Shown here piece after piece: positions 1-64,000 of a stretch of DNA of 64,000 nt. Made by a program: the position numbers and the translations under genes. Under the pieces are notes generated by a model that worked only from the letters and a program-made list of their open reading frames with translations, did not search any database and was not told the origin of the DNA. Source of the stretch: an uncultured Gemmatimonadota bacterium (GTDB taxonomy: Bacteria; SM23-81; DAOVCL01); the NCBI GenBank assembly GCA_964626665.1, contig CAZVGK010000007.1, forward strand, positions 1 to 64,000, read 5' to 3'. The number at the start of each line of letters is the position of its first letter. Positions within the stretch are counted from its first letter, which is position 1.

Positions 1-59
1 ACTCAACTAGGTATCACTTAATTCCCTTCATTCTGGTAATAGCCGATACTAATGAAATA

Positions 60-420
60 GAAATTTCTCAGCCGTCAGGTGCCCTCATCTAACGGCGGAA
101 GGTGACTGAATCGAGGTTCTGCCACCTCATTTCGCCAAGGCCTTGAATACGAATTCCACGAATGGACGAATAGCACAAATCCTAATCGATTCGGCTTTCA
201 GCCGTCAGCACTCAGCTATCTTCTATTTTCCAAATTCCCAATTTCTTATTTTCGCCTTTACGATCTACGGTTCTCCCATTCGCGCAGATTCGTGTCATTC
301 GTGTTCCATCTTCAAGGAGTTGTGGAAGGCATCTCCTGGTGCCGATAAAAAGTGTGCTCTAGGGAGTTACCTCGATCAGGGAAAAGCCCTGACAACTAGT
401 GAATACTGATAGCTGAATTC
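60..420. repeat. Mosaic of short palindromic and heptamer-periodic intergenic repeats
   Basis: gccgtcaggtgccctcatctaacggc...gttctgccacc recurs near 44432-44495; ctttcagccgtcagca recurs near 17914; gagttgtggaaggcatctcctggtgcc recurs near 41689. Confidence 0.7.
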
Positions 421-429
421 CATAAACTC

Positions 430-1908
430 TTATCCCCTTTTTGGCTTCCAGCCAGTGAGGAGGGCAATGATCCCCACCAAGATGGTTATGAGCAGGCAGA
501 GCTGAGGGAGCCAATCCCCCCACCGGGTGTAGAATGTCTCCTCCCCCCTGAGGGGAAGCTCGCCAATCAGGTTCTCCCGGGTAAGGAGCCTGGTTTGGGC
601 TATTACCCGACCATAGGGATCGTAAAAGGCGGAGATCCCCGTGTTGGCACAGCGGGCCATACTTATCCGATTCTCCACCGCCCGAAACCTGGCTATCCCT
701 GCATGCTGAAAGGGTCCTGATGTGTGGCCGAACCAGCCATCGTTGGTCACATTTACCAAAAAGTCCGCGCCCTCCTTTACGAACTTCCTCACCAAGCCAG
801 AGAAGATGGCCTCAAAACAGATCAAGCTCGCAAAACGGCCCTTGTTTATCTTAAAGATGGTTAGTTCCCTCCCCGGGGAGAAGTCGGCCTCCCCGAAGTT
901 CATTCTCCTCAGTATGGGCAGCTGCTGGTCAAATGGTATCCTCTCTGAAAAGGGGACGAGCTGGATTTTGTGGTAATGCTGCACATCCTTAGAGCGAGGC
1001 CGCAAGAGAAACACAGCGTTGTAGTATCTGGGCTCGCCATTATTGCTATAGATATAATCCGGCGCCCCCACCAAAAGGGGAACCCCCAGTTCCCTGCTTA
1101 ATTCCCCTACCTTTTCCCTATACTCCTGACGGTGCATCAGATAACAGGGGATGGAGGTCTCCGGCCAAACTAATAAGTCAGGGGTCTGGGAGGCAATCAT
1201 CCGAGACATCTCCACATAAGTATCGAGGCTATAGCTGAGAAACCGAGCATCCCATTTTACCTTCTGGTCGATATTCCCCTGGACCATTCCCACCTTTATC
1301 CCTTCCTGAGGCCTGGAGGAAGGGATAAGGCTGTGCCCCCAAAGATAGGGAATAATGATAATAATGGCAAGGGGAAAAAGGTAGGAATATCCCCTTCTAC
1401 GGTAGAGGGAGAGAAAGCAGAGGAGGTTAACGATGGCTACCCAAAGTGAGATCCCCGCGGAGCCGGTGAGGGTGGCTAACTGGATAAAGGACAGGGAATA
1501 GCCCTGGGTATAGCTCAGATCTAGCCAGGGAAAGGCCAGTTGTCCCTGAGCTCGCAGGTATTCCCAGCTTACCCAAAGAAAGGGGGCAATGAACAGGCCC
1601 CAGTCCCTCCCCCTCTTCTGAAAGAGGCCAAAGGAGAGGCTGTAGAAAAGTCCATAGAGGGAGAGGACAAAAATGGCCCCTATCCCCCCCCAGACAGTAG
1701 CCCAACATATCCAATAGAGGCAGAGGGAGTTGGTAAGCAGGCCCCAAAGCCAGCCCAGCCGCAGGGAGGAGGAGAGATCAACCCCATCCAGGGCCTCCCA
1801 GAGGGGGACCAGCGATACAAAGGCTAAGGGGCCTAAGAGGGAGGGAGGAAAGGATAGGGAGAAGAGGAGTGCGGAAAATCCTACCAAGAGCAGGCGTCTT
1901 GGCTCCAT
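430..1908 (-). CDS. lnt: Apolipoprotein N-acyltransferase
   Basis: Multi-TM N-terminus, QGNIDQ, VWPET, KIQLVPFSE, ICFE, NVTNDGWFG, RAVENR, NTGIS nitrilase-fold motifs. Confidence 0.95.
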   Translation of the reverse strand: MEPRRLLLVGFSALLFSLSFPPSLLGPLAFVSLVPLWEALDGVDLSSSLRLGWLWGLLTNSLCLYWICWATVWGGIGAIFVLSLYGLFYSLSFGLFQKRGRDWGLFIAPFLWVSWEYLRAQGQLAFPWLDLSYTQGYSLSFIQLATLTGSAGISLWVAIVNLLCFLSLYRRRGYSYLFPLAIIIIIPYLWGHSLIPSSRPQEGIKVGMVQGNIDQKVKWDARFLSYSLDTYVEMSRMIASQTPDLLVWPETSIPCYLMHRQEYREKVGELSRELGVPLLVGAPDYIYSNNGEPRYYNAVFLLRPRSKDVQHYHKIQLVPFSERIPFDQQLPILRRMNFGEADFSPGRELTIFKINKGRFASLICFEAIFSGLVRKFVKEGADFLVNVTNDGWFGHTSGPFQHAGIARFRAVENRISMARCANTGISAFYDPYGRVIAQTRLLTRENLIGELPLRGEETFYTRWGDWLPQLCLLITILVGIIALLTGWKPKRG

Positions 1909-2928
1909 CTATGCTTTTCCGTGGGGTCTTTCACCATCTTCCAGCGGTCCTCTGGTGTCGTGCTCGTCTGAGATCTCCCCGACAATCTCCTCAATTACAT
2001 CCTCAAAGGTAACTACCCCTACCACCCCCCCCCGCTCATCGATAACTATGGCAAAGCCTTCACCGCGCTTTTGGAAGGAGAGGAAGAGCTCCTTCACGCT
2101 TCTGGACTCGGGCACAAACTCCACCGGTTTCAGCAGCTTTCTCAAGGGGGTGGATGGGGTGGCCGTGATGAGTTGATTTACCTCCACAACGCCGATGATA
2201 TCCTCGCTCTTTCCCCGATAGACGGGGAATTTAGAGAAGCCAGTCCTCTGGACAAGGTCGATCACCTCCCTGAGGGAAGCCTTAATATCGATCAGAGAGA
2301 TATCCTGAAAGGGAACCATTATCCTCTTTATGGGGGTCTTCCCAAACCGAAAGACCCTCTCTACCATCTGGTTCTCCTCCCTGCTCCATCTCCCCCCTGC
2401 GGCCATCTCCTGCGAGAGGGCCAAAAGCTCTTCAGCCTTAACCAAGGGGGAGGGCTTTTCCCTCCTCTGCAAACCAACAGAGCGCAAGATGAACCAGGCC
2501 AGATTGGAGAAGAGATATACCAGGGGGGAAAAGAGGAGATAGGTCCACCAGAGGGGCCGGGATAGGGAAGAGATCCAACGGTCAGAGTGGATATAAAAAA
2601 ATGTTTTGGGGATGATCTCTCCCCAGACGAGCAGGAGGGGGGTAAGGATGAGGGTGGAGAGGAGAGAGACCTCCCCCGACAGCCAATGGGAGAGAAGGCC
2701 GGTGGTCAGCACAGAGGCCAGGATGACGAAAAGGTTGGTACCCACCAAAGTGGTGTTTAAAATCCACCCCGGTTTCTCCAAGAGGTAATCGATGAGGATA
2801 GCTCCCTTTTTGCCTTGATGGGCCTGGCTCTTTACCTTCCATCGGTTACAGGAGATAAGGGCGGTCTCGGAGCCGGAGAAGAAGCCGGCCAAACCAATGG
2901 AGAGGATTATCCCCGCCAGATAGATCAA
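1909..2928 (-). CDS. CNNM/HlyC-CorC family membrane protein (DUF21 + CBS pair)
   Basis: FFSGSETAL, GEIIPK, FSKFPVY, GVVTFEDVIEEIVGEISDEHD; start moved to TTG at 2928 (AGGAGG RBS, TTGA overlap with upstream stop). Confidence 0.88.
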   Translation of the reverse strand: MIYLAGIILSIGLAGFFSGSETALISCNRWKVKSQAHQGKKGAILIDYLLEKPGWILNTTLVGTNLFVILASVLTTGLLSHWLSGEVSLLSTLILTPLLLVWGEIIPKTFFYIHSDRWISSLSRPLWWTYLLFSPLVYLFSNLAWFILRSVGLQRREKPSPLVKAEELLALSQEMAAGGRWSREENQMVERVFRFGKTPIKRIMVPFQDISLIDIKASLREVIDLVQRTGFSKFPVYRGKSEDIIGVVEVNQLITATPSTPLRKLLKPVEFVPESRSVKELFLSFQKRGEGFAIVIDERGGVVGVVTFEDVIEEIVGEISDEHDTRGPLEDGERPHGKA

Positions 2929-3401
2929 AGATTGCCTCCTCCAATCTCCCGCAACTTCTCCGCCATCCTCTGCCAATGGGTGCCCGGCCAATATATCCTT
3001 CCACAGCCCGCACAGGTCATAAACCTTCCCTGGTTCTGATAGACCCAGGGCGGAACCAAACCTTTCACCTTCTCCTTTTCTATGGGAACCAAGGGGAGGT
3101 TACAGACCAGACAGCGGGTGAAGGCCTGGCCTTCCCACCGCAATCTTAGCCCTTCAATCACCTCCCTCAGTTGTTGGAACAACTGGTCAGACCTAATCAA
3201 GATGGAGGGGCAGTTTCCCCTCTGCACTATCTCCCGATCCCTGGTCAGAAGGATCCTCCCCCCGCGCAAGGCTATCCTCTCCAGATCCCCATCCTCGCCG
3301 CTTTGGAAGTAGCTGGCATCATAGCCCATAACCCGTAACCATTTGGCCAGGGTACCCAACATACTATCCACGGCAAACTTAGGCTTATCCTTGCGGCCCA
3401 T
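2925..3401 (-). CDS. Mut7-C RNase domain protein (PIN-like + Zn ribbon)
   Basis: FAVDSMLGTLAKWLRVMGYD, LLTRD, RCLVCN...CAGCGRIYWPGTH. Confidence 0.9.
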   Translation of the reverse strand: MGRKDKPKFAVDSMLGTLAKWLRVMGYDASYFQSGEDGDLERIALRGGRILLTRDREIVQRGNCPSILIRSDQLFQQLREVIEGLRLRWEGQAFTRCLVCNLPLVPIEKEKVKGLVPPWVYQNQGRFMTCAGCGRIYWPGTHWQRMAEKLREIGGGNL

Positions 3402-4629
3402 CCCCCTTCCTCACTTCTACCCGCTCAATCCTATTTGGCCGGGCCCCTAATATGTGAAAGGTCAACCCCTCCAATTTCAGCCTCTCCCCCCTCTTTGGTA
3501 TCCTCCCCAACTTCTCCGTAATGTATCCCCCTAAGGTGCGATAAGAGGAGGAGAGGGAAGTCCCCCAGACCCGGTTGAACTTGGCCAACTCCATATCCGC
3601 CTGGCAAACAAATCCACCATCCCTCTTGAGCCGATAGGGCAAACCTCCCCCCTCACCCTTCCTCATCGCCTCCCCGATTATCCCTTTGAGGAGATCATCC
3701 ATGGTTACCAGGCCGGACAACTCCCCGTATTCATTGATGGTCAGGGCGATATGCACCCTCTTCCTCTTGAACTCCCTGAGGACATCTATGGCCTTTCTCT
3801 TCTCCGGAATGAAATATGGGGGGCGAGCAATCTGTCCAATGGTCATTGATCCATCTTTCAGCAGATAAGGGACGAAATCCTTAACATAGAGAACACCAAC
3901 TATGTTCTCCTCCCTTTCCTCCCAGATAGGGATGCGGGAAAACCCACTTTCTTTCACTATCTTCTTCGCTTCCTCCACTGAGAGGGAGGCCCTCAAGGAG
4001 AATATCTCTTTTCTGGGGGTCAACACCCAATCCACCGTTGTCCCTCCCAACTCTATTATTCCCTGGAGAAGGTCCCTTTTCACTAAGTCAATGTTTCCTT
4101 CCTCGTGGCCTAAACTCACCAAGAACTTCAACTCCTCCCCACTAAAACTCAGCTTTTCCCCGGTCTCCCTTTCGCCCAGCGCCCGCAAAAGGATATGGGT
4201 GAGGACATCCAATACCTTTCTTAAAGGGGAGACAAGTTGAGAGAAGAGGTAGAGAGGACGTGCCACAATGAGGGCGATCTTTCCCGGGTAGTGTGCGGAG
4301 GCGGTTTTGGGGGTAATCTCCCCCCAGATGAGGATGAGAAAGGTCATTACCCCAGTGGAGATGGCCAAACCGCGATCGCCAAATAGCCCTAAAGCCAGAG
4401 CGGTAGCCAGGCTGGAGCCAAGGACATTCACGAACATATTGCCCAACAGGATGGTGATCAAGCTCTTTCTGGGCTGGGCCATAATCCGGGAGATCAGCTT
4501 ACCCTTCTTTCCCATTGCCTTTATAGCCAAGGGGTTAAGGGAAAAAAGGGCCGTCTCCGCCCCAGAGAAAAATGCAGAGAGGCAGAGACAGACCCCCAAG
4601 ATCAGGAATTTAACAGATGTGAGGGACAA
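3385..4629 (-). CDS. CNNM/HlyC-CorC family protein (DUF21 + CBS + CorC_HlyC)
   Basis: SAFFSGAETALFSL, GEITPK, FSRIPIW, TLGGYITEKLGRIP. Confidence 0.9.
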   Translation of the reverse strand: MSLTSVKFLILGVCLCLSAFFSGAETALFSLNPLAIKAMGKKGKLISRIMAQPRKSLITILLGNMFVNVLGSSLATALALGLFGDRGLAISTGVMTFLILIWGEITPKTASAHYPGKIALIVARPLYLFSQLVSPLRKVLDVLTHILLRALGERETGEKLSFSGEELKFLVSLGHEEGNIDLVKRDLLQGIIELGGTTVDWVLTPRKEIFSLRASLSVEEAKKIVKESGFSRIPIWEEREENIVGVLYVKDFVPYLLKDGSMTIGQIARPPYFIPEKRKAIDVLREFKRKRVHIALTINEYGELSGLVTMDDLLKGIIGEAMRKGEGGGLPYRLKRDGGFVCQADMELAKFNRVWGTSLSSSYRTLGGYITEKLGRIPKRGERLKLEGLTFHILGARPNRIERVEVRKGDGPQG

Positions 4630-4711
4630 TGCAGCATCACCTTTTGGGGAGTTGTAGAGGGAGTGGTTTGACCTGATGGCTCAGGGGATTCCCCCCTTTC
4701 AGCGGGTAGGT

Positions 4712-5089
4712 TCAGGCCCTGCTTCCGGGGCTAATCGCAGGAGAGAGTATCTCCTCTATCTTCGCTTCCAGCTCACCGAGGTTCGATGACTTTACTATAT
4801 AGGCATCCGCTACCCAGCTCTTGAAGTCCCACTTGTAAATGCTATAGGCGGAGTTGATGATCACGGGGAGGGATTTGCGATGTCCCTTGATCTCCCTTAA
4901 AAGCTGTAGGCCGTCAACACCGCCTAATTTGATATCCAGAACAACCAGATCAGGTTCCTCCTCCCTGACCTTTTCCAAAGTCTCCTTCCCATCGGCGAGC
5001 GGGATAACCTGGTAGCCCTTCTTCTTTAGCCTCCTCTCATAGAGGGCCAAAGTTCTCTCCTCATCCTCCACTATCAAGATCTTCTCCAT
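4712..5089 (-). CDS. Single-domain response regulator
   Basis: KILIVEDE, PDLVVLDIKL, DGLQLL receiver motifs; GGAGG RBS. Confidence 0.92.
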   Translation of the reverse strand: MEKILIVEDEERTLALYERRLKKKGYQVIPLADGKETLEKVREEEPDLVVLDIKLGGVDGLQLLREIKGHRKSLPVIINSAYSIYKWDFKSWVADAYIVKSSNLGELEAKIEEILSPAISPGSRA

Positions 5090-5105
5090 AAAACCTCCCT
5101 AATAC

Positions 5106-5367
5106 CTGGCTTCACAAGATCTCAAGACCTGTTCCTGACAGGTTCGCGAATTTGTCGTAAATCTCTGGGCCAAAAAATTTCTGCCGCCTGGAAATGCGAA
5201 ACACCATTGAAATCCAAAATAGTCTGCAGCAAGCCTGCTTTTGGGAGAAGGGTTCTTGGCTTAGAGAATTTGTAATTTGGCCATTGGAATCTGTTTCGGG
5301 TTTCGTCATTCGGATTTAGAGTTTTCTACTTGCTTCCCGCCCCCTCGATTGCAGGCGAGGCTTCGCT
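5106..5367 (-). repeat. ~260-bp dispersed repeat, inverted homolog of 50660-51104
   Basis: Reverse complement aligns blockwise with 50660-51104 (ggcgggaag, ctaaatccgaat, aaattctctaa..aagaaccctt, ccaaaagcagg, agatcttg, tgaagccag). Confidence 0.75.
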
Positions 5368-6979
5368 ATGGCCTTCTCAGGGGCAGGTTGACGGTAAACC
5401 TGCTGCCTACCCCCACCTTACTCTGCACATCTATAAAACCGCCATGATCTACCACGATCTTCTCCGCTACCGGAAGGCCTAACCCAGATCCCTTGGGTTT
5501 GGTGGAGAAGAATGGGGTGAAGAGGCGGTCAATATCCTCCTGGGGGATGCCCCTGCCCGTATCCTCGATCTCCAAGGAGAGGAAATCCTCCTTTACCCTC
5601 GTCCGGATGGAGAGCTTCCCTTCTTCCATAGCCTCCAGGGCATTATGAATGAGGTTGAGGAGGACCTGTTGCATCTGTTCGTCATCCACCATAATGGGGA
5701 GAAGTTGGGGGGCCAGCTCCGTTTCCAACTCTATTCTCTTCTCCCTCAGCCTCTCCGCCATCAGCCCCACCGTCTTGTTGACGATGAGGTTGAGGTCATG
5801 CTCCCCTAACTCCGGTTTGGCCTCCTTGGAGTAGTCAAGCATGCTGGCCAGTATCCTCTCTAACCTCTCCACCTCCTCGACGATTACCTCTAAATCTTCC
5901 CTCTTCACCTCCCGCTGGTCAAAATCCTCCAGGGCTGCCCGGGCATAACCCCCAATGGGAACAAGAGGGCTGCGGATCTCATGGGCCACAGTGGCGGCCA
6001 TCCTCCCAATGGCCGCCAATCTCTCCGTCTTTAAAAGGTAAGTCTGGTTCCTCCTTAACTGTCTCTCCGAATCCTCCAATTCTAAGAGCCTGCTCTTCAA
6101 CTCCTGGTTCAGGCGGGAGTTCTCGATGGCCAAGCTGGCCTGATGGGCAAAGGTCTCCAACAGCTCCACATCCCTATCCTGGATAGGCCTTTGGGTAAAC
6201 TTATTGTCCGCTATAAGCACCCCTATGGCCTTATCCTTGGTCACTAAGGGGACAATCGCCAAGGGCTGAGCGCCAAAGATGGTAACGAATTCCACCTCCA
6301 AGTTGAGAAGCTCCTCCGGGCTTCTCAGACAGTAGGACCTCATCTCCAAAAGGGAGGAGCCAATGGCCTGGGGTTGGGGATTGAGGGAGAGGGTGAGTCC
6401 CTTGACCAATGAGTTTAGTCGCTCACTCCTCTGGGAGTCAGGGAGGGGGAAGAGAAGCTCCTTAAGGGATGGTTTCCTCTCCTCCAACTGCTGCCAGATG
6501 AACCTTGCCTCCTCCCCATCAAGGGGACCAATGGCCATCTCCCCCTTAAGCGCCTTCCCCCTATCATCCAGGAGGAGAATTAGGGCCCGATTGAACCCGA
6601 AGGCCTCACCGGCAGTCACCCCGGTCAAGATGATATGCAACACCTCATCCAATTTCGTCGTGCTCTGCAACGCACCGGTGACCAGGTTCAAGGTCTGCAG
6701 GCTGGTGACCTTCTCCCGCAGCTCCTCCTCAGAGTTGCTCATCTCTTGGATGATGAGGCTCACCGTCCGATAGAGGGCCAGATCAGCGGAGCGACGGCCG
6801 ATCGCCCTCTCTATGCTTAGCTTGAAAACCTCACAATGAAGGCAGCGGGAGAGAAGCTTCCCCTCCTCGCTGCGGTTGCCATCGACCAACCAGCAGAAGA
6901 CCCCAGGATGGTGGTAAACAGGGCAGTCTTCCCGGCCACAGCCCTTTATCTCCCAACAGAGCGGAGGATTCTCCCACAT
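5366..6979 (-). CDS. GAF-containing sensor histidine kinase with Cys-rich (two-CW-like) N-terminus
   Basis: H-box AHEIRSPL, N-box NLIHNALEAM, DTGRGI, FFSTKPKGSGLGL; N-terminal CWEIKGC...CPVY...CWLVDG...CLHCEVF. Confidence 0.92.
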   Translation of the reverse strand: MWENPPLCWEIKGCGREDCPVYHHPGVFCWLVDGNRSEEGKLLSRCLHCEVFKLSIERAIGRRSADLALYRTVSLIIQEMSNSEEELREKVTSLQTLNLVTGALQSTTKLDEVLHIILTGVTAGEAFGFNRALILLLDDRGKALKGEMAIGPLDGEEARFIWQQLEERKPSLKELLFPLPDSQRSERLNSLVKGLTLSLNPQPQAIGSSLLEMRSYCLRSPEELLNLEVEFVTIFGAQPLAIVPLVTKDKAIGVLIADNKFTQRPIQDRDVELLETFAHQASLAIENSRLNQELKSRLLELEDSERQLRRNQTYLLKTERLAAIGRMAATVAHEIRSPLVPIGGYARAALEDFDQREVKREDLEVIVEEVERLERILASMLDYSKEAKPELGEHDLNLIVNKTVGLMAERLREKRIELETELAPQLLPIMVDDEQMQQVLLNLIHNALEAMEEGKLSIRTRVKEDFLSLEIEDTGRGIPQEDIDRLFTPFFSTKPKGSGLGLPVAEKIVVDHGGFIDVQSKVGVGSRFTVNLPLRRP

Positions 6980-6982
6980 AAC

Positions 6983-7576
6983 TTAGGGGGAAAGCGCCTT
7001 GAGGATGGCCTTGCCGAACTCCCGGGCCGCGGTGGGGCCATTGGCGGTAATGATCCTCCCATCCACCTGAACAGGGGAAGCGGTGTAGTCGGCCCCTTTG
7101 GCCTCAATCCTTCTCCACTCAGCCTCCCAGACCGTAGCCTTTTTCCCCTTCAAAAGGCCGGCATTGGCCAAGGTCACCGGGGCTATACAGATCGCCCCCA
7201 AGATCTTCCCTCCCTGGTAGGCCTTCTGGGCAATGGAATGGGCCCTTGAGTCCTCCCAATATACGGATGCCCCTCCCCCTCCGATGAAGACTACCGCATC
7301 ATAGTCGGCCACCCGAACCGAATCCACCAGCAGATCTACCCCCACCCTCGCCCCCAACATCCCTACTGCCGTGTCCAAGGAGGTGCTGGCTACCTGGACT
7401 GCTGCCCTCGCTTGGGTCAAAACCCCCTTCGTCTCCAGTAGCTCCTCATCCCGGAAGTTCTTGGGGGCGATGATCATCAGCACCTTCTTCCCCTCTACCC
7501 TCTGCGGAGGGGCCTTCCTCCCCCCACAGGCAGCCAGGAGCAAAAGGGGAAGGAGAAAGGCTATTTTCTGGACCAT
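6983..7576 (-). CDS. DJ-1/PfpI family protein with lipoprotein signal
   Basis: FRDEEL, DAVVFIGGGG, GAICIAP, ITANGP; lipobox LAAC. Confidence 0.9.
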   Translation of the reverse strand: MVQKIAFLLPLLLLAACGGRKAPPQRVEGKKVLMIIAPKNFRDEELLETKGVLTQARAAVQVASTSLDTAVGMLGARVGVDLLVDSVRVADYDAVVFIGGGGASVYWEDSRAHSIAQKAYQGGKILGAICIAPVTLANAGLLKGKKATVWEAEWRRIEAKGADYTASPVQVDGRIITANGPTAAREFGKAILKALSP

Positions 7577-7605
7577 CTAAGCCTCCCTTTTAGGTTGTTT
7601 TATCA

Positions 7606-7634
7606 ACTATAGCTTAAATAAAAATTTATGTCAA
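7606..7634 (-). promoter_or_regulatory. Sigma70-type promoter
   Basis: TTGACA-17 bp-TATAGT on minus strand ~30 bp upstream of DJ-1 start. Confidence 0.7.
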
Positions 7635-7756
7635 GAAAATTTTTTAAAAAAATAGCTGACAATTTAGGGCCAGCTTTATGGGGCAGATCAGCCCAGACCC
7701 TCCTGACCCATCTGTGGGTGATCCCTGCCTACCGTTCGCTGAATGGTCCTCAACAA

Positions 7757-9505
7757 TCACCTATCCTCCGGGAAGGGTGGCTTCTGGGGCTCCACAAATA
7801 TGGTCTTCTCCCGGTGGACAACTACCACCCCGGGCTTGACCCCCTTGGGCCGTCGCACCCACTTCTTCAAGGTATAGAGCACAGGGGCAACCTTTGATGT
7901 CCTGGCCCGGCTGAAAAAGGCGGCCGCAGAGGCTGCCTCAGAGAGAGCCCTTTGAGAAGGGGAATCCTTCCTCCCCCTCCTTCTGATGATCACGTGGGAG
8001 CCGGGGACACCTTGGGCATGGAGCCAAATGTCATTTGGCTTAGCCACCCTATGGGTTAGCTCATCGTTCTGGAGACCTCCCTTTCCCAGGATCACCTCCC
8101 AGCCATCGGAGGTATAAAACTTGAGGAATTTACTCTGGGGCTCTTTCCTATATCTATCCGCTACAGGAGGAGGTATTAGCCTTATCTCCCGGAGTTTTTT
8201 CTCGGTTTCTTCTATAATCAGGAGGTTATCGGATTCCCTCAAGTCACCCCTTAAGGCCTCTATGACCTGCAGCCTCTTTTTGAGGTCAGCCAACCTTCTC
8301 CTTATATGAACCTGGGCCCTTTTGGCCTTCCCATAAAGCCGGTAATAAAGTTGGGCGTTCTCCTGAGGGGTGTGCCTTGGATCTAACTCCACCTCAAGTA
8401 ACTTCCCATTTGGATCATAAAGGTCGGGGAGTTCTGCCCTTTCCATCCCCTTTCTCAAATCCTTCAGGTGGGAGATTAGTAGGTCCCCCTTGACCTTGTA
8501 ATCCTCTGCCTTCCTTGCGGAACGATACTCCCCCTCCAGCTTCTGGTTGAGGGTGAGCAGATCCCTTCCTTTCCTCTCCAAAACCTTAAGGAGGTCCGCC
8601 CGACGGCTGGAAAGCTCCTGCCATCTCTTCCTTTCGTCAAACAGGTAACGGATGGCCTCGTTAACCGAGCCAAACTTCCTCCTCCTCTCCCCAGGGATCC
8701 CTTTAACCTCCGTGATGCTCAACCCCTGTGGCCTCCCCTCCTGATCAAAGATAACCTGAGGGAGGATCCTCCCCGACCTCCAATTGGTAAGGACCCTCTC
8801 CACCTCCTGAAGGAGATTCTCCATTTTTTCTTCATTTAAAGATTGCTCGGAGGGATCAATACCCTTCCCTCCCAAAATCTCCTTCACCAGCCCAGCGGAA
8901 AATCCCCTTATCTCTTGCTGCAGGGCCAGACCAATGGGGAGCCCTCTATGCTTCTCCAACTCCACCTTTATCTCAGCCATCTGCGTTTGGAGAGGGTTTA
9001 AACCCCGCAAAGGGGGAGGAGGTTGGTAGGCTATCCCCGGGATTATCTGCCTGCGACCCTTGGTGGAGGAACGGAGGGAGGCCAGGATCTTCCCTGAACG
9101 GTCAAGTAGGATGAGGTTGCTGTATCTGCCCAGAAGCTCGACTACCAGAATGTATTCCACAAAAGGGGTTAATTCTGTCCTCTTCCGGAAGTCAAACCGA
9201 AGGATGCGGTCAAAATCCGGCTGTTCTACATCAAAGAGGGTGGACCCGCCAATTAACCTCTCCACCACAGGGCCAAAGCCTGCCCCAGGCTTAACCTTCC
9301 CCCTTTCCCTCGGAAGGAAGCAGATATGGGAGAACGATGGATGGGCGGAGAGCCTTAAAATGTATGACTTCCCTTGGTGGGAGATCTCCAGCCCGTATTC
9401 CATCTTCCCCAACTGGCCAACCCCGATTACCCTCCCTCCAACCAGGTTCTCCCTGATCTCGGACTGGAGGGCATGGATTACAGGCCCCTCAAGGGACATC
9501 GCCAT
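7757..9505 (-). CDS. rqcH: NFACT family (RqcH/FbpA-like) ribosome quality control protein
   Basis: QPDFDRIL, ELLGRYSNLILLD, ENAQLYY, GKGGLQNDEL, DIWLHAQGVPGSHV, KKWVRRPKG. Confidence 0.88.
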   Translation of the reverse strand: MAMSLEGPVIHALQSEIRENLVGGRVIGVGQLGKMEYGLEISHQGKSYILRLSAHPSFSHICFLPRERGKVKPGAGFGPVVERLIGGSTLFDVEQPDFDRILRFDFRKRTELTPFVEYILVVELLGRYSNLILLDRSGKILASLRSSTKGRRQIIPGIAYQPPPPLRGLNPLQTQMAEIKVELEKHRGLPIGLALQQEIRGFSAGLVKEILGGKGIDPSEQSLNEEKMENLLQEVERVLTNWRSGRILPQVIFDQEGRPQGLSITEVKGIPGERRRKFGSVNEAIRYLFDERKRWQELSSRRADLLKVLERKGRDLLTLNQKLEGEYRSARKAEDYKVKGDLLISHLKDLRKGMERAELPDLYDPNGKLLEVELDPRHTPQENAQLYYRLYGKAKRAQVHIRRRLADLKKRLQVIEALRGDLRESDNLLIIEETEKKLREIRLIPPPVADRYRKEPQSKFLKFYTSDGWEVILGKGGLQNDELTHRVAKPNDIWLHAQGVPGSHVIIRRRGRKDSPSQRALSEAASAAAFFSRARTSKVAPVLYTLKKWVRRPKGVKPGVVVVHREKTIFVEPQKPPFPEDR

Positions 9506-9673
9506 CCCTCCAGTGGTCGGCTAAGCTATACCTTTCATTTTTAGCTATCTCTTGTTTAAGCAAAAAACCTTCCTGCCAAAGCGGCAACAGGTGAATCTGA
9601 TAGTTTGGTTAAAAAAACGATTCAGGCAAGCTTTGCAGATTGGGATGGTACTACCCTTTAAACTTTGGTGGGG

Positions 9674-10831
9674 TTACTTCCAGATTCCGGGGATGGGATG
9701 GCCGCAGAACTTGCACTTCCCATCTTTTATGTTCATCTCAGTAAGGGTATATCCTATGCGGCCGATGACCAGCTTTTTGCATTGGGGACAGTAGGTGTTC
9801 TCCCCGGGATTACCGGGGACATTTCCCACATAGACATACTCCAGCCCCAGATCCATAGCTTGCTTCCTGGCCTGCTCTAAGGTCTCCACCGGAGTAGGGG
9901 GAAGGTTCTTCAGCTTATACATCGGGTAGAACCTGGAGAAGTGAAGGGGAACATCCGCGCCCAGCTCATCCCTTATCCAGAGACACATCTTCTTGATGGT
10001 CTTCAGATCATCGTTTTTGGTGGGAATTACCAGGTTGGTAATCTCTAAGTGCACCCCCTCAGATCTTAAGGTAACCAAGGTGTCCAGAACCGGCTCAAGC
10101 TCCCCCTCCAAGAGGTCCTCATAGAGCTTCTCGGTGAACCCCTTGAGGTCGATATCGGCCGCATCCATATAGGTGCAGAGGTCCCTCAGAGGCTGACGAT
10201 TGATGTATCCATTTGAGTGGTAGACGTTGAGGATCCCCTTCTCTCTGGCCAAAACCGAGGTGTCATACATATACTCGAAGAAGATGGATGGTTCCACATA
10301 GGTATAGGCTATGGAGCGACAACCCCTCTTGGCGGCCAGCCTAACCACCTGGTCCGGGGGGAGATCGTAGTTGTAGGTATCCTCGGGATTGGCCTGGGAT
10401 ATCTCCCAATTCTGGCAATATTTGCAGTTGAAGTTGCACCCCGCGGTGGCTATGGAGAAGGCAAATGTGCCTGGTAAGACATGAAAGAGGGGTTTCTTCT
10501 CGATGGGATCAGTATGAACGGCACAGGGATTGCCATAGACCAAGCTATAATACTTCCCCCCCTGGTTCTCCCTCACCCCACAATAGCCCCTTCCTCCCTG
10601 GGGGACCAAGCACCTCTTCGGGCAAAGGGTACACCTGATCGCCCCATTGTCCAGGGGTTGATAATAAGGAGAGAGCTTCTTTCTGACCCACCCCCTTCCC
10701 CCCTGGGCCTCAGCCCTCTGGCTCAGGGAAGGTAAGAAGGGGATGGAGGAAAGGCCCAGCCAGGTCAAGCCGCCGCCAAATCTCTTCAGGAAATCCTTTC
10801 TGGTCAGCTTCTCCTTAAAGAAATTACCCAT
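9674..10831 (-). CDS. AmmeMemoRadiSam system radical SAM enzyme with Tat-like N-terminus
   Basis: CTLCPKRC, DPIEKKPLFH, GCNFNCKYCQNWEISQ, PLHFSRFYPMY, YVYVGNV; N-terminal TRKDFLK. Confidence 0.92.
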   Translation of the reverse strand: MGNFFKEKLTRKDFLKRFGGGLTWLGLSSIPFLPSLSQRAEAQGGRGWVRKKLSPYYQPLDNGAIRCTLCPKRCLVPQGGRGYCGVRENQGGKYYSLVYGNPCAVHTDPIEKKPLFHVLPGTFAFSIATAGCNFNCKYCQNWEISQANPEDTYNYDLPPDQVVRLAAKRGCRSIAYTYVEPSIFFEYMYDTSVLAREKGILNVYHSNGYINRQPLRDLCTYMDAADIDLKGFTEKLYEDLLEGELEPVLDTLVTLRSEGVHLEITNLVIPTKNDDLKTIKKMCLWIRDELGADVPLHFSRFYPMYKLKNLPPTPVETLEQARKQAMDLGLEYVYVGNVPGNPGENTYCPQCKKLVIGRIGYTLTEMNIKDGKCKFCGHPIPGIWK

Positions 10832-10857
10832 TTCTCCCTCCTTTCGAACTTAGCCAC

Positions 10858-10993
10858 TTGCGGCGGGGCTTTTCTGACAGGATGAACAGGGCTTACCGGA
10901 TTTTTATTCATCCTGTCCATTTTGTCTATTTGTAAGAGCTGCCAGCCCCGTTCCGACGGGATTCCTGACGGAAGAGGTAACTCCTGACAGCAC
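10858..10993. repeat. Composite ~135-bp repeat, inverted copy at 59364-59496
   Basis: cagccccgttccgacgggattcc and aactcctgacagcac match the reverse complement of 59364-59496. Confidence 0.8.
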
Positions 10994-11006
10994 AATTTGA
11001 AATTTC

Positions 11007-11802
11007 TTAGAAATTTCGAGGGGTCGGCAACAGGGATTTTATCCTTTCCACCGCTAAATTTAAATCCGCTGCGGCCTCCCCCTCACCACTTATATTCAAA
11101 TCAGCAAAACTCTTGGATGGCTCAACGAATCTGAGATGCATAGGCCGCACCGTGGAAAGATACTGTTTGATAACTGAGTCCAGAGTCCTCCCCCTCTCCT
11201 CCATATCCCCCCTCAGCCTTCTGATGAATCTCAGATCTGGGCTTGTCTCCACCCAGATCTTCAGATCCAAAACCTCCCTTAATTCCTGATCTTCCAGGAG
11301 GAGTATCTCCTCCACCGAACTTAGCTCCCTTTAGTCGCTAAGTTCCCATAGGGCCTCACCGGCCCTCTGGCGCTCCGCAATCCTGCGCTCTCGGATTGCT
11401 CCGCTGTCACCCTTGAAGGGGGCATACCCCCTTCAAACTACCCCCAACGGTTCGGAATCTCTAAGAAATTCCGAACCGTACAATCAGATCCCTGGGCCTG
11501 AGTAGTTCCCCGGACTCCTTACGAGTATGGACCCTGCAATCATAGTAGAGTTTGGGAACTGGATTCCCTTGCTTAAGATCCCGCAAGTGCTGGGAGAGCA
11601 GCCGATTTTCAAAGGCAGATGGATGATCGAAGTTGCGTTTTCCCCCCTCCTCTCGGGGAAGGTCCCCCCAGTCCCGATAGTATGTATCCTGGGAGATGAC
11701 CAAGGAGAGTTGCGGGCCTATGGCCTCCACGATTCTTTGGGCTACGGTGGTCTTCCCTGCCCCAGTCCCTCCAGCAATCCCTAAGATCAAGGGAACCATC
11801 AT
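11007..11802 (-). pseudogene. udk: Uridine kinase interrupted by a 163-bp insertion
   Basis: GIAGGTGAGKTT, NFDHPSAF in 5' part; RFIRRL..DMEERGR, VRPMHLRFVEPSK in 3' part; removing 11317-11479 restores DLIVVEEIL in frame. Confidence 0.88.
11317..11479. mobile_element. 163-bp multi-hairpin intragenic element (copy 1)
   Basis: Bounded by terminal hairpins gaacttagc/gctaagttc and acggttcggaat/attccgaaccgt; homologous to 36197-36355; no TSD. Confidence 0.85.
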
Positions 11803-13050
11803 CTACTGGGCCATCCTCTGCAGGGCTGCATCCCCGTGAGCCACCCACTCCCCGGAGAGCCCCTCCAAGGCCTTAAGCAGGGTCTCCTTCTTGGCCGAAA
11901 AGTCTGCCCAGTATTTCTTAGGTAGAGGCCGGGCCGCAGGAAGCTGTATTCTTAAAGGGTTAACATAGCGACCGTTGACTATAAAACGGTAGTCAAGATG
12001 GGGGCCAGTGGCCACACCTGTCTGGCCCACCCAGCCTATCAATTGCCCTTGCTTAACCTTTTTGCCCCTTTTTATCCCCCGGGCGTATCTGGACAGATGC
12101 CCATAGGTAGTGATATATCCTCCTCCATGCCTTATCTTGATGAATTTGCCAAAGCCATCATTCCACCCAACAAAGCTGATCACCCCGTCGCCAGAGGCCA
12201 CAATGGGGGTCCCAGTAGGGGCAGCGTAATCCACTCCCAAATGGGGACGATATACCTTGTAGATGGGGTGAAGCCGATGATGGGAGAAACCGGAGCTTAT
12301 CCGGCGATAGTTCAGGGGGGCGCGGAGAAATGCCTTCTTCAGGGATTGCCCCTGTGGATCATAATAGTCCCCATAACTGCTAGAATCTTCATAGAAGATG
12401 GCCGTATGAACCTTTGAGCGGGAGATATACTGGGCGCAAAGTATCTCCCCGTATTCGGCAAATCTCCCCTCCTGGTTCCTCTCTATATAAAGCAAGCGGA
12501 ATCTGTCCCCCTTCCTCGGCTCGGTGAGGAAGTCGATGTCCCACCTGAATATATCGGAGAACTTCATTATCAGCTCTGCGTCCTGACATCTGGGCCTCAT
12601 CGCTTCCCAGAGGGAACTGTTTATCGTCCCCTCTATCCCCCGCACTACATCCTCGTAGGGAACTGGGGCCACTGTGGTTTGGAGGGCATCCCCCTGGAGC
12701 CTATATTCATAGCTACCGTTCTGATAGGTGAATTCGTAGATGCCCCCATTCTCCCCCAACTTCAGCCTATAGCTGTCCCCCGGTTTTGACCTTTTCAGGT
12801 TGACCTTTCCCTTCAAAGAATCAACTATCCTCTGCACCTGGGAGAGGGGAAGGCCCGCCTTGAGCAGGGAGTAGTAGAGGGAACTCCCCCTTTCCACCTC
12901 CCCCTCTATGAGGCAGGGCTGCGGCTTACTAACCTCCGGTTCTATCCTATCATCCCCCTTCTTCAACAGGCCTATAGCCAGGCCCGCGAGACAAAAGCCT
13001 AGCAGAAGGAGGATAATTGTCTGGGAAGATGATTTTCCGCGCAAAGTCAA
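11803..13050 (-). CDS. M23 family peptidoglycan DD-metalloendopeptidase (MepM-like)
   Basis: RISSGFSHHRLHPI, HLGVDYAAPTGTP, YGHLS, TGPHLDY; N-terminal TM. Confidence 0.92.
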   Translation of the reverse strand: MTLRGKSSSQTIILLLLGFCLAGLAIGLLKKGDDRIEPEVSKPQPCLIEGEVERGSSLYYSLLKAGLPLSQVQRIVDSLKGKVNLKRSKPGDSYRLKLGENGGIYEFTYQNGSYEYRLQGDALQTTVAPVPYEDVVRGIEGTINSSLWEAMRPRCQDAELIMKFSDIFRWDIDFLTEPRKGDRFRLLYIERNQEGRFAEYGEILCAQYISRSKVHTAIFYEDSSSYGDYYDPQGQSLKKAFLRAPLNYRRISSGFSHHRLHPIYKVYRPHLGVDYAAPTGTPIVASGDGVISFVGWNDGFGKFIKIRHGGGYITTYGHLSRYARGIKRGKKVKQGQLIGWVGQTGVATGPHLDYRFIVNGRYVNPLRIQLPAARPLPKKYWADFSAKKETLLKALEGLSGEWVAHGDAALQRMAQ

Positions 13051-13871
13051 GATTTATAGATGACCGCCGAAAGGTAGCCGACAACAGCCTCTCTATCCCC
13101 CATCACATCCCCGGAAGTGGCATAATGAAGCACCTCAGCCCGGTCGGCACCAAGAAGTTGGGAGGCCAGCATAGCCGTGATTATCGGCCCCCCCCCACAG
13201 GCCTCACACCTTCCTTGGGATATATCCTCCCCTAACTTCTTAGGATCAAAGGCATTTATATCATCTATGACTACCCCATCCAGGCCGTGGGCAACCTCAT
13301 AGGGATGATAATGAGAGAGATCAGAGCTGGCCACGATGAGCGCCCTCTTCCCCTGCAGGACCTTAGCCAGAGCCTGCGAGGCTAGCTGACAAAGCCGGTA
13401 GGACTGATCGCCCATAATGATAGGGATGAGCTGGAATTTCTTGATGGTCTCCTGCAGGAAGGGGAGTTGCACCTCTAAAGCATGCTCCTGAGAGTGAGCC
13501 TCTGCCCGGTAGTTAATGAAATCATAGGAGCTGAGCAGAGCCCTCACCTCCTCCTGGGCCACCTCAATCAACCCTAAGGGGGTGCGGTAGCTATCTCCAT
13601 CCCAGATGGAGAGGCCAGGGAAATAGGTTCTATGGCTGGGGGAGAGCACGGCAACTAGATCGTAAGGGGAATCCTCAAGGAGCTTGTAACCATAGGCGGC
13701 CACCCCCCCGGAATAGATGTAGCCGGCATGGGGTGAAACTATGGCTTTAATCTCCCCATTTATCTTCTGCGGTGCCGCCTGGGAGAGGAATTCTCTTACC
13801 TGCTGGGAAAGCGAACCGGGATTCGCCGGATAGAAGCTTCCAGCAACTACAGGTTCCCTGATATTAGACAT
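13047..13871 (-). CDS. AmmeMemoRadiSam system protein B (MEMO1 family)
   Basis: REPVVAGSFYP, PHAGYIYSG, EHALEVQLPFLQ, SSDLSHY, ACGGGP, VVGYLS. Confidence 0.93.
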   Translation of the reverse strand: MSNIREPVVAGSFYPANPGSLSQQVREFLSQAAPQKINGEIKAIVSPHAGYIYSGGVAAYGYKLLEDSPYDLVAVLSPSHRTYFPGLSIWDGDSYRTPLGLIEVAQEEVRALLSSYDFINYRAEAHSQEHALEVQLPFLQETIKKFQLIPIIMGDQSYRLCQLASQALAKVLQGKRALIVASSDLSHYHPYEVAHGLDGVVIDDINAFDPKKLGEDISQGRCEACGGGPIITAMLASQLLGADRAEVLHYATSGDVMGDREAVVGYLSAVIYKS

Positions 13872-13948
13872 ATGATTCTCCCTCTCTTTTTACAACGGGT
13901 TGAAAGGAATTGAAAAGTTTTCCCTTCCATTCCTTGTAACTATTTCTT

Positions 13949-14641
13949 CTATTCCCTTTGGTTTTCCCTATTTATCCGAGGCATCCAAACATCTATAGAT
14001 TCAACTCTGATAAAATCCTCATCCCTTGTAGCTAATGTCTTTATTTCGTGTTTCTCCATCAGACAGACTGTTAAGGAATCGCTGACGAGAAGCCCAAATT
14101 GCCCTTGTATCTTTCTTGCCATAAGTAAATCTTCCAACGAGAAGGTGAAGATCTCGATCCCAATTTTTAATAACTCCTCTACATCCTCCCAATGTTTGCT
14201 TATCTTTTTAAGCTTCTCCGGATTTTGTTTTAACCTCTTAACAACTTGCTTTATTGACCATCCATACAACGAGATAGCCTCTGCTATCAACCTTCTATGA
14301 AGGACTTCATCCAAAACACGAGTTGATGTAACAGCCTTAACCCTGCCCCTTTCAACCCTTTCTAACCCACATTCCGGAAAAAATTTAAGGTCAAATACGA
14401 ACAACTACGGAAAAATCAACCAATTAGGTAGTTTTTTAATAACCGGCAATTGAAATGTAGTCCATAAAAATCTAGAAAATTTGTCTTTGAAAATCAATAA
14501 GTTACGAATCCAAAATTTGATTTTCCGGAATGTGGGTTCTAACAAAGAACTACAATCAGGAGAAATATCTTCATAGTGATACAGAAAGATGTTAGCATCG
14601 AGGTAAACAGTAGAATTGTCCGAGATTTGATCAATCCTCAT
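13949..14641 (-). pseudogene. PIN/VapC toxin interrupted by a MITE
   Basis: VYLDANIFLY 5' part; VLDEVLHR, SDSL, LATRDEDF 3' part; removing the element plus one TSD restores SSLLERVERG. Confidence 0.85.
14366..14536. mobile_element. 171-bp MITE with 16-bp TIRs and 6-bp TSD
   Basis: TIR cccacattccggaaaa/ttttccggaatgtggg; direct repeat ttctaa at 14360-14365 and 14537-14542. Confidence 0.9.
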
Positions 14642-14837
14642 AAGAAAATTCCTCGCTTTCGGCGATCTCTCGAGCTATTTCTAAGGGGAGCTTTACAGTC
14701 CCCCTCGTCCGTGCCACCACACTTGACTTACCAGAGGTTGGTTTTATCTCGATTTCTATCAATCCCTCTCGAACGCCCTTTAAGGGTTCTAACGGTCTGA
14801 TGATCTTATCCTTATACAGGGCTTTAATACCCATCAT
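14631..14837 (-). CDS. Antitoxin, AF2212/DUF104-like
   Basis: IKALYKDKIIRPLEPL N-terminus; GGAGG RBS before ATG 14837; overlaps PIN gene start. Confidence 0.75.
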   Translation of the reverse strand: MMGIKALYKDKIIRPLEPLKGVREGLIEIEIKPTSGKSSVVARTRGTVKLPLEIAREIAESEEFSYED

Positions 14838-15017
14838 TGCCTCCCGGTAGTAGATTTGGAACATTCTTGCCTTGAATGAAATCTCAAGAGCAATACCCTC
14901 CATTTTTGATTACCTCTTTAATACCATAAAAACTGTCGAATCGCAACGAATAGTTGGCCCACTCGCATTTTTTACAAAGAACTGAAGAGGGTTGAAAAGC
15001 TTTTCCTTCCATTCCTT

Positions 15018-17387
15018 TCAATTCTTTGTAACTTTTCCCTTTAGCTTTCGCCTGTTGCTCAGGGCATTTTCCAATACCTCATCCACGGTTTCCACAAAGA
15101 TAAACTTTACATCCTTCCTGATCTCCTCGGGGATCTCCTCTAAATCCTTCTCATTTTTCTTGGGCAGGATTACGGTCCTTACCCCGGAGCGATGGGCGGC
15201 CAGGGTCTTCTCCTTTAACCCCCCAATGGGCAGAACCTCCCCCCTGAGGGTTATCTCTCCGGTCATAGCCAGCCTGGGTTTAATCTTCCTTCCGGTGAGC
15301 AGGGAGGCCAGGGCCGTGGCTATGGTTATCCCTGCCGAGGGGCCATCCTTTGGTATGGCCCCAGCGGGGACATGGACATGGATGTCCAGCTTATCGTAGA
15401 AATCCTCGGCTATACCCAACCGCTGGGCCCTTGACCTTATATAGCTTAAAGCGGCCTGGGCGGACTCCTTCATCACCTCCCCCATATGGCCGGTCAAGGT
15501 GAGGGACTTGTTCCCCCTCATCTTGGTGGCCTCCACAAACATCACCTCCCCCCCCGTTCTGGTCCAGGCCAGGGCCGGGGCTACCCCTATTCTGTCCACC
15601 CTCTCCACCTCCTCAGAGAAGAACTTCACCGGCCCCAAATACTTGTGGAGATCCTTTGATTTGATTATCACCTTACCCTTTATTCCCTCTTCCACAACCT
15701 CTTTGGCTACCTTGCGGCAGATGGTGGCGATCTCGCGCTCTAAGTTCCTCAGCCCAGCCTCCTTTGTGTAGCCATTGATGGTATCACTTAAAGCCTTGTC
15801 CGTAAAGCTCAGTTGCTTAGAGGTGAGGCCATGGTTGGAGAGCTCCTTGGGAATGAGATACCTTTTGGCGATCATCACCTTCTCCCGATCCGTATACCCG
15901 GGTATCCTGATCACCTCCATGCGGTCGAGGAGGACATCGGGGATGGGATCCAGGATGTTGGCCGTGGTGATGAACATCACCTTAGAAAGATCGAAGGGAA
16001 CATCTAAGTAGTGGTCGGAGAAGCTATCGTTCTGCTCTGGGTCCAAGACCTCTAAGAGGGCGGAGGCGGGATCTCCCCGAAAGTCCTGACCTATCTTGTC
16101 CACCTCGTCCAACATAAATATGGGGTTCCGCGATCCGGCCCGCTTTATCCCCTGGATTATCCTGCCGGGGAGCGCCCCCACATAGGTGCGGCGATGACCC
16201 CTGATCTCCGCCTCATCCCTCATCCCTCCCAAGGAGATGCGCAGAAACTTCCGTCCCATAGCCCGGGCTATGGACATCCCCAGGGAGGTCTTCCCCACCC
16301 CAGGAGGCCCCACAAAACAGAGGATCGGCCCCTTCATATCCTCCTTAAGCTTCCTCACCGCCAGATACTCAAGTATTCTCTCCTTTACCTGATTTAAATC
16401 ATAATGATCCTCGTCTAAGACCTTCCTGGCCTTCTTGATGTCCAGCAGGTCCTCGGTGGACTTCTGCCAGGGAAGGGAGACCAACCAGTCCAGGTAGGTG
16501 CGGGAGACCGTGTATTCGGCAGCTGCGGGGTTCATCTTAGAGAGCCTGTCCAACTCCTTTTGGGCTGCCTCTAAGGCCTGGGGGGGCATATTGGCCTCTT
16601 TGATCTTCCGCTTCAGCTCCGCCACCTCCATAGTCACCGCATCCCCCTCACCCAATTCCTTCTGGATGGCCTTAAGCTGTTCCCTGAGGATATACTTCTT
16701 CTGGATCTCCCCCATCTCGGAGGCGGCCTCCTTCTGGATCTTTTTGGAAAGCTCCAAAACCTCCAACTCCTTATTCAAAAACAGGGTAAGCTTCTCCAAT
16801 CTGAACTTGAGGTCGGAGGCCTCCAATATCTCCTCCTTCTGGGCTATGCTCAGGTTCAGGTTGGTGGCGATCATATCGGCCAATCTTCCCGGATCCTCTA
16901 TATTCATCGCCGAGACCTGGAGGTCATCTGGCAGGTAGGGGGCAAGGGAGACCACCTTCTCGAAGAGGACGAGGATATTCCTCTTCAAAGCCTCGATCTC
17001 AATGCTCGCCTCCCTCCTCTCCTCCGTCCTCTCCACGCGGGCTATGATATAAGGCTCGCTCTTCGTCACCTTCTTTATCCTAATGCGGGCCAGTCCTTGC
17101 ACTAAGAATCTGATGCTGTTATCGGGGAATCTGAGGAGTTTGATAATCGTCCCTACAGTCCCGGAGAGGAATATTTCATCTATCCCTGGTTTCCCTACCC
17201 GAGGGTCCTTCTGGGCAAAGAGGCCAATCATCTTGTCCCCTGCCAGGACCTCATCGATCATCTTGGAATAATCCTTGTCAGTCACCACCAAGGGGGCAAT
17301 CAGATAGGGGAAGACCACTATCTGCTTGGTGGGAAGAATAGGAAGTTCCTTGGGAAGCTTGATCTCTTTTGGTTTAATCGGTTCCAT
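15018..17387 (-). CDS. lon: ATP-dependent Lon protease
   Basis: [40 protein letters not shown]. Confidence 0.97.
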
Positions 17388-17395
17388 TTCCTGTC

Positions 17396-17854
17396 CTATT
17401 CTATCTTAATGGTTAACTCCTGGGGAAGTTCCCGGGGACCCTTCCCCACCTTGATCACCAAAAAACCATCCCTGTAGGTAGCGGATATGTCGTTGGTATT
17501 CACCGATTGAGGAAGGTACACATTTCTCTCAAAGGGGCCGAAGTTGATCTCCATATTTCTGTAGTATGCTTTCCGCTGCTTCCCCTCCATTAACCTCTGC
17601 CCCTGGATGGTAAGAACCTCATCCTTGACGGTGATGTTGAAATCCTCATTCCTCATCCCAGCCACTTCCATAACAATAAGGACCTCACTATCGGTCTCAT
17701 AGACATCCATCGGAGGCCTCCAGAGCCTCTCAGAGATCAACATCGGAGGATACCTCATTTCATAGAAATGGTTGAGGAGGAGGTCCATCTCCTCCTGGAT
17801 GTGACGCGAGTCCGCCAAGAGGTTCCCCTCTCTCTTTACTTCAATCACGGCCAT
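17396..17854 (-). CDS. Hsp20/alpha-crystallin small heat shock protein
   Basis: [33 protein letters not shown]; directly upstream of lon. Confidence 0.92.
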
Positions 17855-17924
17855 AAATCCCTCCTTTTCCTCTAATTATTATAAAACCTTGAACACGAAT
17901 CCTGATTGACTCGGCTTTCAGCCG

Positions 17925-18143
17925 TCAGCATTCAGCTTTTCCTATTTTCCATTTTCTTGTTTTCGCCCTTTGCTTTTCCTCTTTCGCCTTTCGTCTCTCG
18001 TTTCTCGTCTCTCGATCTATGTGCCTTGGCACTGTTTCTCTCACGCCATTAATAGCATTTTGCACCAAAGTATGCCTGGTACCTTCTCTCTTAACGAAGC
18101 ATCTATATCGCCTTAGATGTTGCATAAACTGCTTCCTTTTCAT
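17925..18143 (-). pseudogene. hicA: HicA-family toxin whose C-terminus is replaced by heptamer-repeat DNA
   Basis: REGTRH...TVPRH HicA core, then translation of a gagacga/gaaacga/aaggcga 7-bp array. Confidence 0.7.
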
Positions 18144-18355
18144 TCTACCTTAACTTCTTCTTTAATCACATCCCGGGGCAAACCTTTCGTAACCTCAACT
18201 TTCCTATCTTCAATTACCAATTTGATTGCCTCAACCAGACTTTGTCTACACTCCTCAATTGTTTTCCCCTGTCCATTTGCTTCAGGTATCTCCACACAAT
18301 AACCGATATAATATTTTTCCCCCTTCTCGAATATTGCAGTGAAATTATAATGCAT
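18140..18355 (-). CDS. hicB: HicB-family antitoxin
   Basis: YIGYCVEIPEANGQGKTIEECRQSLVEAI; ATGA overlap with hicA. Confidence 0.85.
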   Translation of the reverse strand: MHYNFTAIFEKGEKYYIGYCVEIPEANGQGKTIEECRQSLVEAIKLVIEDRKVEVTKGLPRDVIKEEVKVE

Positions 18356-18480
18356 CTAACTCCTCCCCTTCTTCAAGATCGATTATCTTGGATTATATTA
18401 CGGTCAAACCTTTGTGCTGTCAGGGCTCCTGCCCTGACAGACACCCGATCACGATCTACGAGTAACGATCTACGGTTTCT

Positions 18481-21400
18481 TCACCTGATCAACACCATCT
18501 TCCTCGTCTGCACAAAATCACCCGCTTGTAATCTGTAAAAATATATGCCGCTGGAAAATGAACCCGCATCCCACCTGGCTGTCTTGTATCCTGCCTTCAA
18601 GTTCCCTTCTACCAAAGTCACTATTTTCTGGCCTAAAATGTTGTAGATCTCAAGTTTCACATAGCAATCCCTGGGTAAGGTGTATTTGATCTCAGTAATC
18701 GGGTTAAAGGGGTTGGGGTAATTAGGAAGGAGAGCGAACCTTTGAGGGGGCTGAGTTGCCGACCCCTGTTTCACCCCCACACCATATGGGATTACAAAAT
18801 CCCAATAGGGTTCGATACACCAGGTTCTCGGATTGAGGCTGTCAAAGGCAGCTACTTTCCAATAATATGTCGCTGAATCGGATAGGGATGTAGTGACTGT
18901 CCAGCTTGTATCCAATAACTCCTCTGAGGAATCAGGAGTGAGAAAAGATGAATCACTGTCTATGTAAACCCTATAGTGGATTTCATCACCATTTAAGTCA
19001 AATGAGCTTGCCCAGGTCAATGTTGGGGCCAGGGTAGAAACGCTGTCGTGGTTGACGGGATGAAGAAGATCAAAACCAGCCGGTGGGCTATTTGCTATCG
19101 TAGGGGCTATGGTAGTATCAATCTCCCCGTCGCCATCGTAGTCAACTCCTATGTCATAGTTTTCCAAGCTATCAACGTGCAGGGTGGCTATGGTATTTGG
19201 AAATACCGCAATACTATCGTAACCCAAAGTGAGAGCGGTTTCCTCTGATTCTGGCTTCAGCACCTCAGCCCTGAAATAGCAAGAATCCAGACTGAAATAA
19301 TCCACGGTGTAGTTCAAGTCCTTGGGCACATCATAAAAGGACAAAGTATCAACGGTTAAGCTATCATCCCCATAGCTCTCCAGAAAGACAACCTCGGAAC
19401 CGGGTATTTCATTCACAAAGTTTGCTCCGTCAACGAATCCCAACCGTCGTCCAAATTCATCGGTTAGCAACATCCGAACCAGATTTCCTCCTGTATAGGA
19501 ACGGGATTTCCCTCCGGGATGGAGTCTTTGCCAAACCGACGAAAACCGGGAGGAGGTTTTTGACCACAGATTCTGAGCTGTTTGTTTGACGGCTTCCTGA
19601 ATCTCTGCTCTCATTTGCTCCTCGGTCATTATCACAAAGGGCTCAAAGATATAAAGCTTGTCCTTGTCTGTATCAGCGGGCCACGTAAACGTGTCCTCAA
19701 CCAAATCGAAAGATATTGGATAAACCCATTGGCCGGGTCGCTCATTGTCGTAGACATATAGATAGGATAGAGTGTCTGTGTCTGATTCATCGCGGATTAT
19801 TTTATATCCGGTGATAGCGTGGCCTCCACCACCTCTGAGAGCAACAATGCATGGTTGATTCGCACTGATTAGGTCAAGGGCAGAGGATTGAGCCTCATTT
19901 GGATCATCACCCCAGAAGAATTTATAAAATCGGCCATGCAGAAATTGAGTTAGATGATAGTCAACAATGGCGGGTATTACTCCATCGTCACCGGGTTCCA
20001 TAGCGTATGTGTCTTTTTCGCGAACAGAGGCAGGTTTAGAATCTGGATCTACAAAGTAGGCTATGCTTGAAGCGGACATGCCAAAACAGTGGCCACCGAA
20101 ATCCTTAGTAAGCTCAGGAAAGATAGTGATGGACAACTTCCCTAACTCCAATACCTTTTTCTCAAAACAATCAGAGAAATGCGGGTTTGGGAATTGATAT
20201 CCATCGGGGTCCAACCGAAACGGATGTAAATCTGTGAGTTCGCCACCAATGCAATAGTATACCGACAATTCTTTAGAATCCTCAAAATTTACTGGTTGCC
20301 CTTCAATTTCCTCAACTCTTACTGTAACATCTTTGTCTTCCCAGCACTTGGGGATATACAAATAAGGAGTATAGTCCCCGAAGAAATGAATTGGGTTTGG
20401 TCCTCCTCCCGGTTCAATAATATCGATTTTACCGTCCTGTGGATTGATGTCCCAATGGCTTACATCAATTGGAACTACTTCGCCCCCAGCATATGCACCT
20501 ACAACTACATCATGTATAGCTCTTACACCAGTATTGGTTACTTGAAAAGGCAATTCAAGAATATCTGTTATCTTGTTATACGCGATATAGAATTGGTCAT
20601 AGAATTCTGTCTCAACCGAAAACGCCAGGAGAAGCTCAAAATTTACGGTCGTCGGCTGCCCGGCAGTCACCTCTTTGCCAGTTTGGGTATCGGTTTCATA
20701 ACTATCCTTTGAGGCTCGGACATTGTAAGTGCCAGGAGGTAGGTCAGGAATACCGTAGCTCCCATCTGATTCCGAGTTGTCGTGAGCAATTATGTTCTCT
20801 CCCTGCATCGCCTCCACAAGAACGCCCCCTAACGGTTCCTCGGTGTATGAGTCTTCTACAATGCCGGAAATTGTTCCAAGCATATCAGATGATCGTCCCA
20901 CTAGCACATTGTCAAACTTCACGGTGGCGCTTCCGTAGCCACCGGAGTAGGCTGTGACGGCAATTCGACCGTGGTCTAAAGGGGTATCTGTATCGGTGTA
21001 GTCTATAACCAGGTTGTCATCTACCCGGACTTTTATGTTACCGCCGATAACCTTGACTTTGATGTGATACCAGGTATTAAGCTGGCTGGAATATTCAGCA
21101 GTGGTGATCTCAGTGGAGACTCCATCCACTATTCTGGAGAGAGTAACCTCATCTGCACCCATCCAATCGCTTCTCACATTCACCGCATAAAAGTTGTTCT
21201 CATCAACGACCCGAACCACCACTACCTTATCTACTCCTTCTTCTCCATAGACATCGGCCTCAAAGATATAATCCGCCCAGTCAGAGTTACCGGCCACACT
21301 GAGACACCAGACCTCAGTACCGCTCACACTGGAGGTGTATTCTTCATTTTCCACGGTCCAGGTGCAACCGCCGTATTTCTGCCAGCCATCATCATTCCCA

Positions 21401-22863
21401 TCAGCGAAATCATCAAAGAACAGCGTATCCGAGGGACTGGGATTGAGCTGGAAATCAACTGTTGTGGTCTGATCGGCAATTACCTCTTTTCCATTTTCGG
21501 TTTTGGTCTCATAACCGTCTTTTGACGCTCGGACATTGTAAGTGCCTACAGGTAAATTGGGAATGCTGTAGCTCCCATCCGATTCTGTGTTATCGCTAAC
21601 GATTATGCTCTCTCCTTGCATCGCCTCTACTAATACTCCTTCAAGCGGTTGCTGGTTACTCTCATCTATCACTGTGCCTTCAATCGCACCCGCAACCAGC
21701 TCGCACACCACGGTTGTAGTCGGAGTAGGTGAGGTAACTGTGGGGTCTGGACTGGTAATGGTCGGCGACGGAGTGTTGACGGAGGGGGAAGGAGTGGTTA
21801 TAGTAGGAGAGACGCTCTGGACACCGGGAGTGACAAACTCCCCCAAGCAGGTATTTCCTGAACCATCAAACTTGGCCAGGAGGAGATCATAAACACCTGC
21901 GCCGTAACTATTAGTCCGTCCTGTGACCACAAGCCCCCCATCAGAAACCTCTGCTACAGAATACCCATAATCATAGTCGCTTCCCCCCAGGCTTCTTGTC
22001 CAGAGGTGATTCCCCGAGCCATCAAACTTGGCCAGGAGGAGATCATAAACACCTGCGCCGTAACTACTAGTCCCCCCTGTGACCACAAGCCCCCCATCCG
22101 AAGCCTCTACAACAGAGAACCCCTCATCGTATGCGGTTCCCCCCAAGGTCCTTGTCCAGAGGTGATTTCCTGAACCATCAAACTTGGCCAGCAGGAGACT
22201 CCAACCATCTTCGCCGTAACTATTAGTCTGTCCTGCGACCACAAGCCCCCCATCAGAAACCTCTACCACAGAGTTCCCCCAATCCCCGCCGGTTCCCCCC
22301 AGGGTCTTTATCCACAGATGATTGCCTGAGCCATCAAACTTGGTGAGGAGGAGATCACAATAACCTGCGCCGTAACTATAAGTGTATCCGGTAACGACAA
22401 GCCCCCCATCAGAAACCTCTGCTACAGAATACCCATAATCATAGTCGCTTCCCCCCAGGCTTCTTGTCCAGAGGTGATTCCCCGAGCCATCAAACTTGGC
22501 CAGGAGGAGATCATAAACACCTGCGCCGTAACTGTTAGTGTATCCGGTGACGACAAGCCCCCCATCGGAGACCTCTACCACAGAATACCCCCCATCCGAG
22601 GAGCCTCCCCCCAGGGTTCTTGTCCAGAGGTGATTCCCCGAGCCATCAAACTTGGCCAGGAGGAGATCATAAACACCTGCGCCGTAACTACTAGTGTATC
22701 CGTCAACCACAAGCCCCCCTTCGGAGACCTCTACCACAGAGCGCCCACAATCAGTGTTGGTTCCGCCAAGGGTTTTGACAAATTGGTTCTGGCCAAAGGC
22801 CGGTATAGCGGCAACACCTATCAAAACCACAGCCAGAAAAGGGAAAAACATGCGTGCTTTCAT
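18481..22863 (-). CDS. Large secreted surface protein: signal peptide, six 52-aa beta-propeller-type repeats, PT-rich linker, two carboxypeptidase-regulatory-like domains, lectin/DUF1080-like domain, C-terminal secretion sorting (T9SS/FlgD-like) domain
   Basis: Start moved to ATG 22863 (GGAGG RBS, MKARMFFPFLAVV); C-terminus NYPNPFNP..IKY.LP...LEIYNILGQ...SGIYFYRL...KMVLIR. Confidence 0.85.
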   Translation of the reverse strand: MKARMFFPFLAVVLIGVAAIPAFGQNQFVKTLGGTNTDCGRSVVEVSEGGLVVDGYTSSYGAGVYDLLLAKFDGSGNHLWTRTLGGGSSDGGYSVVEVSDGGLVVTGYTNSYGAGVYDLLLAKFDGSGNHLWTRSLGGSDYDYGYSVAEVSDGGLVVTGYTYSYGAGYCDLLLTKFDGSGNHLWIKTLGGTGGDWGNSVVEVSDGGLVVAGQTNSYGEDGWSLLLAKFDGSGNHLWTRTLGGTAYDEGFSVVEASDGGLVVTGGTSSYGAGVYDLLLAKFDGSGNHLWTRSLGGSDYDYGYSVAEVSDGGLVVTGRTNSYGAGVYDLLLAKFDGSGNTCLGEFVTPGVQSVSPTITTPSPSVNTPSPTITSPDPTVTSPTPTTTVVCELVAGAIEGTVIDESNQQPLEGVLVEAMQGESIIVSDNTESDGSYSIPNLPVGTYNVRASKDGYETKTENGKEVIADQTTTVDFQLNPSPSDTLFFDDFADGNDDGWQKYGGCTWTVENEEYTSSVSGTEVWCLSVAGNSDWADYIFEADVYGEEGVDKVVVVRVVDENNFYAVNVRSDWMGADEVTLSRIVDGVSTEITTAEYSSQLNTWYHIKVKVIGGNIKVRVDDNLVIDYTDTDTPLDHGRIAVTAYSGGYGSATVKFDNVLVGRSSDMLGTISGIVEDSYTEEPLGGVLVEAMQGENIIAHDNSESDGSYGIPDLPPGTYNVRASKDSYETDTQTGKEVTAGQPTTVNFELLLAFSVETEFYDQFYIAYNKITDILELPFQVTNTGVRAIHDVVVGAYAGGEVVPIDVSHWDINPQDGKIDIIEPGGGPNPIHFFGDYTPYLYIPKCWEDKDVTVRVEEIEGQPVNFEDSKELSVYYCIGGELTDLHPFRLDPDGYQFPNPHFSDCFEKKVLELGKLSITIFPELTKDFGGHCFGMSASSIAYFVDPDSKPASVREKDTYAMEPGDDGVIPAIVDYHLTQFLHGRFYKFFWGDDPNEAQSSALDLISANQPCIVALRGGGGHAITGYKIIRDESDTDTLSYLYVYDNERPGQWVYPISFDLVEDTFTWPADTDKDKLYIFEPFVIMTEEQMRAEIQEAVKQTAQNLWSKTSSRFSSVWQRLHPGGKSRSYTGGNLVRMLLTDEFGRRLGFVDGANFVNEIPGSEVVFLESYGDDSLTVDTLSFYDVPKDLNYTVDYFSLDSCYFRAEVLKPESEETALTLGYDSIAVFPNTIATLHVDSLENYDIGVDYDGDGEIDTTIAPTIANSPPAGFDLLHPVNHDSVSTLAPTLTWASSFDLNGDEIHYRVYIDSDSSFLTPDSSEELLDTSWTVTTSLSDSATYYWKVAAFDSLNPRTWCIEPYWDFVIPYGVGVKQGSATQPPQRFALLPNYPNPFNPITEIKYTLPRDCYVKLEIYNILGQKIVTLVEGNLKAGYKTARWDAGSFSSGIYFYRLQAGDFVQTRKMVLIR
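21850..22780 (-). repeat. Six tandem 156-bp coding repeats
   Basis: DLLLAKFDGSGNHLW...SYGAGVY unit; 21929-22065 identical to 22397-22533 (offset 468 = 3 units). Confidence 0.9.
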
Positions 22864-22976
22864 TCCCCCACCTCCATTTTCTAGTTTGTATTTCGTGTAG
22901 GGACAGACATTTATGTCTGTCCGCTCTTTCTTTAGGTTTGTCCGTGTCCTTTTCGGACTCCGATATACATAGGGAT

Positions 22977-23189
22977 TTATGCTTTGTGCCACTCTTCTTC
23001 CCGTATTCCCGCTTGCCGAGCTATGCGTCTTACTAAACCGGCTGATATGTCTCCCCTATGCGGGTTAGGGATATGAAGCTTAAGCTGACCCTTCTTCATA
23101 AACTGATGCTTACCGCCGGGAATGGGCCCTTCAAAACCAAGTCTACGCAATTTCCTGATCAACTCCCTCCTGGGAATAGGCTTAAACAT
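22977..23189 (-). CDS. hicA: HicA-family toxin
   Basis: RELIRKLRRLGF..GGKHQFM...IPNPH.GDISAGLV.RI. Confidence 0.88.
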   Translation of the reverse strand: MFKPIPRRELIRKLRRLGFEGPIPGGKHQFMKKGQLKLHIPNPHRGDISAGLVRRIARQAGIREEEWHKA

Positions 23190-23195
23190 ATCCGT

Positions 23196-23432
23196 TTATG
23201 CCACCTCCACCTGCAAATCTATGCCAGCAATAACCCTGATTGGATCACCATCCTTTAGCTTGAGAATGAGCCACTCCTCCAGAACTTCTTGTAACTCCTC
23301 CCTACATTTTTCTAAAGTCTTTCCTGAGGCCCAAACGCCCGGACAGGGAGGGATTTCCCCATAGTAGTTTCCATCTTCCATTATTTCATATCGGGCGGTA
23401 TTCATAGCGGCGTTTATATATTTAGTCAACAT
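23196..23432 (-). CDS. hicB: HicB-family antitoxin
   Basis: YYGEIPPCPGVWASGKTLEKCREELQEVLEEW. Confidence 0.88.
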   Translation of the reverse strand: MLTKYINAAMNTARYEIMEDGNYYGEIPPCPGVWASGKTLEKCREELQEVLEEWLILKLKDGDPIRVIAGIDLQVEVA

Positions 23433-23499
23433 TTTTCCTCCATTTCGGAAGGTGCCTCTCTAAATTCTCACAATTCTTAGAACTTGTTGCTTTTCTTCA

Positions 23500-24160
23500 G
23501 CCTAATGGTCCTTTCGGACAGGACTAAAGCCCTCTCCCTACAATTCATTGACTATGTGGGAGAGGTCTCCTGACCTTTCAAGAGCTGTCAGGAGGTAACT
23601 CCTGACAGCACACTTTTGACCGGCATCAGGAGATACCTCCCACAAGATACACTTCTACCCAGCTTTAGCTGGGGTAACCGCTTTAGGGCTTTAGCCCATT
23701 TGGAGTGCTGTGACCTCTGTCACAGCCTGCGTCAACAAGGTTGACGTATTCCATAGGGCCCCACACTAAAGGGCAGTGGAAACCCGAGGTCAGGGCTCAA
23801 CTAGGGTTCGGTTGCCGCCGATCCCCCCGCCCAAAAGGCTGACCTCCAGGGGTTGATCTCTCACCCCTATGATTTGGAGACGACCTCCATAATATAATCC
23901 CGGATTATGCATTAGGAAACCACCAGATTATCACCAGATATTCAAAGTAACGAGCTTTTAAAAATTGAGTTTAACCCCCTTTTTTACCTGAAAGGTGAAA
24001 GCCTATATTTTTAAAGATTCTTATTTAATCTGTGAAAATCTGCATTTACCCCGTTAAATAATTTAGAAATGGACTTCGTTGCATTCTCAAGCTTGCTTTT
24101 ATTTAACGGGGTTCACCCTGTGAAATACGAAAGTATATTTAACGGGGTTCATCTGCAGTT
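23500..24160. repeat. Cluster of palindromic repeats
   Basis: gctgtcaggaggtaactcctgacagc (23584-23609), tctacccagctttagctgggg, accccgttaaata...tatttaacgggg; blocks re-occur shuffled at 24935-25370. Confidence 0.8.
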
Positions 24161-24176
24161 TATGCATATTTTGGGT

Positions 24177-24551
24177 TTATCTTTCTATTTTTACCTCACC
24201 TGATCGAAAATCTATAATAAGCATTCGATTAAGCATTAACTCTCTACCAATAATTGCTTTCTCAGACGTTGTTAATGAAATTCTAACGCTTCGCGATTTT
24301 CCTTCCCATCTTACACTTCCTACGAAGATCAGCTCCCTTTTTACGCTTCCGTCGGCAAGTTCTATGGTTTGAATCCCTGCCAGCTCTAAACCTAAAGGGA
24401 TCGCCACCTCAATAGGGAGACATAACTCACCATCAAATCCTGAGTCAACAAGTGTGAGAACGCTAGTAGTTTCTTTCCTGCCCCCAACTTTCACCTCTAT
24501 TAAAGGATTTCCGTGCTCATCGATAAATCCCTTGACCATTCGTCTCGTCAT
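24177..24551 (-). CDS. Clan AA (retropepsin-like) aspartic protease
   Basis: LVDSGFDGELCLP, LADGS, IIGRELM. Confidence 0.8.
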   Translation of the reverse strand: MTRRMVKGFIDEHGNPLIEVKVGGRKETTSVLTLVDSGFDGELCLPIEVAIPLGLELAGIQTIELADGSVKRELIFVGSVRWEGKSRSVRISLTTSEKAIIGRELMLNRMLIIDFRSGEVKIER

Positions 24552-24553
24552 TA

Positions 24554-24796
24554 TTATCGAAAGGAAACACCCGCCTTAGCGCCAATTCTTGCAAAGTAAA
24601 AAATCTTATCCGGATATCTACGCTTAGCTTTGTCTCCTGCCTCCGAATGAGTTCTACCGAGAAAATAATCACCACTTTCTATCTCTATGGCTACTATTTC
24701 CCCTATGTGTTCTGGCTTTAGCTTTTCCTCGATACTTTTGAATATGGCCTCCCCCTTCTGAGCAAATAGCTCTTTATCAACTGGCTGTATTTTCAT
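24554..24796 (-). CDS. Small hypothetical protein paired with the aspartic protease (DUF5678-like)
   Basis: GEIVAIEIESGDYFLG...A.RRYPDK.FYFARIG; GGAGG RBS; 2-bp gap to the protease. Confidence 0.7.
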   Translation of the reverse strand: MKIQPVDKELFAQKGEAIFKSIEEKLKPEHIGEIVAIEIESGDYFLGRTHSEAGDKAKRRYPDKIFYFARIGAKAGVSFR

Positions 24797-24829
24797 AACT
24801 GGGCACCTCCACTATTTAGAATTACTAAC

Positions 24830-25380
24830 CTAAATTATTTATGCCACAAAGACACCAAGCCTCAAAGTGTTGATAGAATGAGGATTAAAAAATAATAATG
24901 GGGTCACATCTTTATTCTTGATTTTCCAATCCTCGGTCTCCTGACCTCAACATCCATCGGCATCAGGAGATGCCTCCCACAATACGCTCTTCTACCCAGC
25001 TTTAGCTGGGGTAACCGCTTTAGGGCTTTAGCCCCTTTTGGAGTGCTATGACAGGGTCACAGCCTACGTCAACAGGAGTTACCACACTTCATAGTAACTC
25101 GCACTAAAGTGCGGTAGAAATTAAAATTCGCCCCCGAGATGGCGGAAGCCCTCTTCTGTCACCCTTCCCTTTTTGCCGTCAGAATCGGGGTTCTGACGGC
25201 TCGGGCAGGGGATCTGACCGCTCAGCAGCTTAGATGTAGGGACAGACATTTATGTCTGTCCGCTTCCTTCGGACAGGTCTAAAGACCTGTCCCTACAGTT
25301 CATTATCTATGTAGGAGAGGTCTCCAGACCTTTCAAGAGCTGTCAGGAGGTAACTCCTGACAGCACATTTTTGCAAATCA
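24830..25380. repeat. Cluster of palindromic repeats
   Basis: ggcatcaggagatgcctcccaca, tctacccagctttagctgggg, gccgtcagaatcggggttctgacggc, gtagggacagacatttatgtctgtccg (also 22897), gctgtcaggaggtaactcctgacagc (25339-25364). Confidence 0.8.
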
Positions 25381-25447
25381 TTAAACTGACCGCTGCCCGC
25401 TTCAGTGTAGCGACCACCTCTATTATAATGAAATTTTTCCCTCCCTG

Positions 25448-27436
25448 TCAAGGGCATTCTTCCACCCTAAGGGGATTGAACTCCCCTATGTAATCGGCCA
25501 TCTGCTCGGTCCCCAGGACCTCCCTCAGGGCATCATCCTGGAAATTGGAGGGGAGATAACGGAAGAAGGAACCAAGGTTAAGCTGCTCCAGCAATGGGCC
25601 CCTAAACCTTTCTAAAACCCTGTCCATCTCCTCGCCCGGAAGCCAAAGGAGCTCCTCCAGGTTAGGGTTCCCCTCTAAGGTGATGAGTATGCCCCCAGAA
25701 TCCTCTGCTTTTATCCCCTTAACCAGGCTGATATACTTGGCCCAAATCCCTCCCCACATAGGCCCTAAGAAATGATAGACCTTGGTAATCCCCCCCGCAT
25801 AACAGAAGGGAAGGTCATCCTCCTTGGCCCCCACAAAAAACTTCCTCTTCAGTTTTGCCCCCAAGGAGTGGCCCCAAATCCGGCCTCCCCCCCCACAGAA
25901 CACCCCCTTTGCCCCCACCCCTTGGTAATCCAAGGGGCGGACATAAACCTTGGAGCCATCCTTTCTCTCCACCTCCCAACTCCTTCCCTTGAGGACGAAC
26001 TGGGGGCTTAAAGTCTCTATCGAGCCAATCTCCCTCCCGGACTTCAGGTCAAAGACCTGATAGCTCCCCTGGCTGCGGTCTATATTGGAATGGATAAACC
26101 CCCTCTCCGCTATAGCCTCGGCTCTGGGACCCAGCCAGTACACCCCCCCACCTGGCGACTGCACGAATTCGACCTTCTCCAAATGAATGAGAAGTTCCAT
26201 AACATCGGTAAGCTCTAAACCCAAGGGGGAGAGAGCCCTTTGGATGGCTTCTGGGGTGGCCCCTATCCTTCTCTTCTGATAAAGATAAGAGAGTATCTGC
26301 TGCACCGCCACCGAGAGATAGAGGGGAGGATCCTCCTCCTCCAGCCACCCTAATTGGGCAAGTTCAAAGAGAAGCTTAAAGAAGGTTAACTCCCAATTAT
26401 CCTTATAGAGACCGTAAGCTACCAATTCTCCCCTTCTCCTGTTGCCTCGTCCCAACCTCTGTAGCAAAGCACTCAGCGAAGGGGGCGGGGAGATGAGAAC
26501 CACCGCCTCAATGTCACCTATGTCCACCCCCAACTCCAGGGTCATCGTGGCCACACAGATCCCCACCCTCTCCCGATTCATCCCCCTCTCCACCCTTTCC
26601 CTCTCCACCCTGCTCAGGCTGGCATGATGCACCCATATCCTCTCCGGGTATTTCCAGAGCCTCTTTAGGAGCAAGGCTACCTCCTCCACCTTCTTCCTGG
26701 TGTTGCAGAAGACCAGGGCCTTCTTGATCCCCTTCCCCTCAAGCTCCCTGATCAACCCCTGCAGGTTATCGTCAAAGGGAAGCAGGGTATGTTTAATCAC
26801 CCTCTTCCCCTTGGCCTGAACCACCTCAAAGGGGAAGAAATACCTCTCCCCTAAGGATATGGGATCAGCTATCGTTGCCGAAATAGCATAAAAGCGGAGG
26901 GGTTCCCCCCGCAGAAGCCGCAGCCTCTGCAGGAGCACCCGCAACTGATCGCCCCGATAGGTTCCATCTAAGAGGTGGATCTCATCCAGGCAGACGGCCT
27001 GCAGAGACTCCAATGCCTGGGGCGCCCGACAGAGGAGGGAGTCGAAGGACTCCGGGGTGGTAACGAGAGCAGGGGTGGGTTTCTGGGGGCGAAAATCTGG
27101 GTGATCCATCGTCTTCCTAGACAGGCCAATCCTCAACCGCTCCAAAGGGCCTTTTAACCTCTTGTAGAGGTCGTTAACCAAAGCCCTGGTGGGGGAGACA
27201 TAGAGGATGCTCAGCCCCCCCCAATCCTCCTTGAGGAGAAGCTCGGCCAAGGGGGCCATCACGGCCTCCGTCTTCCCGGTGGCCGCAGGCGAGGAGACGA
27301 CCAGGTTTCTCCCTTGTAACACCCGGGGTATGGTCAGCCTCTGAATGGGGAGAAGATGGGGGAATGGGGAGAAGAAAGCCCCCCAAGAATGGCTCAGAAG
27401 CTCCCTGACCTCCCGCTCAGACCCCTTGAGGTTCAT
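25448..27436 (-). CDS. Lhr-like SF2 DEAD/DEAH-box helicase
   Basis: SPAATGKT, PTRALVND, TTPES, DEIH, SAT, HHASLS, ATMTLELGVDIGDI, QRLGRGNRR. Confidence 0.9.
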   Translation of the reverse strand: MNLKGSEREVRELLSHSWGAFFSPFPHLLPIQRLTIPRVLQGRNLVVSSPAATGKTEAVMAPLAELLLKEDWGGLSILYVSPTRALVNDLYKRLKGPLERLRIGLSRKTMDHPDFRPQKPTPALVTTPESFDSLLCRAPQALESLQAVCLDEIHLLDGTYRGDQLRVLLQRLRLLRGEPLRFYAISATIADPISLGERYFFPFEVVQAKGKRVIKHTLLPFDDNLQGLIRELEGKGIKKALVFCNTRKKVEEVALLLKRLWKYPERIWVHHASLSRVERERVERGMNRERVGICVATMTLELGVDIGDIEAVVLISPPPSLSALLQRLGRGNRRRGELVAYGLYKDNWELTFFKLLFELAQLGWLEEEDPPLYLSVAVQQILSYLYQKRRIGATPEAIQRALSPLGLELTDVMELLIHLEKVEFVQSPGGGVYWLGPRAEAIAERGFIHSNIDRSQGSYQVFDLKSGREIGSIETLSPQFVLKGRSWEVERKDGSKVYVRPLDYQGVGAKGVFCGGGGRIWGHSLGAKLKRKFFVGAKEDDLPFCYAGGITKVYHFLGPMWGGIWAKYISLVKGIKAEDSGGILITLEGNPNLEELLWLPGEEMDRVLERFRGPLLEQLNLGSFFRYLPSNFQDDALREVLGTEQMADYIGEFNPLRVEECP

Positions 27437-28766
27437 AGCGGTAATGGCGGTAATGATCCAGCAATTCCACCGCCTCCCTGAGGAACATCCTCACCCCCCT
27501 CTCCTTCAAATCCTTGGTCAACAGGGCTCTCACCCCTTGGTCCGCCCGAAATGAGGGGAAGGCCTGGCCGTAAAGTTCAATGACCTTCTCTAACATCAGG
27601 GAGTACTCGGAGGTGGAGAGGGGGGAAAGGGTAATGGTTTTCCCCTGAGGGACAAGCTCCTCTATCCCCTGGTAGTAAGGGGAAGAGGAGGGGGTATAGC
27701 CGAGGACCAAAAATATATGGGAGGGACGCTGATAAAGGTAGGGGAAGGGACGCATACCGGAGTGAATGTACCCCTCCTCATCAACCCAACCTACATTTAG
27801 GCCTGGGTCCCTCTCCCCATCCCCCTTCTTTATCGCGGTCAACCGAGGAAGGTTGAGGGCGGTGCCCACCAGGCCCTTAAAGAGATAAAGGCCAATCCTC
27901 TGATAGGGGGTCCACCAGAGGTGAAAGAGGGTCTCAGCCTCATCGATGACCAGCACCAACCCCTTTCCTCCTAATCCCTTAATCAGGTATCCTAAGCCGC
28001 TAAGCAGGTAACAGTAGATGTCCACTGCCGGGGTGTGATCTAAGAGGACCGGCAATTTCCAATATCTAAGGTAGTTTAAGTAATCCCTCCCCATCTCTTC
28101 CCCCCCGATCCAATTCCAGAGGGCAGGAAGGTCCTCATCCTGGGAGAGGAGCCAGAGGGCCTTGGAGAGGAAGAAATGGGGGGAGGGAAGGTCCATCCCC
28201 TTGGCTCTCCTCAATATTTCCGGGAAGCCTATCTCCTCATTCCCCTGGATAAACCTCAGGGTCCTGGTCAATTCCCGGTAGATGTGCTTGGGGCGATATG
28301 GGGTGACATCAAACCTATCGAGTTGCGCCCGGCCCACAGCGTATCCCTGCCGCAGGGCCCAGCCAAGGATATAGTCCAAGAGGTGGGTCTTCCCTGACCC
28401 ATACTCTCCCTCTATGGCCAGAACCTCACCGCCCTTGTGGGAGAAACCCTCAAAGGCCTGCTCCACCTCCCGCAGCTCCTTATCTCGGCCAAAGGTGAAG
28501 TCACTGATGGCCAAGGAGGGAACCACTCCTAATCTGAAGGCCTCGATCATCCTTCGTGATCGGAAATCCCCCCCCTTGGTGGGGATATGCCGGGGCTGAG
28601 CAGGTGGTTTCTTCCTCTCGACCGGGGTAAGCAGCTTTAAGGTCTCCCGGTTCATCCAAAGGGTGAGGCCATTGGCAAACTCCACCAAGAGATGCATCCC
28701 TCGCCATCTGGTATCCACAACCTTCCCCTCACCTAAGCCTTGATGATAGACCTTACTCCCAATCAT
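27417..28766 (-). CDS. BrxD/DUF2791-like P-loop ATPase with N-terminal Tudor-like beta domain
   Basis: IEAFRLGVVP...TFGR, Walker A GEYGSGKTH, Walker B LVLVIDEAE. Confidence 0.78.
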   Translation of the reverse strand: MIGSKVYHQGLGEGKVVDTRWRGMHLLVEFANGLTLWMNRETLKLLTPVERKKPPAQPRHIPTKGGDFRSRRMIEAFRLGVVPSLAISDFTFGRDKELREVEQAFEGFSHKGGEVLAIEGEYGSGKTHLLDYILGWALRQGYAVGRAQLDRFDVTPYRPKHIYRELTRTLRFIQGNEEIGFPEILRRAKGMDLPSPHFFLSKALWLLSQDEDLPALWNWIGGEEMGRDYLNYLRYWKLPVLLDHTPAVDIYCYLLSGLGYLIKGLGGKGLVLVIDEAETLFHLWWTPYQRIGLYLFKGLVGTALNLPRLTAIKKGDGERDPGLNVGWVDEEGYIHSGMRPFPYLYQRPSHIFLVLGYTPSSSPYYQGIEELVPQGKTITLSPLSTSEYSLMLEKVIELYGQAFPSFRADQGVRALLTKDLKERGVRMFLREAVELLDHYRHYRYEPQGV

Positions 28767-30044
28767 TTAATACTCCTTATGATTCGCCTCTTCCTGAAGC
28801 TCCATCTCCAAGGTCATCAATTGATCCCGAATAATCCTTCTGGCCATCTCCCTTCCTATGGGCTCAGCGGGATTGTTTCTCAGGAGGTGAAAGGCCTGAA
28901 TTATCCCCTTCACAAAGACCCGCCTATGGCCCACATCAGCATACCTCTCCTCATAGGCCACCTGGGCCAGGTGGGAGATGGTCTCCCTAAGGTTATCCCG
29001 GTGGAAGCTAAAGGGGGGATAGGCAGCCTGGTAGATAGCGGAGAGCTTCTCCCCCACTTCCCTGAGGAACTCCACCGGCTCCATCCCCAACTCCTCCAGG
29101 TTTATCCTCACCCCACTGGGATTAAGCCCAGTGAGAACCCCGGAAAGCCTCTGACGCAGGGCTTCATAGACCTCCAATCTCTCCTCCAAGAGCTGCCTTT
29201 CATCGGGAATGGCATAGAAGATCATCACCCCGGGGAGCCTGCTGTTTCCACATTCATCTATCAGTTGCCTGAGGTTATCCATAGCTGCCCTCCTCTCCCG
29301 GGAGGAGGCAATGCTTAAACCTCTCTCCGCCTCATCAAAGAGGAGGACCAGGCCTGCATAGCCAATGGCCTTGATCCACTGGGCCAAGGATCTGAGCTGG
29401 CGGAAGGCGGTGGGCTTGTCCACCCTTTCGGTGATCCCATACTCATTGCGGATGGGGCGATCGATCTCTTCCCCCTTCAACCACTGGAGTATCCGTTCAT
29501 AGTCCTGACCTCCCCTCTGCAGGGAGAGAAAGGCCTCCTTGACCGCATTGGCAAAGCTGGAGGACTCTATCCCTGCCAGGGAGCGGACATAGGAGGTGAG
29601 GTACTCCTCCCCTTTCTCCCCAAACTCCTCCACCTTCTCCATATACCAGTTGCGGAGGAAACCATCGATCCCCCTCTCCCAGGGCTTTATCTCTCCCTCC
29701 CCCCTCATCGGATACATCAGGTTGGCCATCGTAGCCTTATAGACAAGCTCCAGCTTGTTGAAGGGGCATTCCACCGGGGAGAGGGCCACATAACTTACCG
29801 CATAACCTCGCGACCAGCCTATATCCCTCATCCGGTAGAGGAAGTGGGTCTTCCCCCCTCCGTAATTGCCAACTACTAACTTGAAGGCCGAACCTCCTAA
29901 CTTGATAAAACTCTCTAAATACTCCTCATCTATTATCCCCAACCAGGGGTCCAACCCCACGGTAAAGGACTCTACCCCAAACTCTGGGGGGGTCCCGGTC
30001 CCCCCCAACCTGTTTATTATAGCCTTGGCCAACCCTGGTTTCAT
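28767..30044 (-). CDS. BrxD/DUF2791-like P-loop ATPase
   Basis: IINRLG.GTPP..GVE.FTVG, FKLVVGNYGGGKTHF, GYAGLVLLFDEAE, NLRQLID, YEALRQRL. Confidence 0.82.
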   Translation of the reverse strand: MKPGLAKAIINRLGGTGTPPEFGVESFTVGLDPWLGIIDEEYLESFIKLGGSAFKLVVGNYGGGKTHFLYRMRDIGWSRGYAVSYVALSPVECPFNKLELVYKATMANLMYPMRGEGEIKPWERGIDGFLRNWYMEKVEEFGEKGEEYLTSYVRSLAGIESSSFANAVKEAFLSLQRGGQDYERILQWLKGEEIDRPIRNEYGITERVDKPTAFRQLRSLAQWIKAIGYAGLVLLFDEAERGLSIASSRERRAAMDNLRQLIDECGNSRLPGVMIFYAIPDERQLLEERLEVYEALRQRLSGVLTGLNPSGVRINLEELGMEPVEFLREVGEKLSAIYQAAYPPFSFHRDNLRETISHLAQVAYEERYADVGHRRVFVKGIIQAFHLLRNNPAEPIGREMARRIIRDQLMTLEMELQEEANHKEY

Positions 30045-30048
30045 TGGC

Positions 30049-30855
30049 TTACCCCCTTATGGAGAGATAGGCATATCTCGTCCCCTTCTCCTCATCATCA
30101 GGGACAAAGATTACTTTGTCTCTCCTCTTTGTTGCCTCGAAAGTAGCCACCCAGAGGGATAACTCCTCCCCCCTTATCCTCCTTAAGCGGTAGAGATCGT
30201 AGCCAAATTGTGCCCTTCCGTAACCAATATAATTCGACTTGATGGGATTTGCCTTAAACCTATCCCCTTGCCTGAGAAAGGCAAGCTCTCCCAAAACCCC
30301 AACAATCAGTGCCCTCTCCCCTTCCCCTCCCCTTAAGGCCCGGTGGTAGGCCTCCTTGAGCAGGGAGAGATAAGAATCGGGCTCAAATGGGCTTCCCTTA
30401 AGCTCCTCCTCAAACCTGAGGATGGAATCTACCACCTCCTGGGGGTTAAGCCTTATCTTCTTCACCGGTTCCGGCCCCCAGGAGATGGCCACCTCCCCCT
30501 GCAGGAAGTTGGGCTTCAGGGAGTAGAGGCCAGCATAGAGGTTAGGATACTGCCCACGCAGCTTAAACCCCTTAGCCTGCAACTCCCCCTCTAACTTCCG
30601 GCCAAAGTCGGATTTAAACTCCTCCTTCCACCGCTTTAACCTCAGCCTCTGATCATCCAGCCAGCGGCTCAAATTGGGGATAAGCTGGCCAGGTTCCAAC
30701 CCAGCCTTGAGCTTCTCCATCTTCAAAAGGAGGGCCTCCATAACAAAGGGATTGGAAGAGGGCTCCCCCTCCATTCTCCCATATCCAGCCAGAAGATTGG
30801 CCAACTCCTTGGCCCTCCTCTGAAACCTCAAAAGCCTATCCCTTAACTCCTTCAT
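30049..30855 (-). CDS. Hypothetical protein (helical/coiled-coil N-terminus), first gene of the ATPase-helicase operon
   Basis: ATG 30855 after AGGGGGA RBS; 4-bp gap to the ATPase; no family recognised. Confidence 0.75.
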   Translation of the reverse strand: MKELRDRLLRFQRRAKELANLLAGYGRMEGEPSSNPFVMEALLLKMEKLKAGLEPGQLIPNLSRWLDDQRLRLKRWKEEFKSDFGRKLEGELQAKGFKLRGQYPNLYAGLYSLKPNFLQGEVAISWGPEPVKKIRLNPQEVVDSILRFEEELKGSPFEPDSYLSLLKEAYHRALRGGEGERALIVGVLGELAFLRQGDRFKANPIKSNYIGYGRAQFGYDLYRLRRIRGEELSLWVATFEATKRRDKVIFVPDDEEKGTRYAYLSIRG

Positions 30856-30947
30856 ATTCCCCCTTCTATGGCCTTCAGTCAACCTTTACTTGCTGTTGGG
30901 GTTGAAGCCAGAATCATCGAAGTGGGTTGGCAACTCCCCTCGCTATA

Positions 30948-30975
30948 ATTATAACCTTTACCTTCCCGAAATCAA
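30948..30975 (-). promoter_or_regulatory. Putative sigma70 promoter of the four-gene operon
   Basis: TTGATT-16 bp-TATAAT on minus strand. Confidence 0.5.
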
Positions 30976-31629
30976 GCAAATTATTTTCTCGAAAATAGCT
31001 CCCTGGCTAAATCACTGCTTCCCTAACTGAACAACCATCTCCGTAGTTGCCGATTATATCAGGTAACTAACTCTTCAGAGCCGAGGGATTACAATTTGCC
31101 TCTGTTACTTGAATGGGGAACTGGCGTGGGGAGTAAAGAAAACAGCTAAAGAATTTCTAAAAATAGCCGATAATAGGATCAAACTGTAGTAGCCCACAAC
31201 AAAAATCAAACATAATCGTTGCTTCTGTCGTTATGGATGATGAAATCCATAAGGAGACAAGATGTGGAGGACATCTCCCCTGGGCGGAGCCTCGGGCAAG
31301 CCTGATGTCGACTTTACCTCTCCCTTGCAGGGAAAGGTTGGAGCCTACCCTGAGTCTTCGGCCCGAACTCAAGCCGAGAACTTGCCGAAGGATGAGGGTG
31401 AAATTCCCCTCTAAGAAACCCCCTCCTTCTAACTCCCTCCCACCAGTGGAGGGAGAATTATAATCGAGGTCTGGAGACCTCTCCCACAACTGTGGTCAGA
31501 GAACAGGGATCAGGGGAATCCATGGCAACCGACACCTGCCTGCCGTGCTCCCTGACCTCCGTAAGCTGTCAACAATTGGATAAAATTTTTTGTGAGCCAC
31601 TATAGTTGCTCAAATTATCAATTTTCCCC

Positions 31630-31658
31630 TTGACAGACCTTTTGTAATCTGATAATCT
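31630..31658 (+). promoter_or_regulatory. Putative sigma70 promoter
   Basis: TTGACA-17 bp-TAATCT ~30 bp before ATG 31688. Confidence 0.5.
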
Positions 31659-31687
31659 TGAGAACAAAATCTAAACCAGGAGGAAAA

Positions 31688-33796
31688 ATGAGGGGCAAAA
31701 AGCTTATATTCTCCATATTTACCCTAATCCTGATGTTCGGGCTCTGGACAGGCTGTGGGAAGAAGGAGGGCCTTAACCCCGTCCAGGAAACCACTGGCAC
31801 AGTTTTCATAGATACCCTTTACGCTTCCTCTGATACCCTGCAGGCTGGCGATACCCTGCTCATCACCGCCAGGGTAGTGGATGAGGACAACCTGCCCCGG
31901 CAGGGGGAGACGGTCAATTTCACTACCTCCTATGGAACCATAAGCCCAGGCTCGGCTACCTCGGATAGCCAGGGAGGGGTTTGGACCAACCTCATTGCCC
32001 AAGCCGATACCGCCGATCATCTGGCCAGGGTAACGGCAACGGTCACATCAAGTGGGGACAGCATGGGGCTCACCATCCCCGTTAAAGGAAGAAGGGAGGT
32101 GACCCCAGGCGCACCCTTTAATATCAGCCTAAAGATAACCCCCACCTCCCCCCTGTTGGCCAATGGGGCGGACACGGCCACCGTTGTGGCCACTGTAACC
32201 GACATCCAGGGTCAGCCTGTTCCTGATGGAACACCGGTCACCTTCGTTGCGGGGGAGAAATTTGTGGATATCAACGGCGATGGCTCCTTCACCTCAGGGG
32301 TGGACTCCCTGGTCATTGATGCCAACGGCGATGGGGAGTGGAATGCAGTGGGGAGCATCCCCTCAACGGCAACCACCTCCGGTGGCCAGGCTACCGTCCA
32401 CTACATCTCCGGAACAAGCCCTCAAGCGGTCTACATCAAAGCCACCGCGGGGGCCGCCCAGAGCGATGGAGTAATCACCCTCAAGCCCTTGAGGCAAATC
32501 TGGGGTATAGACATTGGGGTGGACAGATCCTTCATTCAGGTCAAGGGGACCGGAGGAAATGAGGTGTGCGAGATCACGGCAACCGGACTGGACATATTCA
32601 ACAATCCCGTCCCTCAGGGATTGGAGATCTCCTTCCGCATCCTCCAGGGGCCAGCGGGAGGCGAGAGCCTGGAGGACTCCGGCTACGGGCCGATAACGAA
32701 GCTAACCGACTCCGGCGGCCAGGCCAAGGTTCATCTACACAGCGGCACCCTCTCGGGAACCGTGCAAATCGAAGCCTTCTCCGATGGGGTCTATTCCCAG
32801 GCAACTCAGGTGACGATCTGCAGTGGTCCCCCTTATGTTATCTCCCTGAGCGCAGATCCGCTAAACATAAGGGGTTGGGACATAGATGATGTCCCTTCAA
32901 ATGTTTTGGCAATAGTCAGCGACAGGTTTGGCAATCCAGTTCCAGACGGCACCGCAGTTTACTTCTCTACGGAGGAGGGGCAGGTAGAGACGAAGAACAG
33001 CGTTACCACAAATGGAAAGACTGAAGTTACCTACATCAGTTCCACTGACCCTTGGGATGACGGCATAGCCTGGGTGGTGGGCTCCACCAGAACCACCGAT
33101 CCCCAGACAAGAACCATCAAGGACAGCGTGGGAATTATCGTTTCCGGACCGCCGGTTACCATCAACTTTATCGGGTATCCCCCGAGCTTGGAAGCGGACG
33201 GAAAGGACAAGGGCAAGATATTTGTGGAGGTCTTAGATGTAAACGGCCACTATGTTGTAGGGGGGACCGAGGTTAAGTTCGAGACGACTCAGGGGACGAT
33301 CAGCGGCTCGGCAACAACTGAGGATGGGGTGCATGCCAGCATAGCCGAGGCCGAGATAACCAGTGAGATATTGGATAAGGACTACTCACTCACTACCCCT
33401 GATGATGGAATAGGAGCTGTTGCTGCTGTAACGGCAAGATCAGGGTTGCTCGGGGGGGCTAGTGCCACTGTAAACATCAACTTCCGCACTACCTCGGCCA
33501 GTTCAGAAAATTCCTCCATTGATATTCCCGCTACGGTGGATATTAGTTCTCAAAATGCCTTCTCGGTTAATATCGAGGACTACTATGGCAACCCCTTGGG
33601 GGGACACCAATTAAATGTAAGCTCCCAAGGAGGAGGGTCAGTTGCTCCTCCTTCTGGGACAACAAATGAATATGGAGTGGCCTCCGGTTTCATCTTCACT
33701 GCTCCCCCTGATTCGGGGAAGGTCTCCATCATAGTGGAAGATGCTGATCCAGGCTATGGAGGGATTACCTTGAGCAAAACGGTTGAGGTCAAATGA
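31688..33796 (+). CDS. Lipoprotein with tandem invasin/intimin-type Ig-like (Big_1) domains
   Basis: Lipobox WTGC; repeated ANGADTATVVATVTD..GQPVPDGTPVTF / DRFGNPVPDGTAVYFST; start at ATG 31688 (AGGAGG RBS). Confidence 0.85.
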   Translation: MRGKKLIFSIFTLILMFGLWTGCGKKEGLNPVQETTGTVFIDTLYASSDTLQAGDTLLITARVVDEDNLPRQGETVNFTTSYGTISPGSATSDSQGGVWTNLIAQADTADHLARVTATVTSSGDSMGLTIPVKGRREVTPGAPFNISLKITPTSPLLANGADTATVVATVTDIQGQPVPDGTPVTFVAGEKFVDINGDGSFTSGVDSLVIDANGDGEWNAVGSIPSTATTSGGQATVHYISGTSPQAVYIKATAGAAQSDGVITLKPLRQIWGIDIGVDRSFIQVKGTGGNEVCEITATGLDIFNNPVPQGLEISFRILQGPAGGESLEDSGYGPITKLTDSGGQAKVHLHSGTLSGTVQIEAFSDGVYSQATQVTICSGPPYVISLSADPLNIRGWDIDDVPSNVLAIVSDRFGNPVPDGTAVYFSTEEGQVETKNSVTTNGKTEVTYISSTDPWDDGIAWVVGSTRTTDPQTRTIKDSVGIIVSGPPVTINFIGYPPSLEADGKDKGKIFVEVLDVNGHYVVGGTEVKFETTQGTISGSATTEDGVHASIAEAEITSEILDKDYSLTTPDDGIGAVAAVTARSGLLGGASATVNINFRTTSASSENSSIDIPATVDISSQNAFSVNIEDYYGNPLGGHQLNVSSQGGGSVAPPSGTTNEYGVASGFIFTAPPDSGKVSIIVEDADPGYGGITLSKTVEVK

Positions 33797-34581
33797 GAAG
33801 GAGGGATGTTATGGTCAAAAGGATAGCCGTTGGTGCCATTCTCTGTTTCCTCGTTTCTATCCCCAATATAAAGGAGAGCAGAGCCCAATCCTTGGGAAAT
33901 GTGATCGGGATAGAGGAGGCGAGGGGGGAAAGGGTAGCGGTTGAATATAACTATGTGGGAAGGATTGTGGAGGAGAGCGGGGCGACGTCGCCCAAGAAGT
34001 TTGAGATCGCCTCTCACCGCTTTTTCATCAAGGGAACCTATGGTCTATCCGATTATGCAGACTTTTTCCTGAAGCTGGGAGCGGCGAACCTTAAGGTCCC
34101 CTCCAAAGCCGCTGGTTTCAGTGATTTCCAGGGCGATACCCGCTTCGCCTATGGTGGGGGGATAAAAATTAAGCCCATAAAAATAGGGAGATCGAGGTTC
34201 CTCCTTATGGGCCTGGGGGTGGCCTTTACCTCCCAGGGCTCTGTCCAGAACAACCATTTTCGTATCAACAACAAATATGATTGGAGGGAATATCAGGCCG
34301 CCCTGGCCTTTGCCACTCAGATAAAGAAGGTTGACCTCTATCTGGGGTTGGAGAAAACCTGGCTTGATGGAAAGAAGGATTGGACCAAGTATCTAATCTC
34401 CTCCAACCAGTCGATGGCCAAAAGCAGCAATGACTTCTCCGACGACCAGCAATCCCTCCGTCCAGTCATCGGGCTGGATATCCAACTGCCCCAGGGTTAT
34501 GCGCTATCCTTAGAGGCGGGAGGGGTGGGCAAGAACGAGATAACTCTGATGCTGGGCTTCAGTCAGAAATCATCAAGGTAA
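33793..34581 (+). CDS. Hypothetical outer-membrane beta-barrel protein
   Basis: Signal peptide, alternating beta-strand pattern (FAYGGGIK, YDWREYQAALAF). Confidence 0.65.
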   Translation: MRRRDVMVKRIAVGAILCFLVSIPNIKESRAQSLGNVIGIEEARGERVAVEYNYVGRIVEESGATSPKKFEIASHRFFIKGTYGLSDYADFFLKLGAANLKVPSKAAGFSDFQGDTRFAYGGGIKIKPIKIGRSRFLLMGLGVAFTSQGSVQNNHFRINNKYDWREYQAALAFATQIKKVDLYLGLEKTWLDGKKDWTKYLISSNQSMAKSSNDFSDDQQSLRPVIGLDIQLPQGYALSLEAGGVGKNEITLMLGFSQKSSR

Positions 34582-34618
34582 ATTCCCAACTACCAAGAAC
34601 TGCTTAAAGGAGGTTTCT

Positions 34619-34915
34619 ATGACCGATCAACCGCCGAAATTCTTCAAGAACCCAGGAATTGCCACTGTTCTTTCCTTCTTCTATATGGGACTTGGTCAAA
34701 TCTATAACGGACAGATTGGCAAAGGGATTGGCTTCATCATCCTCTATGCGGCATCCATCGCCCTGATGTTTGTCATAGTTGGTTTCATCACCACGCCCCT
34801 ACTCTGGATATGGGGGATGATTGATGCAAACAGATCAGCCAAGAAGATCAATGAGGAGTTAGCTGCGGGGTCACCACAAAATCAGACTCTAACCGAGGGC
34901 ACAAATAGCAGTTAA
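34619..34915 (+). CDS. Small membrane protein (TM2-like)
   Basis: KNPGIATVLSFFYMGLGQIYNGQIGKG, WIWGMIDA. Confidence 0.8.
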   Translation: MTDQPPKFFKNPGIATVLSFFYMGLGQIYNGQIGKGIGFIILYAASIALMFVIVGFITTPLLWIWGMIDANRSAKKINEELAAGSPQNQTLTEGTNSS

Positions 34916-34984
34916 CCCGGATTAGTCATAGGTCAGATGTTCTCATCCTCACCGACGGGCTATCAGGTGCCCAGACTTGAAGGC

Positions 34985-35025
34985 AAACCAGGCGGCAGAA
35001 CCGGAGTTCTGCCGCCTGGTTTTTT
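34985..35025 (+). terminator. Rho-independent terminator-like hairpin
   Basis: aaaccaggcggcagaac-loop-gttctgccgcctggttt followed by T-run. Confidence 0.65.
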
Positions 35026-35238
35026 GTCTCCAAAGAAGTCCTCCAGCGTAGCGATAGAAAAGCCCGCCTTCCTTAACCACAGCAGGTCACACATCTTCTT
35101 ACCCCCCTTACAGCTATATCATAGGGATTGGGTTGAGGCCCAAATCCATCGCCAACTCCCCAGAAATATCAGTGGACTCGGAAATTATCGGTTGACGGCC
35201 CCACCCCTTTTTGCTAATTTAACCCCGAAAGGAGCAAA

Positions 35239-36204
35239 TTGCCGCGCATAAGAATAGGTGTAATTGGGGTTGGCCACTTAGGCAAGTATCATCTCCAGAG
35301 GCTTTTAGAGCTTCCCCTAGCCCAGGTGGTGGGCCTCTTTGATAAAGACCAGGCAAAGGGGGAAAGGGTAGCCAAAAGTCTGGGGGTGAGGGCCTGGCCC
35401 CACCTAAGTGACCTCCTCAAGGAGGCAGAGGCCGTAGTGGTTGCTGTCCCCACCAGCTCCCATTACGAGGTAGTTATAGAGGCCCTCTCTCAGGGGCTGG
35501 CGGTCCTGGTGGAGAAACCCCTTGCCGGTAGATTGGATGAGGGGGTGGAGATGGTGAAGATGGCCCAAAGCAAGGGGAAGGTCCTTCAGGTAGGACATAT
35601 AGAGAGGTTCAACCCCGCCTTTACCTCGCTTAGGGGGTTGAAAATTGAGCCCCGGTTTATAGAGGCCCATAGGCTCTCCCCCTTCCACCCGCGGGGAATG
35701 GATGTGGCTGTGGTCTTGGACCTGATGATCCACGACCTGGACCTTGTCCTTGCCCTGGTCAACTCCCCTCTACAGTCCGTGGAGGCTATGGGGGTGGCTG
35801 TGGTCTCTGATCAGGAGGACATCACCAACGCCCGCCTTAGCTTTGAAAACGGCTGTGTGGCCAATCTCACGGCCAGCAGGATATCGGCCAAATCGATGCG
35901 CAAGCTGCGCATTTTCCAGAGGGATTCCTATCTCTCCCTCGATTTTATCCAGAAGAACACAGAGGTATACAGGCTTCTCCCCTCCTCAGGAGGGGTCAAT
36001 GGCGAAAAGATATTTGACCTTGCTGGCCGGTACCTTATCCGCAAACTAATAACCGACAAGGGGGTTGATCCCCTCAAGGAGGAGCTCTCCTCATTCCTCT
36101 CGGCAATAGCAGGCCACCATCCTCCCCCTGTCTCTGGCCAGGAAGGGCTAAAGGCCCTAAGGTTGGCCCTGAGGGTGTTAGAGGCCATAAGATGCAGAAC
36201 TTAG
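35239..36204 (+). CDS. Gfo/Idh/MocA oxidoreductase, possibly GnnA-like
   Basis: IGVIGVGHLG, LVEKP, VGHIERFNPA, VVLDLMIHDLD, ANLTASRIS; coupled to lpxB. Confidence 0.85.
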   Translation: MPRIRIGVIGVGHLGKYHLQRLLELPLAQVVGLFDKDQAKGERVAKSLGVRAWPHLSDLLKEAEAVVVAVPTSSHYEVVIEALSQGLAVLVEKPLAGRLDEGVEMVKMAQSKGKVLQVGHIERFNPAFTSLRGLKIEPRFIEAHRLSPFHPRGMDVAVVLDLMIHDLDLVLALVNSPLQSVEAMGVAVVSDQEDITNARLSFENGCVANLTASRISAKSMRKLRIFQRDSYLSLDFIQKNTEVYRLLPSSGGVNGEKIFDLAGRYLIRKLITDKGVDPLKEELSSFLSAIAGHHPPPVSGQEGLKALRLALRVLEAIRCRT

Positions 36205-37475
36205 CTCGCTTCGCTCGCAAAGTTCTCCATAGGGTCTCACGACCCTTCCCGACCTACAGTCGGGACTCGGATTGCCCATCTGTCACCCTTGAAGGGGGCT
36301 TACCCCCTTCAAACAACCCCCAACCTATCGGAATTTCCAAGAAATCCCGATGGGTCAAGTTAATGGTCCTGGCCGGTGAGGCTTCCGGGGACCTGCATGC
36401 CGCTGGCCTCATCCATCAACTAAAGAAGCTCCTCCCCTCAGTTACCTTCTTCGGAATGGGAGGGGCAAAGATGGAGGAGGAAGGGGTTGAACTTATCTAC
36501 CACCTGCGAGATCTCTCCCTCATTGGGTTTACGGAACCATTGAGGAAGCTCCCCTTCTTTCGGCGGGCAATGGGGAAGATGACCAAGCTCCTCAAGGAGA
36601 GGGAGCCCGATCTGGTAATCCTGGTGGACTACCCTGGTTTCAACCTGAGATTTGCCCGCCAGGTAAAAAAGAGAGGGATTCCCCTTGTCTATTACATCTG
36701 CCCTCAGGTCTGGGCCTGGGGGAGATGGCGGATAAAGAAGATTGCTAAGCTGGTGGATAGGGCCATAGTCTTTTTCCCCTTTGAGCGTAATCTCTATCAA
36801 CGGGCAAAGCTGAGGGCCGATTTTGTCGGCCATCCTCTGATAGAGATTATCAGGGAGGAGCAGAAGGGAGAGGTTTTTCGGCGGCAGATGGGGATAGAAA
36901 AGGGAGAAGAGGTTCTGGGCCTCTTTCCAGGAAGCAGGGAAGGTGAGGTAAGAAGAATCCTTCCCCTGATGCTGCAGGCTTACAGGTTGTTGGCAAAGAA
37001 GGTTAAGATGAGGGCCTTCTTGGCTCTCTCTCCAAATATCCCCCTTGATCTGGTCAAGGGTTATGAGGTGGAGATCCTCCAGGGGAGAAATTATGAGCTT
37101 ATGGCTGGCTCATCTCTGGTCTTAGTGGCCTCAGGAACGGCAACCATAGAGGCCACCATCTTAGGGACGCCAATGCTAATCATCTACCGCATTTCCCCCC
37201 TCTCCTGGCTCTTAGGGAGGTTGCTGGTGAGGCTTCCCTATATAGGGATGGTCAACATATTGGCCGGGAAACAATTGGTCCCTGAGCTCATCCAGAGGAG
37301 GGCAAACCCCCCGCAGATAGCCGCTGCGGCCTGGAGATTGCTGAATGATGAGGGGAGAAGGGAGGAGATGAAGAGGGGATTAGAAAAGGTGAAAAGAGGG
37401 CTGGGAGAGCCAGGTGCCTACCTCAGAGCTGCCCAAATAGTGCACGAGGTCTTCAGGGGTGGCCGGCAAGCTTAG
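36192..37475 (+). CDS. lpxB: Lipid-A-disaccharide synthase with in-frame 53-codon insertion near the start
   Basis: AGEASGDLH, DYPGFN, PQVWAW, FVGHPL, LFPGSR, ASGTAT, PELIQ. Confidence 0.93.
   Translation: MQNLARFARKVLHRVSRPFPTYSRDSDCPSVTLEGGLPPSNNPQPIGISKKSRWVKLMVLAGEASGDLHAAGLIHQLKKLLPSVTFFGMGGAKMEEEGVELIYHLRDLSLIGFTEPLRKLPFFRRAMGKMTKLLKEREPDLVILVDYPGFNLRFARQVKKRGIPLVYYICPQVWAWGRWRIKKIAKLVDRAIVFFPFERNLYQRAKLRADFVGHPLIEIIREEQKGEVFRRQMGIEKGEEVLGLFPGSREGEVRRILPLMLQAYRLLAKKVKMRAFLALSPNIPLDLVKGYEVEILQGRNYELMAGSSLVLVASGTATIEATILGTPMLIIYRISPLSWLLGRLLVRLPYIGMVNILAGKQLVPELIQRRANPPQIAAAAWRLLNDEGRREEMKRGLEKVKRGLGEPGAYLRAAQIVHEVFRGGRQA
36197..36355. mobile_element. 159-bp multi-hairpin intragenic element (copy 2)
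   Basis: Homologous to 11317-11479; removal gives MHKLMVLAGEASGDLH; no TSD. Confidence 0.85.
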
Positions 37476-38088
37476 CCTAAATCTGGCTGCCCTCTTGGGT
37501 CCTCCGCTTCTTTTGGCCTGGGGGAAGAGCCTGCGGATAAGATTTTTAAAAGAGAGATTAAAAAAGAGGAGGGTCATCTATGCCCTCTGGCATGGGAGAA
37601 TGTTCATCCTCATCTATTTCTACCGAAACAGGGGGATAGATGTGCTGATTAGTCAACATTCAGATGGGGAGTTGGTAGCCAGGATGGTGCAGGGCTTAGG
37701 CTATCTCCCGGTGAGGGGGTCAAGCACCAGGGGAGGACTGCAGGGGTTCTTTGCGCTATCCCAAGGGGCAAAGGGGAGAAGTTTGGCCATTACCCCAGAT
37801 GGCCCGCGGGGACCAAAGGAGGTCGTGCAACCTGGGATCATCCTGCTGGCCCAAAGGACTGGCCTACCCATTGTCCCCTTAGGGGCATCCGCCCAGAATG
37901 GGGTGGTTCTTCCCAGTTGGGATAGCTTCCTCATTCCCCACCTCTTCTCCCGGGCAGTGGTCATTGAGGGTCCTCCCCTCCAAGTGGAGAGGGAGCTAAG
38001 GGATGAAGGGCTGGAGGAGAGGAGAGGTGAGCTGGAGAGGAGGCTAAGGGTGGTTAACCGCCAGGCAGACGATTTCTTCTTAAGATGA
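37459..38088 (+). CDS. DUF374 lysophospholipid acyltransferase family (LpxJ-like)
   Basis: ALWHGR, LISQHSDGE, VRGSSTRGG, ITPDGPRGP, SWDSFLIP. Confidence 0.85.
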   Translation: MAGKLSLNLAALLGPPLLLAWGKSLRIRFLKERLKKRRVIYALWHGRMFILIYFYRNRGIDVLISQHSDGELVARMVQGLGYLPVRGSSTRGGLQGFFALSQGAKGRSLAITPDGPRGPKEVVQPGIILLAQRTGLPIVPLGASAQNGVVLPSWDSFLIPHLFSRAVVIEGPPLQVERELRDEGLEERRGELERRLRVVNRQADDFFLR

Positions 38089-39326
38089 GAGGCATATATA
38101 CATTTACATTTTGGTTCGCTCTACTTAGCTTCCTCCCCATCCTTCTCCCCCTTTCCCTGCTCAAGGGGTATGGGATAAGGGAGAGGTTGGGGTTCCTCCC
38201 CCGGGGGATGAGGAGGGGCGGGATCTGGCTTCATGGGGCCTCCATTGGGGAGGTGAGCCTTCTGGTTCCTTTGGCCAGAGGGATAAGGGCTCAGACCCCC
38301 TTGCTTCCCCTTTTCCTCACGGCAACCACCCGCACCGGACTACAAAAGGCCCGCTCACTCCTCCCGGAAGCCACATCCTTCCTCCTCCCCCTGGACCTTC
38401 CCCCCCTAATGGCCAAACTGTTTAACTCTCTTAGACCAAAGGCCTTGATCATCGCGGAATCCGAGCTTTGGCCTAACCTCATATACCAAGCTAAACTGCA
38501 CGGGTGTCCCCTTTTTTTAGTTAACGCGCGTATATCCTCTAAATATAAGCTCTTGAAGTCCCTTTTCCCCTACCTCTTTGGCTCATTCACCAGGATCTTC
38601 TGCCGAGAGGAGAAGGATAGGAGGAAATTTGAGAGCTTAGGGGTAAAGGGGGAGAGGTTGACCGTGGTCGGGGAACTTAAATTCAATCGCCCGCAAAAGT
38701 CCTCCCTATCCCCTAACCTCCGGGGAAACCTGGGGATTGGACCTGAGGAAAAGGTTTTGGTGGCTGGCTGCACCAGAAAGGGTGAGGAGGAGAGGGTTCT
38801 CCAGGCCTTCTCCCAGGTGGCTTCACCCCAGGTAACCCTCATCTTAGCCCCGCGGCATCTGAATAGGTTGGAGGAAGTGGAAAAGATCTTGCGGAAAGGG
38901 GGATTTGATTATATCCGTCGCAGTCAGGCCTCCCAACGAGGAAAGGAGAGGGTTATCCTCCTGGATACCTATGGGGAACTTTCCTCCATCTATGCGCTCT
39001 GCTACGCAGCATTTATCGGGGGGAGTTTGGAACCGCTGGGGGGACACAACCCCCTGGAGCCGGCTTTCTTTGGGGTTCCCGTTATCTTCGGCCCCTCTAT
39101 GGAGGGTAACCCCGAGGGAGCAGAGGTCCTTTTAAAGGCCGGAGGAGGAATTAGGGTCGGGAATGAGGAGAAGCTAGCTCAGGTCTGGGGGAGGCTTCTC
39201 CAAAATCCGCAGGAGAGGGAAGAGAGAGGGAAATCCGCCCTCAGGGCACTAGAGGAAAGGACGGGGAGAGCTGAGCGGGTAACTCAGGAAATCTTGAGGG
39301 AGATAGGAGTTGCAGTCAAAGGTTAA
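38085..39326 (+). CDS. waaA: Kdo transferase
   Basis: IWLHGASIGE, PLD, ESELWPN, VNARIS, LAPRH, DTYGEL, GGHNPLEPA. Confidence 0.93.
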   Translation: MRGIYTFTFWFALLSFLPILLPLSLLKGYGIRERLGFLPRGMRRGGIWLHGASIGEVSLLVPLARGIRAQTPLLPLFLTATTRTGLQKARSLLPEATSFLLPLDLPPLMAKLFNSLRPKALIIAESELWPNLIYQAKLHGCPLFLVNARISSKYKLLKSLFPYLFGSFTRIFCREEKDRRKFESLGVKGERLTVVGELKFNRPQKSSLSPNLRGNLGIGPEEKVLVAGCTRKGEEERVLQAFSQVASPQVTLILAPRHLNRLEEVEKILRKGGFDYIRRSQASQRGKERVILLDTYGELSSIYALCYAAFIGGSLEPLGGHNPLEPAFFGVPVIFGPSMEGNPEGAEVLLKAGGGIRVGNEEKLAQVWGRLLQNPQEREERGKSALRALEERTGRAERVTQEILREIGVAVKG

Positions 39327-40368
39327 AATGTCCCCCCTACCCCTTCTGGGCCTCCCCCTAGTTCCTTTCTACTTCTTGGGCTGGAGGTTGAGGTTGGCCC
39401 TCTATCAAAGGAGGATTATCCCCAAAAGGAGGCTACTAGCCAAGGTCATCTCGGTGGGGAACCTCACCTTAGGGGGGAGCGGCAAAACCCCACTTGTCCT
39501 CTACCTAAGCCAGGGGCTAGAGCAAAGAGGATACAATCCAGCAGTGCTCAGTCGCGGTTACGGCCGCAAGGGAAGGGAGCCTCTTCTAATGGAGAAGACA
39601 GGGGAGTTAAACCCGCAGGATGCGGGAGATGAACCCTTTCTTCTGGCTAAATATGGCATTCCGGTTCTGGTGGAAAAGGACAGATTCCACTCTGGAACGA
39701 TGGCCCAGGCAAGGGGCTATTCCCCTCTAATCTTAGACGATGGCTATCAATATATAGGTCTTCACCGGGATGTGAATATTTTAATCATTGACTCCTCTAA
39801 TCCCTGGGGCAACGGATTCCTCCTTCCCGCCGGCTCCTTGCGGGAACCCTTAAGTGAGGCGAAGAGGGCCGACATTATCATCATCAATAGGGCAGATCAG
39901 GCAGGTAACTTGACCTCTTTGAAGCGGAAGCTGAGGAACATCAAGGGAGATATCCCCCTCTTTGAGTCCCTCTATCTTCCTCACTCCCTCCATTGGCTGG
40001 GGGAAGATGAGGAGATCCCCCTAACGGAACTAAGGGGCAGAAGGGTTTATGCCCTCTCCGCCTTAGGGAATCCCACATCCTTTGAGAACGCCCTTGAGGG
40101 GCTGGGGGCAGTCTTAGTGGGTAAAAGGAGATTCCTTGACCATCACTTTTATAGCAAAGGGGATGTAGAGGAGGTGAGGAAGAGGGCAAAAAGGAAGGGA
40201 GCTGACTGGCTGGTGACCACGGAGAAGGATGAGGTGAAACTCACTCATCTCCTCCCCGGTAATTTCCCCCTCCTCTCCCTGTGCATGCGGTTAACCATCA
40301 GGAAAGAGGAGGATTTTTGGCAGGCAATGGATGCCCTGTTAGCAGGAGGTTCTCTCCGAACAACTTAA
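39310..40368 (+). CDS. lpxK: Tetraacyldisaccharide 4'-kinase
   Basis: VISVGNLTLGGSGKTP, SRGYG, GDEP, LDDGYQ, LPAGSLRE, TTEKD. Confidence 0.94.
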   Translation: MQSKVKMSPLPLLGLPLVPFYFLGWRLRLALYQRRIIPKRRLLAKVISVGNLTLGGSGKTPLVLYLSQGLEQRGYNPAVLSRGYGRKGREPLLMEKTGELNPQDAGDEPFLLAKYGIPVLVEKDRFHSGTMAQARGYSPLILDDGYQYIGLHRDVNILIIDSSNPWGNGFLLPAGSLREPLSEAKRADIIIINRADQAGNLTSLKRKLRNIKGDIPLFESLYLPHSLHWLGEDEEIPLTELRGRRVYALSALGNPTSFENALEGLGAVLVGKRRFLDHHFYSKGDVEEVRKRAKRKGADWLVTTEKDEVKLTHLLPGNFPLLSLCMRLTIRKEEDFWQAMDALLAGGSLRTT

Positions 40369-40453
40369 CAGTTGTCGGGGATCAGTATACAGGGATCAGG
40401 GAAAATACCTGACTGCTAACCACTGACTCCTGTGAGCTGCCTTAAGGGGAAAG

Positions 40454-41422
40454 ATGAGAGTGACAACATTACTCAATGATTTAAAAAAAGGGAAGATAGC
40501 CCCTTCCTACCTCTTCTTTGGGGAGGAAGAGTTCTTGCTTGAAGAGGCCATCGAGGCCCTTACCGAGAAGTTAATTGACCCTTCACTGCGACCTTTTAAT
40601 CTCGATCTAGCCTATGGAGACGAGGTTGATAGGGAGAAGCTCATCGACTCAGCCACTACCCTCCCTATGCTCTCGGGAAGGAGGCTCTTCCTGATTAGAA
40701 GGGCCAATCGACTCAACTTAGGGGTGAGAAATACGCTCCTCGAACTCCTGCAATCGCCACCTTCCACTACTTGTTTGGTGCTCATCGCCCCTCATACGGA
40801 TCCGCGATCTGCTTTCATCAGGGATTTCTCTCAGGTATCCACCCCTGTTCAATTCTTCCCCTTAAGGGAGAGGGAGATCGGCCCCTGGATAATGAGAAGG
40901 GTAGGGAGATGGGGGAGACGGATAACAAAGGAAGCTTCCTATAGGCTTTGGCTTTTGGCCGGAGAGGACCTGATGGCCCTTTCCAACGAGCTGGAGAAGC
41001 TCTCCCTTTATGTCGGCCAGAGGGAGGAAATCGGCGAAGAGGATGTCCTCAAGCTATTCACCGGGGGGAAGACTTTCAACATCTTCAACCTGACCACTGC
41101 CTTGGGAAATGGGGAGCTGGGAAAGTCCTGGAGGATACTCGATGCCCTTCTAAGGGGTGGCGAATCTCCCGGAGGAATCCTATCGATGATAGCCAGGCAC
41201 TTCACTACCCTCTTGAAGATAAAATTAGGCGCCACCCAGAACTTGGGGGTCCATCCCTATTACCTCAAGGAATATGTCCATCAGGCCCAGGGATTTACGG
41301 CCCAAAGCTTAGAGAGAAAGTTAGAGCACATCCTCCGGGTAGAGGTGGAGATAAAGAGCGGTGGTTCCGAGCCAAGGTTGGCCCTGGAGTTCCTCACCTA
41401 CAAGCTCTGCCGAGGTGAATAG
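40454..41422 (+). CDS. holA: DNA polymerase III delta subunit
   Basis: YLFFGEEEFL, TLPMLSGRRL, NELEKLSLY, IFNL, IKSG. Confidence 0.9.
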   Translation: MRVTTLLNDLKKGKIAPSYLFFGEEEFLLEEAIEALTEKLIDPSLRPFNLDLAYGDEVDREKLIDSATTLPMLSGRRLFLIRRANRLNLGVRNTLLELLQSPPSTTCLVLIAPHTDPRSAFIRDFSQVSTPVQFFPLREREIGPWIMRRVGRWGRRITKEASYRLWLLAGEDLMALSNELEKLSLYVGQREEIGEEDVLKLFTGGKTFNIFNLTTALGNGELGKSWRILDALLRGGESPGGILSMIARHFTTLLKIKLGATQNLGVHPYYLKEYVHQAQGFTAQSLERKLEHILRVEVEIKSGGSEPRLALEFLTYKLCRGE

Positions 41423-41429
41423 GCAACCA

Positions 41430-42000
41430 GGAGACAGTTCACGGGGCGGCAAAGCCGCAAAGTTTAAAGAAAAAGACTCACCACGGATTTACACGGAATA
41501 ACACGGGAAGAGAATAGAGACTGCCGTCAGAATCGGGATTCTGACGGCTCAGGAATTTCCATTTTCTATTTTCTTGGATATAGGTTTGTTTCTGTGTCTT
41601 TCCGTGAGATTCCGTGGTGAGTTGTTATGATCTTCTTATCTATTCGAGTAGATTCGTTTATTCGTGTCATTCGTGTTCCTTCTTTAAGGAGTTGTGGGAG
41701 GCATCTCCTGATGCCAATAAAAATGGTGCTGTCAGGAGTTATCTCCTGACAGCTCTTAAAAGGTCAGGAGACCTCTTCCACAAAAGAGGGATCTAACAGA
41801 CCCCAATGCCGGATAGAGAGATTCCTACCGCACTTTAGTGCGGGCCTTAAGTCAATTACTAAATCCGAATGACGAAAAAGGCTTAAACCCAATAAACCTA
41901 TGAGTAACGAGCTATGATTGCATTTTCCCCAGCAGCGGAATCCGTGTAATCCGTGGCTATTGTTTATCCGTGAGGTTCCGTGGTAAACTCTGCGTTCTTT
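41430..42000. repeat. Cluster of palindromic and 9-bp-periodic repeats
   Basis: gccgtcagaatcgggattctgacggc, gctgtcaggagttatctcctgacagc (41728-41753), accgcactttagtgcgg, ccacggatttacacgg/ccgtgtaatccgtgg. Confidence 0.75.
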
Positions 42001-42043
42001 GCGACTTTGCGCTGCTATGGTGATCAGTGGTGAGATTTTACCT

Positions 42044-42703
42044 ATGAGCTCCCCTAAGGTCGAGAAAATATACCAACTCCTCCAGGCTGAATACGGTTAT
42101 CCCCGCCGGAAAGAGAGGAGAGATCCCCTGGCAGAGCTCATTGCCACCATCCTCTCTCAGAACACATCCGACCTCAATTCCCATCGTGCCTTTAGAAACC
42201 TCACACAGAGGTTCCCTACCTGGGAAGATACGCGCAAGGCTCCCCAGGAAGAGATAGCCGAGGCCATAAAGCTCGGTGGCCTCTCCCAACAGAAGGCCCA
42301 GAGGATAAAGGACCTCTTGGAGGAAATCCATCTGCGAGAAGGGGAATCCAACCTTAGCTTCCTGGCTAAGATGGAGGCCGATGAGGTCCAGAGATACCTT
42401 TTAAAGTTCAAAGGGGTAGGGCCAAAGACTGTCGCCTGTGTGCTGTTGTTCTCCTTGGGAAGGCCATCTATGCCAGTGGATACCCATATTTTTAGGGTAT
42501 CCAAGAGGATAGGCCTCGTCCCCCAGAAGGCTAATGTCGTTCAGGCTCAAGCCATCTTAGAGGCAATTACTCCCTCCCAACTCATCTACCCTCTACATTT
42601 AAGCCTTATCGAACATGGAAGGAGAGTCTGTAAAACCCGACAGCCCCTCTGTGCAGGATGCATCCTCAGGGCCGAGTGCGATTACCTAGAAAAAACGAAT
42701 TAA
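42044..42703 (+). CDS. nth: Endonuclease III-like HhH-GPD glycosylase
   Basis: ILSQNTSD, KGVGPKT..CVL, PVDTHIFRV, C..RQP.C..C.L...C FeS motif; start at ATG 42044. Confidence 0.85.
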   Translation: MSSPKVEKIYQLLQAEYGYPRRKERRDPLAELIATILSQNTSDLNSHRAFRNLTQRFPTWEDTRKAPQEEIAEAIKLGGLSQQKAQRIKDLLEEIHLREGESNLSFLAKMEADEVQRYLLKFKGVGPKTVACVLLFSLGRPSMPVDTHIFRVSKRIGLVPQKANVVQAQAILEAITPSQLIYPLHLSLIEHGRRVCKTRQPLCAGCILRAECDYLEKTN

Positions 42704-42885
42704 CTAAAAAAAAGACTTGACACTGAAGAATTGGTGTGTTAGTTATTAAAGAAATTTGAGGCCGTTTCCTTAGATGAAGGAAAATCATATCGTAAAAGGG
42801 GGTGATAAAATAAAGATAGAGGCAGCCTAAGAAGCAGACGCTCTTTTGGTTTATGAAGGGACATTATTAAGAAGGAGGTAGGGAA

Positions 42886-44301
42886 GTGAAAAGAATCATA
42901 TTTTTTCTGATGGTCTCCATTCTGGCCCTGGGCTTAACCCTTCCTGCCCTGGGGGTTGATCTCACCGGTAAGATAGGGGTAGGGGGATTGGTTTCCCCGG
43001 TAAAGCCCGTGTTGAGCGATCACTCGGATATCTGGGCCGTTGGAGGACAAGGGAAACTACTGGTCAAGTATGGGATCAACAAGAACTTTGCTGTTGGATT
43101 AAGTGCTGGATTTGCCAGGGTCTGGAACGACACTACCACTGGCAGTGATGGGGTTGGCTTCACCTTCCCCAGCCCAAGTGATAAGGCTTCCTTAGTCTGG
43201 GATCTCATTCCTGTAGGGGTAAATGGCTATTACAGCATCATCCCTGACAACCCCAAATTAAACCCTTATGTAACCTTGGGATTAGAGGCCAACATCTGGA
43301 AGGTAACCGATTATAGCACAGGCAATGATGTCCCTATCCTTGACAAGGATGATAATCTCAGGCCGGACTTCAAGGCCACAGAGGTTACCGTTGGGGTCGG
43401 TGGTGGCTTGGAATATTTCGTCAAGGAGAACATAGGGATAAACGGTGGGGTCAAGTTTAACTTCCTCACCGGTTTAGGGGCTGACCTCAGCACTAACACA
43501 GATCTGGTAGACAGAAGCAGGGGCATTGTAGAGGGATTTGCTGGAGTAACCTACTACATCGAGATAAAAAAAGACTCGGATGGAGATGGCATAAAAGACG
43601 ACCTTGATGCTTGCCCACTGCAACCTGAGGATTTCGATGGCTTTGAGGACGATGATGGCTGCCCTGACCCCGATAATGACAACGATGGCATCCCGGATAT
43701 CTCCGACAAATGTCCCAACGAGCCTGAGGATTTAGACGGTTACCAGGATGATGACGGCTGCCCAGACCCAGATAATGACAATGACGGGGTCTTGGATGTG
43801 GAGGATAACTGCCCCAATGAGGCAGGACCCGCCTCCAACCATGGCTGCCCCATTGTCGATTCCGACAAGGATGGGGTATTGGATCCAGATGACCGCTGCC
43901 CCAACACCCCTATGAGGGTGAAAGTAGACAGGTATGGATGCCCCACCGCGGCCAAGATAGTGGGGAAGTTGGTCTTGGAGGGTGTGAATTTTGCCTCTGG
44001 GAAAACAAAATTTACTCCTAGTTCAGAGGCCAAATTGGATGAACTGTACAAATCCCTGAAGGCCTATCCTGACTTAAGGGTAGAGATCCAGGGATATACG
44101 GATAGTTGGGGCAGAGCCAAGGCCAACAAGGCCCTTTCTGAGAAGAGGGCAAAGGCAGTGATGAACTACTTGATTAACAAGGGGATAGCCTCCTACAGGC
44201 TAAAAGCTGTAGGTTATGGGGAGGTCAATCCCATTGCCAGCAACAAGACCAAAGCTGGCCGTGCCAAAAATAGAAGGATCGAGATCCTTCCCCTGAAGTA
44301 G
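42886..44301 (+). CDS. OmpA-family protein (beta-barrel + thrombospondin type 3 repeats + OmpA C-terminal domain)
   Basis: DSDGDGIKDD.DACP repeats; VNFASGK, EIQGYTDS, N..LS..RA.AV, GYGE..PIASN, NRRIEI. Confidence 0.92.
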   Translation: MKRIIFFLMVSILALGLTLPALGVDLTGKIGVGGLVSPVKPVLSDHSDIWAVGGQGKLLVKYGINKNFAVGLSAGFARVWNDTTTGSDGVGFTFPSPSDKASLVWDLIPVGVNGYYSIIPDNPKLNPYVTLGLEANIWKVTDYSTGNDVPILDKDDNLRPDFKATEVTVGVGGGLEYFVKENIGINGGVKFNFLTGLGADLSTNTDLVDRSRGIVEGFAGVTYYIEIKKDSDGDGIKDDLDACPLQPEDFDGFEDDDGCPDPDNDNDGIPDISDKCPNEPEDLDGYQDDDGCPDPDNDNDGVLDVEDNCPNEAGPASNHGCPIVDSDKDGVLDPDDRCPNTPMRVKVDRYGCPTAAKIVGKLVLEGVNFASGKTKFTPSSEAKLDELYKSLKAYPDLRVEIQGYTDSWGRAKANKALSEKRAKAVMNYLINKGIASYRLKAVGYGEVNPIASNKTKAGRAKNRRIEILPLK

Positions 44302-44314
44302 TAACTCTTTGGGT

Positions 44315-44358
44315 AGAAGGGGGTGTCGTCTTCTTTAGCGATGCCCCCTTCTGTTATT
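44315..44358 (+). terminator. Terminator-like hairpin after ompA
   Basis: agaagggggtgtcg...cgatgcccccttct. Confidence 0.55.
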
Positions 44359-44541
44359 GGTTAGACTCCGATTTTCATTTCGGGAATTGACTGAGCGGTC
44401 AAATGTCCTCATCTGACCGTCCCTCCGTCAAGCCGTCAGGTGCCTTCACCTGAAGGCGATAGAGAAAGGTGGTAGAATTGGGGTTCTGCCACCTCGCTTT
44501 TGGTTTACTTTGAGTTTAAATAACAAAGAAAGAGAGGGGGA

Positions 44542-45408
44542 ATGAGGAAGCTCGCACTCTTTCTACCTGTGATATTGGCTTTTCTAGGATGTGGTAAGGG
44601 GCCGACAGGGCCACGAGGACCAGCGGGAGCAGAAAGAATCTATGTCCTTGGTCAGGTTGACAGCAAAAGCCAGGCTTGGGTGACGGTTTACTTCCCACCA
44701 GTTATTCCCTGGGTCACGATAAATCAAGATACACTGAGTATGTGGGAGGACAGAATTGATCCAACCTATGATTATTACGGAACAGTTTTCATCGCGGATT
44801 CTGTGTCAGTAAGTGCAGGAGATTTAGCCAATCTTAAAGTAGATTACACCGAGGGTATTGCCATTGCCTCTGCTGGGGTACCAGGTAACTTTGATATCAT
44901 TTCCCCCGATACATCACAGACAGCCCAGATTCCTGTGAATAGTTCTTTTACCGTTACCTGGTCTACCTCAAGTCACGCTGACTTCTATCCTGTCTATTTC
45001 CATCTTAACTATAGCTACTATGACACTTCAGGAAACTACGGATACTTCAATCTCTATGTGGACACTTCTATAACCTCCACTTCTATAACCTTCCCCGCTA
45101 GTAGACTCTTCCCAGGCGATATTGATTCAATAAGGTATAGCGGGGGATATTTTGGTGTTTCCGCAATGAGTGGCCCAGAGGTAAAACCTGGTGCCCGTGG
45201 AAATGTGACCGGCGATGGGAGCGGGTTCTTCTGGGGTAGGAATTATGGGGTAGAGATATATGTTGCAGTTCAGGGAACGAAGACGAAAGCTGCCAAGAAG
45301 CCACCTAAAGAAGAGTTGACAAACAAGCTTTTTGAGAAGATAAGGGAGATGGATCCCAATTATCAGTTGTTGAAGGAGAGATGGTTGAGCAAAGGGTATA
45401 AAAACTGA
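44542..45408 (+). CDS. Hypothetical lipoprotein
   Basis: Lipobox FLGC, short GPTGPRGPAG collagen-like linker. Confidence 0.75.
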   Translation: MRKLALFLPVILAFLGCGKGPTGPRGPAGAERIYVLGQVDSKSQAWVTVYFPPVIPWVTINQDTLSMWEDRIDPTYDYYGTVFIADSVSVSAGDLANLKVDYTEGIAIASAGVPGNFDIISPDTSQTAQIPVNSSFTVTWSTSSHADFYPVYFHLNYSYYDTSGNYGYFNLYVDTSITSTSITFPASRLFPGDIDSIRYSGGYFGVSAMSGPEVKPGARGNVTGDGSGFFWGRNYGVEIYVAVQGTKTKAAKKPPKEELTNKLFEKIREMDPNYQLLKERWLSKGYKN

Positions 45409-45487
45409 AAGCAGGTGGTTCATATCAATTCGTTGACATGCATGGTCTTTTAAGGATTGGTAAGCAAAAGGGTAAACAAAAGGAGAA

Positions 45488-46132
45488 ATGATGAAAAAGG
45501 CATTATTTTTCTTAGTAGTGGCCTCCTGCCTTAGTTGGACTGTCGCTTTTGGTGGTGGCCTCGGAGTGGGGTTAGGTGTTGGAACTACAGCTTTTTTGGG
45601 TGAGGACGACTTAATGCTCCCCAAGACGGTTTCTGGGATGTTGTCAATGGATTTAAGTGACAATGTGATGGTGAGAGGCTCCATAGGGTTTGCCTATACC
45701 AGTATGCACGAGGAAAGAACTCCCGTGACAGGGACAAAATCTACAGAGGACAATAGGTTAATCGGATTCCCCATAGAGTTGGAGTTTTTACCATTTTTTA
45801 CCAGGGATGAGGGGAGGGTCAGAATATACCCAGGAGCCGGTTTTGGTTTCTACCATTACAGTTACAAACATAAGACAAAATATGGGAATACTTCCACGGA
45901 GCCTCCAACAGAGCATTACTCCGGTTTTGGCCAGTTTTTCGTGCTGGGAATAGAAGCTCAGTTGACCGAGAATCTGAGCCTTTTTTCGGAATGGTCTAAA
46001 ATGACCTTTGCCGTGATGAAACATTCATATGAACAAACTGACTATCTTGGCAATAAAATTGCTAAGGTGAAGGAAGATGTGATCCCTTTCAAGTATGGGA
46101 TCCGCTTTGGGGTTAGAATGTCCCTCTTCTAA
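45488..46132 (+). CDS. Hypothetical outer-membrane beta-barrel protein
   Basis: Signal peptide, YPGAGFG strand, C-terminal GIRFGVRMSLF. Confidence 0.75.
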   Translation: MMKKALFFLVVASCLSWTVAFGGGLGVGLGVGTTAFLGEDDLMLPKTVSGMLSMDLSDNVMVRGSIGFAYTSMHEERTPVTGTKSTEDNRLIGFPIELEFLPFFTRDEGRVRIYPGAGFGFYHYSYKHKTKYGNTSTEPPTEHYSGFGQFFVLGIEAQLTENLSLFSEWSKMTFAVMKHSYEQTDYLGNKIAKVKEDVIPFKYGIRFGVRMSLF

Positions 46133-46157
46133 AGGCGGACCGGCAATTTATAACGAT

Positions 46158-46195
46158 AAAAGGCCAGCCAGAAGGTAGTTCCTGGTTGGCCTTTT
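46158..46195 (+). terminator. Rho-independent terminator-like hairpin
   Basis: aaaaggccagccag...ctggttggcctttt. Confidence 0.6.
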
Positions 46196-46604
46196 GATAA
46201 CGGATCCATCCAAATTACTGCGAAAATTCGAAAAATCTCACTAAAGGATTTGTCTCTCTCTGCCGATATAGAAATAGAAGGGCATTCCAACCAGGATGAC
46301 GTGCTAAAAAAGAATGAGACTTCAAAAGATTATTAGATGACAGAAGAGGGCTTCTGCCACTCCCTGGGGAGCCTTCAACCACCCGTCCCGAACCGGAGCG
46401 GGTCGGGGAAGCTGGGTAGATGGGTTCTACCACACTTTAGTGTGGGTCTTCTATCCATGTCCGCTGAAGGGGCTTAAGCCCCGGGAACCCAACGAGTAAC
46501 GAGCTACGATTGTAGTTTTTCCCATCAGTGAAATCCGTGTGATCTGTGGCTGTGCTTGGTTGCGGCCTTGTTGCACTGAGAATCCCTGGAAGAAAGGACA
46601 TCCT

Positions 46605-48644
46605 GTGGCTTTAAAAATTAAAGAATGGAAGGTTTTCCTCAAAACCGGTTTATTATTTCTTCTTCTCCTCCAGGTCTTCACCGCTTGTTCGGTGAAGAAG
46701 CCGGAGTCCCCTTCCTGGGATATAAATGTTATCCTCCCCCTGATGAACAAAACCTACAAGATGCCCAAGATAGCCGGAGATGAGGACTACCTCTCCATTA
46801 TTGGCGATAGCCTCTTTTTCTCCCTGAGGGATACCCTGTCTGGCTTTAGGGTGGATGATAACCTCACGATCGATCCCACCACCAAGGGGTATCGTAAGGA
46901 GTTGGGATCTATAAAAGTCAGTGGAGCCCAGGCCGATACGGTAAATGTTAGACTGACGGAGGTCAATCCTTCCTTGGGTCAGTTTCAGGGGATGAGTATC
47001 CCTATAGATCCCTTCACTTTTCCACCTTTGGAGAAGAAGAGCAGGTTCAGCACCTTCGATTATGTAACAGTGGACAGCGGATACTTTAGGGTAAATCTAA
47101 TCAACCACTTCCCCTTTCCCCTGGAGAATATGGTAATCTCTGTTACCGATAGCACCAGTGGAATAACCGTTGGAGAGTTGAACTTCGCTGGCCTTATCGA
47201 CCCAGAGGAGGAAGCTATTGACTCCCTTGATTTGGAGGGCCAAACCATCCATTCCATCCAGATCCTGGGTATCTCCGGGCGAACACCCGGAACCAATGGA
47301 GAATCTGTCCATATCGACACCCTCACCCAGATGATCGACCTCATGCCCAGCATCTCCAACCTTAAGGTGAGCGAGGCGCAAGCCCAGATCCCCCCTCAGA
47401 TGATAACCAAGGTCGATTCAATCGAAGTAGAGAGCGACAATCTCATCCAGGAGGCGGTGATAGAGGAAGGGAACATCCACTTTAACTTATTGAGTGAACT
47501 CAAACTGAGTGGCAAGGCAACACTTACCCTTTTGGACTTTAGTAAAGAGGGCTCTACTTTTTCCGACTCCCAGGGGATAGAAGAGTATGGTAGCATCTCG
47601 AGGGATATCTCCCTGGATAAGTGTATTTTTCGCCCCATCAGCTTGGATAAACCTCAGTTTATCCGTTTTAGGGTAGAGGTGAAAACAGACGATACAGGAG
47701 ATGAGAAGGTTTATGTCTCCAGTTCACAGACAATCAGGGGTAATGTAGAGAGTAGTCGGATAATTTTCTCCCGCTTTGCTGGGGTCCTGGAGCCAACCAG
47801 GATAAGAATGGAACCTGAGGAGCTGTTGCTTGACCTGCCCAAAGGCTTGAAGGCGATTTCCCTCTCCACCGTCAGGATGGATCTGGAGGTGAGAAACGGA
47901 GTCAACTTTCCTTTGGAACTCGATTCCCTATGTTTACAGGGATATGACCAGGAAGGCCTCCCCTTAGAGGAGCTAACTATACCGCCGGGCCAGGAGTATG
48001 TCCCTCCTGAGGCAGAAAAAACCATCCCGTTCACTAGGGATAACAGCAACATAGTCCCTTTTGCCAACTCCCTGCCCAGGAGGATCGAAACCCAGGGTAG
48101 CATTGTGGTAGGGGGTAGGGGATACAATGGTGATGCCGAGAGCTCTGATACAGTCCTCATCAGCTACCACATTTGGTCTCCGCTGGAGCTCATCCTTTGG
48201 CCCCAAACCATAGAGGGAGGCACCACCAGGGTAGAGATCGGGGAGGATACCAGGGATTTTGTTAAGAACCGTCTCCAATCGGGGGCAATCATCTCCGAGG
48301 TAATGAATCATCTCCCCTTAGGGGCCTCAGTTACTTACTACTTCGATCCTGACTCCACCAATCTGGACAGCGGGGCTTCCCTTATTATCCCAACCCCCCC
48401 AGACAGCCTTGAGCTAAAACCAGGCCATACCGATGCATCTGGGATAGTTGATCGGGCCGTAAAAAGCAAGCTCTCCATCCACCTCAGCCATCAGGACCTC
48501 CAGGTCTTTCAGGATTCACTTCTCTTCCTGCGCACCAAGATAGGGATCCCCGGCACCCAGGGAAAGTCGATAAAGATCTGCCCCGGAGATTACCTGCGGA
48601 TAACCGCCAGGCTGGAGGTAGGAGCCAGACTGGGGAAGGATTAG
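46605..48644 (+). CDS. Large hypothetical lipoprotein, partner of the downstream barrel
   Basis: Lipobox FTAC followed by PSWDINVILPL; start uncertain (GTG 46605 preferred). Confidence 0.75.
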   Translation: MALKIKEWKVFLKTGLLFLLLLQVFTACSVKKPESPSWDINVILPLMNKTYKMPKIAGDEDYLSIIGDSLFFSLRDTLSGFRVDDNLTIDPTTKGYRKELGSIKVSGAQADTVNVRLTEVNPSLGQFQGMSIPIDPFTFPPLEKKSRFSTFDYVTVDSGYFRVNLINHFPFPLENMVISVTDSTSGITVGELNFAGLIDPEEEAIDSLDLEGQTIHSIQILGISGRTPGTNGESVHIDTLTQMIDLMPSISNLKVSEAQAQIPPQMITKVDSIEVESDNLIQEAVIEEGNIHFNLLSELKLSGKATLTLLDFSKEGSTFSDSQGIEEYGSISRDISLDKCIFRPISLDKPQFIRFRVEVKTDDTGDEKVYVSSSQTIRGNVESSRIIFSRFAGVLEPTRIRMEPEELLLDLPKGLKAISLSTVRMDLEVRNGVNFPLELDSLCLQGYDQEGLPLEELTIPPGQEYVPPEAEKTIPFTRDNSNIVPFANSLPRRIETQGSIVVGGRGYNGDAESSDTVLISYHIWSPLELILWPQTIEGGTTRVEIGEDTRDFVKNRLQSGAIISEVMNHLPLGASVTYYFDPDSTNLDSGASLIIPTPPDSLELKPGHTDASGIVDRAVKSKLSIHLSHQDLQVFQDSLLFLRTKIGIPGTQGKSIKICPGDYLRITARLEVGARLGKD

Positions 48645-48648
48645 CGCT

Positions 48649-50652
48649 ATGATAAAGAAGATAATCCTATTTTCCCTGCTTTTTTTCTCCTTAACCTGTG
48701 GTAAGGCCTGGTCATTCCTGGGATTTCAGGCCAGAAGCTTAGGGATGGCCGGGGCTTACTCGGCCATAGCCAGAGGGGAGGAGTCGGTCTACTTTAACCC
48801 TGCCAACCTGGGTCTCTCAGATGGCCCCAGCTTCTCCCTTTCCTTTCCCTCCTTTGGCCTTGGCCTGGGAAACAACAGCTTTACCCTCTCCGATTACAAC
48901 CGCTACAACGGCAGCTACCTCTCGGATGGGAACAAGAGGACCATCTTACGCAAGATACCCTCAGCGGGCCTCTCTCTGGATAGCGGAACCGAAATCGGGC
49001 TTCTTGGCCTCTCCTACAAAAACTATGCATTCTTCATTCAAGGCTCAGGGGCAACCTATATCACCCTACCTCGTGACCCCTTTGAACTTATCCTCTACGG
49101 GAACGAACTGAACAGGTCATACGAGATCGGCGATGTCGATGGGGAGGCCTTGGCCCAAGCAACCGCAGGTTTCTCTGCGGCTAAACGAATTAACCTTAAG
49201 GGGTTTAACGAATTCAGCGTAGGGGCGAGTCTGAAGTATCTCAGGGGACTATACTATGCAGAGGTGACCAGGTCAGGGGGGAGCATATTGACCACGGAGA
49301 GCTCGATTGAGGGGGAGGGGGAGATAGTCTATCGTCACGCTCAGGGCGGACAGGGGTTTGGTCTGGATTTTGGCGCTGCCGGCTCCTTCGGCAGGGGCTG
49401 GACAGTAGGACTAACCCTCTTCAACCCCTGGGGGTCCATCAAATGGAGCAGAGAAACCGAGGAGGGTTTTTTCACCTTTAAGGCTGAATCCTTAACCGTC
49501 AGCTCAACCAATAAGGATACCCTGGTGACTTCAGATGATTCCAGCTATGAGATCGGTTCCTTCAGATTACATCTCCCCTCTTACCTGAAAATGGGGGTTT
49601 CTCGCCGTTTTCGCAAGTTCCTCCTTGGCTTTGACTACGAGCAGGGGTTTAGAAACACAGCGGGAGTAAGCACCACACCAAGGCTGGCGGCTGGGGTCGA
49701 ATATAACCTCTTGAAGTGGCTGCCCCTAAGGGGAGGTCTGGCCATAGGGGGGAGGGAGGGATTCAACAGCGCGCTTGGTCTGGGCCTCCATTTAGGAAGC
49801 TTCCAGTTGGATGTCTCCACATCCAGCAGAGGACTGGTCTTTACCCCCTGGAGTAAAGGGATTGGCTTAGCTGCCTCCTTTGGCCTCAGATTTGGCAAAA
49901 CTCCCCAGGCCATCACTGATCAGGACAAGGATGGCATCCCAGATAACCTTGACCTCTGTCCACTCCAGCCTGAAGATCTCGATGATTTTGAGGATACCGA
50001 CGGATGTCCAGACCCAGATAACGATAAAGATGGCATCCCTGACATCTCCGACAAATGCCCCAACGAGCCTGAGGACATCGATGGCTACCAGGATACCAAC
50101 GGTTGCCCCGACCCGGATAACGACCGGGATGGGGTCTTAGATGTGCAGGACAATTGTTCCAATGAAGCAGGCCCAGCCTCCCATCAGGGCTGCCCTATAC
50201 CTGCGGATTCTGATAGTGACGGAGTGCTGGACCCTGATGACCACTGCCCCCACACCCCAATGGGGGTGAAGGTAGACAGGTATGGATGCCCCACTGCAGG
50301 CAAGATCGTGGGGAAGATGGTGCTGGAAGGAGTGAATTTTGCCTCTGGGAAGGCTAAATTTGCCCCTGGCTCAGAGACCAAGTTGGATGAACTATATGAG
50401 TCTCTGAGAGCCTATCCTGAGATAAGGATAGAGATCCAGGGATATACGGACAGTCGGGGGAGAGCCGAGGCCAACAAGACCCTTTCCCAGAAGAGGGCAG
50501 AGGCAGTGATGAACTATCTGATTAACAAAGGGATAGCCTCTTACAGGCTCAAGGCTGTAGGTTATGGGGAGGCCAACCCCATTGCCAGCAACAAGACCAA
50601 AGCTGGCCGTGCCACAAACAGGAGAGTAGAGATCCAGGTATTCCAACAATAG
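48649..50652 (+). CDS. Outer-membrane barrel (DUF5723/TraF-like) fused to TSP3 repeats and OmpA domain
   Basis: ARSLGMAGAYSAIARG..SVYFNPANL, GFGLDFG, WLPLRGG; C-terminal ~240 aa paralogous to 43573-44301. Confidence 0.85.
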   Translation: MIKKIILFSLLFFSLTCGKAWSFLGFQARSLGMAGAYSAIARGEESVYFNPANLGLSDGPSFSLSFPSFGLGLGNNSFTLSDYNRYNGSYLSDGNKRTILRKIPSAGLSLDSGTEIGLLGLSYKNYAFFIQGSGATYITLPRDPFELILYGNELNRSYEIGDVDGEALAQATAGFSAAKRINLKGFNEFSVGASLKYLRGLYYAEVTRSGGSILTTESSIEGEGEIVYRHAQGGQGFGLDFGAAGSFGRGWTVGLTLFNPWGSIKWSRETEEGFFTFKAESLTVSSTNKDTLVTSDDSSYEIGSFRLHLPSYLKMGVSRRFRKFLLGFDYEQGFRNTAGVSTTPRLAAGVEYNLLKWLPLRGGLAIGGREGFNSALGLGLHLGSFQLDVSTSSRGLVFTPWSKGIGLAASFGLRFGKTPQAITDQDKDGIPDNLDLCPLQPEDLDDFEDTDGCPDPDNDKDGIPDISDKCPNEPEDIDGYQDTNGCPDPDNDRDGVLDVQDNCSNEAGPASHQGCPIPADSDSDGVLDPDDHCPHTPMGVKVDRYGCPTAGKIVGKMVLEGVNFASGKAKFAPGSETKLDELYESLRAYPEIRIEIQGYTDSRGRAEANKTLSQKRAEAVMNYLINKGIASYRLKAVGYGEANPIASNKTKAGRATNRRVEIQVFQQ

Positions 50653-50659
50653 AAGATCT

Positions 50660-51104
50660 AGCGCAGCTTCGCCTCAAACCGACGAGGCGGGAAGCCTGCC
50701 CCGTGGGTAGTTTCACACCCTACGGGGCAAGTAAGGAAATCCTAAATCCGAATATCGAAATCCGAGACAAATCCCAATTCACCCCGTTAGATAGACAATT
50801 CTTTATCTAACGGGGTGAACCAAATTCCAAATTCTCTAAACTAAGAACCCTTTGCCAAAAGCAGGTTTGCCTCAGGCTGCTTTCCACATTTGAATTTCGA
50901 TGTTGCTCGCCCCGTTAAGTAGCTGGTTTTTCATTAGAACTCCTTGTGGTGAAAATTAGCAAAACCAGGGGAATCACTTACTGACGCATAAATAGATACT
51001 TAACGGGGTAAAAATTTCGTGCTTCGAATTTAAAGGCAGCAGGGTTTATTGTTCAGCCCAAAACCTGACACAAATTTTAAGATCTTGCCTTATGAAGCCA
51101 GCTA
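50660..51104 (+). repeat. Dispersed repeat scaffold carrying three nested ccccgt...acgggg palindromes
   Basis: Aligns with reverse complement of 5106-5367 except for hairpins at ~50697-50729, ~50778-50819, ~50910-51008. Confidence 0.75.
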
Positions 51105-51669
51105 GACATAGCGCAACAAGGCCGCAACCAAACAACAGCCACGGATTACACGGATAGAACATTCACCCTGCACTTATATTAAGTGCAGGGCAGGTGACAC
51201 GAATGGATGAATCTACACTAATAGATAGTTGTATAAATGCACCCCCTACATTTCTACCCGGCTTTAGCCCATTTGGAATGCTGTGACCGTGTCACAGCAT
51301 GCGTCAACAGGGTTGACGCACTCTATATAAGGGCCTAAAGGCCCTGAACCCGCACTAAAGTGCGGTAGAAGTCTTCTACTCATCACAACCTGATAAACCT
51401 TGTCAAAAAAACAAGATCTTGCAAGATTGCAGTACAGCGGAGTAAGCAATCGGCTACGCGACTTATCAGGTGGTCATTCAGGACTTAAATTAGGTAGACC
51501 CTCCCCTTGGTATAATTAGGACGCAGATTTTCGCCGATAACCGCAGAAAATTAAAATCTTGACAATCTGCGTTCACCCCGTTAGATAAGATGTTAAAACT
51601 CATTAAATTTGATAAAAGACCTAATCTAATTATCTAACGGGGTTTATCTGCGTCCAAAAAAGGAATTTC

Positions 51670-51954
51670 CTATGCTTTCCAGTTACGCGCCCCATGCACG
51701 ACTCCAGTAATCCAGACTTCATTGCCTTCAAGCCGATACATAATACGATAGGGTCTGTAAATGATTTCTCGGCAGGATTGATTGCCAATTTCAGGTATTA
51801 CACGTCCAGAGAAGGGAAATTCCTGCAAACGATCCGTAACTTCCAATAACCGAGCTACAAAAAGAGTCGCTTGGTCAACAGAATCTCTCGCGATATATTC
51901 CGCGATAGAATTGACATCATCTAATGCAGATGGTGCCCAAATTACTTTGCCCAT
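51670..51954 (-). CDS. RelE/ParE-family toxin
   Basis: VIWAPSALDD...YIARDS...L..FP.SGRV.PE...REII..PYRIMY...V.HGAR. Confidence 0.88.
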   Translation of the reverse strand: MGKVIWAPSALDDVNSIAEYIARDSVDQATLFVARLLEVTDRLQEFPFSGRVIPEIGNQSCREIIYRPYRIMYRLEGNEVWITGVVHGARNWKA

Positions 51955-52124
51955 TTTTGCAGCTTCTGCTTTGCCTCTTCGTGTGAAATGCCCTTCCCCT
52001 CTTGAACTTCACGTTCACCATGTTCAAACTTGATCTTGATGTACAGCGCATGGATAATGTCATCCATGGTTGCCTCATCTGGCAGAGTATCAATTACCTG
52101 TTTGGCTATGTCTTTAATGGCCAT
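51942..52124 (-). CDS. Antitoxin partner of ParE
   Basis: IDTLPDEATMDDIIHALY...G..ISHEEAK; overlaps toxin start. Confidence 0.82.
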   Translation of the reverse strand: MAIKDIAKQVIDTLPDEATMDDIIHALYIKIKFEHGEREVQEGKGISHEEAKQKLQKWAK

Positions 52125-52193
52125 TTTATCCCTCCTTGTGGTGAAACCCCAGATATAATACCTAAGTTCCGCATTGCCAGACCCTTTTTAACC

Positions 52194-52227
52194 ATCTAAC
52201 AACCACGCTATAGGGTGCAGTGGAGTA
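52194..52227 (-). other. Degenerate right half of an integron attC site
   Basis: Minus strand tactccactgcaccctatagcg-tggttGTTAGAT ending in a GTTRRRY core upstream of the ParE module. Confidence 0.5.
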
Positions 52228-52432
52228 AAGTAAATTCCACAAGATCAGTATCAGTGCTTGGAAAATATTTGACCCTCATTTTCTAATCCTCCTTAAAAGA
52301 CCTATCGAAAAAGGCATTATGTACTGCTTCTCCATCCTCTAACAAGACAACTCTCAGATACTTATCCTCCTCTGATATTTTTGCCAACTTCTTAATCCTT
52401 CCATCCGATTGGACTTCAGTTTTCGCAGGGTT
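52228..52432 (-). pseudogene. Remnant TA pair: 5'-truncated toxin-like gene plus 3'-truncated DUF2283-like antitoxin
   Basis: 52283-52432 reads NPAKTEVQSDGRIKK...LRVVLLEDGEAVHNAFFDRSFKED*; ATG 52279 gives MRVKYFPSTDT. Confidence 0.65.
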
Positions 52433-52468
52433 GCGGAATAGCGATCAGGTGCAGCGATTTCTTAGGCC
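52433..52468 (-). other. Left half of an integron attC site
   Basis: Minus strand GGCCTAAgaaatcgctgcacctgatcgctattccgc overlapping the toxin stop; matches gcctaacaaggcgctgcacctgaccgc at 60587. Confidence 0.6.
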
Positions 52469-52726
52469 AATTCCCGTAGTAATCTGTCATATTCAGGATG
52501 AGTACCAATCCAAAACCAGATTAAACCCTCATCTATTTCCACTGCCAGAGTTCGGTGCTTTCTGCCTACTCTGGCCGACCAGTACTTACCAGCTTTCTTG
52601 AGATGTAAAGTAAGGATGTTTAGGGTTAGTTTTAAGAAGCTTGAAATTCTTATCTGCCAAGTCCTGAACAGATGATGGTAGTTGTTCATAGCAGGTCCAA
52701 AATGACGGATTAGCAAAGTGTTTCAT
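52462..52726 (-). pseudogene. RelE/HigB-like toxin with a single-base frameshift
   Basis: MKHFANPSFW.CYEQLP..VQ.LADKNF.LLK.NP.HP, extra base near 52610, then LHLKKAGKYWSARVG...WFWIGTH.EYD. Confidence 0.82.
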
Positions 52727-52923
52727 AACTCTTTGCACTTACCAGCCCGAAAGTCCGTTATGGCTTTATTGGCCAATTTCTCAAGCTTTCCTGATTGGAC
52801 ATCTTCCTCAAACTGGTTATCCCATATTTTTGCCTCAAACTCCTCAAACCATTCCCTCAAAGCCGCTAAGTCATCTTTTGGTAGCTGAGTAATTGCTTTT
52901 TCAATTTCCTGTACTGTATTCAT
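52723..52923 (-). CDS. Antitoxin partner of the frameshifted toxin
   Basis: MNTVQEIEKAITQLP...WD.QFE.D...GKL; GGAGG RBS; ATGA overlap with toxin. Confidence 0.82.
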   Translation of the reverse strand: MNTVQEIEKAITQLPKDDLAALREWFEEFEAKIWDNQFEEDVQSGKLEKLANKAITDFRAGKCKEL

Positions 52924-53084
52924 CTGTATATCACCTCCTATGGGGCCTAACTTAACTTTTAAGCCGTATAAATCGCCAAAAAATACTTGATATAGCGTAT
53001 ATCTGTAAAAATTGTAGCCTAATCCCAAATTTTCTTTTATCTCTTCCAAGAAATTCTTATGTTATTACTAAATCATCGAGAATG

Positions 53085-53223
53085 CCCCGCAGCTTGCTGC
53101 GGGGATGAATCGTGAGGTGGAGGGGTAAGCAGCGTCTTTAGGCGCTGCAAAGCAAATTCGAGTGACAAAGGTGCGAGAATTTGCATCACAGATACCCCGC
53201 AGCTCTGCTGCGGGGAGATTCAT
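53085..53223. mobile_element. Twin-hairpin non-autonomous element resembling IS200/IS605 ends
   Basis: Two ccccgcagc-loop-gctgcgggg hairpins (53085-53104, 53195-53215) with no transposase between. Confidence 0.5.
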
Positions 53224-53612
53224 TCCCTGCATGTTTCTGCATTTTTTCAATATACTAATTTCCCTTGGATGTGACAAGGATAAAATATGGGTAACCTGAC
53301 TTAGAACTCCCAAAGACTATGCCATAGGGTGACGACAATAATACCCGTCAATGGCTCCTACACCCGGATTATTCATAAATTTTAGCCACGAAGACACCAA
53401 GCATGTCCTGAGCGAAGTTGAAGGATCACTAAAAATATAAAACATAAGAGAGTCGACCTGTTTAGTTTGTGCACTTTTCTTGTAACCTATATTTTATCAA
53501 CACTTTAGGGCTTAGTGTCTTTGTGGCATATGAATCATTCAGGCTAATAGAAAATGCAGCCGAACGATCAGTTTTCTGAAGCCTTGAAGACGAAGGTTCT
53601 ATCTGGGATGGA

Positions 53613-54293
53613 TTAAGATTTCTTTATTTTAGCCATATAATCCTCCACCTTCCTCCTTAGTGCATCCTCCGGGGAGAGCCCCAAAATCCGTGCCAGGCTC
53701 ACCAAGGAGAAGAGCAAAGCACCCAAACTCCCCTCCTCCGCATCGACATCTCCCCTCCGAACAACCTCCCTTAATTCGGACAACTTTCCCTCAACTTCCT
53801 TATATAACCCTTCAGTTTTGCCTTGGTCGGCCTTTACCCTGGAAAGCTTCTCCTGCACCCTGAAGGCTTTAAGAAGGGCAGGGAGGCTCTTGGGGACGCC
53901 GTCCAGAATTGTCCCTTCCCTTTCCTCTCCCTTTATCTTCTCCCAATTTTTCAAAACCTCCTGAGAGTTTCTCACCTTTACCTGACCGAAGACATGGGGA
54001 TGTCTTCTGATCAGCTTCTTCACTATCCCATCAATTACCTCATAGATATCGAACTTCCCTTCCTCCCTGGCCATCTGGGAGTGAAAGACGATCTGCAGCA
54101 GGAGATCCCCCAACTCCTCCTTAAACTTCTCATCATCCCCGGAATCAATGGTCTCTAAGACCTCATAGGTCTCCTCCAAAAGGTATGGTCTGATGCTTTG
54201 ATGGGTTTGCTCTCTGTCCCAGGGGCATCCCCCAGGGCCCCTGAGTGTGGCCATTAATTCCACTAATTGGGTAAATTTACCCTCTTCCTCCAA
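53613..54293 (-). CDS. mazG: Nucleoside triphosphate pyrophosphohydrolase MazG
   Basis: LRGPGGCPWDREQTH, EETYE, EELGDLLLQ, KLIRRHPHVF, LPAL; probable TTG start 54293 after GAGGAGG. Confidence 0.92.
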   Translation of the reverse strand: MEEEGKFTQLVELMATLRGPGGCPWDREQTHQSIRPYLLEETYEVLETIDSGDDEKFKEELGDLLLQIVFHSQMAREEGKFDIYEVIDGIVKKLIRRHPHVFGQVKVRNSQEVLKNWEKIKGEEREGTILDGVPKSLPALLKAFRVQEKLSRVKADQGKTEGLYKEVEGKLSELREVVRRGDVDAEEGSLGALLFSLVSLARILGLSPEDALRRKVEDYMAKIKKS

Positions 54294-54721
54294 GTTCCCT
54301 CCTCTATAACAGTTCACCACGGAATCTCACGGAGAAAGCAATTAAAATTGAGAATTAAACCTTCCTGCCATCAGGAGAGGACTTCTGATGAGGGGATGAA
54401 AATAGGAATTGGAAAATGGAAATTCCCTGAACTGGTAGGTCCCTCATCTAGCGGCTCTGAGGAATCCTTCTACCGCACTTTAGTGCAGGGTCCGTTTCCG
54501 TCAGGGCAGGAGCCCAGACGGCACACCCTCAGCTAAAGCCGGGTAGAAAGGGTTCTGCCACCTCAATCCATTTTCGGTGCCTGATGTTATGAATAATATG
54601 TGTTGTTTATCCTGTCTAAAAACGTAATTTCCTATAAGGTAGGGCAGTTGACGAATTGCTCCTACAACCTATGCAGGCCAATATATCTATTTGAGGCTTC
54701 AGAGGCAAGGGCAAAAAGGGC

Positions 54722-54750
54722 TTGATTTAGAGGATGTAATTTAATATATA
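54722..54750 (+). promoter_or_regulatory. Putative sigma70 promoter of alr
   Basis: TTGATT-17 bp-TATATA just upstream of alr. Confidence 0.35.
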
Positions 54751-54757
54751 AAGGGAG

Positions 54758-56653
54758 ATGAGTAAGGATTATCGCTCCTGGGCCCAGATTGACCTCAAAG
54801 CTCTGGCCGAGAACATAGCGCAGATCAGATCCTTAGTGGGGCCAAATGTGAGGTTGCTTCAAGTAGTCAAGGCCGACGGCTATGGTCATGGGGCCTTGCA
54901 GGTGGCCAAGGTGGCCCTCTCCAATGGTGCCTATGGGTTAGGGGTGGCAAACGCCGAGGAGGGGATAACCTTAAGGCTGGGGGGTATAGAGGCTCCCATA
55001 CTCATCCTCAGCCCTTCCCTACCTGCTGAGGTCACTGAGATAGTAGAATATGGTCTCTCCCCTACCCTCTCCGACGACACCATTCTTTTTCTCCTCTCCC
55101 AAGAGGCCCTGAAGGCGGGTAGGGAGGTTATCGTCCATATTGAGGTGGATACCGGCATGGGCAGATCGGGCATCAGGCCTGAGGAGACAGGGGGATTGGC
55201 CAGGGAAATCCTCTCCCAGAATGGTCTAAAGCTGGGAGGCATCTTCTCCCATTTTGCCTCTGCTGACTTAGTGGATAGGGACTTCTGCTGGCTTCAGTTA
55301 GAAAGGTTTAGGGCGGTAATCGCCGAACTAAAGAGGGAGGGGATAAATTTTCCCTTAAAACATATAGCTAATAGTGCGGCCACCCTGGAGTTCCCCGATG
55401 CTTACTTCGATCTGGTCAGGCCTGGGCTTCTCAGTTATGGCCTCTACCCATCTGAGAGGGTTAAAAAGAGAATAAAAGTTAAACCAGTCCTCAGCTTCAA
55501 GACCAAAGTAGCCCAGATAAAGGAGATCATTCCCGGTGAGTCGGTTAGCTATGGAAGAACCTGGAAGGCCCAAGCCCCCACTATGGTCGCCGTTATCCCC
55601 GTAGGATATGGGGATGGATACGATTTCCTCCTCTCCAATAATGGGGAGGTTCTGGTCAAAGGGAAAAGAGCTCCCATAGTGGGAAGGGTGACCATGGATC
55701 TGACTATGGTGGATATAACTGGTATCCCTGGGGTTAAGATCGGGGACGAGGTGACCATCATCGGGAGGGATGGAGGAGAGGAGATAACTGCGGGGGAGGT
55801 GGCCGAGAGGGTGGGCACCCCGAGCTATGAGGTCCTCTGTCTTATTGGTAAGAGAGCGCCGCGGGTCTATACCCAGGGGGAGAGGGTTGGGGGGGTAAGG
55901 CGGGCTTTAAGGAGGAAGGATGTCTTAGACCAGCTTATCCCCCCTGGGGAGATGGAGGAGATGATCAAGGATTTCCTCCAACTGAGGTTGAATGAGGAGG
56001 TGGGGGAAGCCTTATACCATAGCCTCCTCAAGGCCATCTTTGGCCAGAAGGGGAGAGAGCTCCAGTATCGTCGGGACCTCAGGCATATAATCCGGTTTGC
56101 CGAGGAGGGGGAGGGATACAAGGTCAAAGCGAAGATCGAATATTATAAGATCCTCCGCTCTGACTCCTTCTATGTGGCCTGCGCCAGGGATGAGGCCAGT
56201 CTGTCCCGCTACTTTCAGGATCCCCGCTGTGAGTACAGATGGCTTTTGGAGAGCGGCAAGATAGGGGCCGCTGATTTCCAGGTCAAGGAGGTCAGGGTCG
56301 ATGGCCGGAAGCTTGCCCCGCGCGAGGCCAAGCTAACGGAGAGGGGCTACGAGATCTACTTCCAGGAACCCAACCTCGGCCCTAAGCTCAACCAACCGGT
56401 AAAGATGGAGATTGAGACCCAAACCTGGCAGGCCAAGGAGAACAGGGAACTTCCCATATATATCGTCTATCCCACCAAGGGAATGAAGGTAACCTTTGAC
56501 TATACGGAAACCGGCATTGCCGCCGTTAAAGCCATCAGCTTTTTGGCCGGCAAGGACAGATACCCGCAGAGAAGTACTTCTCAGGGGAAGTCAATTACCC
56601 TTTCCTTGGAGGGTTGGGTCTTCCCCAACAGCGGAATAACCTTTGTCTGGTAA
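54758..56653 (+). CDS. alr: Alanine racemase with ~260-aa C-terminal extension
   Basis: VVKADGYGHG, DTGMGRSG, SHFASAD, ANSAA, VRPGL, VSYG, GYGDG, GRVTMD, YEVLC. Confidence 0.9.
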   Translation: MSKDYRSWAQIDLKALAENIAQIRSLVGPNVRLLQVVKADGYGHGALQVAKVALSNGAYGLGVANAEEGITLRLGGIEAPILILSPSLPAEVTEIVEYGLSPTLSDDTILFLLSQEALKAGREVIVHIEVDTGMGRSGIRPEETGGLAREILSQNGLKLGGIFSHFASADLVDRDFCWLQLERFRAVIAELKREGINFPLKHIANSAATLEFPDAYFDLVRPGLLSYGLYPSERVKKRIKVKPVLSFKTKVAQIKEIIPGESVSYGRTWKAQAPTMVAVIPVGYGDGYDFLLSNNGEVLVKGKRAPIVGRVTMDLTMVDITGIPGVKIGDEVTIIGRDGGEEITAGEVAERVGTPSYEVLCLIGKRAPRVYTQGERVGGVRRALRRKDVLDQLIPPGEMEEMIKDFLQLRLNEEVGEALYHSLLKAIFGQKGRELQYRRDLRHIIRFAEEGEGYKVKAKIEYYKILRSDSFYVACARDEASLSRYFQDPRCEYRWLLESGKIGAADFQVKEVRVDGRKLAPREAKLTERGYEIYFQEPNLGPKLNQPVKMEIETQTWQAKENRELPIYIVYPTKGMKVTFDYTETGIAAVKAISFLAGKDRYPQRSTSQGKSITLSLEGWVFPNSGITFVW

Positions 56654-56660
56654 GGGAAAG

Positions 56661-58079
56661 ATGAAAGCCTATGTAAATGGAAGATGGATAGAGGGAGGGG
56701 GAAGCTTCCCGGTCCACAATCCCTATAACAACCAACAGATAGGATCTGCCCCTCTGCTCTCCCCTCAAGATGTGAGGGAAGCGGTACACGGAGCTAAAGA
56801 GGGCTTGGCCCAGATGGATTCCCTCTCCGCGTACCAACGTTACCAGATACTCCAGAGGGCGGCCTTAGGGTTAGAGGAGGCCACAGAGAAGTTCGCCCAC
56901 CTCCTCTCCCTGGAGGTGGGTAAAACTATCAGGGAGGCCAGAGGGGAGGTCTCCCGGGCAATCTAGACACTTACCCTCTCTGCAGAGGAGGCCAAGAGGA
57001 TTGGGGGGGAGGTGGTTCCCTTCGGCTCTGCCCCCGGTTCCGGGGAGAGGATTGGCTTCTACCTCAGGGTTCCCATTGGGGTTGTTGCGGCCATTACCCC
57101 TTTCAACTTTCCCCTTAACCTGGCTTTACACAAGGTGGCCCCGGCTTTGGCTGCCGGCAATAGCGTCATCCTCAAGCCCGCCTCGGCCACACCCCTCACC
57201 AGTGAGCTCCTCTGCCAGCTTCTCTTAGATGCTGGCCTCCCTTCCAGGGCGATTAGCCTGGTCACCGGAAAGAGGGAGGAGGTGGGGGAAGCCTTGGTCA
57301 GGGATGAAGGGGTAAGGATGATTACCTTCACCGGATCTCTGGAGGTAGGGAAGAGGATAATGGGGGGATTGGGCTTGAAGAAGGCCACTATGGAGTTGGG
57401 TTCCAACTCTGCGGTAATCGTGGAACGGGATGCCCTCCTCTCAGAGGCCCTCCCCCGGATAAGGGATGGGGCCTTTGCCCTTGCCGGACAGGTCTGCATC
57501 TCGGTGCAGCGGGTCTATGTGCAGGAGGGGATATACGATGAATTCTTAAGTGGCTTTATCCCCTTAGCCCAAGAGCTAAAATCGGGAGATCCCTTAGATG
57601 AGACAACCGATATGGGGCCGATGATCTCTCCCCAGGCCGCGCAGCGGGCCAGGGAATGGGTGGAGGAGGCCATGGAAAGGGGAGGGAAGCTCCTTTGCGG
57701 TGGGGAGATAGAGGGGAGTTTTATGCAGCCCACCGTGCTGGCCCAAGTCTCCCGGGACTGTCGGGTTTGCTCCCAGGAGGCTTTTGCCCCTCTGGTGGTG
57801 GTCAATCCCTATACCGAGCTTGATGAGGCCATTGAAGAGGTAAACAATTCCATATATGGCCTGCAGGCAGGGATATATACACAGGATCTCGATCGGGCCC
57901 TCAAAGCAGCACGCAAAATAGAGGTGGGAGGGGTAATCATAAATGACATCCCCACTTTCCGGGTTGATCTTATGCCCTATGGTGGGGTAAAAGGAAGCGG
58001 CTTAGGCCGGGAGGGACCTAAATATGCAAGGGAAGAATTCACCCAGCCAAAACTTGTCTCCATCAAGCTCCATAAGTAG
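56661..58079 (+). pseudogene. Aldehyde dehydrogenase family gene with one in-frame TAG (56964-56966)
   Basis: Continuous frame RAI*TLTLSAEEAKR; ITPFNFP, KPA, FTGS, MELGSN, GQVCIS, EAFAP, PYGG.K.SG.GREG. Confidence 0.85.
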
Positions 58080-59238
58080 GGTTCTGGTCATCGTCTTAGA
58101 TGGAGTGGGGGTGGGAGAGCTACCCGATGCAGGGGAGTACGGGGATAAGGGCTCAAATACCTTAGGCAACCTGGCCCGAGCCGTGGGTGGGCTGAATCTG
58201 CCCAACCTGGAGCTTATGGGCCTGGGGAACATCATCCAGATAGAGGGGGTGGCACCTCAACAATCCCCCCAGGCGAACTTCGGTAAACTCCGGGAGAGAG
58301 CCCCGGGGAAGGATTCCACCTCCGGCCACTGGGAGCTGATGGGATTAACCCTAAAGAGGCCTCTTCCCACTTATCCCCATGGCTTTCCCCCTGAGCTAAT
58401 TGCTAAGTTTGAGTCGAGGATTGGAAGGAAAATCTTAGGAAACTATCCCGCCTCCGGAACCCAGATCATCCAAGAGTTAGGGGAGGAACACCAGCGGAAG
58501 GGATGGCCCATCGTCTATACATCTGCGGATAGCGTCTTCCAGGTTGCCGCCCATGAGGAGATCATCCCCCCGGAGGAGCTATACCAAATCTGCTTACAGG
58601 CCAGGGAGATCCTCACCGGCGAAAATGAAGTGGGGAGGGTGATCGCCCGTCCCTTTTTGGGCCAACCCGGCTCCTACTTTAGGACGGAGCGGAGGAGGGA
58701 TTTTTCCCTACCCCCCCCGGGGGATACAGTCCTCAACCTATTGAAGAGAAATGGCTATCCGGTGGTAGGAATAGGCAAGATCCCCGACCTCTTTGCCGGG
58801 AAGGGGTTTACCAAGACCGTAAAGGCCAAGAGAAACCAAGAGAATATGGCCAGGGTCCTGGAGACCTGCCGCCGGGTAGAAAGGGGCTTTATATTCACCA
58901 ACCTGGTGGACTTCGATATGCTCTGGGGACATAGAAACAACCCTCAGGGATTTGCCCAGGGATTGGAGGAATTTGATAACTGGCTGCCCCATCTCTTAGA
59001 GATTCTCACACCCTCCGATCTTCTCCTCATCACCGCAGACCACGGCTGCGATCCTACCACCCCCAGCACCGACCACTCCCGGGAATATGTGCTCGTCTTA
59101 ACTTGGGGTAAGGGGATAAGATCTGGGGTGGACTTAGGAACAAGGGATACCTTTGCCGACCTGGGAGCGACCATATCCCAGGCCCTGGGGATCAGGGGAA
59201 CAGGGGAGGGAAGGAACTTCCTGGGGGAGATAGTTTGA
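58024..59238 (+). CDS. deoB: Phosphopentomutase
   Basis: IVLDGVGVG, GKDSTSGHWE, YTSADSVFQ, RVIARPF, NLVDFD..WGHR, ADHGCDP, DHSRE; true start probably slightly downstream. Confidence 0.95.
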   Translation: MQGKNSPSQNLSPSSSISRVLVIVLDGVGVGELPDAGEYGDKGSNTLGNLARAVGGLNLPNLELMGLGNIIQIEGVAPQQSPQANFGKLRERAPGKDSTSGHWELMGLTLKRPLPTYPHGFPPELIAKFESRIGRKILGNYPASGTQIIQELGEEHQRKGWPIVYTSADSVFQVAAHEEIIPPEELYQICLQAREILTGENEVGRVIARPFLGQPGSYFRTERRRDFSLPPPGDTVLNLLKRNGYPVVGIGKIPDLFAGKGFTKTVKAKRNQENMARVLETCRRVERGFIFTNLVDFDMLWGHRNNPQGFAQGLEEFDNWLPHLLEILTPSDLLLITADHGCDPTTPSTDHSREYVLVLTWGKGIRSGVDLGTRDTFADLGATISQALGIRGTGEGRNFLGEIV

Positions 59239-59239
59239 C

Positions 59240-59500
59240 AAGAATTACCATTTTGGACAGGATGAACAGGATAAATGAAAATCGTCCACCCACGCTCTCC
59301 TTGTATGGGTTACATCTAAGCGAGTTAGGATGTAGGAGGCATCTCCTGATGCCGATCAAAAGTGTGCTGTCAGGAGTTGCCTCTTCTGCCTGGAATCCCG
59401 TCGGAACGGGGCTGACAGCTCTTGCAATAGACGGGATGGAGGGGATGAATAAAGATCCTGTAAATCCTGTTATCCCGTCAGAAAAGTCCCGCCGCAGAGC
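59240..59500. repeat. Palindromic repeat cluster
   Basis: Contains the inverted copy of 10858-10993 and ggaggcatctcctgatgcc. Confidence 0.75.
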
Positions 59501-59509
59501 GTTAAGTTT

Positions 59510-59902
59510 ATGTCTCGAAAATTTGAAGAGCTAATAGAAAGGGCAAGCCAGGCCCAGAGCAAAGCCTATGCTCCCTACTCCGGGTTCAAGGTAGGAGCGG
59601 CTATCCTCACCGAGGATGGCGAGATCTACAGTGGCTGCAATGTAGAGAACTCCTCCTATGGGCTAACCATCTGTGCGGAGAGAGTGGCCCTCTTCAAGGC
59701 AGTCTCCGCGGGTAAACAGAAGTTTAAGCAATTGGCTATCTTCTCCGATAGGCTGGCCTACCCCTGTGGGGCTTGCCTCCAGGCCTTGGCCGAGTTCTCC
59801 CCGGGGATGGAGGTCTGCTTAGCCAGCAGCCAGGGGGAGCTAAAGAGGTTCAATCTTAAGGATCTTCTTCCCCAACCGTTTAGAATGAACAATAACCAAT
59901 GA
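59510..59902 (+). CDS. cdd: Cytidine deaminase
   Basis: AYAPYS.FKVGAA, GCNVEN.SYG.TICAER, PCGAC.Q, LLPQPF. Confidence 0.95.
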   Translation: MSRKFEELIERASQAQSKAYAPYSGFKVGAAILTEDGEIYSGCNVENSSYGLTICAERVALFKAVSAGKQKFKQLAIFSDRLAYPCGACLQALAEFSPGMEVCLASSQGELKRFNLKDLLPQPFRMNNNQ

Positions 59903-60325
59903 TCAATTAGCAATGCAAATGACACCCCTCCCCCCTTCCGTGAAAGAATAGTCTCCTTAATTTGTGTTGATGATAGCGGGGGCTACAACTAAGCAATCAA
60001 GGGGCTTTGGCTAGCATGTTGATCCTAAAAATGTGCTGTCAGGAGGCAACTCTTGACAGCACTTAAGGGAAACCTCTTCCACAAAATCCCCGAGCGGTCA
60101 GATCTCACATCTAAGCCATCAGAATCCCGATTCTGGCAGTGAAGATGGTAGAAAGAAACAGGGAACCGCAGATTTACGCGGATATGCGCTGGTAGGGCTC
60201 TGCCCTACCAGGCAAGGATTCCACCGCACTTTATTGCGGGTCCTTCTATGGAGCTAAAGCCCCATAACCCCAGCTAAAGCTGGGTAGAATGGAGAAAATA
60301 GGAAGTGTCCCTATTTTCTATTTAG

Positions 60326-60480
60326 TGTCTGTCCGGGAATCCAGTTTTGAGGGAGATGTCATTGCGAGGAGTGAGGGACGAACGACGAAGCAATCCCTTT
60401 ATTTCCAGGAGATTGCTTCGCTCCTTTCAGTCGCTCGCAATGACGGAAATATTTCAATTTTGGTAGTTTTCGGACAGACA
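60326..60480. mobile_element. MITE with TIRs and direct-repeat flanks, containing an inner palindrome
   Basis: tgtctgtccg/cggacagaca TIR, ctatttag on both sides; inner gtcattgcgag...ctcgcaatgac (60358-60444). Confidence 0.75.
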
Positions 60481-60487
60481 CTATTTA

Positions 60488-60592
60488 GATATCCGAGCGT
60501 ATTTCCCAGACTCTGAATCTGTGAATAGGGCTTTACGTTGTTTAATTCCACTGCTGCCCAAAAAACATAGAGCAAAGGATAAGAAAGCCTAA
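60488..60592 (+). pseudogene. 3' fragment of an antitoxin-like gene
   Basis: DIRAYFPDSESVNRALRCLI...* ending in the attC core. Confidence 0.55.
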
Positions 60593-60614
60593 CAAGGCGC
60601 TGCACCTGACCGCC
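60587..60614 (+). other. Left half of an integron attC site
   Basis: GCCTAAC (RYYYAAC) overlapping the stop codon, then aaggcgctgcacctgaccgcc; no matching right arm found. Confidence 0.6.
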
Positions 60615-61030
60615 AACAGCGTGGCAGTTTTCTAAAGTTTTGTGCCCTATCAAAGTTTAGTGTTTTTTTTTCAAAGTTTGTGCTCCAAATTTTCAAACCA
60701 CTATTCAGTCTGAGGCGACACGGTATGCTTTGCGAATGAAGGGGTAAACTCTCCCCAATCATATGCTTCGGATTTCGAAATTGAACCTTAGCTGGTTTCA
60801 TAAGGCAACATCTTAAAATTTGTGCCAAGTTTTAGGGTCAAAAAATAGACTCTACTGATTTGAAATCCTCCTGAGCGGTCAGATGCCCTTGGCTGACCAC
60901 AGGATGGAGAGGTGGCAGAATCGGGGTTCTGTCACCTCAAGCAAAATTTGTGTCAAGTTTTGCAGCTACCGATTTTCCCCGTCACTCAATCCTCGATTTG
61001 CTTAATATCAGGTGCCTCCCTTCGCTTTTT

Positions 61031-64000
61031 TCAATCACAGTTGGGGTTCCCTCTTTTTGTTAAGTCTACCTCTTTGGTTTCTCCCCCTCTCAGTTCAAAG
61101 ACCTCATCCCTAACCTGTACCTTCATTGGTTCTGCACCGCCGGGAAGGGCTTTAATTTTCAGATTGTCGTTACCAATGTCCAGATCAAGCCAATGCCCCC
61201 GATATCGAAGATGAAAACTCACCACCTTTATCTCATCAGGGAATGAAGGATTAAACCTCAGTATATCACCGCGTGTCTCCAATCCTGTATAGCCCCGGGC
61301 AAGCATATCCACACAGCCGGCCATGGCCCCGAGATGGATACCTTCCGGAGTGGTGCCGCCCTGAATATCGGCCATGTCTGTCTTCAGGGCCTGATTAAAG
61401 AGTTCCCACGAGCGTTCCCTGTCCCGCCGAGCAGCCACCCAGGAATGGACAATCCAGCTCAGGGACGAGCCGTTGGAGGTGCGTTTCAGGTAATAATCGA
61501 TGTTTTGGGGGATGGTTTCATATTCAAAGGGGTAGCCAAGTTGGTTGAATAGCTTTTCCAGTTCCTCCGCGCTAAGGAGATAAAAGAGCATCAGGACATC
61601 GGCCTGTTTGGAGACCTTGTAACGGTTGGGAGTGTCCCCCTCAGCCTCCAGTATACGGTCCAGACGCTGGATATTCCCATACTTCTTTTGATAACCTTCC
61701 CAGTCGAACTCCTCCAGGCGGTCATATCCCTCAAACTGGCTGATGATCCCGCCATCGTGAAAAGCAACCCGCATCTTGTGGCTCATCTCTTCCCATCTCT
61801 CTATCTCCGCTTTTTTTATGTCGAGTTTTTCGCATAGCTGCCTCCACTGCTCTTTAGGGAGAAGGTGAGGCAGCTCCAGGGCGCGGTTCATCACAAAGGC
61901 CACCATAATGTTGGTGTAGGCGTTGTTGTTCAGGCCAGGCTGATCGGCTCCGGGATAGCTGTCATGATATTCGTCTGGGCCCATGACGCCATGGATCTCG
62001 TACCGTTCAAGCTCCCGGTTATAGGTGGCTATACTGGCCCAGAAACGGGCGATCTCCAGGATCATCTCACCTCCGTAAAAGGACAAAAAATCTAAGTCGT
62101 TAGTGATCTGGCAGTACTGCCATATATTATGGACAATGGCAACATTTATGTGCCGCTGCAGATGCGAATTGTCCGGGTGCCAGCGGCCTGATTTTGGGTT
62201 GAGATGGACCAGTTGGGTCTCCTCCCTGCCGTTACTTGCACTCTGCCACGGATACATAGCCCCTTTGTAGCCAAGCTTGCGAGCGGCCCGCCGGGCCTCT
62301 TTGAGACGGCGATAGCGATACATTAGCAAGGTCCGGGTAATCTCAGGAGCCCTATAGTTAAGAACAGGGAAAATAATCATCTCATCCCAGAATATGTGTC
62401 CCCGGTAAGCCTCGCCGTGCCAGCCCCGGGAGGGCATCCCCACATCAATATCGATGGAGTGCATAGAAGAGCTTTGCAGAATGTGGAAGCTGTATAAACG
62501 GATGGTTCTCTGTATTTCATGATCAACTGCGGAGGCACTGAATTTCGCCCTGATGTCAAACCTGCGCCATTGATGTTCCCAGGTAAGGCTATGAGACCGA
62601 AGCAAACCGGCGAATCTTTCGGCGGCCACAACCACCTTCTCCGCCTCCAGGGCGCACTCAGAGACAGCAGGATCCCGGGAGGTAAACAAGGAAACCGTCT
62701 TTTCTATGGTGAGGTCGGCCCCTCTGGTAAGCTCTACTATAAAGTGTTGGGCAATATAGCCGGGCTCCCTCACTGGTTTAGGTTCAACAACCCAGGGTTC
62801 GCTATCACGGAAGATTTCAGTCCTTGCCCCCAGCGCCACTTCCAACCTAGATTGATTGGTGCGCACCTTCAAAAGCATGCTGTTCTCATTAATCCTCCTG
62901 CTTTCCACCGGCTTCAGGTGCTTGTTATTCAAGTTCTTATAACGTTCCACGCCGGAGTTGGTGATTCGACCATCCAAGGCGGAGCTAATCTCTAATTTTC
63001 CAGCCCAGTTTAACGGCGTAATAACGGTCTCCAGGCCCGCCAAATGCATGTCTCCTGCGTGGACCAGGCGGCGCTGGAGCAGCCTAGTTTCCCTGCCTTT
63101 CTGGTCCCGGAACCGCACCGTCCGGTGGAGTACCCCTCTCTTGATATCCAGATATTGATGGTAGCAAAGTATCTTCACCGCCTCCAAATCAAACCATTCC
63201 TCATCCGGGATGCGGAAATTGAGGCAAAGCCAGTTAGGCATATTGACCAGGTCCTCGTTTTCTATGGTGCGGCCAGGCATTTTTGTCTTCAGGCGGTTGT
63301 AGCCTCCGGCCAGGTAGGTTCCGGGATAGTGGACATTACCCGCGTTTGCCTCTGGCGCTGCCCCCCGGGTGGCAAAATAACCGTTTCCCAGGGTACACAG
63401 CGCCTCCCTCAGACCTTCTTCCTGGGGATCAAACCCCTCATATGTCAGGGACCAACTCCTCCCTTCTTCCAGCGCTGGGGTCAGTTTCTGCAGAAACTCC
63501 AGAACCTGATTGGGGGATTCCAGCCTGGACACAGCCTCCGTGGATCGGGAACCTTCCCCTACCACAATGGCTATGCCACGCCCGGCAAGTGCCTCAAAGG
63601 CATCCTCATCGGTGATATCATCTCCTATATAAAAGGGAAAGATCCCTGGACCAACAAGATCCAAGGTGTCCAGAAGCCAAAAGAGTGCTTCTCCCTTATC
63701 CCAGTCGATGTCGGGCCTCAGTTCATAGACCTTCTTCCCCTCTGCCTTGCGAAGCTTGGGATAAAGTCCAATCATCTGATCTACAACCTCTTCCACCGAA
63801 CCAACCTGTTTGGCCTCAACATTTCGGTAATGAACCGCAATGGAAAATCTCTTGCGCTCCACCTGGGCGCCATCGATACTCGTAAGTTGCTGTTTCAGTT
63901 TGTCTTCTACCTCATCGATCACCGGGAGGAGTTTTTTGGCTTCATTATGCTCCAACCTAAGACCTCCCGGTCCCTCTATCTCGAAACCGTGGCTGCCTGC
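61031..64000 (-). CDS. Trehalose-6-phosphate phosphatase (HAD) fused to GH65 glycoside phosphorylase; 5' end outside the window
   Basis: AGSHG, VHYR, ELRP..WDKG, YIGDD.TDEDAF; TLGNGY, HGEAYRGHIFWDE, GPDEYH, KQADVLM, SSLS, EGIHLGAM; frame open to 64000. Confidence 0.9.
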   Translation of the reverse strand, partial: AGSHGFEIEGPGGLRLEHNEAKKLLPVIDEVEDKLKQQLTSIDGAQVERKRFSIAVHYRNVEAKQVGSVEEVVDQMIGLYPKLRKAEGKKVYELRPDIDWDKGEALFWLLDTLDLVGPGIFPFYIGDDITDEDAFEALAGRGIAIVVGEGSRSTEAVSRLESPNQVLEFLQKLTPALEEGRSWSLTYEGFDPQEEGLREALCTLGNGYFATRGAAPEANAGNVHYPGTYLAGGYNRLKTKMPGRTIENEDLVNMPNWLCLNFRIPDEEWFDLEAVKILCYHQYLDIKRGVLHRTVRFRDQKGRETRLLQRRLVHAGDMHLAGLETVITPLNWAGKLEISSALDGRITNSGVERYKNLNNKHLKPVESRRINENSMLLKVRTNQSRLEVALGARTEIFRDSEPWVVEPKPVREPGYIAQHFIVELTRGADLTIEKTVSLFTSRDPAVSECALEAEKVVVAAERFAGLLRSHSLTWEHQWRRFDIRAKFSASAVDHEIQRTIRLYSFHILQSSSMHSIDIDVGMPSRGWHGEAYRGHIFWDEMIIFPVLNYRAPEITRTLLMYRYRRLKEARRAARKLGYKGAMYPWQSASNGREETQLVHLNPKSGRWHPDNSHLQRHINVAIVHNIWQYCQITNDLDFLSFYGGEMILEIARFWASIATYNRELERYEIHGVMGPDEYHDSYPGADQPGLNNNAYTNIMVAFVMNRALELPHLLPKEQWRQLCEKLDIKKAEIERWEEMSHKMRVAFHDGGIISQFEGYDRLEEFDWEGYQKKYGNIQRLDRILEAEGDTPNRYKVSKQADVLMLFYLLSAEELEKLFNQLGYPFEYETIPQNIDYYLKRTSNGSSLSWIVHSWVAARRDRERSWELFNQALKTDMADIQGGTTPEGIHLGAMAGCVDMLARGYTGLETRGDILRFNPSFPDEIKVVSFHLRYRGHWLDLDIGNDNLKIKALPGGAEPMKVQVRDEVFELRGGETKEVDLTKRGNPNCD

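Follow-up and report, generated by a model that had tools for sequence, protein, structure and literature searches.

A structured, gene-less family of small mobile elements, one copy of which divides the udk gene of an uncultured Gemmatimonadota bacterium

RESULTS

Organization of the udk locus

The stretch of DNA analyzed here (the window; 64,000 nucleotides) belongs to contig 7 of the genome of an uncultured Gemmatimonadota bacterium (G000; 3.17 Mb in 63 contigs, 99.65% complete). At about 11 kb, on the reverse strand, udk is found as two open reading frames separated by an inserted element (Table 1). Orthologs were taken from two sister species of the same genus, G001 (an assembly about 90% complete, in 220 contigs) and G002, in both of which udk is uninterrupted (214 and 218 amino acids open, respectively). 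In a three-way DNA alignment, the G000 gene has exactly 163 additional bases. Read along udk, they separate ...GATTGT from GGTGGAG..., no target base is duplicated at the junction, and in silico removal of the block restores the udk reading ...DLIVVEEILLLED. The initial annotation, which proposed a clean insertion without target duplication at 11317-11479, therefore had both the event and its coordinates right. The plus strand of the element starts GAACTTAGC and finishes CCGAACCGT; the sense strand of udk is the bottom strand of the element.

Table 1. Features at and around the two element copies of the window (positions are those of the window)
Feature	Position	Strand	Basis and remarks
Second, different small element	10846..11025	+	Starts GAACTTAGCC; H5-like right hairpin; right boundary accurate to ~2 nt
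udk, C-terminal half	11007..11315	-	ORF list; open from junction GTG; alignment with orthologs
163-bp element copy in udk	11317..11479	+	Exact extra block relative to G001 and G002 udk; family member
H1, left terminal hairpin	11317..11345	.	GAACTTAGC / GCTAAGTTC, 9-bp stem; fold, pair counts
H2 hairpin	11346..11370	.	CCATAGGGCC...GGCCCTCTGG; fold; contains strongly covarying pair
H3 hairpin	11377..11399	.	GCAATCC / GGATTGC; centroid fold; helix 3 96% paired
H4 hairpin	11413..11436	.	TTGAAGGGGG / CCCCCTTCAA; fold
H5, right terminal hairpin	11447..11479	.	ACGGTTCGGAAT / ATTCCGAACCGT; flush with element end; fold
udk, N-terminal half	11461..11802	-	ORF list, orthologs; 107 host codons plus 6 element codons, stop within element
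Target flank ACAATCAG	11480..11487	+	Host udk sequence, present in empty orthologous sites; weak match to cAAGTTAg
Second family copy, 159 bp	36197..36355	+	9 nt before original stop of upstream Gfo/Idh/MocA-type gene

The 3' end of the gene has been altered as well. A second, different element lies between the start of a radical-SAM gene and udk and replaces the native udk 3' end, so that the last ca. 5 codons and the stop of the C-terminal half are supplied by inserted DNA, and this end diverges from the orthologs. That element is recognizable by its GAACTTAG head, its own fold, its high-copy depth, and its joints to H5 in metagenome contigs. A search of G000 gave a single udk match, and the gene is thus single copy. 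Since the insert breaks the frame of the sole copy and a second element has taken the place of its native 3' end, G000 udk is most simply read as a disrupted salvage gene: the 163-bp copy is an ordinary disruptive insertion that divides it into two open halves. Read in the sense of udk, the H1 loop contains an AAGGGAG stretch 9 nt ahead of the GTG at the junction; judging from the sequence, the C-terminal half could conceivably be translated separately.

The initial annotation had raised the possibility that the udk copy is removed at the DNA or RNA level. Intron-like splicing or frequent precise excision would then allow one full-length protein to be made, and a reader might point to the perfect stems retained by this copy, to the open state of both halves (107 and 102 codons), and to the udk dN/dS, which is similar on the G000 (0.25) and G001 (0.23) branches. 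These ratios, however, are branch-wide and blind to what preceded and what followed the insertion; as a clock, they are uninformative about the time elapsed since, and either the insertion is recent relative to the long G000 branch or some constraint persists. Moreover, the 163 nt are not a multiple of 3 and add a stop after 6 codons, restoring the junction would still leave the native 3' end lost to the second insertion, and Rfam yields no match to a known ribozyme or intron family. In contigs from four salt-marsh metagenome DNA runs that contain the studied stretch, the element is entered from both sides without differences, and these contigs (which drop rare variants) show filled junctions and no joint across it. 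The proposal is unsupported, and we consider removal of the element to be extremely improbable.

The copy upstream of lpxB

Alignment confirmed that 36197-36355 is a homolog of 11317-11479, the two being members of one family, and the ORF lists at both loci bear out the remark that the two copies are oriented oppositely relative to their host genes. The second copy had been described as an insertion into lpxB. It lies instead outside this gene, 9 nt ahead of the original stop of the upstream gene; the lpxB ATG is at 36363 (protein start MVLAGEASGD), and the flank after 36355 reads CAAGTTAA. Nor does its removal restore lpxB to MHKLMVLAGEASGD, as had been predicted. Without 36197-36355, it is the upstream Gfo/Idh/MocA-type ORF that is extended, ending ...AIRCTS-TAA in a TAATG stop/start overlap with lpxB, whereas with the element present this ORF stops at a TAG within GAACTTAG. 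In G001 the same site also holds the element, with stops in the frame initially taken for lpxB and with a different central hairpin, and in G002 it holds a decayed remnant of ca. 95 bp that still begins GAACTTAGCC. No empty lpxB site was found among the three genomes.

Folding and covariation

As single-stranded DNA, the udk copy folds into five stem-loops, the first and last of which are flush with its ends. The initial annotation was accurate in equating the ends with terminal hairpins, since in this copy they coincide with hairpin feet (positions 1 to 29 and 131 to 163 of 163). The fold energy is -45.3 kcal/mol, compared with -17.5 ± 2.85 kcal/mol for 200 shuffled sequences (z = -9.75, with none as good), and the opposite strand gives a z of -10.5. 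H1 and H5 are unrelated in sequence, and terminal inverted repeats are absent.

The stem covariation that had been noticed between the two copies of the window proved to be a property of the family. Across 54 copies from three genomes, 95.9% of stem cells are paired, and 12 of 50 pairs are changed on both sides, compared with 4.0 ± 1.3 in shuffled data; double-changed cells number 66, against 18.4 in the shuffles, and none of 500 shuffles reached any of the observed measures. When partner columns are slid by 1 to 3 positions, pairing drops to 26 to 53%, and RNAalifold recovers the helices independently. The structure of the element is maintained by compensatory change. In the stems, single changes of the G-T-compatible and A-C kinds occur at about the same frequency, so these counts do not tell which strand is selected or whether selection acts on DNA or RNA. 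At the gathering score, Rfam covariance models gave no match in the window, and positions 11250-11550 gave only chance-level scores (E ≥ 2); the idea of a known RNA family was rejected on this basis.

Among the modules, H1 is the most conserved and is the one common to several phyla in our pattern scan. In H2, pair 43:51, to which the initial annotation had drawn attention, is U-A in 25, C-G in 20, and G-C in 5 of the 54 copies, and in H5 seven pairs of helices 6 and 7 have changed on both sides. Longer members (variants of ca. 205 to 210 nt) carry nested insertions in the H3 loop. The ttgaaggggg hairpin at the center, which had been called invariant on the evidence of two copies, does not keep this status across the family: its apical part (that of H4) is replaced by other hairpins in some copies, for example, L024, L027, and the G001 ortholog at the lpxB site (labels of the form L0xx denote individual element copies).

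Ends and target sites

We mapped the flanks of 28 G001 and G002 copies onto G000. Five identified clean empty sites (L057, L037, L032, L064, and the second L035 copy), three identified shared filled sites (L055, L058, and L069), one (L053) led to a different insert of 283 bp, and the flanks of 19 did not map side by side. In each of the five clean pairs, the element starts with GAAC... and ends with ...CGAAAYGT, duplicated bases are absent, and the sequence following its right end is already present in the empty site. With udk included, insertion without target-site duplication was observed in 6 of 6 filled/empty comparisons.

For a flank logo we retained 54 of 64 collected copies, having dropped 6 that were misanchored, 3 orthologous duplicates, and 1 duplicated flank. 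Fifty of the 54 start with GAAC. The right flank, on the H4-H5 side, follows the pattern c-a-A-g-T-T-A-g, with A in 39 copies at +3, T in 37 at +5, T in 43 at +6, and A in 37 at +7; the left flank is G-poor and C/T-rich from -12 to -5. Flanks with three or fewer mismatches to SAASTTAG account for 29 of the 54 copies, compared with 5.8% of random genome 8-mers. An exact CAAG or GAAC forms the first flank tetranucleotide in 12 of the 54 (background, ca. 0.8%), the stronger signal lying at +5 to +7. This cAAGTTAg motif resembles the first eight bases of the element itself, GAACTTAG, and some copies (L034, L050, and C6:98762) sit directly before the GAACTTAG of another element. In most copies the 3' arm of the terminal hairpin agrees more closely with the target consensus than with the arm opposite it in the stem. 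No covariation between arm and target was seen, and a subfamily whose 3' arm is GCAAAGTTC still prefers CAAGT(C/T)A flanks.

These results bear on a possible relationship to IS110/IS1111 elements, in which the family would be an orphan bridge- or seek-RNA unit, that is, a noncoding module whose RNA guides a DEDD recombinase. A conserved structure of ca. 165 nt that inserts without duplication at preferred sites would suit such a unit, two IS110-type genes are present in G000, and a study of ISPpu9 reports modular movement of an IS110-family small-RNA unit (PMC12288879). No core dinucleotide, however, recurs at the two junctions. A comparison of 22 flank positions with the variable element columns by mutual information likewise gave no sign of a programmable guide: in 990 tests there was no convincing pair, and the highest-scoring one (+1 against an H3-loop column) obeys no rule of complementarity. 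With nhmmer finding no family match near the IS110 genes, and given the empty Rfam result, an origin of this kind appears very unlikely.

Copy number, genomic context, and distribution

A genome-wide BLAST search, which had been recommended at the outset, did uncover further copies, 32 of them full length in G000. A profile search of the same genome returned 106 matches at E ≤ 0.01 (a number that includes reverse-strand self-matches of the palindromic right end), 45 of them near full length, and none of these ca. 45 copies contains an ORF. Of 41 genomes searched (G000 and 40 relatives), only G000, G001, and G002 were positive, with 0 of the 38 others yielding a match. Copies within G000 are on average 83% identical (maximum, 94.6%); the youngest-looking ones are in G001, where identity reaches 98.8%. 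Nonorthologous copies from different species are up to 98.2% identical, despite a udk dS of 0.62 between G000 and G001, which suggests that an active lineage has either been kept by selection on the element or been exchanged between species.

Most of 37 G000 copies that were placed in context are intergenic, and for 23 both neighboring genes are encoded opposite to the plus strand of the element, which often lies 1 to 30 nt upstream of a start codon. For 31 of the 37, the local GC skew (±15 kb) is negative for the plus strand. Taken together, skew and gene orientation imply that the bottom strand is usually the G-rich, gene-sense strand; such a bias fits a strand-specific mechanism, although it is confounded with the direction of transcription. 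In silico removal left at least 90 open codons on both sides only at udk and at one unverified site, and lengths modulo 3 of 0, 1, and 2 were found in 15, 10, and 12 copies, respectively, with no in-frame bias. The initial annotation had likened the element to the Rickettsia palindromic elements, which are read in frame within host proteins. Both are short and palindromic and are able to sit inside protein-coding genes, but the comparison fails where it could be tested, in that the present copies show no frame preference, are mostly intergenic, and in the case of udk break the frame.

The left hairpin is distributed patchily over several phyla. In contigs representing one genome per species, its pattern occurred in 85 stretches, and the 80 matches listed come from at least 18 genome records, which by their titles comprise two Zixibacteria-type MAGs, six Scalindua/Scalinduaceae, one Brocadiaceae, two other Planctomycetota, Candidatus Tritonobacter, two Nitrospirae, a closed Gemmatimonadota chromosome, and one each from Anaerolineaceae, Ignavibacteria, and an unclassified organism. 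Full-length relatives were seen in Gemmatimonadota, Anaerolineaceae, Planctomycetota, and unclassified records. The forms in Scalindua, Nitrospirae, and Tritonobacter share only the terminal hairpin and a related right tip, ...GAATTTCCGA..., beyond which the flank is AA-TTAG-like. A scan of metagenomes for the left hairpin gave at least 121 stretches, of which 78 loci were examined. By regular expression, a right end was found within 420 nt for 36 H1 occurrences, and 21 others that escaped the expression proved, over their first 200 nt, to be small elements of this kind whose right arms vary, or else different mosaics. The metagenome loci examined included no long element, and a scan of viral contigs for the left hairpin gave 0 matches.

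We conclude that this is a real, well-defined family of structured, nonautonomous mobile elements. In the literature searched, including the topics Scalindua/MITE and IS91/MITE, we found no published description of it; terminal words of 12 and 13 letters were absent there, and a 9-letter word was present only by chance. The octamer GAACTTAG occurs 200 times in G000, compared with 14 to 163 times for eight comparison octamers, and it heads at least two other families of small elements in this genome (26 and 7 regular-expression matches, compared with 1 and 0 when the genome is reversed).

Search for a transposase

The initial annotation had recommended a search for a longer parent encoding an enzyme; none with matching ends was found in G000 or at carrier loci. 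The 3.5-kb neighborhoods of left-only and right-only partial copies in G000 share only other small repeats, and 49 ORFs adjoining H1-only copies are ordinary genes. The sole IS91-type gene of G000 (C21:56668-57348) is a truncated, AT-rich sequence found at the end of a contig; it retains the Zn ribbon and HUH motif, lacks the tyrosine region, and has no family sequence in its flanks. Neither Y2_Tnp nor Zn_Tnp_IS91 matched in G001 or G002. Y2_Tnp genes are present in 3 of 5 other carrier genomes, compared with 0 of 14 control genomes, but no H1- or H5-like sequence lies near them, and tblastn of six Y2 proteins against 215 carrier loci (824 kb) gave no match. A Y2-HUH transposase (Y2_Tnp with a Zn ribbon) having the same ends as the element was thus not found in these assemblies, whose draft state may hide one.

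Proteins of the Y1 class are better represented, with eight Y1_Tnp matches in G000, mostly RAYT-like. Each of the seven loci that we inspected is bracketed by different palindromes or repeats of its own, and CTAA[CG]TT[CG] and its complement are absent within ca. 400 nt on each side. A pair of RAYT-like genes beside partial copies on contig 21 was considered as a candidate and rejected, as it is bracketed by a different palindrome and its proximity appears to be incidental. When two Y1 proteins were compared with the 215 carrier loci by tblastn, only three hits were near a copy, one of them a known RAYT and the other two fragments.

One may ask whether the family is a composite repeat of the REP/BIME kind, spread by a single-copy, host-resident RAYT-type or unrecognized nuclease to which the GAACTTAG head would serve as a recognition tag, and thus not descended from an insertion sequence. 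Such a repeat would share with our family its hairpin modules, mosaic composition (modules are swapped among copies), and intergenic location; G000 is dense in hairpin repeat families and holds several RAYT-like genes, at least two further families of small elements there start with the same octamer, and no classical transposase adjoins any copy. The units, however, are ca. 165 bp in length, have sharp ends, and move whole, as clean single-unit insertions into unique sites, unlike REPs of 20 to 40 nt. The GTAG-type head is also absent, and neither H1 nor H5 flanks any RAYT gene of G000. On balance, we hold this explanation to be quite unlikely, since it fails, like the IS110 and Rickettsia comparisons, on defining features.

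Alternatively, the element may be a palindrome-associated element (PATE) of the IS200/IS605 type, moved by a Y1 TnpA through peel-and-paste, with the cAAGTTAg flank acting as the TAM and ...TAAGTTC as the TEM on the bottom strand. Insertion bias toward the lagging-strand template is known for the IS200/IS605 family, and the bias seen here (31 of 37) resembles it; the eight Y1_Tnp matches of G000 would offer a source of enzyme. There is, moreover, no target duplication, and the conserved motif occupies one flank only (TAACTTG-like on the bottom strand) and resembles the opposite terminus of the element. Published passages on PATE-like elements describe this same combination of gene-less, hairpin-ended, duplication-free units with a one-sided flank motif, present in dozens of copies and moved in trans under TAM/TEM logic (PMC10055086). 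The hairpins of the present family nevertheless differ in being terminal and mutually dissimilar; they are flush with the cleavage points and leave no room for guide bases. In the IS608 paradigm, these bases lie 5' of the hairpin foot. The inspected Y1 loci (seven) are bracketed by other repeats and lack the family motif in their ca. 400-nt flanks, Y1 homologs are near just 3 of 215 carrier loci (the RAYT and fragments mentioned above), G000 has no match to the TnpB Zn ribbon, and Rfam gave no match. The search turned up neither a matching Y1 TnpA or TnpB nor a guide-RNA family. We therefore view a PATE origin as unlikely.

DISCUSSION

In our view, the element is probably best explained as a nonautonomous single-strand (HUH-type) transposon with IS91-like end logic that is moved in trans; we would give this reading a probability of about 50%. 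It draws on the existence of ca. 45 near-full-length copies without ORFs, the lack of inverted repeats, six duplication-free insertions, a flank motif that mimics the first eight bases of the element, the strand bias, and an end logic that matches IS91-family rules. Mobilization through a folded single strand, by an HUH/rolling-circle or RNA-based route, had been suggested by the initial annotation, and the ends, targets, and bias now lend the HUH version indirect support. Because the search yielded no transposase whose ends match, the mechanism itself, from the class of enzyme to the single-stranded intermediate and the strand that is active, is something that we infer.

Under such a mechanism, the gene-less unit of ca. 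165 bp would consist of just the two ends required for single-strand transposition by an HUH nuclease acting in trans. Along the bottom strand, an origin-like end carrying palindromes H5 and H4 would adjoin a CTTG-like target motif (here lengthened to TAACTTG), and at the other end palindrome H1 would finish in GTTC at the cleavage point. At the terminus, the nuclease would cleave 3' of ...TAAGTTC; at the origin, it would cleave 3' of the ...TAACTTG-like flank. The bottom strand would presumably be released as a single-stranded circle, to be pasted 3' of another TAACTTG-like site without duplication.

We judged the likeness to IS91 by description, against published end rules. According to the passages on IS91-family ends in one account (PMC13181058), these elements cause no target duplication and insert beside 5'-CTTG or GTTC at the oriIS end; at terIS, one subterminal palindrome adjoins the cleavage site, which reads GTTC (or CTCG), and oriIS has one or two palindromes. 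The same passages state that 89 bp and 82 bp of the ends suffice for movement in trans and that a bottom-strand, single-stranded circle is used. According to a study of IS801, that element begins with GAAC, uses GAAC, GGAC, CAAG, or CGAC as targets, and gives rise to mobile miniature fragments of 229 to 679 nt (PMC3189936). Like IS91, IS801, and IS1294 in these accounts, our family shows no duplication, a GAAC start, and, in a much looser form, a CAAG/GAAC-type flank, and its two ends would be functionally different rather than inverted repeats, with one palindrome at the terminus and one or two at the origin. Read along the bottom strand (CTTG-like flank, H5, H4 ... H2, H1-GTTC), the arrangement fits the IS91 rules in the features compared except for the strictness of the tetranucleotide and, decisively, the transposase. 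The target motif is longer (ca. 8 nt) and its tetranucleotide looser, at 12 of 54 copies compared with the ca. 92% of CTTG or GTTC targets in an IS91 assay table (PMC13181058). Also unlike the IS91 family, no Y2 transposase with the ends of the element was found, and the element constitutes a stable, structured, high-copy (ca. 45 per genome), multiphylum family and not sporadic truncations of a resident IS.

One speculative and, we think, rather unlikely possibility is that the GAACTTAG-headed elements form a multiphylum superfamily of single-strand transposons that carries no genes, has no classical parent IS, and is driven by a nuclease not recognized as a transposase, with pairing between a hairpin 3' arm and the target perhaps helping target choice. 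Its proposed members would be this family, at least two others in G000, and the terminal-hairpin forms of Scalindua and Nitrospirae. The pairing partners would then be the hairpin 3' arm GCTAACTTC and a GAAGTTAG-like target.

Were the IS91-type reading to prove true, it would mean that HUH transposons can yield compact and structured miniature elements that reach high copy numbers and become dispersed across phyla, for which the precedent so far consists only of sporadic IS801 fragments. It would also add a class of bacterial miniature elements that have neither inverted repeats nor target duplications and are missed by standard MITE finders. In addition, its more than 100 diverged copies, bearing compensatory changes, make the family a natural collection of minimal signals for origin and terminus. 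For annotation, the element explains the split udk and the altered gene ends seen in carrier genomes, and it marks a repeat that breaks assemblies.

The same GAACTTAG sequence with which the studied family begins also heads at least two additional families of small elements across the source genome (G000). In genome-wide regular-expression searches of G000, one of these, in which the head runs on into GCGGCGGGGCTTTTCTGACAGGAT, gave 26 matches, and the other, in which it runs on into TATGGGACGCAGAT, gave 7. The shared head sequence suggests that several element families are served by one enzyme.

In the window itself, a second element, different from the studied one and with ends of the same kind, lies at the 3′ end of udk. 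The native end of this gene has been replaced, such that its final codons and stop come from the element, one portion of which (10950-11011) is extremely high-copy among salt-marsh contigs.

Transposase genes and small elements in G000 (C, contig)
Feature	Location	Remarks
RAYT-like Y1 transposase gene, copy 1	C21:25817-26482	221 aa
RAYT-like Y1 transposase gene, copy 2	C21:28857-29522	221 aa
IS91-family transposase gene	C21:56668-57348	truncated; AT-rich; 167 bp from contig end
GAACTTAG-headed elements (example sites)	C14:13810, C18:44853, C26:48064, C6:1177	
Second element	window 10846-11025	~180 bp; start GAACTTAGCC; right hairpin like H5 (right terminal hairpin of studied element); between udk and start of radical-SAM gene

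The two RAYT-like copies are 98.7% identical to one another, and each is flanked on both sides by inverted AAAATAGGGACACTTCCTATTTT palindromes; gene and palindromes together form a REPtron-like unit with no relation to the studied element. The IS91-family gene encodes a Zn ribbon and HUH motif and is without the catalytic tyrosine region. On a metagenome contig, a RAYT-like Y1 gene is represented by an N-terminal fragment (L215:2458-2571) that stops 30 nt before a left-hairpin copy of the studied element, an arrangement that may reflect insertion into a RAYT gene.

At the lpxB site, the copies in the window (36197-36355) and in the same-genus genome G001 (L070) are orthologous and have unlike central hairpin modules: one copy has GGGGGCTTACCCCC, whereas its counterpart has a longer hairpin, TCCGGCACTTATGCATAAGTGCGGGA. 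The difference implies either postinsertion replacement or conversion of modules between copies or that the site received two insertions independently. A further site, which is intergenic, is occupied in G001 by the studied element (L053) and in G000 by a different, 283-bp insert (C27:48774-49057), and looks like an insertion hot spot for two repeat families.

Follow-up and report, generated by a model that had tools for sequence, protein, structure and literature searches.

A compact cassette of four genes, encoding a protein from an unannotated family (ORF1), two paralogous ATPases (ATP1 and ATP2) and an Lhr-like helicase, was found in the window, the whole stretch of 64,000 nucleotides that was analysed. 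It appears to be a previously undescribed relative of Shango and of the helper modules of type 2 BREX systems, and no description of the four-gene arrangement was found in PADLOC 2.0, Pfam, NCBIfam or the literature searched. We propose that it may constitute a chromosomal genome-maintenance system, in which an adaptor and a heteromeric AAA+ loader serve the Lhr-like helicase; this reading has about an even chance of being correct, and is somewhat favoured over a role in phage defence.

The genes lie tightly packed on the minus strand in the order ORF1, ATP1, ATP2 and helicase (Table 1), with successive spacings of 4 bp, 0 bp and a 20 bp overlap. This layout, along with the Walker and DEIH motifs, had been put forward by the sequence-only reading, and was confirmed throughout by open reading frame calls and motif inspection. 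The ATG codon of ORF1 is preceded by a GGGGGA sequence resembling a ribosome-binding site, and further upstream a site matching the sigma-70 consensus at 10 of 12 positions represents a putative promoter. At the other end, 84 bp past the helicase stop codon, a scan for terminator-like structures identified a GC-rich palindromic hairpin, possibly a terminator or a REP-type element. The proposal that the cassette is flanked by accessory DNA holds as far as base composition is concerned, the window being AT-richer between 24 and 26 kb (GC 0.46). However, the related locus L001 has the same divergent upstream neighbours, which encode an OMP barrel and a Big_1/invasin protein, and hence the site is a stable chromosomal one, with no evident island.

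Table 1. Features of the four-gene cassette and its surroundings (window coordinates)
Feature	Position	Strand	Description
ORF1, longest ORF	30049-30882	-	TTG start, 277 aa
ORF1	30049..30855	-	ATG at 30855, 268 aa
ATP1	28767..30044	-	425 aa, BrxD/SngB-type ATPase
ATP2	27417..28766	-	449 aa, divergent ATP1 paralogue
ATP2 N-terminal domain, residues 1-55	28602..28766	-	UvrD/PcrA-type Tudor-like (borderline match)
Helicase	25448..27436	-	662 aa, SF2 DEIH, BrxHI/SngC-type (Lhr-like)
Candidate sigma-70-like promoter	30948..30975	-	TTGATT-16-TATAAT, upstream of ORF1
Palindromic GC-rich hairpin	25339..25364	.	11-pair stem, terminator-like scan

Both ATPases possess intact Walker A and B motifs (GNYGGGKT and LVLLFDEAE in ATP1, GEYGSGKT and LVLVIDEAE in ATP2), and G120, K126, T127, D275 and E276 are invariant in the ATP2 alignment A5. 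ATP1 matches the BrxC_BrxD family (PF10923) over its full length (positions 6-404 of 414; E = 2.7e-47), and ATP2 through its N-terminal third alone (residues 69-185; E = 6.7e-24). The best PADLOC model for each is BrxD (5.4e-36 for ATP1, 5.7e-22 for ATP2), with SngB also matched (4e-22 and 6.5e-12, respectively), and the scores of 126.1 and 75.7 bits against the NCBIfam model NF033438 (BREX_BrxD) fall short of the equivalog level, for which the cut-off is 350. The two proteins share 23% identity (BLASTP E = 9e-11), and a quick tree placed ATP1, ATP2, SngB and BrxD in separate clades without resolving the deep branches, so that it does not show whether the ATP1/ATP2 pairs on plasmids and on chromosomes are orthologous. 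The helicase carries its DEIH motif as CLDEIH within a protein matching the Pfam families DEAD and Helicase_C, and its best PADLOC match is BrxHI (3.2e-73), with SngC at 2e-69 over residues 25-501. Its best solved relatives are the mycobacterial Lhr chains 5v9x_A and 7lhl_A (E ~1e-24, residues 21-195 only), and the NCBIfam Lhr-type models scored 165-169 bits against cut-offs of ~850.

As anticipated, no described system is matched in full, since ORF1 is recognised by none of the PADLOC, Pfam or NCBIfam models. The claimed lack of BREX core and TerB genes was likewise borne out: none of PglZ, PglX, BrxC/PglY or PglW is encoded in the window flanks, TerB had no match in the 99.65%-complete genome and ATP1 and ATP2 are the only PF10923 genes genome-wide. 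The single PglZ-domain protein of the genome, encoded on another contig, carries a Response_reg domain and is one that we take to be PorX-like. The idea of a BREX system hidden elsewhere in the genome was rejected on these grounds.

In ATP2 the ATPase part is preceded by a Pro/Lys-rich linker and an additional domain at the N-terminus. Residues 1-55 of this protein correspond, at borderline significance, to a Tudor-like domain of the UvrD/PcrA type. A profile built from 14 orthologues matched the C-terminal Tudor chains of UvrD (7egs_B, 8.4e-4; 6yi2_A, 1.3e-3; 7egt_B, 0.027), with KDM4A tudor domains ranking after them, and the Pfam families PcrA_UvrD_tudor (PF21196; 13-14 bits, the cut-off being 23.9) and CarD_TRCF_RID each gave sub-threshold matches in two of eight orthologues. 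Within the domain H8, G12, G14, R20, F30 and W37 are invariant; it is retained in archaeal copies, whose RNA polymerase differs, and absent from L026, the single plasmid version tested. The genome of the window also encodes Mfd and CarD, together with an ordinary UvrD that has its own Tudor domain.

ORF1 had no matches in Pfam, NCBIfam or PADLOC, and founds an unannotated family whose profile retrieved 913 cluster representatives at E<=1e-3. Neither ORF1 nor 53 family members gave a TerB-type Pfam match (TerB, TerB_N or TerB_C) even at E<=1, and hhalign comparison of the ORF1 profile with two plasmid SngA proteins returned probabilities of 0.5-0.6%, so its identification as a TerB or Brx homologue was rejected. 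Longer or fused relatives were not retrieved by a single-sequence query, which is weak evidence, and three longer members of the family bear Rho_N/SAP nucleic-acid-binding N-termini. AF2 models of ORF1 (pLDDT 90.8 and 91.1) predict an N-terminal three-helix bundle, a five-strand beta unit and, probably, a C-terminal winged helix. Because a Foldseek search of the PDB with the full-length model yielded no match at E<=1e-3, and VIA-align listed solely generic helical bundles matching residues 1-83, residues 93-268 were folded alone; the 50 VIA-align matches listed for residues ~155-268 were mostly winged-helix domains by entry title. The best of these, the ORC1/Cdc6 winged helix (Z 7.4, rmsd 3.0, 77 aligned residues), falls below the caution line of Z 8.

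The suggestion that ORF1 acts as a novel adaptor gained support from predicted complexes. When folded together with ATP1, it gave ipSAE values of 0.61, 0.61 and 0.62, as compared with 0.00 for the best control, with contact agreement of at least 76% between runs and a partner pLDDT of at least 81. Applied to 157 solved complexes and 215 mismatched pairs, the mark passed by this pair admits 116 of the former and two of the latter. The modelled interface brings the most conserved motifs of ORF1, GQYPxLY (101-107), GP (127-128) and GTR (258-260), together with ATP1 residues 60-61 beside the P-loop, and on the basis of this model ORF1 is a predicted adaptor contacting ATP1.

The cassette recurs well beyond the window. 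Of 20 loci containing relatives of ORF1, 18 have ATP1 next, 17 have ATP2 and ten have the helicase; ATP1 follows a 1.75 kb insert in L007 and the helicase a 4.6 kb efflux insert in L003. The order ORF1-ATP1-ATP2 is found in 17 of the 20, which span five bacterial candidate phyla and Methanoperedens archaea, and this recurrence in other genomes indicates that the clustering is more than chance. In a sample of 151 WOR-3 genomes, ORF1 is present in 54 (36%), with one match region in 53 and a region split over two contigs in the other (G161). All 54 carriers, plus one contig-edge case, have PF10923 genes (E<=1e-18), and 50 of them, plus the same contig-edge genome, have a helicase orthologue (E<=1e-40), although these counts are not independent, as the genomes, which are metagenome-assembled and at least 85% complete, are related. 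The expectation that the four genes would co-occur elsewhere is therefore upheld. All four are contiguous in only ~27 of the 54 carriers; ORF1 and the ATPases are apart in at least four (G075, G101, G126 and G135), and the helicase is found elsewhere in the genome in others, for example G008, G066, G131 and G204. Such retention of unlinked genes fits a resident cellular function. One WOR-3 order has the cassette in all five of its genomes. Elsewhere its distribution is patchy, with carriers making up six of 53 Methanoperedenaceae, 12 of 141 genomes in the phylum of G011 and none of four in a sister family within the window's own phylum. A congeneric genome harbours a second, divergent full cassette that is missing from the genome of the window.

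Given the families to which the ATPases and helicase belong, by their PADLOC matches to BrxD/SngB and BrxHI/SngC, the cassette might instead serve in anti-phage or anti-plasmid defence, as a sister of Shango in which ORF1 replaces SngA and the ATPase is duplicated, sensing foreign or damaged DNA and deploying the helicase to block phage replication. We regard this as quite possible, if less probable than genome maintenance. Shango and BREX-2, the only relatives of the ATPase-helicase pair to have been characterised experimentally, are defence systems, and on plasmids distant versions of the cassette adjoin BREX-2 genes in L024 and an AbiE toxin-antitoxin pair in L026. The patchy occurrence among archaea, in G011's phylum and in the sister family, the second cassette of the congener and the SoFic-like gene inserted into one copy (L007) similarly count against the maintenance reading. 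By contrast, defence-island context is absent from the 20 loci, and the accessory-island setting envisaged from the sequence found no support in this lineage: clear defence-type matches are few among 119 neighbouring ORFs, comprising SoFic (L007) and a Csx1/CARF-HEPN protein near L008, whereas many neighbours are housekeeping genes, repeatedly ones involved in DNA topology or repair. For instance, topoisomerase VI B and A lie immediately upstream in L017, L018 and L020, and others include MutL (L019), GyrA/GyrB (L010), FtsK (L004, L006) and a UvrA-like protein (L003). Also at odds with defence are the ~half of WOR-3 carriers in which the components are unlinked and yet all kept, which is unusual for horizontally traded defence cassettes, the prevalence of a single match region per genome, the lack of ORF1 relatives found in viral contigs and of any nuclease or other effector domain recognised by Pfam, and the Tudor-like domain, both in its repair-helicase type and in its absence from L026.

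A third reading would have the cassette act mainly on RNA or RNA:DNA hybrids, for example by clearing R-loops or by overseeing RNA quality at the transcription complex, with the helicase working on RNA:DNA duplexes and having no role in DNA lesion repair or immunity. Its helicase is closest, among solved structures, to Lhr, and mycobacterial Lhr is an RNA:DNA helicase. The Rho_N/SAP N-termini in the ORF1 family point the same way, as does the contact between the PcrA Tudor domain and RNA polymerase, which is linked to R-loop suppression in the available text of PMC8318588. However, this is a special case of genome maintenance from which nothing sets it apart, and the adjacent genes suggest DNA topology and repair rather than RNA metabolism; we consider it improbable.

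Under the genome-maintenance reading, the four gene products would form one machine. ORF1, seated on ATP1, would serve as an adaptor with no enzymatic activity, one end of it probably being a winged helix that binds DNA; ATP1 and ATP2, as AAA+ ATPases of the ORC/Cdc6 type, would jointly act as an ATP-driven loader or switch; and their target would be the Lhr-like 3'-5' helicase encoded last. The available portions of PMC7437997 and PMC9841417 describe Lhr helicases as DNA-repair enzymes. Since the UvrD/PcrA Tudor domain docks its helicase onto RNA polymerase and UvrB, according to the text available from PMC8318588 and PMC5397179, that of ATP2 would bring the machine to transcription or repair complexes that have stalled. 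The borderline nature of the Tudor match, the lack of conservation of a functionally important lysine and the presence of the domain in archaea with a different RNA polymerase weigh against this. In the lineage studied the module would be a vertically kept system of chromosomal genome surveillance and maintenance, rather than a mobile anti-phage island. A bolder version, which we think rather unlikely, is that the cassette represents a previously unrecognised housekeeping pathway with no part in immunity. In it an ORC/Cdc6-like AAA+ heterodimer, tethered to RNA polymerase or UvrB by its Tudor domain and drawing its winged helix from ORF1, would load an Lhr-type helicase where transcription or replication complexes have stalled, and Shango and the BrxD-BrxHI pair of BREX-2 would be its immune offshoots or donors.

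The combination of a BrxD-type ATPase and an Lhr-like helicase is common to Shango and BREX type 2, and to our knowledge its job is not known in either. Here a third, unrelated protein takes the front position and the ATPase is duplicated, and the large ORF1 family persists throughout entire bacterial lineages, including where the genes are scattered. The cassette offers several experimental handles: a predicted adaptor-ATPase interface of invariant motifs, a probable winged helix and a Tudor-like domain of the UvrD/PcrA kind. Were the module to function in genome maintenance, it would suggest that what Shango and BREX-2 detect on infection is the state of the DNA or of transcription, and would blur the boundary between repair and immunity.

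Amongst known systems, Shango, experimentally shown to be defensive in the available text of PMC10250203, shares both the ATPase and helicase families and the order of front protein, ATPase and helicase seen in L025 and L028, two Shango loci on plasmids. It differs in that its first gene encodes SngA, a TerB-domain protein of 755-1267 aa to which the 268 aa ORF1 showed no relationship in any comparison made, and in possessing one SngB, a DUF2791/BrxD-like ATPase, whereas the cassette has two old ATPase paralogues, a Tudor-like domain on ATP2 and a chromosomal housekeeping context. BREX type 2 supplies the best PADLOC matches of both ATPases and the helicase, but the cassette has no PglX or PglW in the window flanks, no BrxC and no BREX-type PglZ, and its BREX_BrxD scores are far below the cut-off. 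As far as the available text of PMC12839542 extends, BrxD and BrxHI are treated solely within BREX-2, as a tightly linked dyad in which BrxD, an AAA+ ATPase of the ORC/Cdc6 type that lacks a DNA-binding domain, is a proposed helicase loader.

BrxD-family ATPases are thus classed with the ORC/Cdc6 initiators and loaders, whose winged helix is the best match of the ORF1 C-terminus; the DNA-binding domain missing from BrxD could therefore be supplied by a separate protein. However, the helicase here is an SF2 Lhr-like enzyme, as opposed to a ring-shaped MCM or DnaB, and the fold match is modest (Z 6.3-7.4); we know of no BrxD-family protein for which loading activity has been shown. The RNA polymerase-interacting domains of Mfd and CarD are grouped with the UvrD/PcrA Tudor domain as the nearest kind to the ATP2 N-terminus. 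By alignment through UvrD, the histidine of the ATP2 HxxhGxG motif is the likely equivalent of PcrA H681, which is needed for RNA polymerase binding, whereas the lysine also needed (UvrD K708, PcrA K712) is not conserved in the ATP2 alignment. Furthermore, the UvrD/PcrA domain is C-terminal and borne by an SF1 helicase, while that of ATP2 is N-terminal and fused to an AAA+ ATPase.

The cassette comprises four minus-strand genes, encoding the protein ORF1, two ATPases of the BrxD/SngB type (ATP1 and ATP2) and a BrxHI/SngC-type, Lhr-like helicase. Their coordinates reproduce the spacings of 4 bp and 0 bp and the 20 bp overlap given in the sequence-only reading, and the Walker A, Walker B and DEIH motifs it quoted are present in the translated ATPases and helicase. 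An upstream TTG is an alternative start for ORF1, giving a protein of 277 aa. Immediately beyond the helicase, a perfect sigma-70-like site lying over its stop codon precedes two small ORFs, neither of which was matched in the PADLOC scan; the larger, of 124 aa, scores below threshold with TIGR03698, a model for clan AA aspartic proteases (47.6 bits, cut-off 57.35; 1.7e-12).

Coordinates of the cassette and of associated features; positions are those of the window unless a locus (L) or genome and contig (G, C) is named
Feature	Position	Strand	Comment
ORF1	30049-30855	minus	268 aa from ATG, preceded by ribosome-binding-like GGGGGA
ATP1	28767-30044	minus	425 aa
ATP2	27417-28766	minus	449 aa
Helicase	25448-27436	minus	662 aa
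Sigma-70-like site TTGATT-16-TATAAT	30975-30948	minus	consensus match
Sigma-70-like site TTGACA-18-TATAAT	25422-25451		over helicase stop codon
GC-rich palindrome	25339-25364		beyond helicase
80-aa and 124-aa ORFs	24177-24796	minus	just 3' of helicase
1503-aa secreted protein	18481-22992	minus	cassette flank
Receiver-PglZ fusion	G000:C22:18777-19355 (L023 1204-2757)	minus	window's own genome
Fic and methyltransferase genes	L007 3871-5599		between ORF1 and ATP1
Efflux operon	L003 13460-17832		between ATP2 and helicase
UvrA-like protein	L003 4449-9845		divergent from ORF1
Second cassette of congener	L030 (G001:C59) 2-4411		cut by contig start
Methanoperedens helicase match	G007:C3:155023-156573 (L019 13445-14902)		one in-frame TGA
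Aulosira laxa plasmid3 modules	L024 1-10554		conjugative plasmid
Deinococcus psychrotolerans plasmid variant	L027 2978-10392

The cassette is flanked by genes for Lon, Hsp20, a 1503-aa protein with a type 9 secretion tail, and a Big_1/invasin protein, and by lipid A genes. The 1503-aa protein also carries CarboxypepD_reg domains and a 3-keto-disaccharide hydrolase domain. The earlier statement that a BREX core and a TerB gene are lacking was checked across the genome (3.17 Mb, 99.65% complete) for PF10923, PglZ and TerB: ATP1 and ATP2 are its only PF10923 genes, no TerB gene was found, and the sole PglZ-domain protein, encoded on another contig, is a 517-aa fusion to a response-regulator receiver rather than a BREX gene. 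The fusion is probably similar to the PorX protein of type 9 secretion systems.

The PF10923 (BrxC_BrxD) match of ATP1 extends over the entire protein (2.7e-47), for which the top PADLOC models are BrxD (5.4e-36) and SngB (4e-22). ATP2, a paralogue of ATP1 (23% identity, E 9e-11), matches the same models over its N-terminal third only (PF10923 6.7e-24, residues 69-185), and both ATPases score far under the cut-off of 350 for the NCBIfam BrxD equivalog (126 and 76 bits, respectively). In a quick tree of 30 ATPases, which gave no resolved deep branching order, chromosomal ATP1, chromosomal ATP2, plasmid ATP1, plasmid ATP2, SngB and BrxD formed separate, well-supported clades, and ATP1 was found to evolve much more slowly than ATP2. 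The helicase matches BrxHI (3.2e-73) and SngC (2e-69) in PADLOC, its nearest solved relatives by sequence being mycobacterial Lhr (5v9x_A and 7lhl_A; E ~1e-24, residues 21-195). The helicases of four Methanoperedens loci (L016, L018, L019 and L020) align with the 662-aa query over residues ~1-501/533 only, and the C-terminal domain of these proteins may be different, split or broken.

The ORF1 family is new to Pfam, NCBIfam 20.0 and PADLOC-DB 2.0, none of which gave a match to ORF1. A word-indexed search identified 16 relatives, and a profile built from 14 of these recovered 913 sequences (E<=1e-3), of which 263 remain at E<=1e-30, among 1.84 billion cluster representatives. No Pfam family was common to 53 diverse members at a threshold as loose as E<=1; Rho_N/SAP N-termini occur in three of the longer ones. 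Comparison of the profile with two Shango SngA proteins, the TerB-domain front proteins of that system, gave an hhalign probability of only 0.5-0.6%. Confident AlphaFold models of ORF1 (pLDDT 90.8 for the full protein and 91.1 for residues 93-268 folded alone) predict a bundle of three helices at residues 1-94, a beta unit of five strands plus a helix, and a C-terminal part of ~110 residues. Foldseek found nothing for the whole model. VIA-align matches to the C-terminal part are mainly, by entry title, winged-helix domains, the best being those of ORC1/Cdc6 (8s0e_G, Z 7.4, rmsd 3.0, 77 residues aligned; 1fnn_B, Z 6.3); as these values fall below the program's caution line of 8, the assignment of a winged helix is regarded as probable.

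Structure prediction also supports binding of ORF1 to ATP1. Three co-folds of the pair gave ipSAE values of 0.61, 0.61 and 0.62, against 0.00 for the best control, shared at least 76% of contacts and had partner pLDDT of at least 81; the mark applied is one that solved complexes reach in 116 of 157 cases and mismatched pairs in 2 of 215, a calibration that is only rough with user-made alignments such as these. On ORF1, the predicted interface consists of residues 74-89, 100-107, 127-128, 236-237 and 257-260, taking in the invariant GQYPxLY, GP and GTR motifs; on ATP1, it consists of residues 60-61, adjoining the P-loop, 280-301, 365-372 and 406-413.

Throughout the clade of the window's cassette, archaeal copies included, ATP2 begins with a conserved domain of ~55 residues, in which H8, G12, G14, R20, F30 and W37 are invariant, followed by a Pro/Lys-rich linker. 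A profile of this domain from 14 orthologues first retrieved the C-terminal Tudor domain of UvrD from the PDB (7egs_B, E 8.4e-4; 6yi2_A, 1.3e-3; 7egt_B, 0.027) and then the tudor domains of KDM4A, and single sequences gave sub-threshold Pfam matches to PcrA_UvrD_tudor and CarD_TRCF_RID (two of eight each). The PcrA/UvrD domain is described as binding RNA polymerase and a motif that UvrB has as well (PMC8318588), and the residues of PcrA listed as required for this are H681, W684, K712 and L714 (PMC5397179). When aligned to UvrD, the histidine of the ATP2 HxxhGxG motif is invariant and may be the counterpart of H681; the position three residues on is hydrophobic, and the binding lysine is not conserved in the alignment. 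The ATP2 of one plasmid (L026) is judged to lack the domain, since its alignment starts only at column 70. Mfd, CarD and a normal, Tudor-bearing UvrD are also encoded in the window's genome.

When each species was represented by one genome, scanning yielded 20 loci with an ORF1 relative, assigned by record title to Zixibacteria, WOR-3, Latescibacteria, relatives of Gemmatimonadota, unclassified bacteria and Methanoperedens archaea. ORF1 is followed by ATP1 in 18 of these, in one case (L007) across an insert, and ATP2 comes next in 17, the contig of L017 stopping within ATP1. The helicase follows in ten, including L003, where an insert intervenes; four contigs end before its position could be judged, and in four loci with at least 4 kb more DNA (L004, L006, L012 and L013) it is not adjacent. 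ORF1 stands without the other cassette genes in L008 and L015. The genes inserted in L007 encode a SoFic-like Fic protein (PADLOC SoFic, 1.2e-35) and a class I methyltransferase, and the L003 insert is a MacAB-TolC-type efflux operon. A congener (G001) has a second, divergent complete cassette (identity to the window's: ORF1 33%, ATP1 47%, ATP2 29%, helicase 50%), adjoining a MoxR AAA_3/DUF58/BatA-VWA operon; this second type is missing from the window's genome.

Genomes also retain the components without linkage. In the WOR-3 genome containing L006, an orthologue of the helicase is encoded on another contig (46% identity, E 6.6e-172), and among 151 evenly drawn WOR-3 genomes, each at least 85% complete, ORF1 was found in 54, with a single match region in all except G161, where it is split across two contigs. 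Strong PF10923 matches (E<=1e-18) occur in all 54 carriers and in G176, at a contig edge; 50 carriers, and again G176, have an orthologue of the helicase (E<=1e-40), none being found at that threshold in carriers G067, G101, G122 and G208. Read from coordinates, all four genes are contiguous in about 27 of the 54. ORF1 and the ATPases lie on different contigs, with an assembly break excluded, in at least four (G075, G101, G126 and G135), and in G131, G204, G008, G066 and others the helicase lies at a distance of 13-17 kb or on separate contigs. Elsewhere, ORF1 is present in 5/5 genomes of one WOR-3 order, 6/53 of Methanoperedenaceae, 12/141 of the phylum of genome G011 (only one of the 12 closely related), and 3/7 of the window's own small phylum, the three carriers all belonging to its genus. 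As the genomes are mutually related and are metagenome bins, these counts describe a pattern rather than a statistical test.

Genes flanking the chromosomal copies, 82 of 115 of which were covered by the main Pfam scan and some others separately, are mostly housekeeping, with DNA-metabolism genes in several independent settings: topoisomerase VI B and A directly 5' on the same strand (L017, L018 and L020), with RadA nearby in the latter two, MutL (L019), GyrA and GyrB (L010), FtsK (L004 and L006) and, in L003, a 1797-aa UvrA-like protein with UvrA_inter and UvrA_DNA-bind domains and several ABC modules. Within the genus, the window's divergent upstream Big_1/invasin and OMP barrel genes recur at L001, and Hsp20 is downstream in L002. 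In a PADLOC scan of 119 ORFs, taking in the flanking 115, two from the L007 insert and three from the window, most matches to neighbours reflected generic ATPase or helicase similarity of housekeeping proteins; the clear defence-type genes were the SoFic-like gene of L007 and, close to the ORF1 that stands alone in L008, genes of the Csx1/CARF-HEPN type. No relatives were found in the viral contigs searched.

Plasmids provide a different setting. ATP1 matched 27 plasmid records by tblastn. Of the six contexts inspected, canonical Shango (TerB_N protein, ATPase, helicase) accounts for two and BREX-2 (PglZ, BrxD, helicase) for one. A fourth, from Deinococcus psychrotolerans, is another variant, in which 851-aa and 451-aa hypothetical proteins precede one BrxD-type ATPase and a helicase; its 451-aa protein is coiled-coil-like and not an ATPase, and a second ATPase-helicase pair lies ~3 kb beyond the first. 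The remaining two have the same kind of four-gene cassette, headed by a 279-aa hypothetical protein: on Aulosira laxa plasmid3 it directly follows a trio of PglZ-type protein, BrxD-like ATPase and helicase, such that two BrxD/helicase modules stand in tandem on one conjugative plasmid, and on a 27-kb Desulfomonile plasmid (L026) it adjoins AbiEii/AbiEi. Both 279-aa proteins are distantly homologous to ORF1 (hhalign 97.8%, E 8e-13; 97.4%, E 1.4e-11), and therefore the cassette travels in defence-like company too. These contexts, its patchy distribution and the experimentally demonstrated defence role of Shango (PMC10250203) make phage defence a tentative candidate for its role. However, its components are retained without linkage, as a single copy in 36% of the WOR-3 genomes sampled, the chromosomal neighbours are housekeeping and DNA-metabolism genes, and the Tudor-like domain of ATP2 is of the repair type; for these reasons, we give genome maintenance about an even chance of being the role. 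A function specific to RNA or R-loops appears improbable.

Beyond the observed gene content, co-occurrence and domain assignments, the most likely mechanism we infer is one in which ORF1 would dock on ATP1 and present a winged-helix DNA-binding surface, ATP1 and ATP2 would form a heteromeric ORC/Cdc6-like switch, the helicase would be loaded or activated on DNA, and the Tudor domain would tether this assembly to RNA polymerase, UvrB or another such partner. BrxD-family ATPases are described as having no DNA-binding domain of this kind (PMC12839542). No description of the four-gene cassette was found in the largely open-access literature searched. BREX-2 and Shango both build on the pairing of a BrxD-type ATPase with an Lhr-like helicase; the cassette is a third such architecture, in which the front protein is new and the ATPase duplicated.
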